A stretch of 64,000 bases of DNA, taken from positions 4,650,001 through 4,714,000 of the forward strand of contig OZ193910.1 in the NCBI GenBank assembly GCA_964276515.1. Reading direction: 5' to 3'. The first letter of the stretch is position 1; the number at the start of each line of letters is the position of its first letter. Both the position numbers and the translations under genes were made by a program. The notes beneath the pieces were generated by a model, which had not been told where the DNA came from, did not search any database, and saw nothing but the letters and a program-made list of their open reading frames with translations. Source of the stretch: Gordius albopunctatus. Taxonomy: Eukaryota. Below are positions 1-64,000 of this stretch, in pieces.

Positions 1-100
1 GATTTAGATTTCAAAAAACTAGGATCGGATGGATATAAAATTTTTCAAAAACCCCTCGGATCTGATCGGATAAAAAAAATTTGATCCGTGCACACCTCTA
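1..100. mobile_element. Right end of a hAT-type MITE (partial, runs off the window)
   Basis: Ends in GATCCGTGCACACCTCTA, the same TAGAGG-type terminus as other hAT elements here, with repeated GATCGGAT subterminal motifs. Confidence 0.5.
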
Positions 101-398
101 GGGTAAATAATAACTTACGTAAATTTGTGTATTCAAATTATAAAGATTTGAGAGGCGTCATATATTCAAATTGAGATAAAGTATTTACATTGTGTAATTA
201 CGCGGGTGAATAATAATTCACGTAAATTATGTGTATTCAAATTATGGCAATTTGAAAGGCGCCATAAATCTTTTTTTTATTTTTAGAATATAGAAGTATT
301 TGTAATTAAACTTATGTGCAAATTATTAAAACCTTATATTCTTATTGCAATTTTTATCTACTTTAATGTAAACATATTTTAAGTCTATACTTTATGAT

Positions 399-976
399 TA
401 GAGCTGGTAAAAATTTCTTTTAAAAAGGAACTTGTCAAGTTCCAGTTCCTTTGCCTAAAATGGAACTAATTCCAGTTCCTAGTTCCTCATTTTAAAAAGG
501 AACTAGTTCCAGTTCCTTTTTTAAATTTTCTTTTAAATGTACAAACATCTTTTATTAATTCATAAAACCAATATATTATATATTACAATTTATAAAAATC
601 ATCAGGTAATAAATGTTTATTTGATTTTAACAAAATATTATTTTCAAAGTTGTCATCTAAAAAACATGTTAGCTTGTCTCCAAATAAAATTTTGCCCAAG
701 CTAAATAATCTTTCCACAGGAGCACTTGATGGTAATGGCCTATTATATTTAATGAATATTTTTTTAATCGGGAAAACTGTCTAAAAGACTTAAATTTCGG
801 TTATTAGAAATCAAAAAACTTTCAATTGATTCATTCTTTTCATCATTTTTTAATTCAAAAAAATCCATTTCTGATAATCTAGGTCCAGCCTGTTGAGATT
901 TAGGAACAAACAAATTGATATCCTCTAAAATATTTGCTGAACTAGTTCAAGGGAACTAATTTCTTTAACAGCTATA
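399..976 (-). mobile_element. Non-autonomous hAT transposon with dimerization-domain remnant
   Basis: Imperfect TIRs TAGAGCTGGTAA / TTAACAGCTATA; 8-bp TSD TTTATGAT / TTTATTAT; minus strand encodes IFIKYNRPLPSSAPVERLFS (hAT C-terminal motif). Confidence 0.8.
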
Positions 977-1116
977 TTTATTATATAGAGTTATTAAGTG
1001 TATATGTTACATACATGTTGTTGAGCATTTACTATGATATTTAATGTTTTGAATATTTATAATTGATCTTGTCATAAAATTATACATTTCATATAACGAA
1101 GTGCATATATTACACA

Positions 1117-2192
1117 TCTTATATATAAAAATGAAACTATGTATGTATGTTTTTATGTATGCCGCCACAAATTTTGGAGAACTACTAGACCGATTTGGCA
1201 CAAAATTTCATAATTTATTCCCCACACTCCGGAGCATGTTTTAAGATATGTACGAGCCAAATCGGTCCAGTAGCTTTCAAAATATTTTATTTTATACGTT
1301 TTGACGTTAAAATGTCAATCAAACGCAACCTCATGACGTACTACCTATCTAAATGAAACTATATGTGTGTGTGTGCATGCGAGTAGGTAGTGTTTTAGTG
1401 TGATAAATGTAGGCATCTGCTGCGGAAAATGGAAACTTTTTACGATTTGAAACATTAAATCAAAGCATGGGCCTACGCAGGTTTTGAATTAGGGGGGGGG
1501 GGGGGGTCAGATTAAAAAAAAAATTTTCTCGACTATCCAAAAATCTTCCTGAGAGCAAAAAAAAGGTCTTCGACTACTAAATTCCTAAATTTTTCCTGAG
1601 ACCCGCAGGGGGTAGCCGCCCTCCCTGCCCTCCGTTGACTAATTAGGGAGGGGGGGGGGAGGGGTACGCCCATCAATCAAAGTCATTTTTTTGCTTATTT
1701 TTCACGTCAATTATTATTATTATAGGACAATCGTGTCCTCTCCTGCGTAGCTAAATAAATTAAAAAATCTAATTTTGTCATTTTTTGCGCGTTAAATAAG
1801 GAGAAAAATGAAAATACAATTAAGAAAGTGACAATAAATGTTGATATATCTCAGTTCTTCGGGCATTATTAAGTTCAGGATTAAAAGTTTTATTCAGAAA
1901 CAAATAATTATGATATTGTTTCTTAATTACAAAAAAATATATAAAATTGCTTGAAGGGCCAGGGGGCCAAAGATTTTTCCCTTGGGGGGGGGCATGAGGC
2001 CTGGTTTTCTCTCTTGGGTGGGCCTGGGTCTTGGATTCTCTTTAACTATTTGTTTAAAATTTTTTGCATAATAAACACTTATCAATTATATTTGATATAT
2101 TCTTAATCTATTAAAATTTATCTATAAGATCATATATATTCTGCTAATACACCCGGGTAAATGGCAAAACAACGTTTGCCAGGTTCATCTAG
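1117..2192 (+). mobile_element. Non-autonomous Helitron, first unit of a head-to-tail dimer
   Basis: 5' TC after A; 3' hairpin GGCAAA-ACAACG-TTTGCC then CTAG; the same termini recur several times in the window. Confidence 0.8.
1466..1674. mobile_element. G/C-tract MITE nested in the Helitron
   Basis: TIR CATGGGCCTAC / GTACGCCCATC; perfect 8-bp TSD AATCAAAG; the empty site is visible in Helitron copies near 37395 and 43153. Confidence 0.8.
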
Positions 2193-3148
2193 TCTTATAA
2201 TAAAAATGAAACTATGTATGTTTGTATGTATGCCGCCACAAATTTTGGAGAACTACCGGACAGATTTGCCTCAAAGTTTCACAGTTTATTTCCCACACTC
2301 CGGAGCATGTTTTAAGATTTGTTTGAGCCCAATCGGTCCAGTAGTTTTGGAGATATTTTGTTTTATACGTTTTGACGTTAAAATGTCAATCAAACGCAAC
2401 CTCATCGTGTTCTTTGAAAATTTGAATATATACACTTCTTTAGTAAAAGTGTATCACTTATAATATTTTCTAAAAGTCATCTTTTTTTAACGGTGACAAC
2501 ATAAAATTTATCAATTAAACTTGGAATAAATAAAATTTCTTTCTAATTAGATTTTTTCATTCTTGGATAATTTTAATTCTTTTCTCCATGGTTTAGAAGG
2601 TAATTATGAGATTATATATATATATGTTAAGATTTCTAACATCAGTTTTTTATATGTTCAAACTTCATTTTCAATTTTCAGTTAAAGTTACATACTATAA
2701 TACATCGATCTATACCTTTTGCTATCTGTTTAGCTTTCCCTAGCTTCCACTCAAACGGCCCTCGGGCAAAATCCATCCTTAACCTATGCCAGGTTTTAAC
2801 TCCTCGTCTTCCCATCCCTGATTACCCTAAAAATGGTTCCCACATCGCCTCCATACGTGTGACATTTGTATCTTTTTATATAATACGTTCTTATAATGTT
2901 CATTGTTATTACATAATTTATGCAAGGTCGTGACCCCAAATAACTTACATGCTTCTATGGCCATGTGATACTAATGGCAGCTCATTAATTTTGTTGCCAG
3001 TTTTATTAGTTGAGTTTTTAAATTTATTTTTTGGTAGTTTTAAATTTTCTTATTTAAATTTTTTAATTTTTTTTTTAAAATATTGTATTGAAAAATTATT
3101 ATTTTTTTAAATCAGGATGGGAAAACAACGTTTGCCGGGTTCATCTAG
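2193..3148 (+). mobile_element. Non-autonomous Helitron, second unit
   Basis: Starts TCTTATA directly after the CTAG of unit 1; ends in the hairpin plus CTAG followed by T. Confidence 0.75.
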
Positions 3149-3289
3149 TATGTCTTAAAACATCAACTTTAATGTATAATATCGTAATTTTCGTTGCATG
3201 CATGCATAACCATTATATTTTGCCTCATTAAATTTTGACACAGAATCCGCGTGTTTTGCAAAACACACGTGACGCATCCATTTTTAAAA

Positions 3290-6200
3290 ATGAGAAAAAG
3301 GGCATGTGTTATCGTTCTAGGTGAAATATCTCAAAGCCCTCGAATGGAATTCCATGCCTTATCATTTGCTGAAAATGGTTACGCAGTTGACATTATTGGC
3401 CATAATTGTAAGAAGCTTAATTGCTATATACACTGGTTTAGCAAATGTACCATATAAAAATATAACTACAAATAAAAATATAAAGATTAGACCCCTCAAA
3501 AAATTTCCTGTAAAATTCAAAGGTATTTATAATTCTATTATAGATTAATTTTAGTAGCTATTCTATTTCCTGTATATTTAATATTAAGAGTTATGTGGGA
3601 AATTGGCTTTCTTCTAAGAGCACTTAAAAGTGTATCTGCTCCTGATGTGATTATCATTCAGGTAGTTATTGCATATATAGCTATAAACTTCACATAGAAT
3701 CCTCCATCAATTTATATCATGCCAATAATATTATTGCTTCATTATTGTTTATGGAAAAACATGAAAATTATATTAGATTGGCACAATTATGGATACACTC
3801 TTCTATCTCTAAAATACTCACACTATTCATTAATTATAGGTTTGTATAAATAGTGAGTTAAAAATACTTTAATTGAATTTATCGTTTTTTTTTCTAATTA
3901 TGTCTTTGATTCTCAGTTTTGAGAGTCGAATTGGTAAATGGGTTGATTATAATATGTGTGTTTCAAATGCAATGAAGAGGGATTTAAAAAAGTGGAATAT
4001 TGAGTAATCAAATTTTTCTCAACGTGTTCTATATTTTATAGAGCTACAACTCTATATGATTTTCCTCAAAAGTTTTTTGCTCACTCAGATGGCATCAAAG
4101 AAAAGCATGATCTTTTGATCAAACTATTGTAAATTAATAGCTAAATTCCATAATAGTTTTATTATTTTAATTAAATGCTTTTAAAACCTAATGACTTTAC
4201 CTGTTTTTTTAGCAATATTGATACAAGAAACAAAAAGGAAAGTTTATTTACAGTTTATACTCCAGGTGACATTTCTCATTCTTGTCATTATAAGAAGGAT
4301 AGACCAGCACTAGTCATTAGTAGTACTAGTTGGACAGGTTGTCATTAGTGAAATTTAAACAATATAAGTTTTTCTTTATTTTGTTCAACTGATTCTATTT
4401 ACCACTATTCAAATCATATTAAATGTGTTATCTCTTTATTGATTACAATAGAAGATGAAGATTTTTCTTACCTTATAAATGCAATGGAGTTGTACGACAC
4501 TATGAAACAGGGAAATACTACTCTAGTTACTTATCCTGATATTCTTTGTGTTGTAACGGGCAAAGGTCCCCTCAAGGCATATTATGCAGATCTTATCAAA
4601 TCTAAACATTTCAAACATGTTGATTTTAGGTTGCTATGGTTGGAATCTGAAGATTATCCCAAATTGTTAGGTCAGTTATTTAAATATCACAATAATAAGG
4701 CAAAAGCTTTTCTAAATATTTTTCCAAACATACATTAACTTTTAGGTTTAAATTAAGTTGTGGTTAATTTTGAGTTTAATATAATTTGATTATTTAGGTA
4801 TAATTTTCATCTAACACATTTAAAGGTTCTCTTTAGATATTTAATTTTATGTTGGAATGATTGCCCTTTTATTATTACATGTGTATCTTTGGTGGATGTG
4901 GGCTACTGACTTTCAGAAGTATTAATGCCCGAATCAATTCAAAAAATGTCTGAGAATGCAACTAAATAGGGGAGGTTTAAAAGCACAGAATGGAATTTTC
5001 TATAACTCAGTTTTTAAAACCTAAAAAAACTCGTTAGAGGTTTTGTTAACAATTTAGATCATTTTCTGGGTTAGGCTTTGATAGTGTAATTAATAATACA
5101 TTTTTACTGAGATTTGCCTTAGTCAAAGACCTTTAGGTGTAACTTGCTTTATTACTTCCTCGTCAGCTTAGCCTTATTTATAGGGGGTTAGGTTTAAATT
5201 ATTTTGTTTAATACATAAGAATCTTAAAACTTAGGGCAACTACCTTCCATTGGCTATGCTCATGCCTGTCAACTAAAACATTTGTCAAACTTTAGAGTAA
5301 TATATCAAGAAATAAATTTTCATTCTAATGGAAAACTACACTTCTTGAAAATTTTTAGTATCTGAATAAAAAATGAATATTGTGAAATCCTTGTTTTAAT
5401 TTTTCATCACACTTTTTAGGATGTGCAGACTTGGGGATATGCTTGCATAATTCGTCTAGTGGATTCGATTTACCTATGAAGATATCGGATATGTTTGGGT
5501 GCAATTTACCCGTCATAGCGTACGATTATCCTACCCTGCATGAAATTGTTGAGCCTGGGCACAACGGCCTCCTATTTAAGGATAGCCGAGAACTGTACGA
5601 AAGGCTGAAGGTATGATGATTATACGCGAAGTTACAAAGCATTGAAATTTGGTTGACTAAACGTTGTTCTTTAAAATGTGAAAATTATTTAATTCGTAAC
5701 CCAAAATCTGGTTTAGGTTGGATTATAAAGTTTATGTGAGGCTTAAAAATGGACAAAAACACATTTTTAAAGTTCCTTTACACAACATTTTCATTTAAAG
5801 CTTTGCTGGTGACAACAAGTGTAGGGTTGCTTTTGTTTTTCAAAAAAATGGATTTGGAGAATTATAGGTAGTCACCCAAATATTTAGCGCGTGTGCCGCG
5901 AAATATATGAGATTAACTTTTTTAAATTAATGTGAAAAGATGAATTATATTTAAAAATGTCAATTGTTTTATATTAGTTTTATTGTTCAGTATATGAACC
6001 CGGCAAACGTTGTTTTGCCATTTACCCGGGTGTATTAAATTATGTTAGAATTTTAGGGCATACATGATGATAAAGCGGTTATTGAAGTAAAAATAAAGTT
6101 TAATAATTTTCAAACAAATAGTTAAAGAGGGTCCAAGGCCCAGGCCCACCCAAGAGATAAAACCTGGCCCCATGCCCCCCCCCCCCCCAAAGTGAAAAAT

Positions 6201-9200
6201 CTTTGGCCCCCTGGCCCTTCAACCATTTTTTTAAATATTTTTTTGTAATTAAGAAACAATATCATAATTATTTGTTTCTTAATAAAACTTTTAATTCTGA
6301 ACTTAATAATGTCCAAAGAACAGAAATATATGAACATTTATTGGCACTTTGTTAATTTTATTTTCATTTTTCTCCTTATTTAACGCGCAAAAAAGGACAA
6401 AATTAGATTTTTTAATTTATTTAGCCACGCAGGAGGGGACACGACAGTCCTATAATAATAATAATAATAAATGACCTGAAAAATAAGCAAAAAAATGACT
6501 TTGATTCATGGGCGTACCCCTCCCCCCCTAATTAAAAAAAATAATTTTTCAATACAAAAACCCTTAAAAATTATGTTTTGCCCCCCCCCTCTCCCTAATT
6601 AGCCAGGGAAGAGCAGAAAGGGCAGCTGTCCCCCCCCCCTAATTAGTCAGGGGAGGGCGGCTACCCCCTGCGGGTGTAGTCGAAAACCTTTTTTTTGCTC
6701 TCATAAAAATTTTTGGATAGGCGAGAAAATTTTTTTTTTTAAATCTGACCCCCCCCCCTGATTCAAAACCTGCTTATTATACAATAATACTATTATTTTA
6801 TTTTTCTAGTTAGCTCATTTATTTGAAATACAATTTTCTTTAATATAATATAATAATTAATTGAAGGATGGATAATTATTAAAAATATGCTTCCATGATC
6901 GACCACTTGATAATAATTTAAATATTATTTATTTATTTTAAATAGTTTGTTAAACCCCAATAATTTTGACCGTATACTGTAACATTTTTATTATACTTTT
7001 AAATATCTAATGCGAGAAAACTTCAGCCTTGTATGTATGACGTCATTATTGTATATGATGCTATAAATGAAACTGGCCGGTAAATGTGCGATATTTTTAA
7101 AACGAAAAGGTATTTTAGGAATCTAAAAAAGCTATTTTGCCCCTGGCATCCCTGGGCATCTACGGCTAAATTTTCGAGCGAATTGGGCCGGTAGTTTCAG
7201 AATTTAGCCCTTACATACATACACACACACATACATATATATATATAGATTACTTTATATATATAGATGGGCATACGCAGGAATACATAAAGGGAGGTTT
7301 TACTTTTTTTATTGTAAAAAGTTTTTGTAAAAGGCTTTCAATCAATAATTATTTTGTAATGTTTTTATAATATTAAAGATTTGATATAACAAGGCGATTT
7401 TTATAATATTTGGTGTTAAAATTAAAAATTTCTAGGTCCATAATAAATTGAAAATAAATACACTATAATATAAGGCTGAAACATTTGAACTCCTACACAA
7501 CGTCTACGAGAACATAAAATTATATATACTTTCGTGCAAAATAATATGGTCGACATTAAGAGAATTATGATGGAAAAACGAGTGCGAGATGTGAATATGA
7601 ATAAATACCAATAACGCGAAAAGGCGATATCTCGGTATTTTATTAAACATCAATATAATGCGGCGTATCAGCTTTGCGGCTATTGTTTGAGCATATTTAC
7701 TGCGAACGCGTTTATTAATCCCAACATATTATGCAAATTGATTTTGAGCGTTCCACTAAAAGCGCCACTGATAAATGCAATCTCGAATGCCTTCGTAAAA
7801 GGTATTAATTAATTTTCCAGGCTCATATTTTAGTTTAAGGATGCCTCTTCCATTATTCAAAGGCCCTGCTGAGGAGCATCCATAAGCTGGGGTTCAAAAA
7901 AGAATATATATCCGGGATCCACTAATGCGGAAAATGATACGAAGGGCTTCTGGGTTTCCTTTCTTACGCCAGCAAGATGTTGACCTTAAGCCGAGATCAT
8001 GCTGGGCTGACCCTATTGTCTCTCGGCATCCTAAATTGCCTGATTTTTTTGATGATATTTTGACTACTTGGATATGCCCTTCGGCTGTATTTCGTGGCAA
8101 AGATACGAGGCAATTGGTGCTAGGACTAATAACGACCCCGAGGGTTATCACATCTCTATTAAGTCCCTTATTTGGCAACCTAATTCCGATATGTACACCT
8201 ACATTTCCTTTTTAATCGAAAATAATTAAAAAGGTGAAATCGATCTGTTACAAATAATCAAGGCCAAATAGTATATTCTATTAGTAAACGTGTTCGGGCT
8301 TGTCTTAATATCAGATTTTAATATGCAGCAAAAATCGTCATATGTGTTTTAAAATAGCCGTGTCTTAATATCCGATTTACATCAGATTTCGATTTTAGAC
8401 ACATAAAGGCTTGTCTTAATATCGGATTCAGTTTCGAAACGCGCGATTTTTTTGGTCCATATATCCGATTCAAGCTCATGGTTCAAACTCGAATGTTATT
8501 ATTAATTTTACTTAAAAACAAGTAATAGAAAGAAAAAAAGCATAATTTATCAACGTCGTGATATATTTGAGGAATATAATCACCTTTTTGATGATATTAG
8601 TAGGAGTGAGCAGAACTTTTTTGAATACACCAGAATGTATCCTTCAACATTCTATTACTTATTAAGTCAAATCATTAAAGATATAAAGCATCATAAATGC
8701 AAAGTTATTGCCATACCTCCAGCAAAATGACTTATGGTAATCTTAAGGTAAAATAAATTTTAAACTAAAGAATTATAACAACTTTAGGTATTTAATCAAA
8801 GGTGAAAATTTCAGACAAATAGCCTATAGTTTCAGAATTTCAAGAAGTGCAATAACCTACATCATTGAAGAAGTTTTAGATGCCATAATAAAGTTAGGAT
8901 CAACTCACATTCCTGTGCCAACAGTGTCTGATTGGATTAGAGTAAAATTAATTCATTATATTAAAGTATTTCCATTTAGATATCTAAAGAGTTTAATGAA
9001 AGATGGAATTTTCCTCTTTGCTTAAGAGCTATAGATGGCAAGCACATCAGAATAAAGAAACCTGCTAGAGAAGGAAGTAGGTACTTTAACTATAAAGGAT
9101 ACCATTCTATTGTTTTGATGGCAATTACGGATGCAAAATATAAGTTCATTTATTTTGATGTTGGTGCATTGGTTCAAAGTGATGGGGGTGTTTGGAAGCA

Positions 9201-12200
9201 AACTTCTTTATACAAAAAAATTCAAGGGGATGATACATTTTTACCTTCTGGTGGATACTTTCCTGGTACCCAAGTTCAAGCCCCATACGTATTCATTGCA
9301 GATGAGGCTTTCCAGTTAAGTCACTTCTTGCTTAAACCCAATTCATATTCATCAAGAACATTAAATGACGAGAAAACTGTTTTCAATACAAGATTATCAA
9401 GAGCTAGAAACTGTGTACAATATTCCTTTGGCATACTAACTGCCAAATTTGACATATTTAATAAACCCATTAGGACCAGACCTCAAAAAGTGGAGAAGAT
9501 TGTATTAGGAGCATGCATCCTACACAATATACTTATTGATAGGGAGCAGATAGGTTAGACTCCTTTACAAGAAGCAACATCACTTTCAAACACTGACTTA
9601 TTGAATATGCCAAGCCAAGAAATTTTTATTCAAATTATTTTAATTTATTTTTATGATTTGAATAAAATTTATGTTGTCTACTTTTAAATAAAATTTTATT
9701 AACAATATTGGTTCATAGAATATACAAACACAAACATTAGATTGTAAATGGTATGTTGTTTTTATATCAAAAGACAATTTATTGTTGTTGAGCCATTATA
9801 TTAAGAGATTGCAAATCTGTCAAAATAGATCTAATAACCTACTATTAAAATACTAATTATAATATTTAATGAAAAATTATCTGGATTGAAACTATTTTTA
9901 ACCTTCTTAACAATTTCAAAATATTCCATCCTGGTGTCAATTTAATTATATGTCTCACATGCTTATTGTTAACATATACACAATTTTAGAAATTTTATTA
10001 ACAATATTAGTTCATGATATATATAATTACATTGTATGGGGTACACTATTTTTATAGCAAAAAACAATTTTCATGATAAATTCTTTACATTGCTGTTTGG
10101 CCATTACATCCAGGGATTGTAAATCTGGCAAAAGAGATTTAAAAAATAATAAATCTGGATCATCTTCTTTTGATGATTTAGCCTCTTCTATGTCAATCAG
10201 TCTATTAAGTTGATCAACAAACAGGGTTCTCCTTTTACAAGGTCTATTTTCTAATTTTAAAAATTTGAGAAGGGAGAGTCCCAATCGGGATATCCCCCTA
10301 ACTCTTGTTTTATTTATTAATATTTTCCTCATGTAAATATTATAAAAGCGATATATGAAAATCAATATATATATGGTGATCATTACGCGAGAAATTAACA
10401 CACCGACGAGGGGCAGAGGTTAAGTAAGCGCCGAGTGGGGAAACGATATAGAGTAAAAGAGGGGTGCTGAATTATAGTAAATTTCTTAGACTCTTTTACG
10501 GTATTCCAGTTTTGCAAACTAGTTGGTGTTCTGGTTGTGTGTTGAGTTCGAGCGTACCCAGTGGACCATGTTACCCAATTGGAAGTCGTCGAAAAAGCTT
10601 TCTCGGGAAGGTGCATCTGCTGGATTGTTGTCCGTTGAGACCCATTCTAGGTTTTGCTTGATCTTGATCATATTGTCCAGGCCCATTACCTCGCAAATCT
10701 TGGTGAACGCGTACTCTAGGTGCGGCGCATGTGCACTACCCTTTTTCATGATGTAAAAGGCGGTACGGGAATCCGTCAAGATCTTGGGGTTGAGGCTAGG
10801 TGTGTCGACAGCTGCTTTGATGAAGGCCAAAGGTATGGCAACCAGCTCGAGCAGGTTGATGGTGGGGATGAGGTCATGAACTGCGAAGATGGCAAGCGCA
10901 TCACTTTTGGCAATAGAGAGGACGGAGCCTCTGTAAAAAATACTAATATGTGAGAGTGACGCATCTCCCGCAGTGAATCCGTTGGTGTCGTAACGCATTC
11001 GGAAGGGTGTAGAGAGGTGCCGTTGTATCATGAGAATTTTTCGGACTGTCCACTCCGTCCGAAATTCGATGGGGTCTGAGGCTAGCAACATGTTGTAGGC
11101 TGGGGAAACGTATTTCGACCATCCGGTGAGCATGTAGACGTAGTGTGTCAGAATGCCCAAACACGTCTGAGTTACTAGTGGTTGTGGCTTGACCCCTTCC
11201 AACAGGAAGTGATTGAGGATTTGCACGGCTGCATCTATCTTTTTAACGAATTTGGCATTTACTTTGAGTGTACGAGATTCCAAGTCCACGTGGATACCGA
11301 GATAATCCATTTTAGTACGAGGAATCAAGCATGATTTGGCCTTGTTGATAGTCAGGTTCCAGCATTTGGCAAGGTATAAAAACCTTCTGGTATCAGCTAG
11401 TACCATCGTGGAAGAAGAACCATAGATGAGAATGTCATCCAAATATACATTGTATTTGGATTTTGTGATGGATTTCTTGCATAAGTCCAGCATTATTTGT
11501 TGGAGGACGAATGGGGAGAAGCTTGCTCCCATGGGCAGAACCTTGTAGGCATATTTCCTCCTTCTGTACCTAAACCCAAAGAATTTAGCAGCGTCTGGAG
11601 CCAATGGAATTGAGAAGAAGGCTGCTTTCATGTCGATTTTTGTCATGAATTTTGCCTCGGAGAGTGACGACGCAATGAGAGGAATGGATTTGAGAGAGAA
11701 GGGATATTTTACAAAGTTTTTGGAGATCTGGGATAAATCCGCAATGAGTCGAGGGGAACCATCGCTTTTCGGTATGAAATACATCGGAGATGGGATGGTG
11801 CCCGGGTTTTCCCTGACGATGTTGTATAAGATAATTTCATCCACAAGCGGTTTATGTTCCCGGGGGATAGCCTTGACATAGCGGGGGATGTGATAACGCC
11901 CATGATTGTCTACGATAGCCTTGCGAGAAAGTCTGGGCTTAAACCCAAACTTAGCCACTCGTAAAGTAAAAGGGCTTTGCCTCCAATGAGGTTTCAGAAT
12001 TGACGTACGAATAGAGAGTGGTTGATCGAAGTTGACGAATGAGGAGAGAGGATGAGTTGGAAAAAGGGGAATATTGGACGGTTCGCTAATGACAGGTGGG
12101 CCTTCGCCATCCAGACCCACCTCCGTCCATTGTGATGATAGAAGTCCCGGCACATTGGTATGCTCAGGTAGCGACGTGCTAAAAGGGTGTGGCAACTCTT

Positions 12201-15200
12201 CTAGCTCCGGGCCATCGTCGGGAGAGATGGAGTTGATAGCGATGCTCCTTGCAACGGCGGTATAATTTATAAGCCATGTTGGAGCATTTCCATCCCTCAC
12301 CGACCTCGGCGGGTTAACACCACTGCCGAGGGTCGCCGCTACCGTCCTAACATAGTTACGTTCTCTCCGCCCGAGGCGGAGGCGGCCCTTTGGGTTTAGG
12401 GCCTTTCTTCCTTTGACCATATCGTGTGTCAGGCGCACGAAAAAGCTGGACAGGTTCAGTATATTGGCCCATTCCCATCTTTTCCGCCCAATCCTTTGAT
12501 TTGCCGGTTACGGCTTGCCATCCATAGTAAGAAGCCATGGCCAGCGTCCTGACGCGGTCGGAAAATTTGTCAATTGTTTTATTGAAGTCCTCGATGGACT
12601 CACCCATGCTGAGCAAGAATTCCGCTTCATGCTTTTGGTAGGCAGGCATGGTGTAATTGGATTCAATAGCTTCACGCAACCCCTTGAGTCGAAGCTTTAG
12701 GATTTCGATATTGGAGGTTGGTATATTACTGGGCCTAGATCTTTCTCTTGCCAGGAGATTGTCCAGCTCGGCACGTGTCATTGTGACCGTGTCTGCGGCC
12801 GGGCTGGGGGTCCAGTGTGGCGGATTGTCTACCGCCGCGATCGTTTCCTCGCTCCTTCCCACGAGGTTCCTATCGATCTTGGCATCCATTGCCGCTAACC
12901 GATCCAGAATCACCTTCACTACTGATTCCGATCCTAAGGTGTCACGGCTAATGGTCGCACCTGTCGAGGATTTGTCGGGGGACGTCATGGAAGGGTTTAG
13001 TAATGACGAATTAATATTACTAAGGGAGGTGGATTTTGAAAAGTATTTATTAAGAGGGGTTGTATCGGCAACGTTCTTTTTAGACGAGGTTTTCCTTGTC
13101 ATAAAAAAGGGTGGACAGGGGTAAAAATTTATAAATTAACACACTGACGAGGGGCAGAGGTTAAGTAAGCGCCGAGTGGGGAAACGATATAGAGTAAAAG
13201 AGGGGTGCTGAATTATAGTAAATTTCTTAGACTCTTTTACGGTATTCCTATCAATAAGTATATTGTGTAGGATGCATGCTCCTAATACAATCTTCTCCAC
13301 TTTTTGAGGTCTGGTCCTAATGGGTTTATTAAATATGTCAAATTTGGCACTTAGTATGCCAAAGGAATATTGTACACAGTTTCTAGCTCTTGATAATCTT
13401 GTATTGAAAACAGTTTTCTCGTCATTTAATGTTCTTGATGAATATGAATAGGGTTTAAGCAAGAAGTGACTTAACTGGAAAGCCTCATCTGCAATGAATA
13501 CGTATGGGGCTTGAACTTGGGTACCAGGAAAGTATCCACCAGAAGGTAAAAATGTATCATCCCCTTGAATTTTTTTGTATAAAGAAGTTTGCTTCCAAAC
13601 ACCCCCATCACTTTGAACCAATGCACCAACATCAAAATAAATGAACTTATATTTTGCATCCGTAATTGCCATCAAAACAATAGAATGGTATCCTTTATAG
13701 TTAAAGTACCTACTTCCTTCTCTAGCAGGTTTCTTTATTCTGATGTGCTTGCCATCTATAGCTCTTAAGCAAAGAGGAAAATTCCATCTTTCATTAAACT
13801 CTTTAGATATCTAAATGGAAATACTTTAATATAATGAATTAATTTTACTCTAATCCAATCAGACACTGTTGGCACAGGAATGTGAGTTGATCCTAACTTT
13901 ATTATGGCATCTAAAACTTCTTCAATGATGTAGGTTATTGCACTTCTTGAAATTCTGAAACTATAGGCTATTTGTCTGAAATTTTCACCTTTGATTAAAT
14001 ACCTAAAGTTGTTATAATTCTTTAGTTTAAAATTTATTTTACCTTAAGATTACCATAAGTCTTTTTGCTGGAGGTATGGCAATAACTTTGCATTTATGAT
14101 GCTTTATATCTTTAATGATTTGACTTAATAAGTAATAGAATGTTGAAGGATACATTCTGGTGTATTCAAAAAAGTTCTGCTCACTCCTACCAATATCATC
14201 AAAAAGGTGATTATATTCCTCAAATATATCACGACGTTGATAAATTATGCTTTTTTTCTTTCTATTACTTGTTTTTAATAAACGGCTGAGTAAAATTAAT
14301 AATAACATTCGAGTTTGAACCATGAGCTTGAATCGGATATATGGACCAAAAAAATCGCGCGTTTCGAATCTGAATCCGATATTAAGACAAGCCTTTATGT
14401 GTCTAAAATCGAAATCTGATGTAAATCGGATATTAAGACACGGCTATTTTAAAACACATATGACGATTTTTGCTGCATATTAAAATCTGATATTAAGACA
14501 AGCCCGAACACGTTTACTAATAGAATATACTATTTGGCCTTGATTATTTGTAACAGATCGATTTCACCTTTTTAATTATTTTCGATTAAAAAGGAAATGT
14601 AGGTGTACATATCGGAATTAGGTTGCCAAATAAGGGACTTAATAGAGATGTGATAACCCTCTGGGTCGTTATTAGTCCTAGCACCAATTGCCTCGTATCT
14701 TTGCCACGAAATACAGCCGAAGGGCATATCCAACTTTATATTAAAGGGCGAAAGGTACAAAGAGTAGCCACTACTATACAATGGAGGAAACTAAAGGATA
14801 ATATTCAACATTTTAAGGAATAGGTAATTAAACATGCTGAATTTAAGGAAAATACTTCGTGTGAGGATCAATGGAATGGTATAGCTGCCACAATGCCACT
14901 AGAAGAATTCTCAAGGAGACGTGGTGGTGGAATGAAGAACTACAAAAATGTATTAAGGAAAAGAAGAGATTGTACAAAGTTTGGTATAAAAGCAAGGATA
15001 GTAATGATAAGCAATCTTACCAAGTAGCTAAAATATCGGCTAAAAAATCCGTATCAAAAGCTAAAAACAAGGTGTACGACGAAGGAGAAAGATTTATCTA
15101 CAGTCAAAAGGGAGAAATACTAACACACGTCAGCCATATACTACAAAGATGGTACGACTATTATAGCGATTTATCAATTGAAAAGGAGCCTGTAATCGAA

Positions 15201-18200
15201 GACACTAACCAGGAAAACACAATAGGAGAATTAAACACAGCTGACTGCATCACGGAAACGGAAGTCAAAGTTGCTATGGGTAAACTAAAGTCAGGAAAAG
15301 CCCTTGGACCCGACAATATACCAATAGAGGGCTTCAAAGCGTTAGGCAATACTGGTGCACAATTCCTCGCCAACCTTTTCTACAATATCTTGAAAACGGG
15401 TAAAATGCCTAACGAGTGGAGGGATAGCTACATGATCCCGATATACAAGATGAAAGGGGACATTCAGGATTGCAACAATTACAGAGGGATAAAGCTTATG
15501 AGTCACACTTTCAAGGTGTGGGAAAAAGTGATCGAAAAACAGCTTCAGAGTTTGCTTCAAATTCGAGATAACCAATTCGGATTTATGCCGGAGAGGTCTA
15601 CAGCAGACGCCCTGAACAGTGTTAGAAGATTAATGGAACGGTTTAAAGAATGGGAAGGGGATTTGCACATGTGTTTCATCGATCTAGAAAAAGGGTTCGA
15701 TAAAGTTCCTCGTAATTTAGTTTGGAAATGTCTTGAAAAAAAACAATGTGCCACAAGTATACGTCAGAGCAATCAAAGATATGTACAAGGGAAATAGAAC
15801 GTACGTTAGAACAACGGTGGGGACTACAAAGGGCTTTGCCATTAATACTGGAGTCCATCAAGGTTCAGCTCTTAGTCCCTTCCTATTCATAATGATAATG
15901 GATAATATTACCAAGGACTTGGGCGAGGAAGCTCCTTGGGCAATGATCTTTGCAGACGATATAATCTTCTGTGCCAAAAGTGAACAAGAATTGGCTAATA
16001 CTGTAAATAGATGGGTAAATGCAATAGAAGAAAGTGGTCTCAAGGTAAATCGAAAGAAAACAGATTGCATGAAGACAAAGTTTAAATCGGATGAAAACCA
16101 GCAAAGTGCATCCCTTACTTTAGGCGATTAGCAACTTACAAACGTGGATTCCTTCAAATATTTAGGATCAACGCTTCAATCGAATGGTGGAATGGATAAA
16201 GAAATCCAAGCAAGGATAAATTCTGGATGGCTCAAGTGGAGGGACTTGACAGGTGTTCGTTCTGTGCGACAAAAACATCCCGAGAAGACTAAAAGGTGCA
16301 CTATAAATCCATCATACAGCCAACAGTCCTGTATAGCTCGGAATCATGGACTATACGTAAGAGAGAAGAGCAACGTCTTGCGGCCATGGAGATGAGAATG
16401 CTAAGATGGGTGCTAGGAGTAAACAAAAAGGACCATAGGCGAAATGAAGAAATAAGAAGAATTTTGGGTACTACATCAATTGCGACAAAGCTCCTAACAA
16501 ATAGACTAAGATGGTATGGCCATGTCGAAAGAAGGGACGATAGGTACGTAGGAAAGAAAATCGAGTTGATAAATTTCGCAGGAAAACGAAGGAGAAGAAG
16601 ACCCAAGCTTACCTGAATTCATAAAATACGGCATGATATGAAAGTCCACAAGATAAAGAAAGAGGTGACAAGCAGTCATAGAAAGAAGAAGAAGAAGATT
16701 TATTTTTTGTTATGGAATTATAGAAATAAATTCAAAAAAGTGTATTAATTATAGGTTACCAATTTTAAAAAATTTAAAAACACCGTGAATTTTCGGGCTT
16801 ACGTGCGTGAATCAAAATATTGCCTTTCGTGAGCGGGCGGGTCTGGTCAAAAAATTTTTAGTGGTAAGCGTGAGTGGGCGTGAATTTTTTTTAATACCAC
16901 CGTGAGTGAGCGGGCCGTGAATAAAAAATTAGGCCCGCGCCCACCTCTAATGGTAACCCTCAAGCAATAGCTCATATCACTGCGACATTAAATACGGAAA
17001 TTTGGCAGAGGAGCTTATCCAAGTAGTCAAAATATAATCCCTAAAAACACGCAATTTGATGCTGGTAAAGAATATTACCACCCAAGCATGATCTCCAGAC
17101 CATATAAACATCATGCAAACGTAGGAATGGAAACCCAGAAGCCCTTCGAATTATCTTGCGCATTCGCAGATCCCGGATATATTCTTTCTTAAATCCCAAC
17201 ATGCCGATTATTCTCAGAAGGGCCTTTAAATAATGAAACAGGCAACCTTAATTAATACCTTTTACGATGGCCTTCGGCAAGTATTTTTCAATCGCGCTTT
17301 TAGCCGGCCGCTCAAAATCAATTTGCACAAATCTAATTTAAACCCAAACATACTGCTGTATGCTCCACGCCTCCCATTATGCATGAAGACATACACTACA
17401 GGGATCATGTGTTCCTTATAATAGGCCTGGATTGTGTAGAGCTAAAATGTAAAAATTCAAATTCACTTGGTAAAATACCATCCATGTATTGTACATTACG
17501 TCACATAAAACCTTTAAAAGGGAAGGCGTCCCAAAAATTAGAATGTTGTTGTTTTCGTTCCATAAGAGGAACCTTTTTTTATGTGTTGATGTTTGTGCTT
17601 CGGTCAACCGTATATCACTCCTTGGCTCGCCTACTAGGCTTGGCCATTTCCTTTGTCAACCTCACAGCCTTCAGGAGTGGAGTTGCCTGTGGAAACTCAC
17701 CCTAGCAGGGTTGCCTACAACCGCTTCCTTTAACTTCATCTTTGAAAAGCGCATCGTAGTCCTCCCTCGGCGGTTTATGGTTATGCCGATGCTTGACAAC
17801 GACATTTCCATTAACTTCTGAGGGAATCTTATTCATAAAGTCAATCATCCACAACCTCAATGACTGTAACAAACTAGACAGAAAACTAAAAACTATAATT
17901 TAAATGGCAAAATTGTAATATATTAAAAATTACTAAATATAAAGCTGTTAATAAAAATTGCATAGCAATTAAAAATAAATAACATATGCATAGGCTTTTA
18001 ATTTATATTCATTTGCACATAAACTAATGAATTCTTATAGAGAAGAGTAAGGTGCACAGACCTTTTATAATGTAATACACACCACGCTTACGTATTTTAA
18101 ATGATAAACCATATGCTATTATCTTTACTTAGGTCAAAATTCTTGTTAATTGCCTTTTAATTTTATCTTTGCTACTTATTTCCGTAAATCTTACTTTGAA

Positions 18201-21200
18201 ACTCGTCCCACATTAACTTCTTTTTCTAACCACCCCAGACTGAGGCCAGACTACGATTTTGCCTTCCAATATTCTGTTTATATTTAAGTTTTCGGACCCC
18301 GGCCAGAGGCTAAAATCTATTCTAATATTTGTGCCCGCAGCTTTTGACCATTGGGTACCTTCCCATCAAAAAATAATGACTGCTCCACTACCAAATATCC
18401 ACCATTTTGTTCTTTTTTTGAGTCTGACTTGATAATACTGGTCAACAAATAGTTGTTTGTGTTGTTGTTTATCTACTCTACTACTACTATTACTAAAACA
18501 ACAACACGCACTTAATTCCTAGTGTTGAAGAGAAGGGAGGGCGCACTCAAGTCTGGTATAATTTGTCAATGTAAAAGATAGGGATAATTAATTTTGTATA
18601 TAATTTAAAAAGTAAAAGTGCTACGATAAAAAAATTGTAAATACATTCCTCTCCCCTATATCTACGTATTAAATCGATTAAATAAAATTTTTACCGACTA
18701 ATTTGCAAGTTATTGCCGTTTGAAAAACGCTAAACCGCGTTTTTTGCAACTTTGACAGCAAATATTTAAAAAATTGACTTATAGGTAAAAAATAAAAACA
18801 TATTTGTGTTCACTGTAAAAAACTCTACCTGTTGAACCGTGTTATTAGACTTTTTTTTGTCAATTTTGTTGGTTTGGGTGTCTTACCTTTAGGTTAGAAA
18901 CGTATATGTTTCTCTGACCCATTGCCCACCCACTTTCTCCCCCTTATAGGCCTGCACGGGTCACCCGAACGGGATTTATAGAGTTGGGTCAAAGGATGTG
19001 AATTTCTGCGTGGGCCGAAATTTCAGGGTTAGGCCCGGCCCATACCCGCACAAATATATTTTTTTACCCATACCCGCCCCGCAAAAAAACAACAAAAAAT
19101 GCGCCGCATCAGGCCCGCACGAGAAAAAAGCTTCAGTGTTTTCAAAAAAATTTATTTGTATAGAAAAAAATTTTGATGTATGAAAAAAAATTTTATAGCA
19201 TATAAAAACGATATTAATAAAAAAAATTATAATTCAATATTGTGATTTAAAAATAATAAACTGTCTATTCTATCAGGTAGTAGTGTTGTTCTTCTTTGTT
19301 CTATTAGGCGACTTGCCTTACTAAACGTGCGTTCACTTGTAGCGCTTGTGGCTGGAATTGCCAAAAACTGTACAGCTAACTTGTCAAATTAGGTAGGATA
19401 AGTTCGTGTTCTTTCCACCATGAAATAACATCAAGCTCATCATCTTCCGGTTTAAGATTTAATTTAACATAAGTATCAACTTCATTGCTCTCCTCAATCT
19501 GCTCTCTTTCATCGTCCCCCCAAACGGAGATATATATATCGACTTTTCACCAATAGCTAATTGCCTACATACCTTAGCTGAATTGCTCATAGATCGACGA
19601 CTGATGCAAGAAGAGCTAGGATCTTCTTGCATTAATTTATTTAAAGTTTGTGTTACCATGGTTTTAACAAGAATTTTTTCATCCTCAGGTAACATTTTGA
19701 GGGTGCGGAATTTTGGAGCAAGAAATGTTGATATCTTATGATATACATCAATTTCGAACTTTGAGGTCAGCATAGTTTTAGCCCTGGTTTTTAATTTATA
19801 AATTTCTAATGGAGGCGTATTTGGTATGGCTTTTAAAGATGTATAATAGGGTAAAACTTTATACAATGTTGGCTTCAATGAAATACTTGAACGAATTTTA
19901 AGCAATCTAAGAAATTTTAAATATAAGATTTTTTTAAACTTTTAAAAAAATAAATTTTAGTAATTACCTTTTCTATTCCATCGGAATTATCTACTTTTGG
20001 AGATTCCATTTAATCAAATATATTCAAAGCTAGAGCTAAGTAATTATTATATAATATGTAATAATAATTTACTTTATTAAAACTATTGCAAGCTAATTAG
20101 CAATGTTGATATTATAAGTTTGTAATAAGTAGGAGAAGTGTAGCTAAAACTAATTAATTATAAAATAAAATTTTTTAATGAATAAAGCTTAAAACAACTT
20201 CAATGAGATCTTGGAACAAATATTAAGCAATCTAAGAATTTGAAAAGCGAGGGAAATAATAAACAATGAATTAAATTAATTTACTTAATTAGCGAAAAAT
20301 ATAATATTAAATTTTCCCTCAAAATAATACTGTTTAAATAGCAAATTTTTGTTAGAAAAAATAAATTTTTTATCATCAAGATAATAAATGAATTTTGTTT
20401 TGTCAATACTATAATGATAGTATAGAGTTTAATATATTTAAATTTTTTCACTTATCAAAGCCCAAGCCCGGTCCGCACTTTTTTTTAGTGCTCATTTTCA
20501 GGTCCGGCCCAGCCCGCGGGCCGGCCCGGCCCCTGCAGACCTCTAATGTGAATCCTACATTACAACATGAGCTAAACGTATTTGTTAAATTAATGCTATT
20601 ATCTATAATTTTTGTAAAACAATATCGAATTGTATAACTAATTATAATCGTTCATTCGTATAAATAATCAATTTCTTTTTCTATTTTTTTAATTCGTTTA
20701 ATTTGGAGGGAAATTTAAATTTAAAGCTGAATCACCACGAAAGGTAAAATATTAACAAATTCGTATTTATTATTGTTTATAGTCTATAGAGTAAATTATA
20801 AATTTAACTAATAAAGATATAATTAAATATTAACAAATGATTTTTATTATTTTTTAAAAACGCTTTCGGGTCGGGTCGGGTTCGTGTTGAAAAAAGTGAT
20901 TTTGCAGGTCTCAACTCCCCCTTCCTTTGCCCCTTTCAGTATAAATAAGAAATTAATGATAGACCGCTAAATAAAGCTAAAACTTTTTAACCTCTACACA
21001 GTTCACAAGAAAATTAATAATAAATTTTTTGGGGGTCACTAGTGTCCCTTCATCCGAAATATTCGCTTCATTATTAGCAATAAAATCGCGAATCATAATC
21101 AAAAGATATCAGTATAGCGCGAAGTATCAGAATATAAAACGTGTAAAGTGTTAATCTGAGCATTTTCATGCGAACGCATTTATTAATAGAATATAAAGAC

Positions 21201-22549
21201 TGGCCTGTATCAATCTGCATGAGATTGATCTCAGTGTTTTCATTATTTTCGAGTAGTAAAGGTATGCACGTATAAATATCTGGATGTTGCCCAATTAAGG
21301 ACTTTAGTGAGTTGTGATAGCCTTCGAGGTGGGACCAACAACCTCGTACCACTGCCATAGTGAATAGGGGAATGTGGCAGAGGGACTAATCCAACTACTT
21401 GAAATATAATCAAAAAAGATCTTATTTTTGCATGTTGGGAGACAAAAGGGTCGTCCCAACATGCTCTCCAAACAGTGATGACATCTTGAAAGCGCAAAAA
21501 ATCGAAACCCGAGACTCTTCAAATTAATTTTCCTATGGTGGGATTTCTAGAGTATTCCTTTTTGAATTCAAGTTTATCAATCCGTCTCAAAATAGCCCTC
21601 GAAAAATGAAAGAGGCATACTTAAAAACATATTAGCACTACAAATTAATTATTACGTTTTACTACGACCTAAGGAAAGCATGTTCGAAGAACGCTCTTTG
21701 CATAGTGCTCAAAATCAATTTGGATATAAGTTGGGTCCAATCGCAAACCTAAAGCCAAACGTATGTCCTTTAATTTTTGGAAGACGTTGCAATATGTTTT
21801 GCGCTTTCTAATAGGCTTGAATACATAGACCGCGAGGATCTGATCATAATAAAACAATTACATGGCAAAGGAAAGTTCTCCTATTTTACCCAAAGGAATA
21901 TTCGACACTCACATTTATATAATTCGAATCTCTGCGATCGAATATTAAATAATCCATTATCGAAGTTAGCTTATTATGAGTCAACATATCAATTCATTAT
22001 TATTCCTCCAATTTTTATTGCATAACTTCTAACCACTTTTTGTAGCTATATCTTTCAACGCATACAAAAGCCTTTCTCCTACAATTTTCCATATATTCGT
22101 TAATGTGGAACTCTATATTATGTTTGATTATTTTAATCTATTTTTATAGTAGCTTTATACCTGGTAGTTCTTTAACGGAATATTTGGCTATTTTAATATT
22201 CTTATTTTGTAAACTGGGATCATGTATATTTGAAATTTTAAATATTTCTATTTTTATGTTAATTTGTTGAAAATGGTGACATTTCTTGTCATCGGTTTTA
22301 CTTCACTTTTTCGTAATGTTTAATTTTATCGCGATCTATTGGACCATAATTTTTTAAAAGAAAGTTTATAAATTATGATTTTTATTGCAGGAATTATTAC
22401 AAAATTTTCCTGCTGCTAACGATAAGATAGGAGAAATGAGGCAATACATCGAATCACACAAGCGATTTTGGGACGAAAATTGGAACGAAGTTATACATGG
22501 TGGTTTATTGTCTGAAGGATCTAACCCAAACACCAAAAAATCTAAATGA
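3290..22549 (+). CDS. ALG1: Chitobiosyldiphosphodolichol beta-mannosyltransferase. Exons 3290-3407, 3442-3522, 3555-3661, 3698-3852, 3917-4003, 4042-4128, 4213-4337, 4452-4670, 5420-5610, 22391-22549
   Basis: Spliced translation gives ALG1 motifs [65 protein letters not shown] and C-terminal LLQNFP...WDENW. All junctions are GT-AG and in phase; AATAAA lies near 22600. Confidence 0.93.
5990..7267 (-). mobile_element. Helitron-family copy (reverse orientation) carrying the G/C-tract MITE
   Basis: Reverse complement of the 3' hairpin at about 5995-6020; body matches 1470-2060 in reverse; TC-type 5' end at 7267. Confidence 0.65.
7560..8295 (+). mobile_element. Decayed Mutator (MULE)-like transposase remnant
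   Basis: Similar to the remnants at 16970-17400 and 21070-22060; contains [10 protein letters not shown], a MULE RTNNxxExxH-type motif. Confidence 0.55.
8068..9543 (+). repeat. Left arm of a ~1.5-kb inverted duplication (partner 13247-14733)
   Basis: Base-by-base reverse-complement match; differs by an 11-bp deletion and about six substitutions. Confidence 0.97.
8296..8430 (+). repeat. Probable Harbinger left terminus with repeated TGTCTTAATATC motif
   Basis: Three copies of GGC(T/C)(T/G)TGTCTTAATATC-like sequence just upstream of the transposase ATG, starting where MULE similarity stops; one copy is preceded by TAA. Confidence 0.6.
8478..9558 (+). pseudogene. PIF/Harbinger (HARBI1-like) transposase, exons 8478-8747, 8788-8941, 8980-9558; disrupted
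   Basis: Motifs [47 protein letters not shown]; 11-bp frameshift deletion near 8511 and TGA at 8728-8730 relative to the second copy. Confidence 0.9.
10027..10250 (-). pseudogene. Last exon of a Harbinger accessory DNA-binding gene (BESS motif); upstream exons missing
   Basis: [35 protein letters not shown] is a BESS motif; convergent with the transposase; AG acceptor at 10251-10252. Confidence 0.7.
10392..10507 (-). repeat. 116-bp direct repeat, 3' copy
   Basis: Identical to 13133-13248 except one base (CACCGAC versus CACTGAC). Confidence 0.97.
10519..12420 (-). CDS. Reverse transcriptase plus RNase H (633 aa from ATG 12420; frame open from 12507)
   Basis: [54 protein letters not shown]; RNase H residues in [25 protein letters not shown]. 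Confidence 0.95.
   Translation of the reverse strand: MVKGRKALNPKGRLRLGRRERNYVRTVAATLGSGVNPPRSVRDGNAPTWLINYTAVARSIAINSISPDDGPELEELPHPFSTSLPEHTNVPGLLSSQWTEVGLDGEGPPVISEPSNIPLFPTHPLSSFVNFDQPLSIRTSILKPHWRQSPFTLRVAKFGFKPRLSRKAIVDNHGRYHIPRYVKAIPREHKPLVDEIILYNIVRENPGTIPSPMYFIPKSDGSPRLIADLSQISKNFVKYPFSLKSIPLIASSLSEAKFMTKIDMKAAFFSIPLAPDAAKFFGFRYRRRKYAYKVLPMGASFSPFVLQQIMLDLCKKSITKSKYNVYLDDILIYGSSSTMVLADTRRFLYLAKCWNLTINKAKSCLIPRTKMDYLGIHVDLESRTLKVNAKFVKKIDAAVQILNHFLLEGVKPQPLVTQTCLGILTHYVYMLTGWSKYVSPAYNMLLASDPIEFRTEWTVRKILMIQRHLSTPFRMRYDTNGFTAGDASLSHISIFYRGSVLSIAKSDALAIFAVHDLIPTINLLELVAIPLAFIKAAVDTPSLNPKILTDSRTAFYIMKKGSAHAPHLEYAFTKICEVMGLDNMIKIKQNLEWVSTDNNPADAPSRESFFDDFQLGNMVHWVRSNSTHNQNTN
12356..13102 (-). 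CDS. ORF1, gag/capsid-like protein (248 aa)
   Basis: Intact ATG-to-TAA ORF starting 30 nt after the 5' repeat; Ser/Thr-rich N-terminus, helical middle, [16 protein letters not shown] segment reminiscent of DIRS-group ORF1s, basic Pro-rich tail. The function is inferred mainly from position. Confidence 0.75.
   Translation of the reverse strand: MTRKTSSKKNVADTTPLNKYFSKSTSLSNINSSLLNPSMTSPDKSSTGATISRDTLGSESVVKVILDRLAAMDAKIDRNLVGRSEETIAAVDNPPHWTPSPAADTVTMTRAELDNLLARERSRPSNIPTSNIEILKLRLKGLREAIESNYTMPAYQKHEAEFLLSMGESIEDFNKTIDKFSDRVRTLAMASYYGWQAVTGKSKDWAEKMGMGQYTEPVQLFRAPDTRYGQRKKGPKPKGPPPPRAERT
13133..13248 (-). repeat. 116-bp direct repeat, 5' copy
   Basis: Matches 10392-10507. Confidence 0.97.
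13136..14323 (-). CDS. Duplicated Harbinger transposase with uninterrupted spliced ORF (exons 14323-14043, 14002-13849, 13810-13136; about 369 aa) and a C-terminus derived from the retroelement repeat
   Basis: Lacks the deletion and stop of the left copy; reads ...ILHNILIDR then NTVKESKKF...SSVC through the repeat. Confidence 0.7.
13247..14733 (-). repeat. Right arm of the inverted duplication
   Basis: Reverse complement of 8068-9543. Confidence 0.97.
14734..16698 (+). mobile_element. RTE-clade LINE, 5'-truncated and frameshifted
   Basis: [53 protein letters not shown]; (AAG)n 3' tail at about 16683-16698. Confidence 0.92.
16770..16949. mobile_element. hAT-type MITE right end
   Basis: Ends CGCGCCCACCTCTA, with repeated CGTGAG/CGTGAA subterminal motifs. 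Confidence 0.5.
16970..17400 (-). mobile_element. Diverged MULE remnant
   Basis: Loose reverse-complement similarity to about 7700-8100. Confidence 0.45.
19004..20545 (-). mobile_element. Non-autonomous hAT element (same family as 38130-39238)
   Basis: TSD ATGTGAAT on both sides; right TIR TGCAGACCTCTA, left TIR partly deleted; encodes [15 protein letters not shown]. Confidence 0.85.
21070..22060 (-). mobile_element. Decayed MULE transposase
   Basis: Broken ORFs with IQIDFE...CFP, FHFSRAI and LEGYHNSLK. Confidence 0.65.
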
Positions 22550-23125
22550 TTTTCTTTATTTTTAAGATGTTTACGTATTTTATTAGTAATTACATAATAA
22601 TAAACTTCTTATATATAAAATACGGATGAGATTAATATCTTATGTGGTTGGATAATGTAATGATTTTATAAAATTATAAAATATTATTTATCGAAATAAA
22701 ATCAAAATTCGCTGTTATAATGGGCATCAGATCATAAACGAAGCAGAGAGAGGCAGTCAGATAAAACAGCTCAAATTGTTTTTATGTTAAACAAAATATA
22801 TTTAAAATTAGGAAAACTGTTTTTACAATTACACTGGTCTACAAAAAAAATAACCGGGAAACGGGCAACATATTCTGATATAGTTTTTTGTGGTGAACAC
22901 AAATATGTCTTTCGTTTTTTTATACGTCAAGTTTTTTAGAGATCTCGATTCAAAGTTGCGAAAATGACCGTTTTTGACCCTTTTCGATGCTCAATAGAGC
23001 GATATTAAATGACTAAAAAAATTTTTAACCTCTAAGTGGTAGAACCAACTTAGGGTAAAACATTGAAAAATGATTTTTTCACCCTATTATTTTTACTTTT
23101 TAATATATATAGAATTTCAATTAGT

Positions 23126-23451
23126 CCCTATGCAAAGCGATATCCTTTGAGCCTCCCTCCCTCTCTATCTAATTGGGTTTATAACACTATACTCTTGGTG
23201 CATGTGAGTGATTGATGGATGATGTGTGGGTGTGGGTGCGTAAGAGTAATGGCGTAATACGAGCTATTCCTCTAGTAGAGGGGAGGATGACAGGTGTAGT
23301 AGTAGGAATAGTTCGTATTACGCCACTACTCTTACACCCACCACACTCATTAATCACTTATATGCACTAAGGGTATAGTGTTATATAAGTATATAAGCCA
23401 ATTAGATAGAGAGGGAGGGAGACTCAAAGGAAGCCGCGATTTTGCATAGGG
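23126..23451. repeat. Fold-back MITE with ~145-bp imperfect arms
   Basis: CCCTATGCAAA...TTTGCATAGGG ends; arms pair inward to CTATTCCT / AGGAATAG. Confidence 0.8.
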
Positions 23452-23454
23452 AAT

Positions 23455-23910
23455 CAGTTCGAATAATTAAACTAGTTAAATTAAGGTGTCTCGAGATTTT
23501 TGAGCACCCGTTTAACGATTTCAAAAGTACAATATAGTATTTAAGGACACCGTAATAGATTAAATCTAAAGTATGAATTTTCTAGAAGTTTTTATGCTTC
23601 AACTATATTCGATAAATAACTATGTAATGTCAAAGTTAGTTAGAATTGGAGGATAATTATTTGGAATATAAATTTGATTTTAATTATTTTTGTCATAAAT
23701 TTAAATACGAGCAATTTAAAGTTTAAAACCTCATATTCTTATTCCTATAATAATGGTGCTTTTATTGTTGTTTCTACTACCCGTTTTTATAGGTGCATCT
23801 AATTATCAATTCTGTACTTCATAATATTATCATTAAAAGTCACTCGCACATTGTGGTTTATAGCGCTACAGTAAACATGCAATAAACACTATGGGCTATA
23901 ATTGATGATG
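23455..23910. repeat. Dispersed repeat, inverted relative to about 59990-60600
   Basis: Reverse-complement blocks such as TTAAGGTGTCTCGAGATTTTTGAGCACC versus GGTGCTCAAAAAATGTCGAGCCACCTTAG. Confidence 0.6.
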
Positions 23911-24067
23911 GTACTAATGGACTTAAATTTTTGCCTTAAATATGTTAAAGTCTACTTTGAAGCTTTAGCCAGGGTTAATTTGTGCCACTAAGTCAACTAT
24001 AACCTATTTATTATTATCTAAGTCTATATAGTTGACAAACACAGTGATTTGATACAAATGTTATAAT

Positions 24068-24431
24068 TTGCTAGAACAATAAAATTGATTTTTATATACT
24101 TCAAATTTATTTATAGTTTTTTAGTCTGCACTTTCCATAGAAAATGTTATTTTTTTGAATGAATTCATATCTTTATATTGACAATGATATGTCGTGTCGC
24201 GCTAAATCCTTAAAAAGTTTGTGTTTTAAAGTTTATAAAAAATATAAATATTTGCCATTTTAATTTTTAACACTTATTTAATATTTTTAATAAAACAGGA
24301 GAAATTTTTATTCGGTATATTTTTTTTAAAGTCGATACGAGACGAGATCGAGATTTTTCTAGACCGAGATTTTCATAATCGCTCCCGAGACGAGATTTTG
24401 TTTTCGAGACCGAGACGAGATCGAAACACTA
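24068..24431. mobile_element. hAT-type MITE end with GAGACGAGA subterminal repeats (inverse of about 57319-57710)
   Basis: Ends TCGAAACACTA; the other copy starts TAGTGTTTCGATCTCG. Confidence 0.6.
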
Positions 24432-26061
24432 TAGACGATTTGATAAAACAAGCCAATTTTGCAGAGATATTATAGCATAAACTGATTTAATTAAATCTAA
24501 ACTAACTAATTTGGTTTGTACAGAATTATATAACTGCTAGGGGTCACCATGACCCCACCTAACCTACAGAATGTTAAAGCTGCCCAACTCGAAATGAGAT
24601 TTTTAGCCATTAATTTCATACTATTTTCCAAATATCTCGTTTTTTGGAGAAGAATTACGATTAAGCAAAATAATACAATGTATAAAAAATCTTATTCAGC
24701 CCGAATCTAACTATGGTAAAAGTAGGCCCCGCTTATCTTGTTGTAGATGCCTTTACGCTTATGCAAATAAGTGAGAGAAATAAGGCTTAAAAAATTGGTG
24801 TGCGAGTAAAATATTCGGTAAACGAATATGCAAATGGCTGGCCTCAAGTTAGTGGAGACGTGCAGTATATCGAACTGTCGGGAAGCATCCCTCATTCAAA
24901 TGAGGAGGGCATCGACACGGTTTAAATAGTGGGCATTTTGCCATGATATGATCAGTTATTTAATTTGTTATTTAGTCCTGCGGAAGCAGTTATTTGTTAG
25001 TTTTCTACTCGTTAGTCGTGTGGGCGGGAGGAATATTTTATTTCCAAATTTAGATCACGTTGGTCCAACGGTAGCATTAACGAAGAACCAAACGGCCCCC
25101 CTTGCCAACACCTCCAATTACTCGTAGAGGGCACTAATTCTAACAGATGGATCTCACGGCAATTTCTCCAAGGCCATCCTCTAATCCATACATTTATATA
25201 TCGAAAATCATTGTCGGATTCTTTATGGATTTATATTGTTATAACCCGGTTGTACAAATTGAATTTATTAGAATAAAGGATTTAAAACGAGAAGTTGCGG
25301 TTATAAAACTTGTATCTGATGATAATTTTTTGTTAATATGTAAAAATTCCTTGGGGTCATGAGTGACTGCGGCTTCCCGTGAATAGAGAGTTGGCTACTT
25401 CTCTGTCAAAAATTTATTTGTTGAGTTATTTATATTTTTCCACTTTCCTTCTGCCCATAGAAGAGATTAGGTGGAGGAAGCAATTAGATTTAGCAAATAT
25501 ATCCATTTAAAGCCCCCCCTCGCTTATATCTATATCATATGATATGACTTTTATCCTAGGAAATTTCCCCCCTAAATTTTACACATATTTGCATGGACAC
25601 AAAATGTATAACGAAATTGTGAAAAAGAAAACATTTTGGGCTGAAATTTGCTTGGAACTGATTTTGGGCCAAGTTTGAGGCTTAAATGATGGATTTGAAT
25701 AATTTTGCTCATAATGCTAGTGCTCAGTATAATAAATGAAACAAAGCTTCAATGTAATTAAACTAATAAAAGTTAATAGTAATAATTCAATTTAAGGTTT
25801 TTAGGCATATGGTAAATGTTACAATTTATCATAATACATCCCATTCAAAAATGAAAAGGCCTTAAGTATGTTATTGATACAAAATAAATATTTTTTAACA
25901 AATTTGCTTAATTTTAAAACTTATTAAAGATTTAAATTTTTTTTTATAAATTTAATACCCTAATTTCAAGCATAATGGCCCTTTATCACATCATGTTATG
26001 CAAATAATTGAACAAATGAACACGTATTATTTACAAAAAAAACAATATATAATGCACAAGT

Positions 26062-27288
26062 TTAGCCCAATTTGGCTTTAGAAAAATCCATTTCAGGATG
26101 CTGGGCCATAAACTTGTTCAGCATCTCTCGTTTTTTGGCCTCTTCAGAAGTTGGTAATCCCATTTCCTTTTGCCTCTGATCGTACATCATTTTTTCTACC
26201 ATTGAGCGGGTTTCACCATCCAAATCTGAAAGCTTAGAATTCTCTGGAACTACTTTTTTTGTGTCAATTTCATATATATCATTTGTTACTAGCTTTGACC
26301 ACCATTCCATTTGGTTCACCTTTTCCAAGGTCACCTATATTGCAAAAATAGAAAAACTAGCACATGCATTAATGATATATTAATTTAATATAGGTGGCCA
26401 TAGAATATACCTGAACAATAGACCCATCTGTAAGTAGCCAAGTAGATTCCTCAACCTTAATTCTATGTTGGAGTTGACCTGATAAAATGGGTTCTTGGAT
26501 TCCCTTTAAACAAATTTCCAAGTAGAGTTGTTCAATTTTCACGCTCACATCTTTACTCTTTAATTTTATCGATGGATTAGGTAAGTATTTAGCCAAAGGA
26601 ACTCTCAATTCTAATTCTGAAAGTGTTTGGACCCATTTATAAGTTGGTAAATCAGCTCCATTTCCAGTATTTGGTTTAATTTTCCCTGTAATTAAATAAA
26701 TTTATAACAAATATTGAAAAAAAATCTAAAAACATATTATAGGTCTTTATAAAGTTAAAAGTAAAATAATTTATACCTTCTTCTAAATCATCTTCCTTTT
26801 CATTTTCTTTCACATTTTGACTTTCCTGGTTGACTTTAACATCAGAAGCTTCATCAGATGATTGTGACTTTTGGTTTTTTGCAGCAATATCATCCTTTAA
26901 TTGCTGTGCCTCTTCATCTGTCAATTCCTACATAATATTTAATAAAAATGTTACACTTCATTACTTTAATCTTTGGTTCATTTGAAGCCTTAGGTTTGCT
27001 AACTTTTGTATCATTGTACCCATTAACTTTTTCTGTATTTTTTAATTCTTTAATTTTCTTATCTTTAACAAATTTTCCCCATTTATTATATGCTTCCAAT
27101 ATAAGTTCTTTTGGTTTATCTTTGTCAATCTCTTTGTCATTTGATTTGTTTAGTGATGAAATAACTGGAGCAAAAAAATCTGTTTTGCGAGCCAAAAAAC
27201 TAAAGAAAATATCCAATAGTCCATGTATTCCATTTTCCTGCTCTTGAGCAATATGAAGTAATAGGGTGTCAAATTTTTCTTCTGCCAT
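26062..27288 (-). CDS. NUDC: Nuclear migration protein NudC; exons 27288-26965, 26927-26777, 26685-26411, 26334-26062
   Basis: [79 protein letters not shown]; in-phase GT-AG introns. Confidence 0.96.
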
Positions 27289-30200
27289 AAGGTTGTCTAT
27301 AATATAAAATTTTCTTTTTAATATGCAAATTTGAAATTTTACCTGTAACAATCGTGGCTTAGGTTAAACGATCAAAATTTTGGACAAGATAAGAATTTAA
27401 TTTTTATTTAGTCAATGTATAACAAAGTGCGGCCTAGTGATGTTATGGAGCGCGCGATTTTACAGACCCACCTTAATAGAAAGAAAGAGACTAAGAAGCC
27501 ACACCCTTATAAAGGCCCATCGTAAGACGCGCTTGCCTAATGTAAGGTCCCTTTTTTTACTATTTCCCTCCCCCATGGTCTTAAATTGTAGAAAATAGAA
27601 CCGCCACATGTGCCATTACATTAGCTATTAACCATCACATTGATTAAACAAATAAGGCATGGAGGGAGCGGGTACTTTGTACTATTTACTTTCCTTTAAC
27701 AAAAAATAGCAACATTGTGTATAAATCAGTGGCGTAATTGAGGGGGGGAAATTCCTGAAATGTTTTTTGATTAATAATTAAATTAAATAGGTTAAATATT
27801 ATAGTTTAGTGTAGAGAAAAAGTTTGAGTTGCTTTATTCAAATTGCCTAGGTAACCATATTAGTTACATCAAAGACTTCAAGACACTTATAAAAACCTAG
27901 AAACATAAGAAGGATTTTTGAAGGAGGGGGTTATAAAATTTTCACAATTCGATTTTCTTATAACTATTTTATCGGATAAAAATATTTTTTTCTTATGGTA
28001 GCCTGCCCCACCCCTTAACCGATTGGGTCCAGCAGCGAGCCCGACTTGTTGGTTGTTTAATTTTTATTTTTAATTACAAATAGAATGTAATAAAATTTTT
28101 GCCAGCTTCCCCCACCCTCTGGAAATGTTTATTTGATTCTATATTTTTATATTGCCTAACCTATTCCACGAATACTTATCGGAAATGAAACAAGGATAAT
28201 TTGGCGTTAAAAATAAAATTTTAAAAAATAAATACCACACAGAACAAAGTCTTTGATTTAATATTAGTACACTTTATAGATAGGATAGCTTAAATTAACA
28301 AGTTTGACTGCACTGCACGCACAACAGCACACATCTTGTTGATGATGATGACAATAACAACTAGCTAATTAAACCCCCTTAGCATATATCTAATGGTCCA
28401 TCGGGTCTCTATGAAAAAATAATAGACTAGCTAATGGTCGGTATTCAACACACCCACACTGAATGTGTTCACCAGAAAAGGAGACTAACAGTGTGGGTGT
28501 GGCTCTTTTTCTTAAGAGTCTAGTGTTGTGACGGGTGCGCTACCTGGTGGCATATTTCTAAGGTATAAAACCCGTTGCTTAAACGTTCTCCTACCGAGCG
28601 AAAGAAAACAACGCGTCCACTATGGTTAATTTATGCTTTTTTTTGTTTACAAATAAAGAAAAAGCAGTGCGCCAATTTTAAAAATCATATTTTCTCGATT
28701 TTTCCATTAAGGTGAGGAAATAACTGAATATTGCATTATTTGCCTTGGAACTATGTAATGAAAGGTGGAGGAAAACCAAGCTAACTTTAATGTCTATTCA
28801 ATTAGAAATATCTTTAATTGATATCCCTAAAAAACTCACTATTAGGCAGTCTCTTTTTAAAATTCTCTATTATAATCTAGACTTAATATTTACTTTTTAA
28901 AATTCTCTACTACCTTCTTGACTTTATATTTACACATCTCTATGAGAATTGAGTAGGCAAGAAATAAAATTTTGTTAAGTGTCTTATATATTGCATTTAT
29001 TCTAAACTTATAGAATCCACAAAAATCTTGATGAAAATAAAGTAATTCAGAACTTTAAGGACTTGTTGTTATTAATTTATTTAACACCGAACATTTATAA
29101 TCAGGAGTATAAAAATTATTAAACTTTGTGTATATGTATGTGTTAGAAGTTTATAAAGTGTTGAGAAAATCGATAATCATTATTTCTGGAACATTTTAGT
29201 TTTTTTGTAGAAGATCGATAATTTTCTTGGAATATCTAAAATAGATATTAGTTTCTAGGAAGGAATATCGATTGACGTCATAGAGCGCGATCTTTTCCGG
29301 AAACTCCACTACAGAACTTATATCATAACGATTTTTTGGAATATCAATTTAGCAAAATTTTTGTTTAAATACAATTTTTAATATCTTTACTATTCTAAAT
29401 TATGGACAAATGCTAATATTATCAAATATTAAGTTAAAAGCATTCAACATTGTAGTCTGGAAACTCCATATTTATTAATTAGAACAAATGGTAAAGCATT
29501 CGTTAAAGCTGTCTCTTTTTCAGAAATATTAGCTAAGAATCTAAATGAATATATTTTAAAAATTAATACATTTGTGCATAATTTTAATGAATCCCAGGCA
29601 AGTTGTTTTTAGAAATGGGCATATATTGGTGTACAAAATAAATTAAAAAATACCAACATTTTATTATTAACCTCTCTTGAATTGTGGTAGTATGTCTATA
29701 CTTTTTAATTTATTGAAATATTCCTGAAAAATTGCATTTATGTTTTAAATATCTATAATTTATAATAAACCCACAATAATAATATAATACTTCTAATAGA
29801 AGGCTAATTACTAAAATCATTACCTAAGAATAATTAAATTTTGTACAGGCACTTTAAATTAATCAACACAAAGTTCCCAGAGATTGGTTAAACCTTCTTC
29901 TCTTCTTCTTTATCAGTTATTTGGTCCCACATAGGTAGGGTTTGTTTTGATAAGTTTCTTCCATCTTGAGCGGGTGAGTGCCATGTCTTGACTAATCTCT
30001 TTAATTTCCATAACTTTATCGACTTGCCCTTTCCACGTGACACGGGATCGTCCTCTTCCTCTCTTTCCCGGTACCTCCATGTCCAGTACTTTTCGATTTA
30101 CGTCATTCGTGTCCCTTCGTAGTATAGGTCCATACCACCTTAGCCGATTTTCATTAACCATGTCCGCCATAGGTTGAATACGCATTTTTGTCACGAGAAA

Positions 30201-30731
30201 GTCATTAGTCATATGGTCGAGCTCAGGGGTTTGAACCCGCCCAAAATAAAATTGGGTTCGTGTTCGGTTTAAGGAATTGGGTTCGGGTTCGGGTACAGGT
30301 TCAAGAAATTTTATTATACTAATAATACATTTTTACCTTCAAAAAATTATTGAATAGTTAACTTAATTTTTAAATAGCACCTAATTAAATTCACATGCCA
30401 ATTATTTCATCTTATTGTGCATATGTATTTATTGAATTTTTAATGTTCTAATTTATTTTTGGATTTAAAAGCAATAAAAATATAATTAATAAAATCCATA
30501 CCATATTCTAAATTATACAAAAACATTTTTATTCAACTTATACTTCACATCATGAAATATAAATACAGTTGACACATAAATTATGTATATAATTTTGATA
30601 TATTATTTAATCTTACAATTAAAACATCTTCTAATATTTGATAAGTCATTTGTGATCGATAATTTGATAGAATAAATTTGAATGAGGAAATAGCTCTTTC
30701 CACGCTAACTTGGGTAGGTGGAACAACTAAT

Positions 30732-32163
30732 CAGAGACCAGAAATGCCGAGCCGGGCGTGCCGGGCAACTGCCTTAAATTTTAATTTTCGGGCGGGCCCG
30801 GGCGGGCACGCTGATAAGATTTGGGCAATTCGGGCATGCCCAAAATTTTATCAAATTAATTTTCCTTGAAAAAAGAAAAATTCGCTTATAAACAATTTTT
30901 GGCCATAATAAATTTGACTAGATTTTTTTTCGTCGCTTAAATCTTCATTTATATAATGTCCCAATTTCAATTTCTTCAAAATTAAATTTTATTTCGAATA
31001 AATTAGTTTAACTGGTTTGTCTCAAGATCAAAAATTTTTAATTTTCAGATTATATTATAAAAGAATAAAATCACAACGATTTAAACTGCCATGGGCGTAG
31101 ACAGGGGGGGGGGGCAGAAAGGGGCAGCTGCCCCCCTCGAAACTCAAAAATTTGTTAAAATGTATTAAAATTATGTCTAAATTTTTAAAATATGATCATT
31201 TTGCCCCTCCCTAAATCATTATTGCCCCCTCTAATTTTAATGCTGGCTACGCCCTTGTAAACTGCTACTCTAATCTAATACTATGGAAGAAACCATTTTA
31301 CTCTCTGGTAGTAAATTATTTTATTACATTTTTATCGCGTTCAGTTAAATCTTTGCCCTATTTCATTATGGAAAGGATTGGATTGTTTATATTTATGTAG
31401 TAGCCAAAGCCATTTCATTGTTCGCAATACACTACACATGTGTGCCGTCTAGACTTAAAACAAAGGCTCATGCCATTTTCTAACAATGCGCATAATTGTA
31501 ATTCATTTAATTTCTTAACAACTAAAAAAACACGGTGGAAAAATAAAGCAAACAAGTCACATTAAAGTTATTAAAAATTATAAATATTTTAGGTATCCTA
31601 AATTAGCAAGGTTTAAAAAAATACTCTTTGCCATCCCGGCGACGAGTGCTGCTAGTGAAAGAAGTTTTTCTATCGCAGGAAGATTAATAGAGGAAAGACG
31701 CACAAGATTATCCCCAGAAATTGTCGACGATATGAATAATAAAATATTGTTATCTTTGTTTGGATCAATATGCCATTGCTTATTTTGTAATAGTGGCTAA
31801 AGATTTTGGGATTGGATAATTTCGGGTCTACTGGGAAAATTTCATTAATCAGGTCGGGCAGCTCTAATGGTTTGTGGCTGAGCCGACACTTAGAAGGGTA
31901 TAGGCAGGCGATTTAGTTAAAATAGGACCGGGCCGGGTTCGGGCAGAAAAATTTAAACGACTCCGACCTCTTTTTGGGACCTCATAAATTCGGGACTAAC
32001 TGGCAAATTTAATATTTCGGGCCGAGCAATTCGGGAGCTTTAACGTATCGGGTGGGCCCCGGCGGACACTTATATGGTTCGGGCGGGCCCGGGCGGACAA
32101 TGAAGGTAAAAAATTTAGTCGGGCCGGGTTCGGGCAGAAAATTCCCAACAAATCTGACCTCTG
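30732..32163 (+). mobile_element. Second hAT nested in the first
   Basis: CAGAGACCAGA / TCTGACCTCTG ends; imperfect TSD CAACTAAT / TAGCTAAT; AIPATSAASERSFSIAG at about 31630-31680. Confidence 0.8.
31090..31257. mobile_element. G/C-tract MITE nested in the second hAT
   Basis: CATGGGCGTAG / CTACGCCCTTG TIRs; perfect TSD TAAACTGC. Confidence 0.85.
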
Positions 32164-35100
32164 TAGCTAATACAACCTGGGCTAACTGATAAATCTTGGG
32201 ATGTTCATGTTTATTTTTCTCCCAAAATTCTAATACGTTCTCATCTAGTACAATTCTATTTTGATCTAAGAACAATGTCATGAGAGAACCTATACTTTTT
32301 CCTGCACTTTTAACATTTTCCATATTAATAGTTTTACTTTGTTCTTTCATTCTTAAAAGCTTCTCAAGCTTATCCGTTTTATCAGGCAATGATAATTGTA
32401 TTTTATCACTAGAATCCTTACAGCCATTCTTTAATACCTCAACTTCCGCCAAATATTTAGTAAATGTATTTATTCAATTCACAATATATTTTTGAATTAA
32501 AAACCCGAACCCGGGTTTTACCCGGTTCGGGTTCAGGGGTTCGGGACAAACCCCTGGTCGTGCTTAGTATACCCCAAGCTCCACCGTATCATTCTCATCT
32601 CTGTGCCTTGTAATAGCTTTAATTCCGTGATTTTTAATGCCCTTGTTTCACTTCCATAGAGTAACACCATCTTACGATGGATTTGTAAGCTTTGCTCTTA
32701 AACCATATTGGCATTTTCTTGTCGCACATTACACCGGATATACTTCGCCGTTTAGGCCATTCTTTTTGGATCCAGGTATTGACTTCTGTTGCGCAACCTC
32801 CCTCTTGATGTGACATCGAGCCGAGGTATGTGAACCTGTCTACTTTTGGGTACTTTAGATGGTTATCCATCGATGGGGTGCCTGTACCGTTCATTTCCAT
32901 GTATACCGTTTTTCTATCGTTGACCTTTAAACCATATCCAGCTAAGCGTTTTGACCATTTTTCGGCTTCTTCGAATACTTTCTCCCTTGTTTCCTCGCAT
33001 AGTATTATATCATCGGCATATAGCATACACCATGGCGAAGGCTTTTGAACGTTCCTCGTTGTCGTGTCTATAATTATATTAAATAAAAAGGGACTTAAAG
33101 CAGAGCCTTGATGTAATCCAATATAAACCCGAAAAGGTCTAGAGTCTCCAACTGTCCTCCTAACGCAAGAGTTTGAAGCTTCATAAATATTTTTGCATGA
33201 GCCATATATATGCGTCAGGGATATTTTCATATTAAATCGCGGGGGAGGGTGTCATAAGCTTTCTCAAAGTCGATGAAAACCATATGTAGGTCTTTCCTCT
33301 TTTCACCATACTCATCCATGATTTGTCTTAGGGCGAAGATTGGGTTGATTGTGGATTTGCCAGCCACGAATCCGAATTGATTCGCCGATATTTCCACCTC
33401 GTTTTTCAGCCTTGTTACTAAGATCCTTTCCACAAGCTTCAAGGAGTGGCAAGTAAGCTTGATACCTCTGTAATTGCCGCAGTCCTGAGGGTCTCCTTTG
33501 CCTTTAAATAAGGGTATAATCGTGCTGTCCGCTCTTCTAGGAGGTTCGTCATGGTGGTGACTCCTTCTTCACGACATCCGAGCAATGCTTCCATAGGTAT
33601 TCCATCTGGGCCATTTGCTTTTCCTTTTTGCATCTAGTTCATTTGTGTCCTAACTTCATCCTCCTGAAAGAGTTCGACCATACTTATATTTGGCTCAATT
33701 TCGGAAAGGGAATCCTTGTCATTTGCAATATTAATAAGTTTCTTAAAATATCGTTTCCACCTTTATCATCACTTCTTTCGGCTTGCATAAGGTTTGACCC
33801 TTCTCGCTTTTGATTATTTTAAGAACTCCGACATCGCGAATTCTCTTCTCCCTTATCTTGGCCAATTTGTACATAAGCCTATCGCCCCCCTTTATGATCC
33901 AGTTTGTTTGCCATCTCGGTGTACGCGGAATTCTTCGCTTTTGCAACGGCCTTTTTGCGGCCCTCTTTGCGTACCTGTACTCTTGATAATCCTCCGACTT
34001 TTTTTGATTTATGCTACCGTCTATCTATATAGATTTTTCTTTCTTTCAATGAAATCTTTAACCGATTGATCCCACCACCATAGTTCCCTATTGATAGCTT
34101 TGCCTCCTTTGGTCTGTCCTAAAACACGGATCGCTGTTTCGTTAATGTCCTTAGATAGCGTCTCCCAATCGTCTTCTACGTCCCTTTGCAACTTCCTTGC
34201 ACCCAAAAGTGAGGAGGCTTTTTGATGATATTCTTTGTTCGTGGACGTATCCTTTAGCCTTTCGTATCGAATTCGAGAATTCGAGGTTCATAGACCTTTC
34301 TTCTTTCGGGAAATACTCTTCTGCCAAGATCCATAACAAGGCGACGATGTTGCCTGCCGATTTCTTCTCCCGGTATTACTTTGCAATTCTTGATACTCCA
34401 TAAGTCCTTTCGCCGTATAAGCAAATAGTCGATTTGACTAAAATTCTTCCCACTTCTATAGGTCACAATATGATCTTCGCGCTTTTGAAAATAGGTGTTA
34501 ACGATCGCCATGTCATATGGTTGGGATACTTAGAGAAGTTTTTCCCCTTCTTTGTTCTTCAGACCATGCCCATAGCCTCCATAATTACGTTCATACCCGA
34601 GGCAATCTTTCCCAAGGTGAGCGTTGAAATCTGCCCCAATAATTAGCCTTTATTCCTGTCCTATTCCTTGTATTTCCTTTTCCAATCGAAGAATATGTCT
34701 TTCTCTGATTCCAAACATCTAATTTGGGAACATACGCGCACATAACGGTTAGGAGGCCCCCTTGATCTGCAATCTTCACCCACATTAGCCTGTCGGAACA
34801 ACGCTTGACTTCCACCACCTTGTCTTTGAACGATTTGCTTAGAACGATACCGACCCCGTTTCTACGATTTGGTGACCCACTGTAGAAAAGCTTGTATCCT
34901 TCTCCTAATTCCCGAGCTTTTGTTCCGTTCCACCTCGTCTCTTGTAGGCAGGCGATGTGTACCTTTCTTCTTTTTAGCTTCTGTGCGACCTCGTTGCTCT
35001 TCCTCGCCAACGTTCCCACATTCCAGCACGTAATTCGAACCTTTTCACAACTAGTTTCCTTATCCGCCTTCGTTGTGAGTTATTCAGTAACTCTAGTGTA

Positions 35101-36613
35101 TTTTTCACATTGCATACCTTCAAAAAATTAATTTCCATTTTCTTCGCCCTAAGATTTCATACAATGATGAGTATAAAATGTACTTAAAATAGGATATTGC
35201 ATAATAAAATTATCACCTAAAATAATTTAAATACTAATAGCTTTTAGTTACTCAACATAAGTTTTTATAACTATCAGGGAAATTAGAATTCATGGCTTTT
35301 AACTTTGAAAAAATTGAATGGTCATATTAAATGCCAACATAATATCCCTAATAACTCAATGCATCTATTATTAATCTGGTTGAATTTTTGAGTGTGTTTT
35401 TGAGGGTTATCAATTAAAGATATTTCTAATTGATTAGACATTAAAGTTATAAGCTTGGTTTTTATCCACCTTTCATAACATAGTTTAAAGGCAAATAACG
35501 CAATGTTCAGGTATTTATTCACCTTAATGGAAAAATCAAGAAAATATGATTTTTAACTAATTTGTCTACAAAAAATTAACCGCAAAAGTTTGAGGTTTAT
35601 GATTAAATTATTTCGATAGAGAATTTAGTAGGAACAAAATGCACCAAAATTTGAGTGAATAACGCAATTACTTTCAAAAATATGAAAAAAATAGTAAAAT
35701 CCATTTTGGCCCTTTAAACGTCCATAACTTAAATGATGGCTAAAATTTTCAGAAATAACTCTAATAAATGAGGCCTACACCCTCACCAAAAATTATCCTG
35801 ATTTCAGATGGTTGGTGGAAAATCGTCTTTTTCTACGAATCGACGTGGAATGGCCCATATATCATTTAGATATTACAACTATTTAATATATATATTTGTG
35901 GTGTATTCTAACATATGCCATCCCTTTCCTTACAAGCTAATTCGCCAATCATGCAGATGACCTGACAGGTATGTCGCAGCTAAAGGGGTAATCAAATGTT
36001 CCCAACGGTCGTAACGGATAGCCTGATCAGCATTTGTTTCACGTTGCCTATGTCTACACATTCGTAATTTATGCCATCGCTGTGCACCCAGCCTGGGGGC
36101 TGTTTATTTATACGATCCACATCCACCACCAGTTGTTCCTTGCACCAGGATGATATTAATTTCAATAAATAAAATAGTGAAACACTTTAGCATTACTGCT
36201 CCATAGGCCTAACTCTAAATTTTTCTAATCTCTAACGACTTATTATAAATTTTAATTTTAATGGTCAATTACTCTAGACTACACCCCTATATAATTTTTG
36301 ACGCAACCAAATAATTAATTATATATTTAGTCCTAAGTTACTATACCATTATATTACTATCAAGAATAAAATCAGGCAAAAAACGTAACTTATTATTACA
36401 AAGTTCCACATCCTCTGTGTTAACCGACGTGGCGCGGTATCATTAAATGCAACCACTACAAGGTGGATACACCTGTGTATGGTCAATCGCCAAAATATAC
36501 AGAGAGACTCAAACTTTATGAATATTAATTAAATTTCACAATTATAAAAACCAAGTTATAGACCATGAAATTTTTCAATAACTGCCACAAATATTGTTCA
36601 TATATATCTAATA

Positions 36614-37130
36614 CTAGATGACCCTGGCAAACGTTGTTTTGCCATTTACCCGGGTATATTAAATAAAGATTTAGAAATATTTTCTCTCAGTTTTGGTCTT
36701 GTATATAATGGCATTTAATTAAACGTCTTAACATTATTAAATTTGATTGTTGTCACAATTAAAAAAATGATGACATTTTATGATAGATTATTTATATTTT
36801 TGCATTTTGCAGTATCACTGTATAACGTCATGAAGTTGCGTATGATTGACATGACATTTTATTAAGTGATTACCGCATTTTACAGTATCCTGTATGACGT
36901 CATTGACATTTTATTAAATGATTGCCGCATTTTACAGTATACCGTATGACGTCTTTATTAAGTGCTAAAACGTATAAAACAAAAAAACCTGACCCCTTGA
37001 AAACTATTTGACCGATTTGGCTCGTACAAATCTTAAAACATGCTCCTGAGTGTCAGGAATAAATTGTGAAAGGCAAATCGGTCTGGTAGTTTTCCAAAAT
37101 TGGTGGTGGCATACATACACACATAGTTTA
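36614..37130 (-). mobile_element. Helitron-family copy (reverse)
   Basis: CTAG plus hairpin at 36614-36645; body is the reverse complement of 52071-52529. Confidence 0.75.
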
Positions 37131-38129
37131 ATGATCGAAATTTGAGCGAATATTTGGTAGGTCTAAGCCTAGGTTTTAAACTTTATTCCAAATTTCTAAG
37201 TCATAAGAGAGTCAAGTTATTTTGTTTTATACGTTTTGTCACTTAATAAAATGTCAATCAAAAGTAACTACATGACGTACTGCGTATTTATCGTGTGCTT
37301 TGAAAATTTTAATATACAGTTCTTTAATAAAAGTGTATCACCTATAGTATTTTCTGTAGTGTGATAAATGTACTTTTTACAATTTGAAACATTAAATCAA
37401 AGTCATATTTTTGCTTATTTTTCACGTCAATTATTATTATAGGACGGTGTTGTCCCCTCCTTCGTGGGTAAATAAATTTAAAAAAATCTAATTTGGTCAT
37501 TTTTTGTGCGTTAAATAAGGAGAAAAATGAAAATAGGTTTAACAAAGTGCCAATAAATGTTGATATATCTCAGTTCTTCGGACCTCTAAGAAGGGCTCCG
37601 CCCCTAACTCTTAACAAGATTATTGTCCTCGGTTCTTTGGTGTTAGGTAGCGCCCCCGGGCCCCATGTTGTTTTTTGTTGAGCCTTTAACCTAAACTCTT
37701 ATACACTTCGCTGAAAAACATTTCATTTGCTGTGAAATTTAAGCAGGGGAGAAAAACGGACCTTAATTTTTGAGGGCTTGGCTACGTCCATGCTTATACC
37801 GGATGCTTTAAGTTTTTATGAATTATCTGAGTACACTGATAGCTTATTAACCAAATTAAGGTTTGTGGGCAATGCTTTTTTACGATCCCCCATAATATCT
37901 GAGTTTTTAATGCTGTATATCTAGGCCTATTTGAAACAAAAAGGAGGATTTGCTTAGGAAGTTAGGGGATATTCGCATGTTTCAGAAATACCCGAGATTA
38001 ATAATGTTGCCCCGGGCTCGATTTGGGCGCAAAAATCAAAATGGCTTTTCGCCTCGGGCCGGACAACTCATACAAATTAACGTAAGACAGTGGTCATTTT
38101 ATGGAGCATTTCAAACCTGGACTGTGGAT

Positions 38130-39238
38130 TAGAGGTCTGCATGGGCCGAAATTTCAGCGTCAGGCCCGGCCCATACCCGCACAAATATATATTTTTTTAC
38201 CCATACCCGCCCCGCAAAATGACAACAAAAAATGCGCTGCATCAGGCCCGCACGAGAAAAAAGCTTCAATGTTTTCAAAAAAATTTATTTATATAGAAAT
38301 AATTTTGCATGTATGAAAAAATTGTTATAGCATATAAAAACGATATTAATAAAAAAAATTATAATTCAATATTGTCATTTAGAAATAATAAACTGTCTAT
38401 TCTATCAGGTAGTAGTCTCTTACTAAACGTGCGTTCACTTGTAGCGCTTGTGGCTGGAATTGCCAAAAACTGTACAGCTAACTTTGTCAAATTAGGTAGG
38501 ATAAGGCCGTGTTCTTTCCACCATGAAATAATATCAAGCTCATCATCTATCGGTTTAAGATTTAATTTAAAATAAGTATCAAATTCATTGCTCTCCTCAA
38601 TCTGCTCTCTTTCATCGTCCTCCCAAACGGAGATATCCATATCGACTTCACCAATAGCTAATTGCCTACATACCTGAGCTGAATTGCTCATAGATGGACG
38701 ACTGATGCAAGAAGAGCTAGAATCTTCTTGCATTAATTTATTTAAAGTTTGTGTTACCATGGTTTTAACAAGAATAGCAATGTTGATATTATAAGTTTGT
38801 AATAAGAAGGAGAAGTGTAGCTAAAACTAATTAATTATAAAATAAAATTTTTTAATGAATTACCTTAAAGCTTAAAACAACGTCAATGAGATCTTGGAAC
38901 AAATATTAAGCAATCTAAGAATTTGAAAAGCGAGGGAAAAAATAAACAATGAAGTTAAAAACAAACACTACCTTCTATCCATTCAATTAATTTACTTAAT
39001 TAATGAAAAATATAATATTAAATTTTCCCTCAAAATAATACTGTTCAAATGGCAAATTTTTGTTAGAAAAAATAAATTTTTTATCATCAAGATAATAAAT
39101 GCATTTTTTTGTGTCAATACTATATTGATAGTATAGAGTTTAATATATTTAAATTTTTTCACTTATCAAAGCCCAAGCCTGGCCCGCACTTTTTTTAGTG
39201 CTCGATTTCAGGTCCGGCCCGGCCCCTGCAGACCTCTA
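38130..39238 (-). mobile_element. Non-autonomous hAT element
   Basis: TIR TAGAGGTCTGCA / TGCAGACCTCTA; perfect TSD CTGTGGAT; ISWWKEH...[15 protein letters not shown]. Confidence 0.92.
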
Positions 39239-39419
39239 CTGTGGATTATTAAAATAATTAAATAAAGATAGAATACATGTGAACAACAAATTGAGTTTAA
39301 AAAACCTTATTTTTTGTCGAACTTGACATTTTGATAATAAATTAATTAAGAAATTAAAAATTGATTAATAAGCATCGGCATCAAACACCAGGGAAGGAAA
39401 GTTTATAAAAGCCACAGAG

Positions 39420-39750
39420 ATGAGAATTCTACGGTTGAGCTTGGGGTAAACTAAGCTCGACCATATGACGAATGACTTTCTCATGACAAAAATGAATATT
39501 AAACCTACGGCGGATATGATTAACGAAAATCGGTTAAGGTGGTATAAACATATACTAAGGGGAATACGAATGACCTAAATCGAAAAGTACTGGATATGGA
39601 GGTGTCGGAGAAGAGACGAAGAGGACGACCCCGTTCACATGGAACGGGCAAGGCGATAAAGTTATGAAAACTAAAGAGTAGTCAAGAAATGGCACTCACC
39701 CGGTCAAGATGCAAGAAGCTTATCAAAACAAACCCCACGACCGTGGGACA
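39420..39750 (+). mobile_element. 3' fragment of the RTE family at 29893-35060
   Basis: Matches the reverse complement of about 29920-30223 joined to 32565-32600, i.e. the empty site without the hAT. Confidence 0.8.
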
Positions 39751-39972
39751 AGATTTAAACAAAGGGCTTCACCCCTGAACCCCGGCTGGGGCTGCCCCTC
39801 TAAACCTTACTCAAGGAGCCCCACCCCTTAAACCCCTGTGTACTTGTTGTCTTTGTGTGGCCTTATTAGGCTCTTCTAAATTCGTATGGGAGCATTCATT
39901 TGCTATGCAATTTTATAAATAGTAAAAATTAACGGACGGCAAATTGAGGGTAGAGGGTCGGGCTATGTCTAT

Positions 39973-40149
39973 TAGAGTTGTTAAATTGCTAACTTTCTTC
40001 AACTCCAGCTACCATCTGCTCGAGTTTCTGCTCGGTCCACGGGCATTTTTATATGCTAATGTTCTACCTAATGCACCGAACAGAGAGCACATATTGTGCT
40101 AACGGCTCGCGTCTGGAGTTTGAAGAAAGTTAGCAATTTAACAACTCTA
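39973..40149. mobile_element. hAT-type MITE
   Basis: ~36-bp TIR TAGAGTTGTTAAATTGCTAACTTTCTTCAA; perfect TSD ATGTCTAT. Confidence 0.9.
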
Positions 40150-40714
40150 ATGTCTATAATGGTACCTGTTGTCTTAAACTACACAATATATCAGTAAAAC
40201 ATGATAACAATGAGACCCTATTGCAATAAAGCTCTGTTGGCGGCCAATGATATACCTAAAGTTTCTAAGCTGATGTAAGCAGAATTGTAGTTTGCCAAAA
40301 TAAGTGAAAAGCTGGACGCGCTAAAATATGTTCAGGCTTAAAAATTAAACAAGAGCGGGTTGGGGTTTTGATTGAAGTGCGAAAACAGCCATTTGCCAGA
40401 ATCGTGATTTTGCGGTAGGACCCAAAAATGTTTTTAGCACCTTTAACAAAAAAACAAACCTGTGGCAATTTATAAATTAAATAATTCTTTAGGCATGTAT
40501 TGATTTATTTGACAGTATATTTATATAGGCAAAATGTGTAAAGCAAAGCAATAAAAATTTGATATACTTTTAGAAGATAATAACAACCCCTTTCAGGAGT
40601 GCCCGCAATTAAATTAAAAGAATACTCTAATTAGCGCCATCTATGGGCAATTTTAATTAGAGACTAATTTGAACTATGTATATCCCTATCTTTTTTAGTA
40701 TGTGACTCGAAAAT

Positions 40715-40764
40715 GATAACAGACATATAACGTTTTCGCTCTTATTAGAGCTCATCAGTTTATC
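40715..40764 (-). ncRNA. Minimal type I hammerhead ribozyme motif, probably decayed
   Basis: Minus strand reads GAUAAA CUGAUGA GCUCU-AAUA-AGAGC GAAA ACGU-UAU-AUGU C UGUUAUC. Confidence 0.7.
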
Positions 40765-40989
40765 TTCTAAAAGTATGTCATTAACCTGCAATTTATTTAC
40801 TAATTTCTAATATAAAAATTTGAGGTTAAGTACTTTGCTTTATGTGTTTATATTTTGTATTTAACGTTTTAATTCTTCCTAAATTAATTTCGTGAATTAT
40901 TTCCCATAGGACAATTATATTTTAATCACTTATTATATGATCGAGGCATAACGATGAGCATGCACATCACCTATAGTATTTTCTAGAAA

Positions 40990-43577
40990 TCTTATATATA
41001 AAAATGAAACTATGTGTGTATGCCGCCACCAATTTTGGAAAACTACCAGACCGATTTTGCTAAAATTTCACACTTTATTCCTGACACTCCGGAGCATGTG
41101 TTAAGATTTGTTCGAGCCAAATCGGTCCAGTAGTTTTCGAGTTAGTTTGTTTTATACGTTTTGACGTTTAATAAAATGTCAATCAAACGCAACCTCATCG
41201 TGGTGTTCTTTGAAAATTTGAATATACAGTTCTTTAATAAAAGTGTATCACTTATAGTATTTATTTTCTAGACCGTTGTAATATTGGATTCAGCGAACGT
41301 TGTAAAAAAGCGAACGTCAAACATGGCAATCAAGCGTCATTTATTATTTTCATTAAAAGTGTTGAAATAGTTCTTATTGGCGGATAAAAACATCAATCAT
41401 CAATAATATTATGTTATTTTCATGCTTAATTTATGAAATGAATATTAAATTTAACATTTAGTAAATTTTTAATTAATTTATTTTTTACTAATAGAGCTAG
41501 ATTATATATTTCTAGAAAATAATAAATATGTTATAATATTATAAATTAATGGCGCTAACATATACCGTTGATATAAATTTTATATCAAACATGAAAATGT
41601 TTTATTTGTAATATGAATAAAATAACTACAATCCGCATTCATAAATATAATTATAGTTGAAAATTTCTTTCCTCATTTTAAGGGGAGGGGGCGGCGGCCC
41701 TTTCCCCTGCAAATTTGTTTTGTTTCATTAACATCCATTACAACTCTACAAATTTTTTCTAAGAAAAATAAAAGATATTTTTAAAAATACCTGTTTTCTG
41801 TCCACAAAATTTGCCTACTTTTTTAACATATAGGAATCCATCTTTTACAAAGTAGCTACTTGTTTTTTTAACAAAGTAGTACTTTTGTTTAGGATTTACA
41901 CCCATTGGAATAGTTCCCTTTTCCAAATAATTTTTTATTTCTTCACAACCAAAATTTACCATTCTAGTAAAATATTGATAAATTGAAAGATGCTAATAGG
42001 AATTATTGCATAAAACACAAGAGATAAGTTGTAAGGCTAAAAAGGTTGTATCGTAACTATTACTACTAGATCTGTATGAATATAATGATATCAATTTAAA
42101 AGACAGACAAGATCTGTATAAAAAGCAGAAAATTAATGTTTTACAATAATATATTATGTTATTTAACTTAATGTTCACAATAAGCATCTACCTTACAAAA
42201 TGTTACTAAGGTTCAAATCTATCTTTTACAAAATGTTATTAAGGTTCAAATCTATCTTGTTTAACTAGAAATATTGATAAGTTTATGAAAATAAATTTGA
42301 TATCAAATTTTAACTTAATGCTTAATTCAAAAAAATTAGCATCAACCTTACAAAATGTTATTAATGTTCAATTGTCTTGTTTAATATATTTGTTTGTTAT
42401 AAAATCTGGAATGAAATAATATATAAAATATAAAAATTTATATAATACCTTTCTAAAACTCTTGTGTATTAGTTATCTCTGTTCTTGTTTAATGTTTTAG
42501 TTATCTCTAATTAAAATTTAGGATAATTGAAGTTCAAATTTAAAAACACTATGGTATAACAATGGGATCGTGACAATGCTTTTTCCGAATCCCCACCCAA
42601 TCTCCTGCTAATGAAAAACACGTGATATAACGTCAAAACTCATTATTTCGTGCAGGGTAAAAATAAAGGGGGGGGGGCAAAATACCCACCCCCTCCCCTC
42701 TGGTAAGAAAGAGGGCCAAAAATAGGGGGGAGGGCAAAACATCCAAGAGGGAAAAAATAATATTCTATTTAACTTAATATTTAATACAACACAATTAGCA
42801 TCTACCTCCTTAGAAAATGTTATTAAGATGAATATAATTATATCAGTTAAATGTATTAGTTATCTATCTCTAATTCATATATGGGATAATTGACGTTCAA
42901 ATTTAAAAACGCTATGGTATAACAATGGGATCGTCAAAAGTAACAATGCTTTTTCCCAATCCCCTGCTAGTATAAAAAGACGAGATAAACGTCAAAACTC
43001 ATTATTTCGTGTTTTTAACCAATAGCAATTCTGGACTGACGTTCGCTATTTTACAACGTTCGACATTTCTGTACCTTACACCGTCATGCGTAGTGTGATA
43101 AATGTAGGCATGTGCTGCGGAAAATAGAAACTTTTTACGATTTGAAACATTAAATCAAAGTCTATTTTTGCTTATTTTTCACGTCAATTATTATTATTGG
43201 ACGGTCGTGTCCCCTCCTGCGTCGCTAAATAAATTAAAAAATCTCATTTTATCATTTTTTGCGCGTTAAATAAGTAGAAAAATGAAAATACTTTTAACAA
43301 AGTGCCAATAAATGTTGATATATCTCAGTTCTTCGGACATTAAGTTCAGAATTAAAAGTTTTATTCAAAAACAAATAATTATAATTATGATATTGTTTCT
43401 TAATTACAAAAAATTTAAAAGAAATGCTAGAAGGGCCAGGGGGTCAAAGATTTTTTCCTTGGGGGGGGGGGGCATGGGGCCAGGTTTTCCCTCTTGGGTG
43501 GGCCTGGGCCTTGGACCCTCTTTAACTATTTGTTTTAAAATTTTTGCATAATAAATACTTATCAATTATATTTGATA
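40990..43577 (+). mobile_element. Helitron-family copy interrupted by a Ginger element
   Basis: A|TCTTATATATAAAAATGAAAC start; body resumes after 43085 and matches 1400-2095 without the MITE. Confidence 0.75.
41277..43080 (-). mobile_element. Non-autonomous Ginger-type DNA transposon
   Basis: TGT...ACA ends, ~45-bp imperfect TIRs, 4-bp TSD CCGT; ORF 41759-41962 (IKNYLEKGTIP...YFVKDGFLY) resembles the N-terminus of Gypsy-like integrases. Confidence 0.75.
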
Positions 43578-43985
43578 CTAGATGAACCCGGCAAACTTGT
43601 TTTGCCATTAAAGCGGTTATTGAAGTAAAAATAAAGTTTGATAATTTTCAAACAAATATTATAGCTTGTAATTGGAAACACAAAGATATGTTAGGTTAAA
43701 CAAATTTAAAGGATCTAATGATCCTGGTCTACAATCATAATCGAGATATTATACAAAAAGATGAATTTAGCTTTGGATTAGTTTCGTTCTAGTGGTCTCA
43801 ATCACACTCAAATCTTAAAAATGATATTCCACTAGGCCGCCTATAGGATAATAAATCTTATAAATTTCCGTTTCTTGATTATTTTAATTTTTATATATTT
43901 ACATTAATTTGCAATTTGTGCATAAAAATATTCAGAAATAATATTAATGAACAAAGTAAACGGTTAGGACACAAGTTTTTTTGAG

Positions 43986-45362
43986 TCAGGGTACCTTTTT
44001 AGTCGGCGAAATATGTAAAGTAGCCAGTACATCATAGAATTCTAAGTTGTCGTTGTGAGGGCATCGTTCAAACATATGCAACCTGCTTACTATAACTCTC
44101 TTCATTGCTTGAATATTACAAAGGCTAAATTGGTATTCTTGTAAACCTCTGAACCGTATTGATGTAAAAGCTGACATCAGCGATGGTTTTATACCAAGGC
44201 TAAAACAATTTATATCTTCCTCGTGATCGGCCCCAAAACTGTGACCAACCTCGTGGGCCAATGTGTTAACGGCAAGTGGAAGACTTCTGAAGTTTCCCGG
44301 CAAGAAAGTGTAATCGAAAAAATTAACAAATGCCATATTTGCATTCTTAATAAAGTTTGATGGTCTCAGGTAAGATATGTCGTTCGCAAATATACCAGCA
44401 TATGTGTACATGTCCGAGCTGGCCATCCATGCCTGGCCTGTGACTTGCCGTAAATTCTGGTATGTAAATGACACTGCCAAGCAGTATTCGTTACCATAAT
44501 TCTTTTGGGAGATTTTTTCTAAATAATGTCCTTTGTTGTACTCTACGTCTTGGCTTGAAAAGACGTCTCTCATATCAGAATGGCTCCAATCCATGTAAAG
44601 AGTGATCTTCGATACCCTAAATCCCACGTGATCTATGAGGCCGTCGTCGGTGAAGTCCATTGACCTATAAATAAAGTCCAATGCACCAGCGATTAAGACT
44701 GTATTATGCAAGGCTAGGGCCACACTACCTCGCGCCACATTTTCCATAAACGAAACATCTACGATTATGTGCAGGCCACATACTTTCTTACTACCCGGCT
44801 CGAAATGATTCAAACGCTGCCTCAATAACAAGGGGTCCGAACTGGCATTAGTAAATTTATTCAATTTTTCTAACCAACCTTGATCAGGTTGCCAGGGATC
44901 TTTTCTATGAAAAACGATGGCATCTTGTCTTAGCACAGACATAGATTGTCGACCCATAATTTCATCTAGGCCAAAATTTGTGGTCCTATAAGGATCAAAG
45001 GGATTATTGACATCAACATAATGTATGACCTCTTTGATGTAGATAAATCCTTCAAAATAAGGATGGGAATAGCGACCAAAGAAAAATGAATTATTTTGAC
45101 CGAATATAACTCCAACATAATATGTGTGATCCAGCATGTTGTTAAGAGAACGTACTATGGGTCTAAGCGTGTTGTGCGAGTCAAAAATATTTAACATTGT
45201 AGAATGATCGATTACATCGGAACGGGTTTTAAGATGCAGATTAAATGGCAAATTTGTTGGTTTAATATAAGGATTGTCTATATTATATTTGCGTCTGGAG
45301 CAATAGTTCATGTAAGCATTGAAACAATTAGCAAAGAGATATAAAATTGAAAGCCCTATCAT
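43986..45362 (-). CDS. Intronless secreted ADAM10/kuzbanian-like zinc metalloprotease (signal peptide, prodomain and catalytic domain only)
   Basis: Hydrophobic N-terminus from ATG 45362; prodomain-like FEGFIY; YCLAVSFTY, GQAWMA, AHEVGHSFGADH zinc motif, Met-turn SLMS, FSLCN. Confidence 0.88.
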   Translation of the reverse strand: MIGLSILYLFANCFNAYMNYCSRRKYNIDNPYIKPTNLPFNLHLKTRSDVIDHSTMLNIFDSHNTLRPIVRSLNNMLDHTYYVGVIFGQNNSFFFGRYSHPYFEGFIYIKEVIHYVDVNNPFDPYRTTNFGLDEIMGRQSMSVLRQDAIVFHRKDPWQPDQGWLEKLNKFTNASSDPLLLRQRLNHFEPGSKKVCGLHIIVDVSFMENVARGSVALALHNTVLIAGALDFIYRSMDFTDDGLIDHVGFRVSKITLYMDWSHSDMRDVFSSQDVEYNKGHYLEKISQKNYGNEYCLAVSFTYQNLRQVTGQAWMASSDMYTYAGIFANDISYLRPSNFIKNANMAFVNFFDYTFLPGNFRSLPLAVNTLAHEVGHSFGADHEEDINCFSLGIKPSLMSAFTSIRFRGLQEYQFSLCNIQAMKRVIVSRLHMFERCPHNDNLEFYDVLATLHISPTKKVP

Positions 45363-48300
45363 GATAGAAAAGAAATTGTAAAACAAAATTAGATAATTTA
45401 TAGAGTATTCTATTAGAAAATTTCAATAAGCAAATAAACTTAATTATTAAAATATATAAAGTCCAAGAAATTTAAATGCATTAATTAAGCATTAAAATCT
45501 AGCAAGCGCATTAAAAATGCATATATTATTCTTTACGCTATTGTTATTTTAAAATGATGGAACGGCTTTTGATGGTTACTTACCAAGCTATCCTGAGAAA
45601 AATTTGCTATTTTCTCCAGGTATTATATAAATATATAGGACTTCTTTCATTTTAATAATTCTAGGAGAAGGTCTGTAATTTTTTAAGTCTTTCGTTGCAC
45701 CTATTTAATATATTGATAAATAGCAGGCACGTAGATAGGATTTTCACGAGGGGGGGGGCATATTCGGAAATTTTACAACGCATTTTGTCAAAAATTAAAT
45801 AAAAAAAATTAGATATATATATTATGTTTCTAGGTTTTTATAAGTGTCTTAAAGTCTTTGATATAGCTAAACTATAAAACCCATTTCATTTAGTTATTGA
45901 TCAAAAAACAGGGGGGGGGGGTGGGAATTTCCTGTTCCTCCCCCTCTCATTTACGCCACTGATAAATAGCCTATCGTATTTTAAATCAATTTTTCACTCT
46001 TATATAACTTTTACAATATTCCATGCACGTCTGAGCCCCGGAACAAGCCCGCCAGAAAAGAGTTTAGACCAGACTTGGGTACAAATATTGATCTCGAACT
46101 AGGCCTGCTCAACTAGCCCAATTACAGGTCTAAAACCGGCTTTAAACATACAAACCCATAACATGCCTTAAGCTCATGACACCTAAAAGCACAACCCTTA
46201 ATTCCTGTCTAGCTCTTTTTTTACTCAAAATTTTAATTACCTGTCTTTAAATGTATGTATCTAATAGCTCTCATAATTTTGAAGGAGGTCAGTATATAAA
46301 TAACACAAAAAAGTTCATTTAAAATAGTAAAATACATATTTTTAACTTTTAAGTGACAATAAATTTGAGTTTATTAAATTAAAGCAGTTTGATTTTCATG
46401 GGCCTACCCAGGTTTTAGATTAGGGGGGGGGGGCAAAACGTTTGAAAGTTCAATTAGGGAGGGGCTAAACATAATTTTTTTTAAATCTCAAGGGTTTTTG
46501 CATTGAAAATTTTTTTTCGTCATTCAGGGGGGGGGGGAGGGGCTGGCTACGCACACGTTAATATTATTAATTACTTTGCAATTACAAAATCAATAATTAG
46601 GAGGGGCAATTGAAGCTTTAGACCTAACATTTTATTTAAAACACTTAATAATATCAACTTATTATGTTCTATATTTTTTAGGTGAATGGATTAAATAATA
46701 ATAATTAAGTATTGTAAAAGTTCGAGTAGGAAATGGATTTATTTTTTGATATTTGGTCAGTTTAGGGAAAATTTGAATAAAATTATCGGGTTCGGGACAG
46801 GGTCGATAAAAGCATTGTGTGGTTCTCATTATACAAATTTTATTGGGTAATATAAGTGATGGTTATTCTTAAGTTCGAGTTATTAATTTTATCATAATAA
46901 TTATTGCTTTATACTGATTGATCACCGTGGGGGTAGCCAGGGGGGCCCTAAATAACAAAAAAACTTTTTCAATGCAAGACCCATAAAAATTAAAAAAAAT
47001 TATGTTTCGCCCCTCCCCCCAATTGAACTTTAAAACATTAAAAGTTCAATTGGAGGGGGGGGGGGGCAAAACATTAATTTTTTAGGGTTTTTGCATTAAA
47101 TTTTTTTTTCATTTAGGGGGGAGGCGATAACCCTTATTATTTTCCAAGTTTTAACTGTTGTTAATTTACACAGATTTAGAAGCAAATTTAAATAAGTTAT
47201 TTTAAAGAAAATTGCGTTTAATAACGGTCGTCGGATTGATTAAATGAGTAGAAAGGAAAGAGTTTGGAAATTTCGAACGACAGGGACGAAATAAAAAGTA
47301 TGTTGTGAAAAGTTACAGCAAGTGGTAGCAAGGTCATGCAATTTAGTTTCTCGCCAGTTTTATCTTCCAGTTTTTTCGACCTAACCATCATCACCTTGCT
47401 TCTCTACATGACCAAATTATCTTAATCTGTTTGCTACAAGCTTTTTCTTAGATCTTGTAATTAGGTTACTCCCTACTTCATCGTTGCGTTTGTGTTCCTG
47501 CTTGATACCACTAAATTCTCTTAGAAGATCACCATAAGCGCCAAATTTTTTCTTACTTTTCTCGTCTAGTCCATTTTTGCGAGATATATACAATTATTAT
47601 TGGCCTTGGCCAATAGAGTTCTTTCAGTCTTGTAATGTATATAGCAAAACAACGTTTGCCGGGTCAGCTAGTATATATATATATATATTACAATCCTACA
47701 ACGCACAACATAATAAATACAATAAAAATGCATAATGCTGATTTAGTTTTATAATAACATCGAATATGAGTGAAGATTCTGCTAATGTAACGTTGACGGA
47801 ATATATTGCGCTAGTATGGAACCACATTATCTTCTGGTAAAACTTGATTGCCAGCTCGATGAACTAAGGAACTGATCATGCTATAAAAAATGCAAAAGTT
47901 TATGATATGACCGATAAATTTAATGATTAAAATGGAAAACAAACTCACCAAAATAAAAAGACGAAGAATAAGATGAGGTAGTATGCCATTTTTAAGATCG
48001 CAAATTGAATCGTCTTCTTAAGCACACCATGATTGTATATTACGGTTGGATCATAAATTCCAACATCCCCTTTAGGTAACGTTAGAATTCTAATCAATAA
48101 ATTAATGCAAAAAAAAATACGATTTTGGTTGTAAAGACATTTAATTGTATATAGTTAAAAAAATAAAATTTAGCCAAGTGATAGATGTGGAATACATTTT
48201 TATTTCTGAAAGGTGCATTGCCCCCCCCCCTCAATTTTTTTGTATAACTTTTTATTCAAGTGAGATATACATAACTTAAAAAGAAATATTTAATTCTTTT

Positions 48301-50251
48301 TATTAATTAACAATTTGCACTGAATGTTTTACAGTACCTTTAAAGGTATAAAATTATAAGAAAAATCAATCAAAACTACAATTACTCCTATAGCAAACCA
48401 AATTCAGATAATTTATGGCAACACTTATCAGAGGTCAAATTTGTTAATTTTTTTCTAACAGAAGCTGGCCCGGGTCGATACTTAAATTGCTCGACCAGGC
48501 CAGCCCCAACCCTTCTAAATGTCCGCCTGGCCATGAATGAATCATAAGAGCTGTCCGGCCCAAAACAAAGTGAGGATTTTTACAATTTAATGTAGTAATT
48601 TCGTTTTATTTTCAAATTTTTTTTATTTAATTCTCATTTTTTTCGACAAAAATTATGATTAATAAATATTATATAGGCCAATAAAAATTTACAAAATTAT
48701 ACATGAAAACAAAATATCACACAAAATAATACACTCAATAAAAAAATCTCATTGAGACCGAATCTTGTTATGGTGCTAGCACGGAACCTGCCCAAAAAAT
48801 CTAAATTTAAGACAGTTGTCTGGTCTCTTGACAATAATAGAAAAGGTCTCAATACTTTTATATTTTTCTATAATTAATGTTATAAAACTATTTAAAAATT
48901 AATACTTTAATAATTAACTTTTTGTACAAATTATCACCTTAAGTTTCCACATTTATTTTCCAAAACAATCACTTCATTAGGTAAAAACACCTTGATCTAT
49001 TACTGCATCAAGCTAGTAATTATTTTAACAAAGGCAAGTCACACCACACACTATTTTAAAAGGTAAACAAAATGTGTCATGACAATAATTAATAGGCCAT
49101 AAGAACATGGGCACAGCTAGCATTGGAATTAGAGAGAGGCAATAATGATTTAGGAAGGGGCAAAATGATTATTTTTTGAAATTTTCGCCCCATAATTTTA
49201 ATGAATTTCAACAATTTTTTAGATTTAGAGGGGGGGCAGCCGACCCTCCTGGCTACTTCCATTCATACAAATAGTGCACATGATAAAGTACAATATTATG
49301 AAGAAAGGACTCAATTTACGACAAGTGGTAGCTATCAATTATCATTATTTGATACGTGGTTACTAGTGGTAATTGACTCCTTTCTTCATAATACTTAAAC
49401 TGGAAACGTTTTAAAATATTATTTCAATATTACAAAGGTAGTACAATGTTTTCTTAGAATTTAAAGCTTCAAAATTTATATCATAAATTAATTTTAATGT
49501 TAAACCACTTTCCTCCTTTATTACCCAACAGTCCCAAATGAAATAAGTATTTTTAATCTTAACATTTTCACTTCATAAATATAATTATACAGAATGTGGT
49601 AAAATAATGTTCATACTTTTAAATGATTATAGCTTAAGGCTAATATCAAGTGATATAATAACCTAAAGATAAGTGCAAAAGGCCTAATCATTTTTATAAA
49701 ATAAAGAAATACTTATAAATTACAATCTATTTCCTACAAAATTATGTTTAATATAGTAGTGGTAAAAAATATTTATGTTATTGTAAAATAAACCTAATGC
49801 CTTTGAATATTTCATTGTAAAAATTATATACTTGTATATTAAATAGGTCGGCATCACAGATGCAATTATAGCAACATACCAATGTTTTGAAATTAAGGTT
49901 AGGAGCACTATTGCTAAATTTCCTCCGAGTTCTGGAATAAAGCACTAAATCAATTGTCAATTTTAATTTATTCATTATACTTTATTTAGACGACTACAAC
50001 ATTGGATAGAGTTCAAATAATCACATTCTAAATCTGTTAAGGTAATAATCTATTTTGACAATTTTATTTGAATAACATATATATATTTACATAGTATATC
50101 ATCAAAAAAAGAAGTGATGCAGATAAAATTAGATCAATCACATAGATCGTGGTATCAACAGATGTAAACATCATCTAACCGCATTTCGTTTCAAACATCA
50201 TCTGTTAAAATGATATATATATTAGAATTTAAATACATCAATTGCCCAGGC

Positions 50252-50455
50252 TAGTGTTGTATACACTGCTGGGTTTTGTTTAGTCGACGTTTGGTTTTAG
50301 TCGACTAAACATAAACAGACTAAAGGTTTGACCAAAGAATTTTGGTCTGTTTGTGAAAGTAAGAGAAAAAAACAAAAAAAACCTTTGATCTGTTTATGTT
50401 TAATCGACTAAAACCCAGGCCCACCAAACCAAACCCAGCCGTTTTTACAAAACTA
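50252..50455. mobile_element. hAT-type MITE
   Basis: TAGTGTTGTA / TACAAAACTA TIRs, internal palindromy, perfect TSD GCCCAGGC. Confidence 0.85.
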
Positions 50456-52070
50456 GCCCAGGCCTTGCAGGCTATTAAATGGGTTAAAATATTTAGGTTA
50501 GTTGCATAAAAGACTTTAAGACACTTAAAACAGGGAAAAATAATAGATAAATTAAATTTTTTTAATTTAATTTTTCAGCATTGTAAAATTCGCAAATATA
50601 ATTGTGAAAATTGCTTAAAACTTGGTTGAGTATTTATTTCCCGTGAAAACACTAGAAAGCCCCAGGAAGTGGCAAACTACGCGATTATGTTTAATATAGT
50701 AATTAATTTCTTATATATTTCAATTTTTATAATTATTATGGTTTCTTTTTTAAGTCGTTTGTGAGTATATATAGATAAAATGCATATCCAACTCAAAATA
50801 AATGTTTTGCAGTTATCTATCTTATCCTATATACTTAGAATTTTAAATCAATTTATTATAAACTAGATTATAGACTGTATTTATTCAAAGATATAGATGA
50901 AAACGTCTCACCTATATTCATAAATATGTGGTCTAGCCAAGGACCCCCTTCCCATAACAAAAATTAAAAAAATCATAAAAATAAAATATTAAATGAGTTA
51001 AAAATATTTAATAACTCATTTATAAATACCTCAAATTTTTTTATTTATTTTTAAATTAAATTTTTGGCAAAAAGCTTTAACCATATTTTTAGTCTTCTTA
51101 ACAACACATGCATCAATGATCGTAGTTATTCAATACTCATGAGATTAGAAGATTATTCAAAAAATAAGATGTCAAGATATCAATGGAATGAATTGGCAAT
51201 ATTAACGAATCATATGTAATTCTCCTACTTCAGGTGAAATCTTTAAATGAAAATCGCTGGGCAAATGAAAAATGAAATGATTATTTATTATAATGCTGCT
51301 CATTGTATACAGAATTAATACCTTTATCTTTATCATTGTCATATTTGTCTAAAATTTTCTGCTAGAACCCATAACGGTGTGAAAACTAAATTGCCCGCCA
51401 AAGCCAGCCCAAACCCTTTAACTTCCCAATTCACTAATGTTCACTTCAGGGCATATACAATACACAATCCAAATTTATTATATCCACCAGACCAAGATCC
51501 CAAGTATCGAATGATGATAAAAATTAGTGTATTCCAGTATTCACGAGACAAAGATAATAAAAAAATATAATGGAATCCATCAATATATAAAAAATGTGTG
51601 TGTATGTTGTCTTTCCTCGTCTTTCCCTTTTTTTAATCACTTCATATGTCTATATCCTTCGGTCACATTATATGTTTTTACTTTATTCTCCACACCCACC
51701 TTTGTGTCGATACGTGTCGTTGACTAAACACAACATCTCCTTTTTTTACTTTTTCATCTTTTTTTTTGACTCTCCCACTATCCATGGCTTTGATTTATGC
51801 CTTTTCAGCCGATGGCTATCATTTGCCGTACTACCAACACTCCAAAACCCGCTTACATCATGCCTTTATAACGTTACATACAATGGTTAAACCGTTTACA
51901 CCATGCCTTTATAACCGTACATACAATGGTTATAGCAGTAACACATATATCCACAACACATCAAACCATTACACACAATCTCGATATAATCATTGTAAAA
52001 AATTGGTCATACAATATAATCAATGATAATGTACACACAAAATATATACTATAAATCAATGGCTACTACA

Positions 52071-52529
52071 TCTTATATATAAAAATGAAACTATGTGTGT
52101 ATGCCGCCATCAATTTTAAAAAACTACCAGACCGATTTGGCTCAAAATTTCACAGTTTATTCCTGACACCCCGGAGCATGTTTATAGATTTGTTCGAGCC
52201 AAATCGGTCCAATAGTTTTCGAGGGGAAAGGTTTTTTTGTTTTATACGTTTTGGCACTTAATAAAGACGTCATATGACGTCATACGGGATACTGTAGAAT
52301 GCGGCAATCACTTAATAAAATTAAGACGTCATACAGGATACTGTAAAATGCGGCAATAACTTAATAAAATGTCAATCATACGCAACTTCATGACGTCATA
52401 CAGTGATACTGCAAAATGCAAAAATATAAATAATCTATCATAAAACGTCATCATTTTTTTAATTGTGACAACAATCAAATTTAATACACCATGGTAAATG
52501 GCAAAACAACGTTTGCCGGGTTCATCTAG
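52071..52529 (+). mobile_element. Short complete non-autonomous Helitron (459 bp)
   Basis: A|TC...hairpin-CTAG|T, no TSD; internal tandem GACGTCATAC repeats. Confidence 0.88.
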
Positions 52530-55500
52530 TATACTATAAATCAGTAGATATAAGTATAAAACAATTATTTAAAACATAATATAAATATAAAATATATATA
52601 ACTAAAACATATAAAGTTTAAAAACATTTTATATTTAAATACACAAAAATTAATTTCTAAAACGCAATACAATTTCCGAGATATACAATACAAAACGCAA
52701 TAGATTTTATCAACATACACAATCGATTTCCAAAACAAACAGGAGAAATACAATTTCTCCACTTCCTCTACCCGTTTTATATATATATATATATTTTTTT
52801 TTATTATTATTATTTATTTTTTTAAAGGGGGGAGGGGTTAAACATAAGATTCTCCACACCCGCCTTTGTGTCGATACGTGTCGTTGACTAAACACAACAA
52901 CGAATGCTGTCCCAAATGCTGGGCCCAATGTGACGATTTTAAATTTCAAGCATTAATTTTGTCTTATCTTCGAAAATTTTTGATTTAATTCAAGAATTTT
53001 TGTAAATAAAAAAGTGATAAAAAATAGTAAACTATATTAAAAAAGTCTCATTTTTATGGTGCCCGTCCAGTCCTATTTAAAAATCTTAATTTACGACGAT
53101 TGCCTGACCCGCTCCTTGGATGCACGGGCCCAGCAGCAAGCCTGACTTCTTGGTTTTTTTTATTTTTAATTACAAATGAAATGTCAAAAAAATTTGGCAA
53201 CTTCTCCCCCCCCCCTCCCTCTTGAGTAATTCCTGGCTGCTATGCGCCTGAGGTCTTGTATGCATGCCAATCGGTCTCATATCAATTTTATAGCCAATAA
53301 CTTGTTTAAATAACAGTGCCATTTTTTCTTATTTTTTTTGACCTCTCAAAAATTTCAAAAAAACCCTGTTGACTCAGAAGGATGCCTGCTCAATAAAATA
53401 GCTTGTGGTATTTTTTATGTTTTTGTTCTTATTATCGAATATAATAAGTGTGCTAAGATGCTTTATTTTTAAATTATATCACTTGTAATATAATTTTGTA
53501 TAAATTGTCTCTTTAATTTGCATCGACATTCTTTAAAGCATAATTTATTATCATAACATTTGTCATCTATGATGGCCAATGTCTTAAACAATAGGCTCTA
53601 GTGTTGATACAATGGGCTTTATAAATCGCGCATGTTAGCTTTCGAATCATGGTAAAACTAAGGCGTAATTGATCAACCTTACCAGGAAATTTTTTAGACC
53701 GTAAAACATCATAAATTTCTTACTATAATTCACCACCTATATTTTTATGAATATTCTTGTGTTTTTGCGCTCCTTACCCGTCGTAACGTGTCTTCACCTA
53801 AATTTTTACCCATGCCCCTACTTGTAACCTCTGTACCCTACTCCCTACGATCCCTGAACCCCTCTACATCCATCACCTCCACGAATGTGCTATCAGAAGC
53901 ATACTCTTTGAGCAATCCGTTCTCCGCTCCCCAGGAAAACGCAAACGGCTCCTTTATGGATTCTACCGGAGCCAAAGGACGATCCAGGCACGCCGTTATC
54001 GGGCGAGACTAAGAGTTGGCTTGCACGGGAACTTCAAATTATTAAGGATGATCTGGAATTAATGATCAACGCAAAACTACAAGAATCCGCTCGAACCCAG
54101 CCAGTACCATTTTGGGCACCATCACAACAATGGAACGCCCCGAGTCATTGGAATGCTCAACCTATACTACAACCTGCTAAATTATATAGTTGTAGTGCCA
54201 ACTTTCCTTCTCGTCATTTCCCCCGCCCCTTTCTTAATTTCTCTGATCTATTAAAGCGTTGATGTTTTAGGGATTTTTAGTACGTGGCACCCCCCCACCT
54301 CTTATATAAACCTGTTTGTTAAATTAATACTATTATTTGTCTTTATATAAATTTTGAAATTAAGTTTTGTTAATTTTAATCGTTATATTCCGTTTAAACA
54401 ATTCAAATAATAGTGATCATTCTTTATTAGAAAATACTCAGGAAACAATTTTAATTATTTTATTGATATTTGTCGAGCTAATTAGTTTAATCGTTGGTCG
54501 GCATGTTAAAAAATTCTTGGGTTGGGAAGGCAGAATGAATATAGTGAATTATGTATTAGGGATGGAGTAGAGATATCATATTTTTCCCAACACAAACATT
54601 GAGAAAATTTCCCAGAGAAAATAGAAAAAATTTAGGAAATTATAGGAAAGTTGAGGAAATAATGGGAAAATAATTAAAGAGACCAATGTAGGATGAGTTA
54701 AAAATTTAAATTAATAATACAAACACAAAATCCAACCAATTTAACATTAAATGTTTACAGATTTAGTGAGAATTTTACGATAAACGGTAAAATAATTTGA
54801 TACATGTACGAAAAACGTTACCATAATGTATATATTATAATAAGTTTTATAAACTTGAATTGCTATCAATTGCTATTTGATTTACTTTTTTTCTATATCC
54901 TCATTGAGAAAGACTTAGCTTAATAATCGGCAGGATTTACGCAATTGATGGGATTAAATCGTGTTGAATTGCAAATTTAAAGTATCTTGTCGTTTTCCAA
55001 TTTGTTTCTAATTTTATTATGAATATTTCAGAATGTTAACCATCCCTTCGAAAGCCGCGGTAGAAGGTTGCAGTGAAAATATTATTACTAGTACACTAAT
55101 CGGTGGCCCGTCAACTTGCCGAAAACCATCTCGCCGAATTTAATATCCCCCGGTTAAAAATAGGTCCCCCATTTTGTGATTGGTTGAATGGGGACGATTT
55201 TAAATTAGGGGACCTTTTTAAACCGGGGGATTATAAATTCGGAGAGATGGTTTTTGGCGAGTTGATAGGGCACCGCACTAATCATTTGATTATTGCATAT
55301 CCCTTTCCACCAAAATAGGGGCATTGTAAAATCAACACTAGTCCATATCCCAGACTAGGCCCAAATTCCTTCTCTACCACAAATTTCGACAAAATTCGTC
55401 ATAACCTTTCCCAGCTAATGGCTTTACCTACATATTTGCCACTCAATTTTTTCTCACAAAATCGTTTATCAAGGAAGTAGGCGCCAAAAATATATTTCTA

Positions 55501-56199
55501 GACAACACAACTGCTGTTTTTTATAATTCCAATTAATAATGGTCTGGCCCCTATTCCACGGTCAATTTTATTTTCGTAATGTATTTATCGAAGAAAATGC
55601 TTCAAAAACATCAATTAAAGATGATAGGTCTCCATCCACCTGCATTATTTTAGAATTTATTGGCCTATAAATGGTTAGGTGGTTTAATATAAAAACCAAA
55701 GGTTATCATAGTCTAATGAAATTTTTCTTTTGTCTTTATCATCGAGACGCTCGTTGATGGCTATTTTGTAATAGCTTTTTTTGAACCGAAGCTTTCAAGC
55801 ATAAAGCACTACCCTATCTGGTATGGTTTGGAACTTTCAGTGCTGCCTTCTTTTGCAATTGCTTATTTTATTATACAGTTAAGTATTTATAACTTATAAA
55901 AAAGGGTTATTTGCTATAATAAAATACTTAATTATTGCTTATTCAAATCACATAAAAATTTCACTTTCTTAGTACAGTTGAACTTATCAGCTATAAATAT
56001 ATCTAAAATAAATCAACAAATATTTGACGAGATAACATACTTAGTAATTTAAATAGCCTCCAGGTATATATCACATAAGAATATATATGATAAACTCGAA
56101 GGAAAATTACCGGGAAATTTGAAAGTTTTCATGGGAATTTCACGGTTAAATTTCCCAATTTTCCCGCGAAATTTCTCTATCATGATATCTCCAGTGTGA

Positions 56200-57300
56200 A
56201 AGTCCGAATTGGTTCGATTTTGTTATAGGAGAGGTAGTAAAAGGGCTAGCGGGACGAATGGAAGGAATTTTGTCAATAATAATAATAAAAATGTAATGGG
56301 ACCGAGATTTAATGAAAATTTTAATAAAAAGATGGTCTCTGGTAATACGGGTAGAGCAGTATCAGTGAGTAGAGTTACGAATTATAGAGACAATAATGAA
56401 ACTAGATGTGGTTTGCCTACCGCGTTGAGGAGTCCTGCTGTAGCGGGGCGCTGACTAGACATCGGCTGCTCTAATTACCTAACACCTATTTTTAGCAATT
56501 TAACGAGCTCCTGTCCATGCTTATTTTTTGGTACTCGTCTGCCCAAAACGTAAATTTGGTGCGTTTGTTAATTTTAAGTTAGATTTAATTTCTATAAAAG
56601 AATTTAAAAAAATTTCGAGTCTTCTATAAATTCCCGTCAGTTAGATCGTGCGGCAGTGTGTTTAATGGAGAAATTCGGCATGAGGGTGGTGGCACGTGAT
56701 TTAAAATGGGTATTAACACTAAAATGGGTATTAACACTACATATCACTGTAGCTGATATTAAACCTTTAATGGGTTGAAGATGAGGTTATGGGCTTAAGC
56801 GTAAGGTTCGGCCTATGAGAAAGTTGAACCTTATCAATCCTTGATTGTTTTTTTTGGCCCGTAACGATAATTCTAGCCCAGGGAGGGAGGCATCCGTACT
56901 TAGTATTGAGCTCCCAAGAATTTCCAAAATATCATGACACCTTTGTGTGAAGTAAATGATTTCGGAAGCCTGGCCAGATGGCAATCTAATTTGCGTAATG
57001 TGGTTACCGATTACAAATCGGGTTTTGCCAAACGTTTAAGGTATTTAAAAGGCTACGGATGTAACGAGTAATTAAAACGTGGGGTCTGGACGCATTTCTT
57101 TCGTCTGGCGATAGAAGGTGGACTCCTTTCTTTGTGACTGAGCAAACCAGTTAAGCCCCTAGATTAGAGCGAATGTGCAACGCCTCTGTTACCAGTGGAA
57201 AAAACCGGTGGAACGTTGCGTCTATGTAATGATTATTCGGTAACGTTGAATCCGTGATTGGTGGAAATTAATTACTAAACCAATGGAAAAAATTTTAGGC
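56200..57300 (+). mobile_element. Heavily decayed Ty3/Gypsy gag-pol remnant
   Basis: ECATPLLPVEKTGGTLRLCNDYSVTLNP at about 57170-57255 (RT N-terminal motif); protease-like QLDRAAV near 56640. Confidence 0.6.
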
Positions 57301-60300
57301 AGTTTAAATACGGCATGTTTAGTGTTTCGATCTCGTATCGGTCCCTATAACAAAATCTCGTCTCATCCTGGGAGCGATTATGAAAATCTCGATTTCGTCT
57401 CGGTCTAGAAAAATCTCGATCTCGTCTCGACGAGAATTTTCGGCTTTAAAAGAATTAATAATAAATTAAAATTTCTCCTGTTTTATTAAAAATCTTAGGT
57501 ATGTGTTTAAAAAACCAAATAGTAAACCTTTATATTTTTTAAAAAATCTTAATTCACAAATTTTTAAAGATTTGGCGGGACACGACATCTCATTGAAAAT
57601 ATAAAGATATGAACTAATTCATATGAAAATATTTTTGATGGAAAGTGCAAATCAAAAAAAAACTATAAATATATTTGAAGTATATAAAATTAAATTTTAT
57701 GGTTCTAGCAGTAGCGTAGGGAGGGGCCCGTGGAGAAAAAAATTTGAATTTTTTTTCATTCAATGATATTAATAGGATTCTTGTTTGCGCATATAGAAAT
57801 AAAAGGTTATCTTAATTAATTTAAAATTTAATTTTAGATGAAATATACTAATTCTAACACTCTTTGTACAAAATTTTTCTGTTCCAAGTGTGTAGGGGTT
57901 TTGACCTACTTTGTTCTAACTAAAGGAACTTTATTAATATCAAACCAAAAGATACAATATAATGGTTCGATCGCTACGCATTAGTTTATATACCATCTGT
58001 CGAAGTTAATATACATAACTCGTAAGGTAGTTGGGGGCTATTCAAATTATAATCATTATGAATAGAATAAGGAGGAGTATGAATAGTGTGTATTCATCGA
58101 GTAAGAAGGAATGTGAACAACGTGATATCTAAATAATAAAGGTACCACTATTCTAATTAGGTAATACCATAAGTGCGTGTTTTGTAATAAAAAGAAATTT
58201 AATTCTTGATTACTTCTCTAAAAAAACGAGGAAGATGCTGATACAAGCCAAATTTTATTTATAAAGGTAATGGATTCTTTTATTTTTCTAAGTTTTAATA
58301 TGGTTATTTAAACTTACATTTGTTCCTTGTTAATAGAAATTGCGGATATATAACTAGAGAAGAGTATAATAATAAAATACAAATAATTAATGTGAATGAT
58401 AATTTTACAAAGCGTTTTGCACATTTCTTTCATGCATGCTTCATTTTTAAACATACATTAAAATTTAATTTCTTTAGAAATTGTGCGTGCCAATTCTAGA
58501 GTAAGATTGTGCGTGCTAATTCAACTAAAAATTACTATTCCTTATGGTTTAGTAAATTCATTTTTTAAATTTTGCTTTTTAATGATCATGATAAAGCTAA
58601 CTTTATTATAGCAAATACAGCTACCACCCCCAAAATCAGGCATGGGCTTTTGTTAAAAATTGCGTGCCTGGCTTAGACGAGCGTTATGGTAATAAAACGG
58701 GCCCGGGACGGTCCTAGCTATTAGTAGGGGTAAAACCTTTTTGTTTTAATATATAAAAATGGTGTCTTTTATGATGTTTATAAAATTTTATTATTATTTA
58801 ACAATACATAATGAAAAAATCCTTATTAATTTTTATTTGCTATTTATTCATAGAACTTGTGATTTTTAAAGAAGTGGATTCCAAATGTTTTTTTAAAAAA
58901 GGGGATCGTGAAACATTAACAAAAATAGGTACATTTAGTATAAATTAACCTTGAGACTGATGCATTTTATTAAACATTTTCAACATATAAATAAAAGATT
59001 GTTTTAGTAATGGCAAAAAATCTTTAAAAAGCCGCATAAGATTTTTTGGAAAGGTGTAGGCTGGGCCTGTGCATTACAAAAAATCAGCGGGGTGAACTCG
59101 GGCTTTATAATCTTCTTTTAACGGTCCTTAGGCGGGACAATTTTTGGAACTAGTGGGAATTAAGCCTTAAAACACTAGTGTCCGAGATTTTTGTCGGTTT
59201 TTCCGCATCACTATAAAACACCCATGCAAGTGTTTAGTTATGGGCCTAATTAGCGCAAACAGGAAAATTGGAAGGAGCTTTGTAATTTGCCTTTATGAAT
59301 ATATTATTAATGCATTTTTCACCAAAACCCATCTTAGATATTAAATTTATATAGTTTTTGTTTACTCGAAATTCCTTGACACAAAATTTACCTTGACGCC
59401 CCCCGCCTTACTTAGATAATCCTGACTCCGCCACTACTTTATATAAGCTTAAAAAATTTAATATTATCATCTATCAAAAATTTTCGAACCCCACCCCCCC
59501 CCCCCCCTTTGAGGCAATCCTGGCTACGCTTATGAGTTCTAGCAAATTATACCATCTATATCAAATTCACTGTGTCTTTCAAATAAAAATAGATTTAAAA
59601 ATTTATAGGTTTTTCGTTATATATTTGGGCAAATTGAGCCCTTTATTAACCCTGGCTAAAGCCCATAGACTTAATAGACTGCTCATTCCCTTTAAAAAAG
59701 TGATACCAATTTTGACCGCCATGTTGAACTAATATTTTTGTGCTCTTAGAGTTCTAACAGTTTATAGCTGCACAGTATGTCATTCTACGGTTTGTTTTCT
59801 TTTTTTCCTGTAAACAATAAAATATAATTATATATAGCATCTAAATAATTTACCTGTGGCGCTTGTTAATTATTTTTTGGCTTCAAATTTTTCATATGTA
59901 TGCATGCTCAATGAGCAGTCTATTAAGTCTATGCCAAAGCCTCAAAGTATACCTTAACATATTTAAAGCAAACGTTTTTGTACATTGATATTACCATCAT
60001 CTATTATAGCCCATAGAGTTTTTTGCATGTTTATTATAGCGTTTTAACCACAAAGTGCCAGTGACATTCAATGATAATATTATTTAGAGAATTGATAACT
60101 AGTTGCACATATTAGAATAAAAACATCAAAGCATCATTATGTTATATAAGCTTTAAATTTAAATACACATATTTTATTTTATGACAATAATCATTATAAT
60201 CAAATTTGTATTCCAAATAATTACCTCCCATTTTTAACTAAATTTGCCATTAAATAGTTATTTACCTAATACATATTTATTTTATATTGCACAATTGCCA

Positions 60301-62274
60301 CGATTATGAAAATTATGTTAAATTTAAATGCACCTGCCAGCCCCAGTTTATAATGTGAAAAGTAATGCATACAACAAAACAATGCAGTCAAATAATGTCA
60401 TTTTAAGGTTCAAAAATTTGGGAGGTATACTTTTAGTTAAAGCATAGAAACTTTTAAAAACGCATGATTTTATCTATAACGGTGTCATTGAATACGCAAT
60501 TGTACTTTTAAAATCGTTAAGGAGGCACAAATGACGCTAAGGTGCTCAAAAAATGTCGAGCCACCTTAGCTTAACCTGTATAATTATTCAAACTAATTGA
60601 CGACCAATATATAATTAACTTTAAATGTAAATCATGCAAATTAAAATACACAATAATTTACTAAAATCTAATGATCAATAAAAAGCCGGGTTTTTCGAAT
60701 TCTCGTCTCGTCTCGGCTTTTCAAGATGAGACCGAGAATTTACTCGGTTTTCCCGCATCACTAGCGATCCGTATTTTTTTAACCATCCATAGGACATCCG
60801 TAGGTAGAAATTTTATAATTTTAAATTTGCCGATATCAACTATATTTACTTTAATAGAGTTTGCTATGTCATTATTATCTAGAGTAGTTACTAAATCATC
60901 TGCAGTTATAATCCTTAGTTGAATTTGATCTTTAATCTCAGGCGGCATTCTTCTCCATACCCATCCATCAAGCGATCAAGAATTTCCTGGGCTATGTATG
61001 TGGAAGGAAAGCGTACCAGTACAATGTCCTTCCTATCGGAGCCTCGTACTCGCCGTTTGTTATACAAATGATCCTCAGCGCCCTCCCCAAAAAATCAATA
61101 AAACAATCGAAATAAAATGTTTACTTGGATAATTTTCTTATCTACAGCCCAAGCTATGAAGCGCTACAAGAAGATCTGAAGAACCTAGCCACGCTGGCAA
61201 AAGACTAAAATAATGCTATCAGCCCAAATAGAGTAATTGGGAATGAAATTAAAGTTCGATGTGTCAGCGATAAAATGGAAAACCATGATAGCAAATCGAT
61301 CTACTGGCAGCGGACGTTCTGTTCCGTGCGTTACACTATAAACTTCAGGACACAACCTTTCTCGAAGCATTAAGCGTTTTAAATTATTTATTTTACAACC
61401 TCAGGGAAGGAAGACAAAATGTCTGCCGCGATTTTGCTATACAAAATATCATGTAAATTTTTACTATAGATCAAGAACTAATTAAGGTCGAACAAAAACT
61501 TTTTTTAAGCCATAAGATGATTTACCTTACATGTTTTGATCAAATTGTTTTAGAAGTTTACAACCTAAAAAGCAAACAATTTCTTTCATATAATTTTATG
61601 ATTTAAAAATCCGGAAATTTGACAATAATATGAAATAAATATAGAAAACAAAATGCATCAGATAAACAAAATAAACTAATCTAAAATAACATCATGGAGA
61701 GGATCTTCCAAAATTGTCCAAGAATCCGTGAACAATTTGAAATTGTATTAGGCTAAATCAAGACCAAGTCTTTGTTTTAGTAAAAAGGGTAATGAATATA
61801 TAGACGCCGGAGAACGTCTCCCTAACGTTTTTAAAAAAAGCTAAGGCACGTTTACTAAAAGTGCCCAAATACAAAGCGACCAATGAAATAAAAGTGTTGG
61901 AGTTTGAAAGGGCTTTATATTTAACGATTTGTCGCCCCTCAGCAAGACCTAAAGAATCATTGTTGTCGTTATAGGGGGCAAATACAAACGGAATCGCATT
62001 TAAGGTGAAGGATATTGTTCCATGGAATTAAAGGAGACCTATCAGGGCGCATACCCCCCTCCAAGGAGGGGTCCGATAGCTCTAAAATGGAACAGATCTT
62101 TACCTTTTGAGAACGCTTTGAATTAAAGTTTTGGCCTTATTGTGTTTGTTTAAAAGTGATTGTCTCCTAACTCAAAATAATAAAAAAAGATGTCTAAACT
62201 TTTCGGATTAACAATATGCAAACTATAAGTTTTTATCTGATATCTTTTTAAATTTGAAAAACATTATAAAACAT

Positions 62275-63261
62275 TAGTGCTGTAAACATTTGTAAAAAAA
62301 TCGAACGCGTTCACGTTCGTCTAAAAAGAAAAGGAACGCGTTCACAAATTTTATGATACATTTTTTTAAAGTTTAATTTAATATAAATAAATGTCTTATA
62401 TTTTTTAATACAATAAATAGCCATGATAAAAAATAATAGTTTTATTTCGACAATATAATTATAAATCAATATAATCTATTTTCTTATTTATTTTTAATAA
62501 TAATTGTTTTTCAAAATTGTCTTCTGATAAGCAGGAACGCTTGGCAGTTAATACAGCATTAGCTATACTAAAAACCTGCTCCACAGGGGCAGATGAGGGG
62601 ATTGGAGTATTATACTTAATAAACAAATTTTTCAGAGGAGGAAATTTATTAAAAACTTTTAATGTTTTGTCCCTCGCTTAAAAAAATTGCCACAAGATAT
62701 CATCCTCCAATGCGCCCTCTACTTCCTCGCGAAAAAATGATATCTCGGAAATTCTAGAGGTTTCAATCCCATTTTTCAATAACACTAAAATTTTATTCTT
62801 TATAGGTTAATTTTAATTATTGAATTTGATCTTTTATATGAAACAAGTGAAAAATATTTTTCATAATTTGGCCATGGCAATTTCAATTCATCTGCTGATT
62901 TTGAATATTCAGAATCTGAAGATGACGACGATATAATATTATGATTGTCCATATTAACCTATAAATTAAACTATAATAATATCAAACTAATTAACTTTAA
63001 TCTTATCTTCTTTTGCACGTTATAAGCATTTCGGAATTGGTAATAGGAAACAGGAAAAACAGCTGATTAAAAAATATAATACTTTTTTGTTAACAATTTG
63101 GATTGACATTAATTTTCAAATAAATAAAAACAAAAAAGGGTTTTTAAAATTGAACGAACGTTAAATTCGAACGCGTTCATCAAAAAAGGAACGCGTTCCC
63201 GTTGAAAGTTTACCAAAAAATAAAAGAACGCCGTTCATGAACGCGTTCACTTACAGCACTA
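62275..63261 (-). mobile_element. Non-autonomous hAT element
   Basis: TIR TAGTGCTGTAA / TTACAGCACTA; perfect TSD TAAAACAT; GAACGCGTTC palindromic subterminal repeats; LFIKYNTPIPSSAPVEQVFS. Confidence 0.9.
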
Positions 63262-63610
63262 TAAAACATTAATGGCACCAGAGTGTAGCTAGGAGGCAAA
63301 AAACTGCTGCTTTCTGTTGATGCAAATTTTTTTTGAACTTTAATAATATCTAAATTAAAAAGTAATTACCCATTTGCAAATCATTAAAAAACTTTTTAAC
63401 CGATTCCCCCAATTCAATTATGTCATAGTTATACTTATTTCACTCATATTTGTTTCAGTCAAAAAATTTAATGTTAAACAACTGTTTAGTGATTAGGATA
63501 GACATAGAACTCACATTTTTTTTTATAAAAAGCGAATTCTAGAGGTTAATATCTTCTCAACATTTATACAAGCTATAACAGAATACTAAACTATACAATT
63601 ACAATTATTG

Positions 63611-64000
63611 TTATGAATTTGAATTTAATCTAGAATTTGATGCAAGATTTAAGTCCTTAAAGGATATTTTTCCACTCCCTCTCTCAGCTGGTTGAGGCTA
63701 AATTCATAAATTAAAAAAAAGTTTATAAATATCAACTTGAGATGGGTCAGCTTTCCAACCAATCATATTTAAAATTTGAAATGTAGCTGGAACTACTGTA
63801 GTGGATTCATTTGTAGATATATCAGGGGAAACATTTTTTGAGTACATATTTTGATATAATGCTGCAGCAGATATAAGAGTGTCTCTGCCAAGTGATTTTT
63901 GTTTTGAATGTGTTGATAAAAAGGCTTTTGATTCAGCCATCCCTCTAAGATCAAACATTAGTTCAAACATATTAGGATAATTAATGACAATTTCATCCAC
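63611..64000 (-). CDS. NDUFAF5: Complex I assembly factor NDUFAF5, last two exons (64000-63737, 63697-63611); 5' part outside the window
   Basis: DEIVINYPNMFELMFDLRGMAES, PATFQILNMIGWK, SQPQPAERGSG; 39-nt GT-AG intron. Confidence 0.9.

Follow-up and report, generated by a model that had tools for sequence, protein, structure and literature searches.

Retroelements close to hepadnaviruses are known from invertebrates: the excerpt of PMC12440569 describes HEART in these terms, with their mobilisation unresolved. Among VIPER-type elements, short elements with a common 3′ end exist (SIRE; excerpt of PMC6681497). In TART, according to the excerpt of PMC1636488, the 5′ sequence recurs subterminally at the 3′ end and is followed by a unique tail, and a template jump has been proposed to restore the 5′ end.

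The element compared here with these systems lies in a 64,000-nt window of Gordius albopunctatus DNA (assembly GCA_964276515.1, contig OZ193910.1, positions 4,650,001 to 4,714,000), numbered below from its first letter. It is intact, about 3 kb long and occupies 10267..13248 on the minus strand, in the order repeat A1, ORF1, pol, repeat A2 and a 125-nt tail closing in a hairpin. We read it, with a probability of roughly 45%, as an intact member of a multicopy family that encodes ORF1 and a reverse transcriptase (RT)-RNase H but no detectable integration enzyme. In this reading the family makes up, together with relatives from horsehair worms, a deep branch of its own, and a new copy likely arises when a chromosomal 3′ end, left free by a break or a stalled fork, is extended, with no DNA cutting by the element itself. 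The features are as follows:

13133..13248, minus strand: repeat A1 (5′ copy, 116 nt), by sequence comparison; likely promoter or leader
13103..13132, minus strand: 30-nt leader ahead of the ORF1 ATG; differs among copies, with a T-run then a C-run kept
12356..13102, minus strand: ORF1, 248 aa, from the ORF list; predicted helical
10519..12420, minus strand: pol, 633 aa (RT and RNase H), from the ORF list, Pfam and alignment
11287..11775, minus strand: RT core, Pfam RVT_1, pol aa 216-378, E 1.6e-22
10585..10983, minus strand: RNase H domain, pol aa about 480-612, with D486, E525, D550, D602 and NPADAPSR
10392..10507, minus strand: repeat A2 (subterminal copy), 11 nt past the pol stop
10391-10267, minus strand: tail, 125 nt; its end is backed by loose ends of other copies
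10316..10391, minus strand: AT-rich tail spacer, differing among copies; low summed depth
10267..10315, minus strand: conserved 3′ terminus, AATAAA and hairpin; common to more abundant sequences
8068..9543, plus strand: left arm of an inverted duplication, flank DNA and the left part of a Harbinger; outside the retroelement
9544..10266, plus strand: single-copy middle of the Harbinger; its BESS gene loses its C-terminal part at the retroelement 3′ end
13247..14733, minus strand: right arm of the inverted duplication; begins exactly at the element 5′ end and stops at a 5′-truncated non-LTR RT element

The sequence-only reading had described an intact series of repeat, ORF1, pol, stop, 11 nt, repeat and tail, and both this series and the motifs quoted with it are present. 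A1 and A2 differ at 1 of 116 bases and start 2741 nt apart; the last 65 nt of ORF1 are shared with pol, which is read in the +1 frame. Nor is the element a circle read with terminal redundancy, the sequences downstream of A1 and A2 being unlike each other. In the tail, AATAAA (10314-10309) is followed by a hairpin (10304-10267) whose 3′ arm closes on the last base; equally good folds occurred in 6 of 200 shuffles (7 of 200 in a repeat test). A hammerhead-like CTGACGA...GAAAC on the plus strand of A was rejected, since its G is altered in other copies and A2 differs at that base. The one match in an Rfam search was attributed to chance.

The claim that integration enzyme and protease are missing was borne out. 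A six-frame Pfam scan of 7001-17500 returned no recombinase, protease or endonuclease family and, within the element, RVT_1 only, with no integrase; the coding strand contains no spare ORF of 150 aa. The hallmarks of LTR elements (TG...CA LTRs at both ends, primer site, purine tract, protease, DDE integrase, target duplication) were not found. Inverted terminal repeats and an internal complementary region are likewise missing; the A repeats are direct, and exact inverted matches reach at most 13 nt, the longest being internal. We also looked for the split direct repeats A1...B1-A2-B2: B1 is not present, the window contains a single copy of the tail end, and only 11 nt separate pol from A2.

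The element shares with DIRS an ORF1 overlapping the RT-RNase H ORF, the lack of a protease and of a tRNA primer site, and its top RT profile score, but it has no recombinase, methyltransferase, inverted terminal repeats, internal complementary region or B1. Like VIPER/TATE, it has an RT-RNase H ORF closing after a hepadnavirus-like RNase H and a direct repeat whose copies lie at the 5′ end and close to the 3′ end; unlike them, it lacks B1 and a recombinase ORF between ORF1 and pol. Its YLDD stands against the IDN motif of two long alignment rows that we label VIPER-like from their motifs. Compared by eye, its RT is without the K[FL][ED]D, FTK and DDG motifs of two PAT-like rows. HEART motifs D.S, TK.D..AF and PF.+Q appear similar by eye, whereas seven tick rows carry [YH][IL]DN and PFG.RP in place of YLDD and PMGASFSP, a by-eye comparison of motifs. 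A HEART scan gave one match, in a 38-kb contig. The likeness to TART is one of layout only: TART belongs to the non-LTR elements, its RT is unrelated and it has an endonuclease domain.

Pol opens with about 135 aa of proline-rich N-terminus, followed by RT (YLDD at 326-329), thumb/connection and an RNase H in which all four carboxylates align; it stops 20 aa past the RNase H, without methyltransferase or recombinase. Among the pol changes listed, 14 of 23 are synonymous (19% expected, p 1e-5) and none creates a stop; of the 6 ORF1 variants listed, 5 are synonymous. The family is under purifying selection. The C-tail of ORF1 is basic and rich in proline, with 9 K/R among the final 30 aa, and the protein has no cysteine. 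Compared with 1.84 billion proteins, ORF1 gave a single match, to a 5271-aa repeat protein, which was rejected as compositional, the serine-rich N-terminus being what aligned; there was no usable Atlas match. No match was seen to one DIRS ORF1-pol protein, and both AlphaFold models were unusable (pLDDT 39.6 for ORF1, and 39.4). ORF1 is likely an RNA-packaging protein, gag-like by position only.

The only close relatives found were three uncharacterized proteins of the horsehair worm Gordionus sp. (XP_065317776.1, XP_065315139.1 and XP_065315196.1), which emerged by profile search only. They are 37-39% identical to the window pol across 93-96% of the RT-RNase H (47-51% in the RT core), a likeness known from the pol proteins alone; they carry RVT_1 only, without a methyltransferase tail, and form one clade with the window pol (support 100/100). 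Single-sequence searches found nothing above 35% identity for pol (78 matches among 7995 candidates) and 0 of 803 for residues 380-633. Scans of viral contigs, metagenomes and prokaryote genomes yielded no related loci; of four metagenome motif matches, two were unrelated and one was the Toolik virus. The nearest Atlas clusters are euglenozoan proteins of about 540 aa, with hepadnaviral P listed at 0.93.

The sequence-only reading had proposed a little-described lineage between DIRS and hepadnaviruses, and the profile scores agree: the RT core scores 193 against DIRS versus 123 against Blubervirales, and the RNase H is nearest to Blubervirales (79) and VIPER-like sequences (70), against 63. 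The RT-RNase H trees included DIRS, Ngaro, VIPER-like and Blubervirales rows, HEART and PAT being left out; the 11 DIRS-type labels were assigned from domain content and motifs. With this sampling, the RT does not nest in the DIRS or Ngaro clades. A single clade with the 11 DIRS-type rows was rejected (AU p 0.012), and in the RT tree DIRS excluded the element at 98/96. Placement with Ngaro was rejected marginally (AU p 0.047), the Ngaro clade excluding the element at 100/100 in the joint tree and 100/98 in the RT tree. A sister grouping with VIPER-like sequences reached 42/84 (joint tree) and 79/45 (RT tree), for the two long rows only. The Blubervirales clade (100/100) also excludes the element, which was its sister in 3 of 5 trees, with bootstrap never at or above 95 and long branches on both sides. 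Judged by sequence, the element and its Gordionus relatives form their own deep branch among DIRS transposons and hepatitis-B-like viruses.

Some of these data point towards a non-enveloped reverse-transcribing virus that is related to proto-nackednaviruses and became endogenised by accidental integration. RNase H trees place the element sister to Blubervirales (94/80 with LG+G4, 78/80 with C20), the AU test leaves a clade beside Blubervirales standing (p 0.43, not rejected), Atlas lists hepadnaviral P, and insertion at breaks would suit a virus. The RNase H nearest by profile, NPADxPSR, a size of about 3 kb and the lack of integrase are shared with Blubervirales; terminal protein, core, DR1/DR2 and circular permutation are not. 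NPADAPSR, cited earlier as hepadnavirus-like, is present, but NPADxPSR is also found in both VIPER-like rows and in one gypsy row out of 7. A profile of six hepadnaviral terminal proteins scored controls at 57.8 and 42.1 bits and the element at or below 0; a second profile, built from 11 cores (conserved helices 4b/5), gave 25.8 bits for the Toolik core and no match for ORF1. The proposed core/P layout is not supported, these profiles finding Toolik controls and nothing in the element. Apart from A there is no exact direct repeat of at least 11 nt, so no DR1/DR2 pair, and A shows no epsilon-like folding beyond that of shuffles (z -0.8). The element has YLDD instead of YMDD, and its constant 3′ terminus across copies is unlike random circle integration. 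With neither terminal protein, core nor circular layout, the element is not a hepadnavirus. The viral reading made from the letters lacks support, and we consider it very improbable.

We turned to public contigs for other copies, all from two runs of one organism in one study, in which summed contig depth does not equal copy number. They reveal a multicopy family with copies 85-100% alike. Subfamilies about 10-13% apart retain the reading frame (744 nt, 76 differences, zero gaps), and the pol-A2 junction recurs in copies that have diverged: a piece at 10476-10565 with 8 differences has a depth of 6918, vs about 500-620 in single-copy DNA. Across A, five of six bins have a summed depth of 27-33k and the remaining bin 17k; at the adjoining pol end it is 8-19k. 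This roughly twofold excess is expected if each element carries two repeats. In other copies, 3′ loose ends fall just before 10260, 10266 and 10270, a cluster at 10260-10270 behind which the flanks agree at only 0.52-0.67: the family has a fixed 3′ end. The tail spacer varies (one piece with 11 differences and 5 gaps; one joint from 10315 to 10453), and the terminal ~50 nt (10267-10315) is common to more abundant sequence. None of the loose ends listed is the 5′ end of another copy, so the family could carry further sequence upstream of A1. Nor does any listed diverged-copy piece cover 12233-12472, the ORF1-pol overlap, where VIPER has its recombinase; both points weigh against the reading we favour. 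Joints from 13105/13106 to 10391/10392 were rejected as circles, being variants of a 26-nt leader mapped onto the other repeat copy, and a loose end behind 10504 was rejected as flank, being a variant of the pol-A2 spacer.

The synonymous bias, fixed 3′ end and shared pol-A junction of these many copies indicate a family and not a one-off deletion. A second alternative is that the window preserves only part of a longer element, with a recombinase or nuclease gene beyond this copy (upstream of A1, lost in the flank rearrangement), or a deleted PAT-like derivative. The element 5′ boundary is indeed a rearrangement breakpoint, PAT-like references are absent from the trees, and a 16-residue stretch of ORF1 may resemble a motif of PAT/Ngaro ORF1 proteins. 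Against this stand the missing PAT-like RT motifs (two rows, by eye) and the gap-free frame of the subfamilies; of sequence aligned over 7500-15500, just 1% continues into dissimilar sequence. In the excerpts of PMC6681497 and PMC7192593, a recombinase upstream of gag is stated for none of four groups. We consider this explanation improbable.

The window site itself is not a simple insertion, and its inverted duplication went unremarked in the sequence-only reading. A 1.5-kb inverted duplication (8068-9543 vs 14733-13247, 98.9% identical) has the element at its centre, and the flanks are non-contiguous. The duplication is real, an error-free unitig beginning at 8068 with a depth of 229 vs 117-133 in its neighbours; no listed contig spans either junction of the window copy. 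The 5′ joint has a 2-nt GG microhomology, the 3′ joint AAA opposite TTT, and there is no target duplication. This, together with the central place in an inverted duplication, would fit nuclease-free insertion at a break or fork; it is the one complete insertion site seen, and the rearrangement there could postdate the insertion. A Harbinger DNA transposon (DDE_Tnp_4) adjoins the element. A composite Harbinger transposon is less likely, as the duplication extends about 230 nt past the apparent Harbinger end (inferred near 8296) and target duplication is absent.

These flanks also weigh on the main alternative, a recombinase-less branch of the tyrosine-recombinase retrotransposons that makes its own cDNA and a head-to-tail circle and relies on the recombinase of a sibling family (or a Crypton) with the same 3′ terminus. 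A recombinase crossover should give contiguous flanks, and here they are inverted. The RT core does score highest against DIRS, the nearest Atlas clusters are from euglenozoans, the host group of VIPER and TATE, and the terminal 50 nt is shared with more abundant sequence. The A...A-B layout would be the split repeat A1...B1-A2-B2 of VIPER, PAT and Ngaro minus B1 (excerpt of PMC6681497), but B1 is absent and diverged copies, too, have only 11 nt between pol and A2. One contig links A to the tail end (10504 to 10256) via a few additional spacer-like bases, at a depth (131) of single-copy DNA; it fits a 5′ end copied from A2, and a circle junction fits equally. In the excerpt of bioRxiv 2024.06.11.598342, an automated survey detected DIRS in 0 of 4 nematomorph genomes, a weak argument. 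On balance we find a borrowed recombinase possible, if somewhat unlikely.

With no enzyme for insertion, an element of the kind we favour would likely enter chromosomes at pre-existing DNA breaks, and we infer the following steps. Transcription would begin in A1 and run through the tail. The RT would bind the 3′ hairpin and copy the RNA from its fixed end, a T-ending host strand priming on the terminal A's. RNase H would clear the RNA. The 5′ repeat may be rebuilt by a template jump from one A repeat to the other, as proposed for TART. The cDNA end would then join host DNA via microhomology, here yielding the inverted duplication.

A bolder version, which we regard as doubtful, would make this an autonomous, recently active class of elements with only ORF1 and RT-RNase H, whose insertion starts at the fixed 3′ hairpin and uses neither nuclease nor recombinase. 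As an extant sister group of the hepadnavirus order, but not itself viral, it would model the ancestor that had yet to gain terminal protein and core. If insertion at breaks or forks is true, the element would also cause rearrangements, as at the window site. The window copy is intact and young and has a defined 3′ end, and its relatives occur in an annotated chromosome-level genome; with it, one can test by what route RT-RNase H elements of the DIRS/hepadnavirus group spread when they have no integration enzyme, and which lineage outside the viruses stands nearest to the hepadnavirus order.

The element (10267..13248, minus strand) has the following parts, from its 5′ end:

13248-13133, minus: repeat A1, the 5′ copy of a 116-nt direct repeat (A), from reading of the sequence and repeat comparison
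between A1 and ORF1, minus: leader, 30 nt
13102-12356, minus: ORF1, 248 aa
12420-10519, minus: pol, 633 aa, +1 frame, overlapping ORF1 by 65 nt
between pol and A2, minus: spacer, 11 nt
10507-10392, minus: repeat A2, the subterminal copy, with 1 difference from A1 in 116
ending at 10267, minus: tail

This order of repeat, ORF1, overlapping pol, repeat and tail agrees with the sequence-only reading. The ORFs have a GC content of 48-50%, vs. 33% for the window. RVT_1 is the sole Pfam match in pol, and its RNase H carboxylates line up with their counterparts in every reference group. A six-frame scan of 7001-17500 recovered, besides the RT of the element itself, one Harbinger transposase per arm of the neighbouring inverted duplication, a BESS motif and a non-LTR RT; it found no recombinase, protease or endonuclease, as the earlier reading had held for the element. 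As read from the sequence, the A repeats have no TG...CA ends, primer site or purine tract. The right-arm Harbinger transposase frame (13810-13136, minus) is open through A1 and re-enters ORF1 past one stop, probably by chance.

The element belongs to a family. Contigs from two sequencing runs (X1 and X2; one organism, one study) are 85-100% alike. Individual pieces are several-fold deeper than single-copy DNA (X1, 5477-6918; X2, 844-969), and a 744-nt piece has 76 differences and no gap. We estimate ten or more copies and claim no higher figure, since summed depths are not copy numbers. Among the variant rows listed (the best 40 of 681 in one alignment and of 63 in the other), 14 of 23 pol variants were synonymous, vs. 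19% expected by chance (p 1e-5), with no stop-making change among the 23; in ORF1, 5 of 6 were synonymous. In diverged copies pol is still joined to A2 and A2 to the tail; the absence of space for a recombinase downstream of pol, also proposed from sequence, is therefore a family trait. Among the diverged-copy pieces listed, none spans 12233-12472. That the element is the remnant of a longer one is unlikely. Summed X1 contig depth reaches 80-88k at 12039-12572 (8-24k elsewhere in the ORFs), and two contigs skip 67 nt there (12132 to 12200): either copies differ in the ORF1 end and pol N-terminus, or other elements share this stretch. Elsewhere in the genome there are rearranged copies, as shown by contig joints within pol (11126 / 12311 and 11169 / 11423), of which one leads to the opposite strand and one skips 253 nt.

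Plain searches with pol reached DIRS and gypsy proteins alone, all of them distant. A profile built from this pol together with Toolik virus and four hepadnaviral P proteins brought up three proteins of Gordionus sp., 37-39% identical over 93-96% of the query. That search gave 34 matches among 7627 candidates of length 235-790; no domain beyond RT-RNase H was found in the three Gordionus proteins. Of 54 collected rows, 40 entered the trees; the 14 dropped before the first tree were near-duplicates or short (gypsy, hepadnavirus, DIRS and unlabelled), and HEART, PAT and nackednaviruses are absent. We assigned group labels from domain content and motifs; P0101 and P0104 are rows that we take to be VIPER-like. 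RT and RNase H analysed jointly (LG+C20) placed the element with Gordionus in a long-stemmed clade (100/100). The node that holds this clade also holds VIPER-like rows, Blubervirales and DIRS+Ngaro (88/89) and is unresolved; as a whole it is separate from gypsy (98/93). AU tests, on groupings picked after inspection of the first tree, gave p 0.012 with DIRS, 0.047 with Ngaro and 0.43 with Blubervirales. The RNase H-only tree made the element sister to Blubervirales (94/80; 78/80 with four rows left out). The RT-only tree did so weakly under LG+G4 (64/94, joined by a protist row), and under C20 with four rows left out placed it with VIPER-like rows (79/45). These placements may reflect mutual attraction of long branches. 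Profile scores were 193 for DIRS, 162 for gypsy, 158 for Ngaro and 123 for Blubervirales in the RT core, and 79 for Blubervirales, 70 for VIPER-like and 63 for DIRS in RNase H, consistent with the mixed DIRS-like and hepadnavirus-like signal first noticed by eye. Atlas values for euglenozoan clusters (0.96) and hepadnaviral P (0.93) are leads only.

Three other sequences came up. P0003, an 889-aa protist transcript product, has protease, RT and RNase H, an NPAD motif and an ORF without integrase; its RT is 33% identical to the element's, on a long branch of unstable position. The polymerase of P0081, a 3313-nt Logan contig, comprises TP, RT and RNase H in 584 aa and clusters with Toolik virus (98/99); it is probably that of another proto-nackednavirus. 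A 1141-aa ORF with endonuclease-like and RT motifs (PMG, YMDD) on a very AT-rich metagenome contig (L019:167-3592) is probably a protist non-LTR element.

The element is not a hepadna-like virus. Unlike such viruses, it has no terminal protein or core (profiles that detected the Toolik controls matched it in no frame) and no DR1/DR2-type repeat; A has no stable fold, and the sequences after A1 and A2 differ. The suggested core/P-like layout is not supported, and an endogenised virus is very unlikely.

AATAAA lies within the final 50 nt, as does a hairpin that closes at the very last base; in two tests, 6 and 7 of 200 shuffled sequences folded equally well. Loose ends before 10260, 10266 and 10270, with AT-rich flanks that agree poorly, mark a common 3′ terminus; among the 12 loose ends listed, of 92, none represents flanking sequence 5′ of A. 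Contig depth at the terminus (10267-10315) is several-fold that of the body, and behind 10315 the contigs pass into different AT-rich sequence; other elements therefore have this 3′ end too, the hairpin being shared with either short passengers or a family of higher abundance. A and a tail end are joined (10504 to 10256) in one single-copy contig. Because the 3′ end is fixed, structured and common to more abundant sequences, it suggests that, as in non-LTR elements, the RNA is reverse-transcribed from an anchor at its 3′ end. The layout resembles that of TART, where subterminal 3′ sequence is also repeated at the 5′ end and a template jump has been proposed (PMC1636488).

The target site is not a simple one. 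At 10266 the element's 3′ end interrupts the BESS gene of a Harbinger; at its 5′ end, GG joins the element to a second, inverted 8068-9543 (98.9% alike, with 6 mismatches and a single 11-nt gap over 1487), which ends at 14733, at a 5′-truncated non-LTR element. None of the contigs listed bridges the element's own two junctions. Assembly error as the source of the inverted duplication is ruled out by an error-free X2 unitig that begins exactly at 8068 at depth 229 (single-copy neighbours, 133 and 117). A rightward-growing strand with a TTT end at 10266 could have been extended with cDNA, whose end would then have jumped to 9543 on the opposite template through a GG microhomology. From this one site we infer fork or break repair requiring no element-encoded nuclease. 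The scheme as a whole, 3′-anchored reverse transcription included, is tentative (probability roughly 0.45); a borrowed recombinase is a possible but less probable alternative.

Two decayed non-LTR RT elements, presumably RTE-like from their motifs, lie at 14734-16700 (plus), beginning exactly at the end of the inverted arm, and 32600-35100 (minus). Two copies, 88-90% alike, of a DNA transposon fragment that we take from its motif to be hAT-like occupy 19005-20515 and 38136-39225. A single 478-codon frame (43986-45422, minus), apparently without introns, encodes a reprolysin-type (M12B) metalloprotease (Pfam E 1e-11).

The literature compared comprised parts of PMC12691608, PMC11551314, PMC6681497, PMC12440569, PMC7192593, PMC1636488, PMC5718144 and bioRxiv 2024.06.11.598342 and 829473. 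Among the matches listed, with Repbase and subscription journals outside the scope, neither such a recombinase-less family nor the Gordionus elements are described. The family could overlap with HEART1/HEART2 or insect HEART members. Of the earlier proposal, the little-described lineage and the lack of an integration enzyme stand; insertion without a nuclease is a reading from a single site. The element is a real, intact member of a deep, apparently undescribed RT-RNase H retroelement lineage without an integration enzyme.
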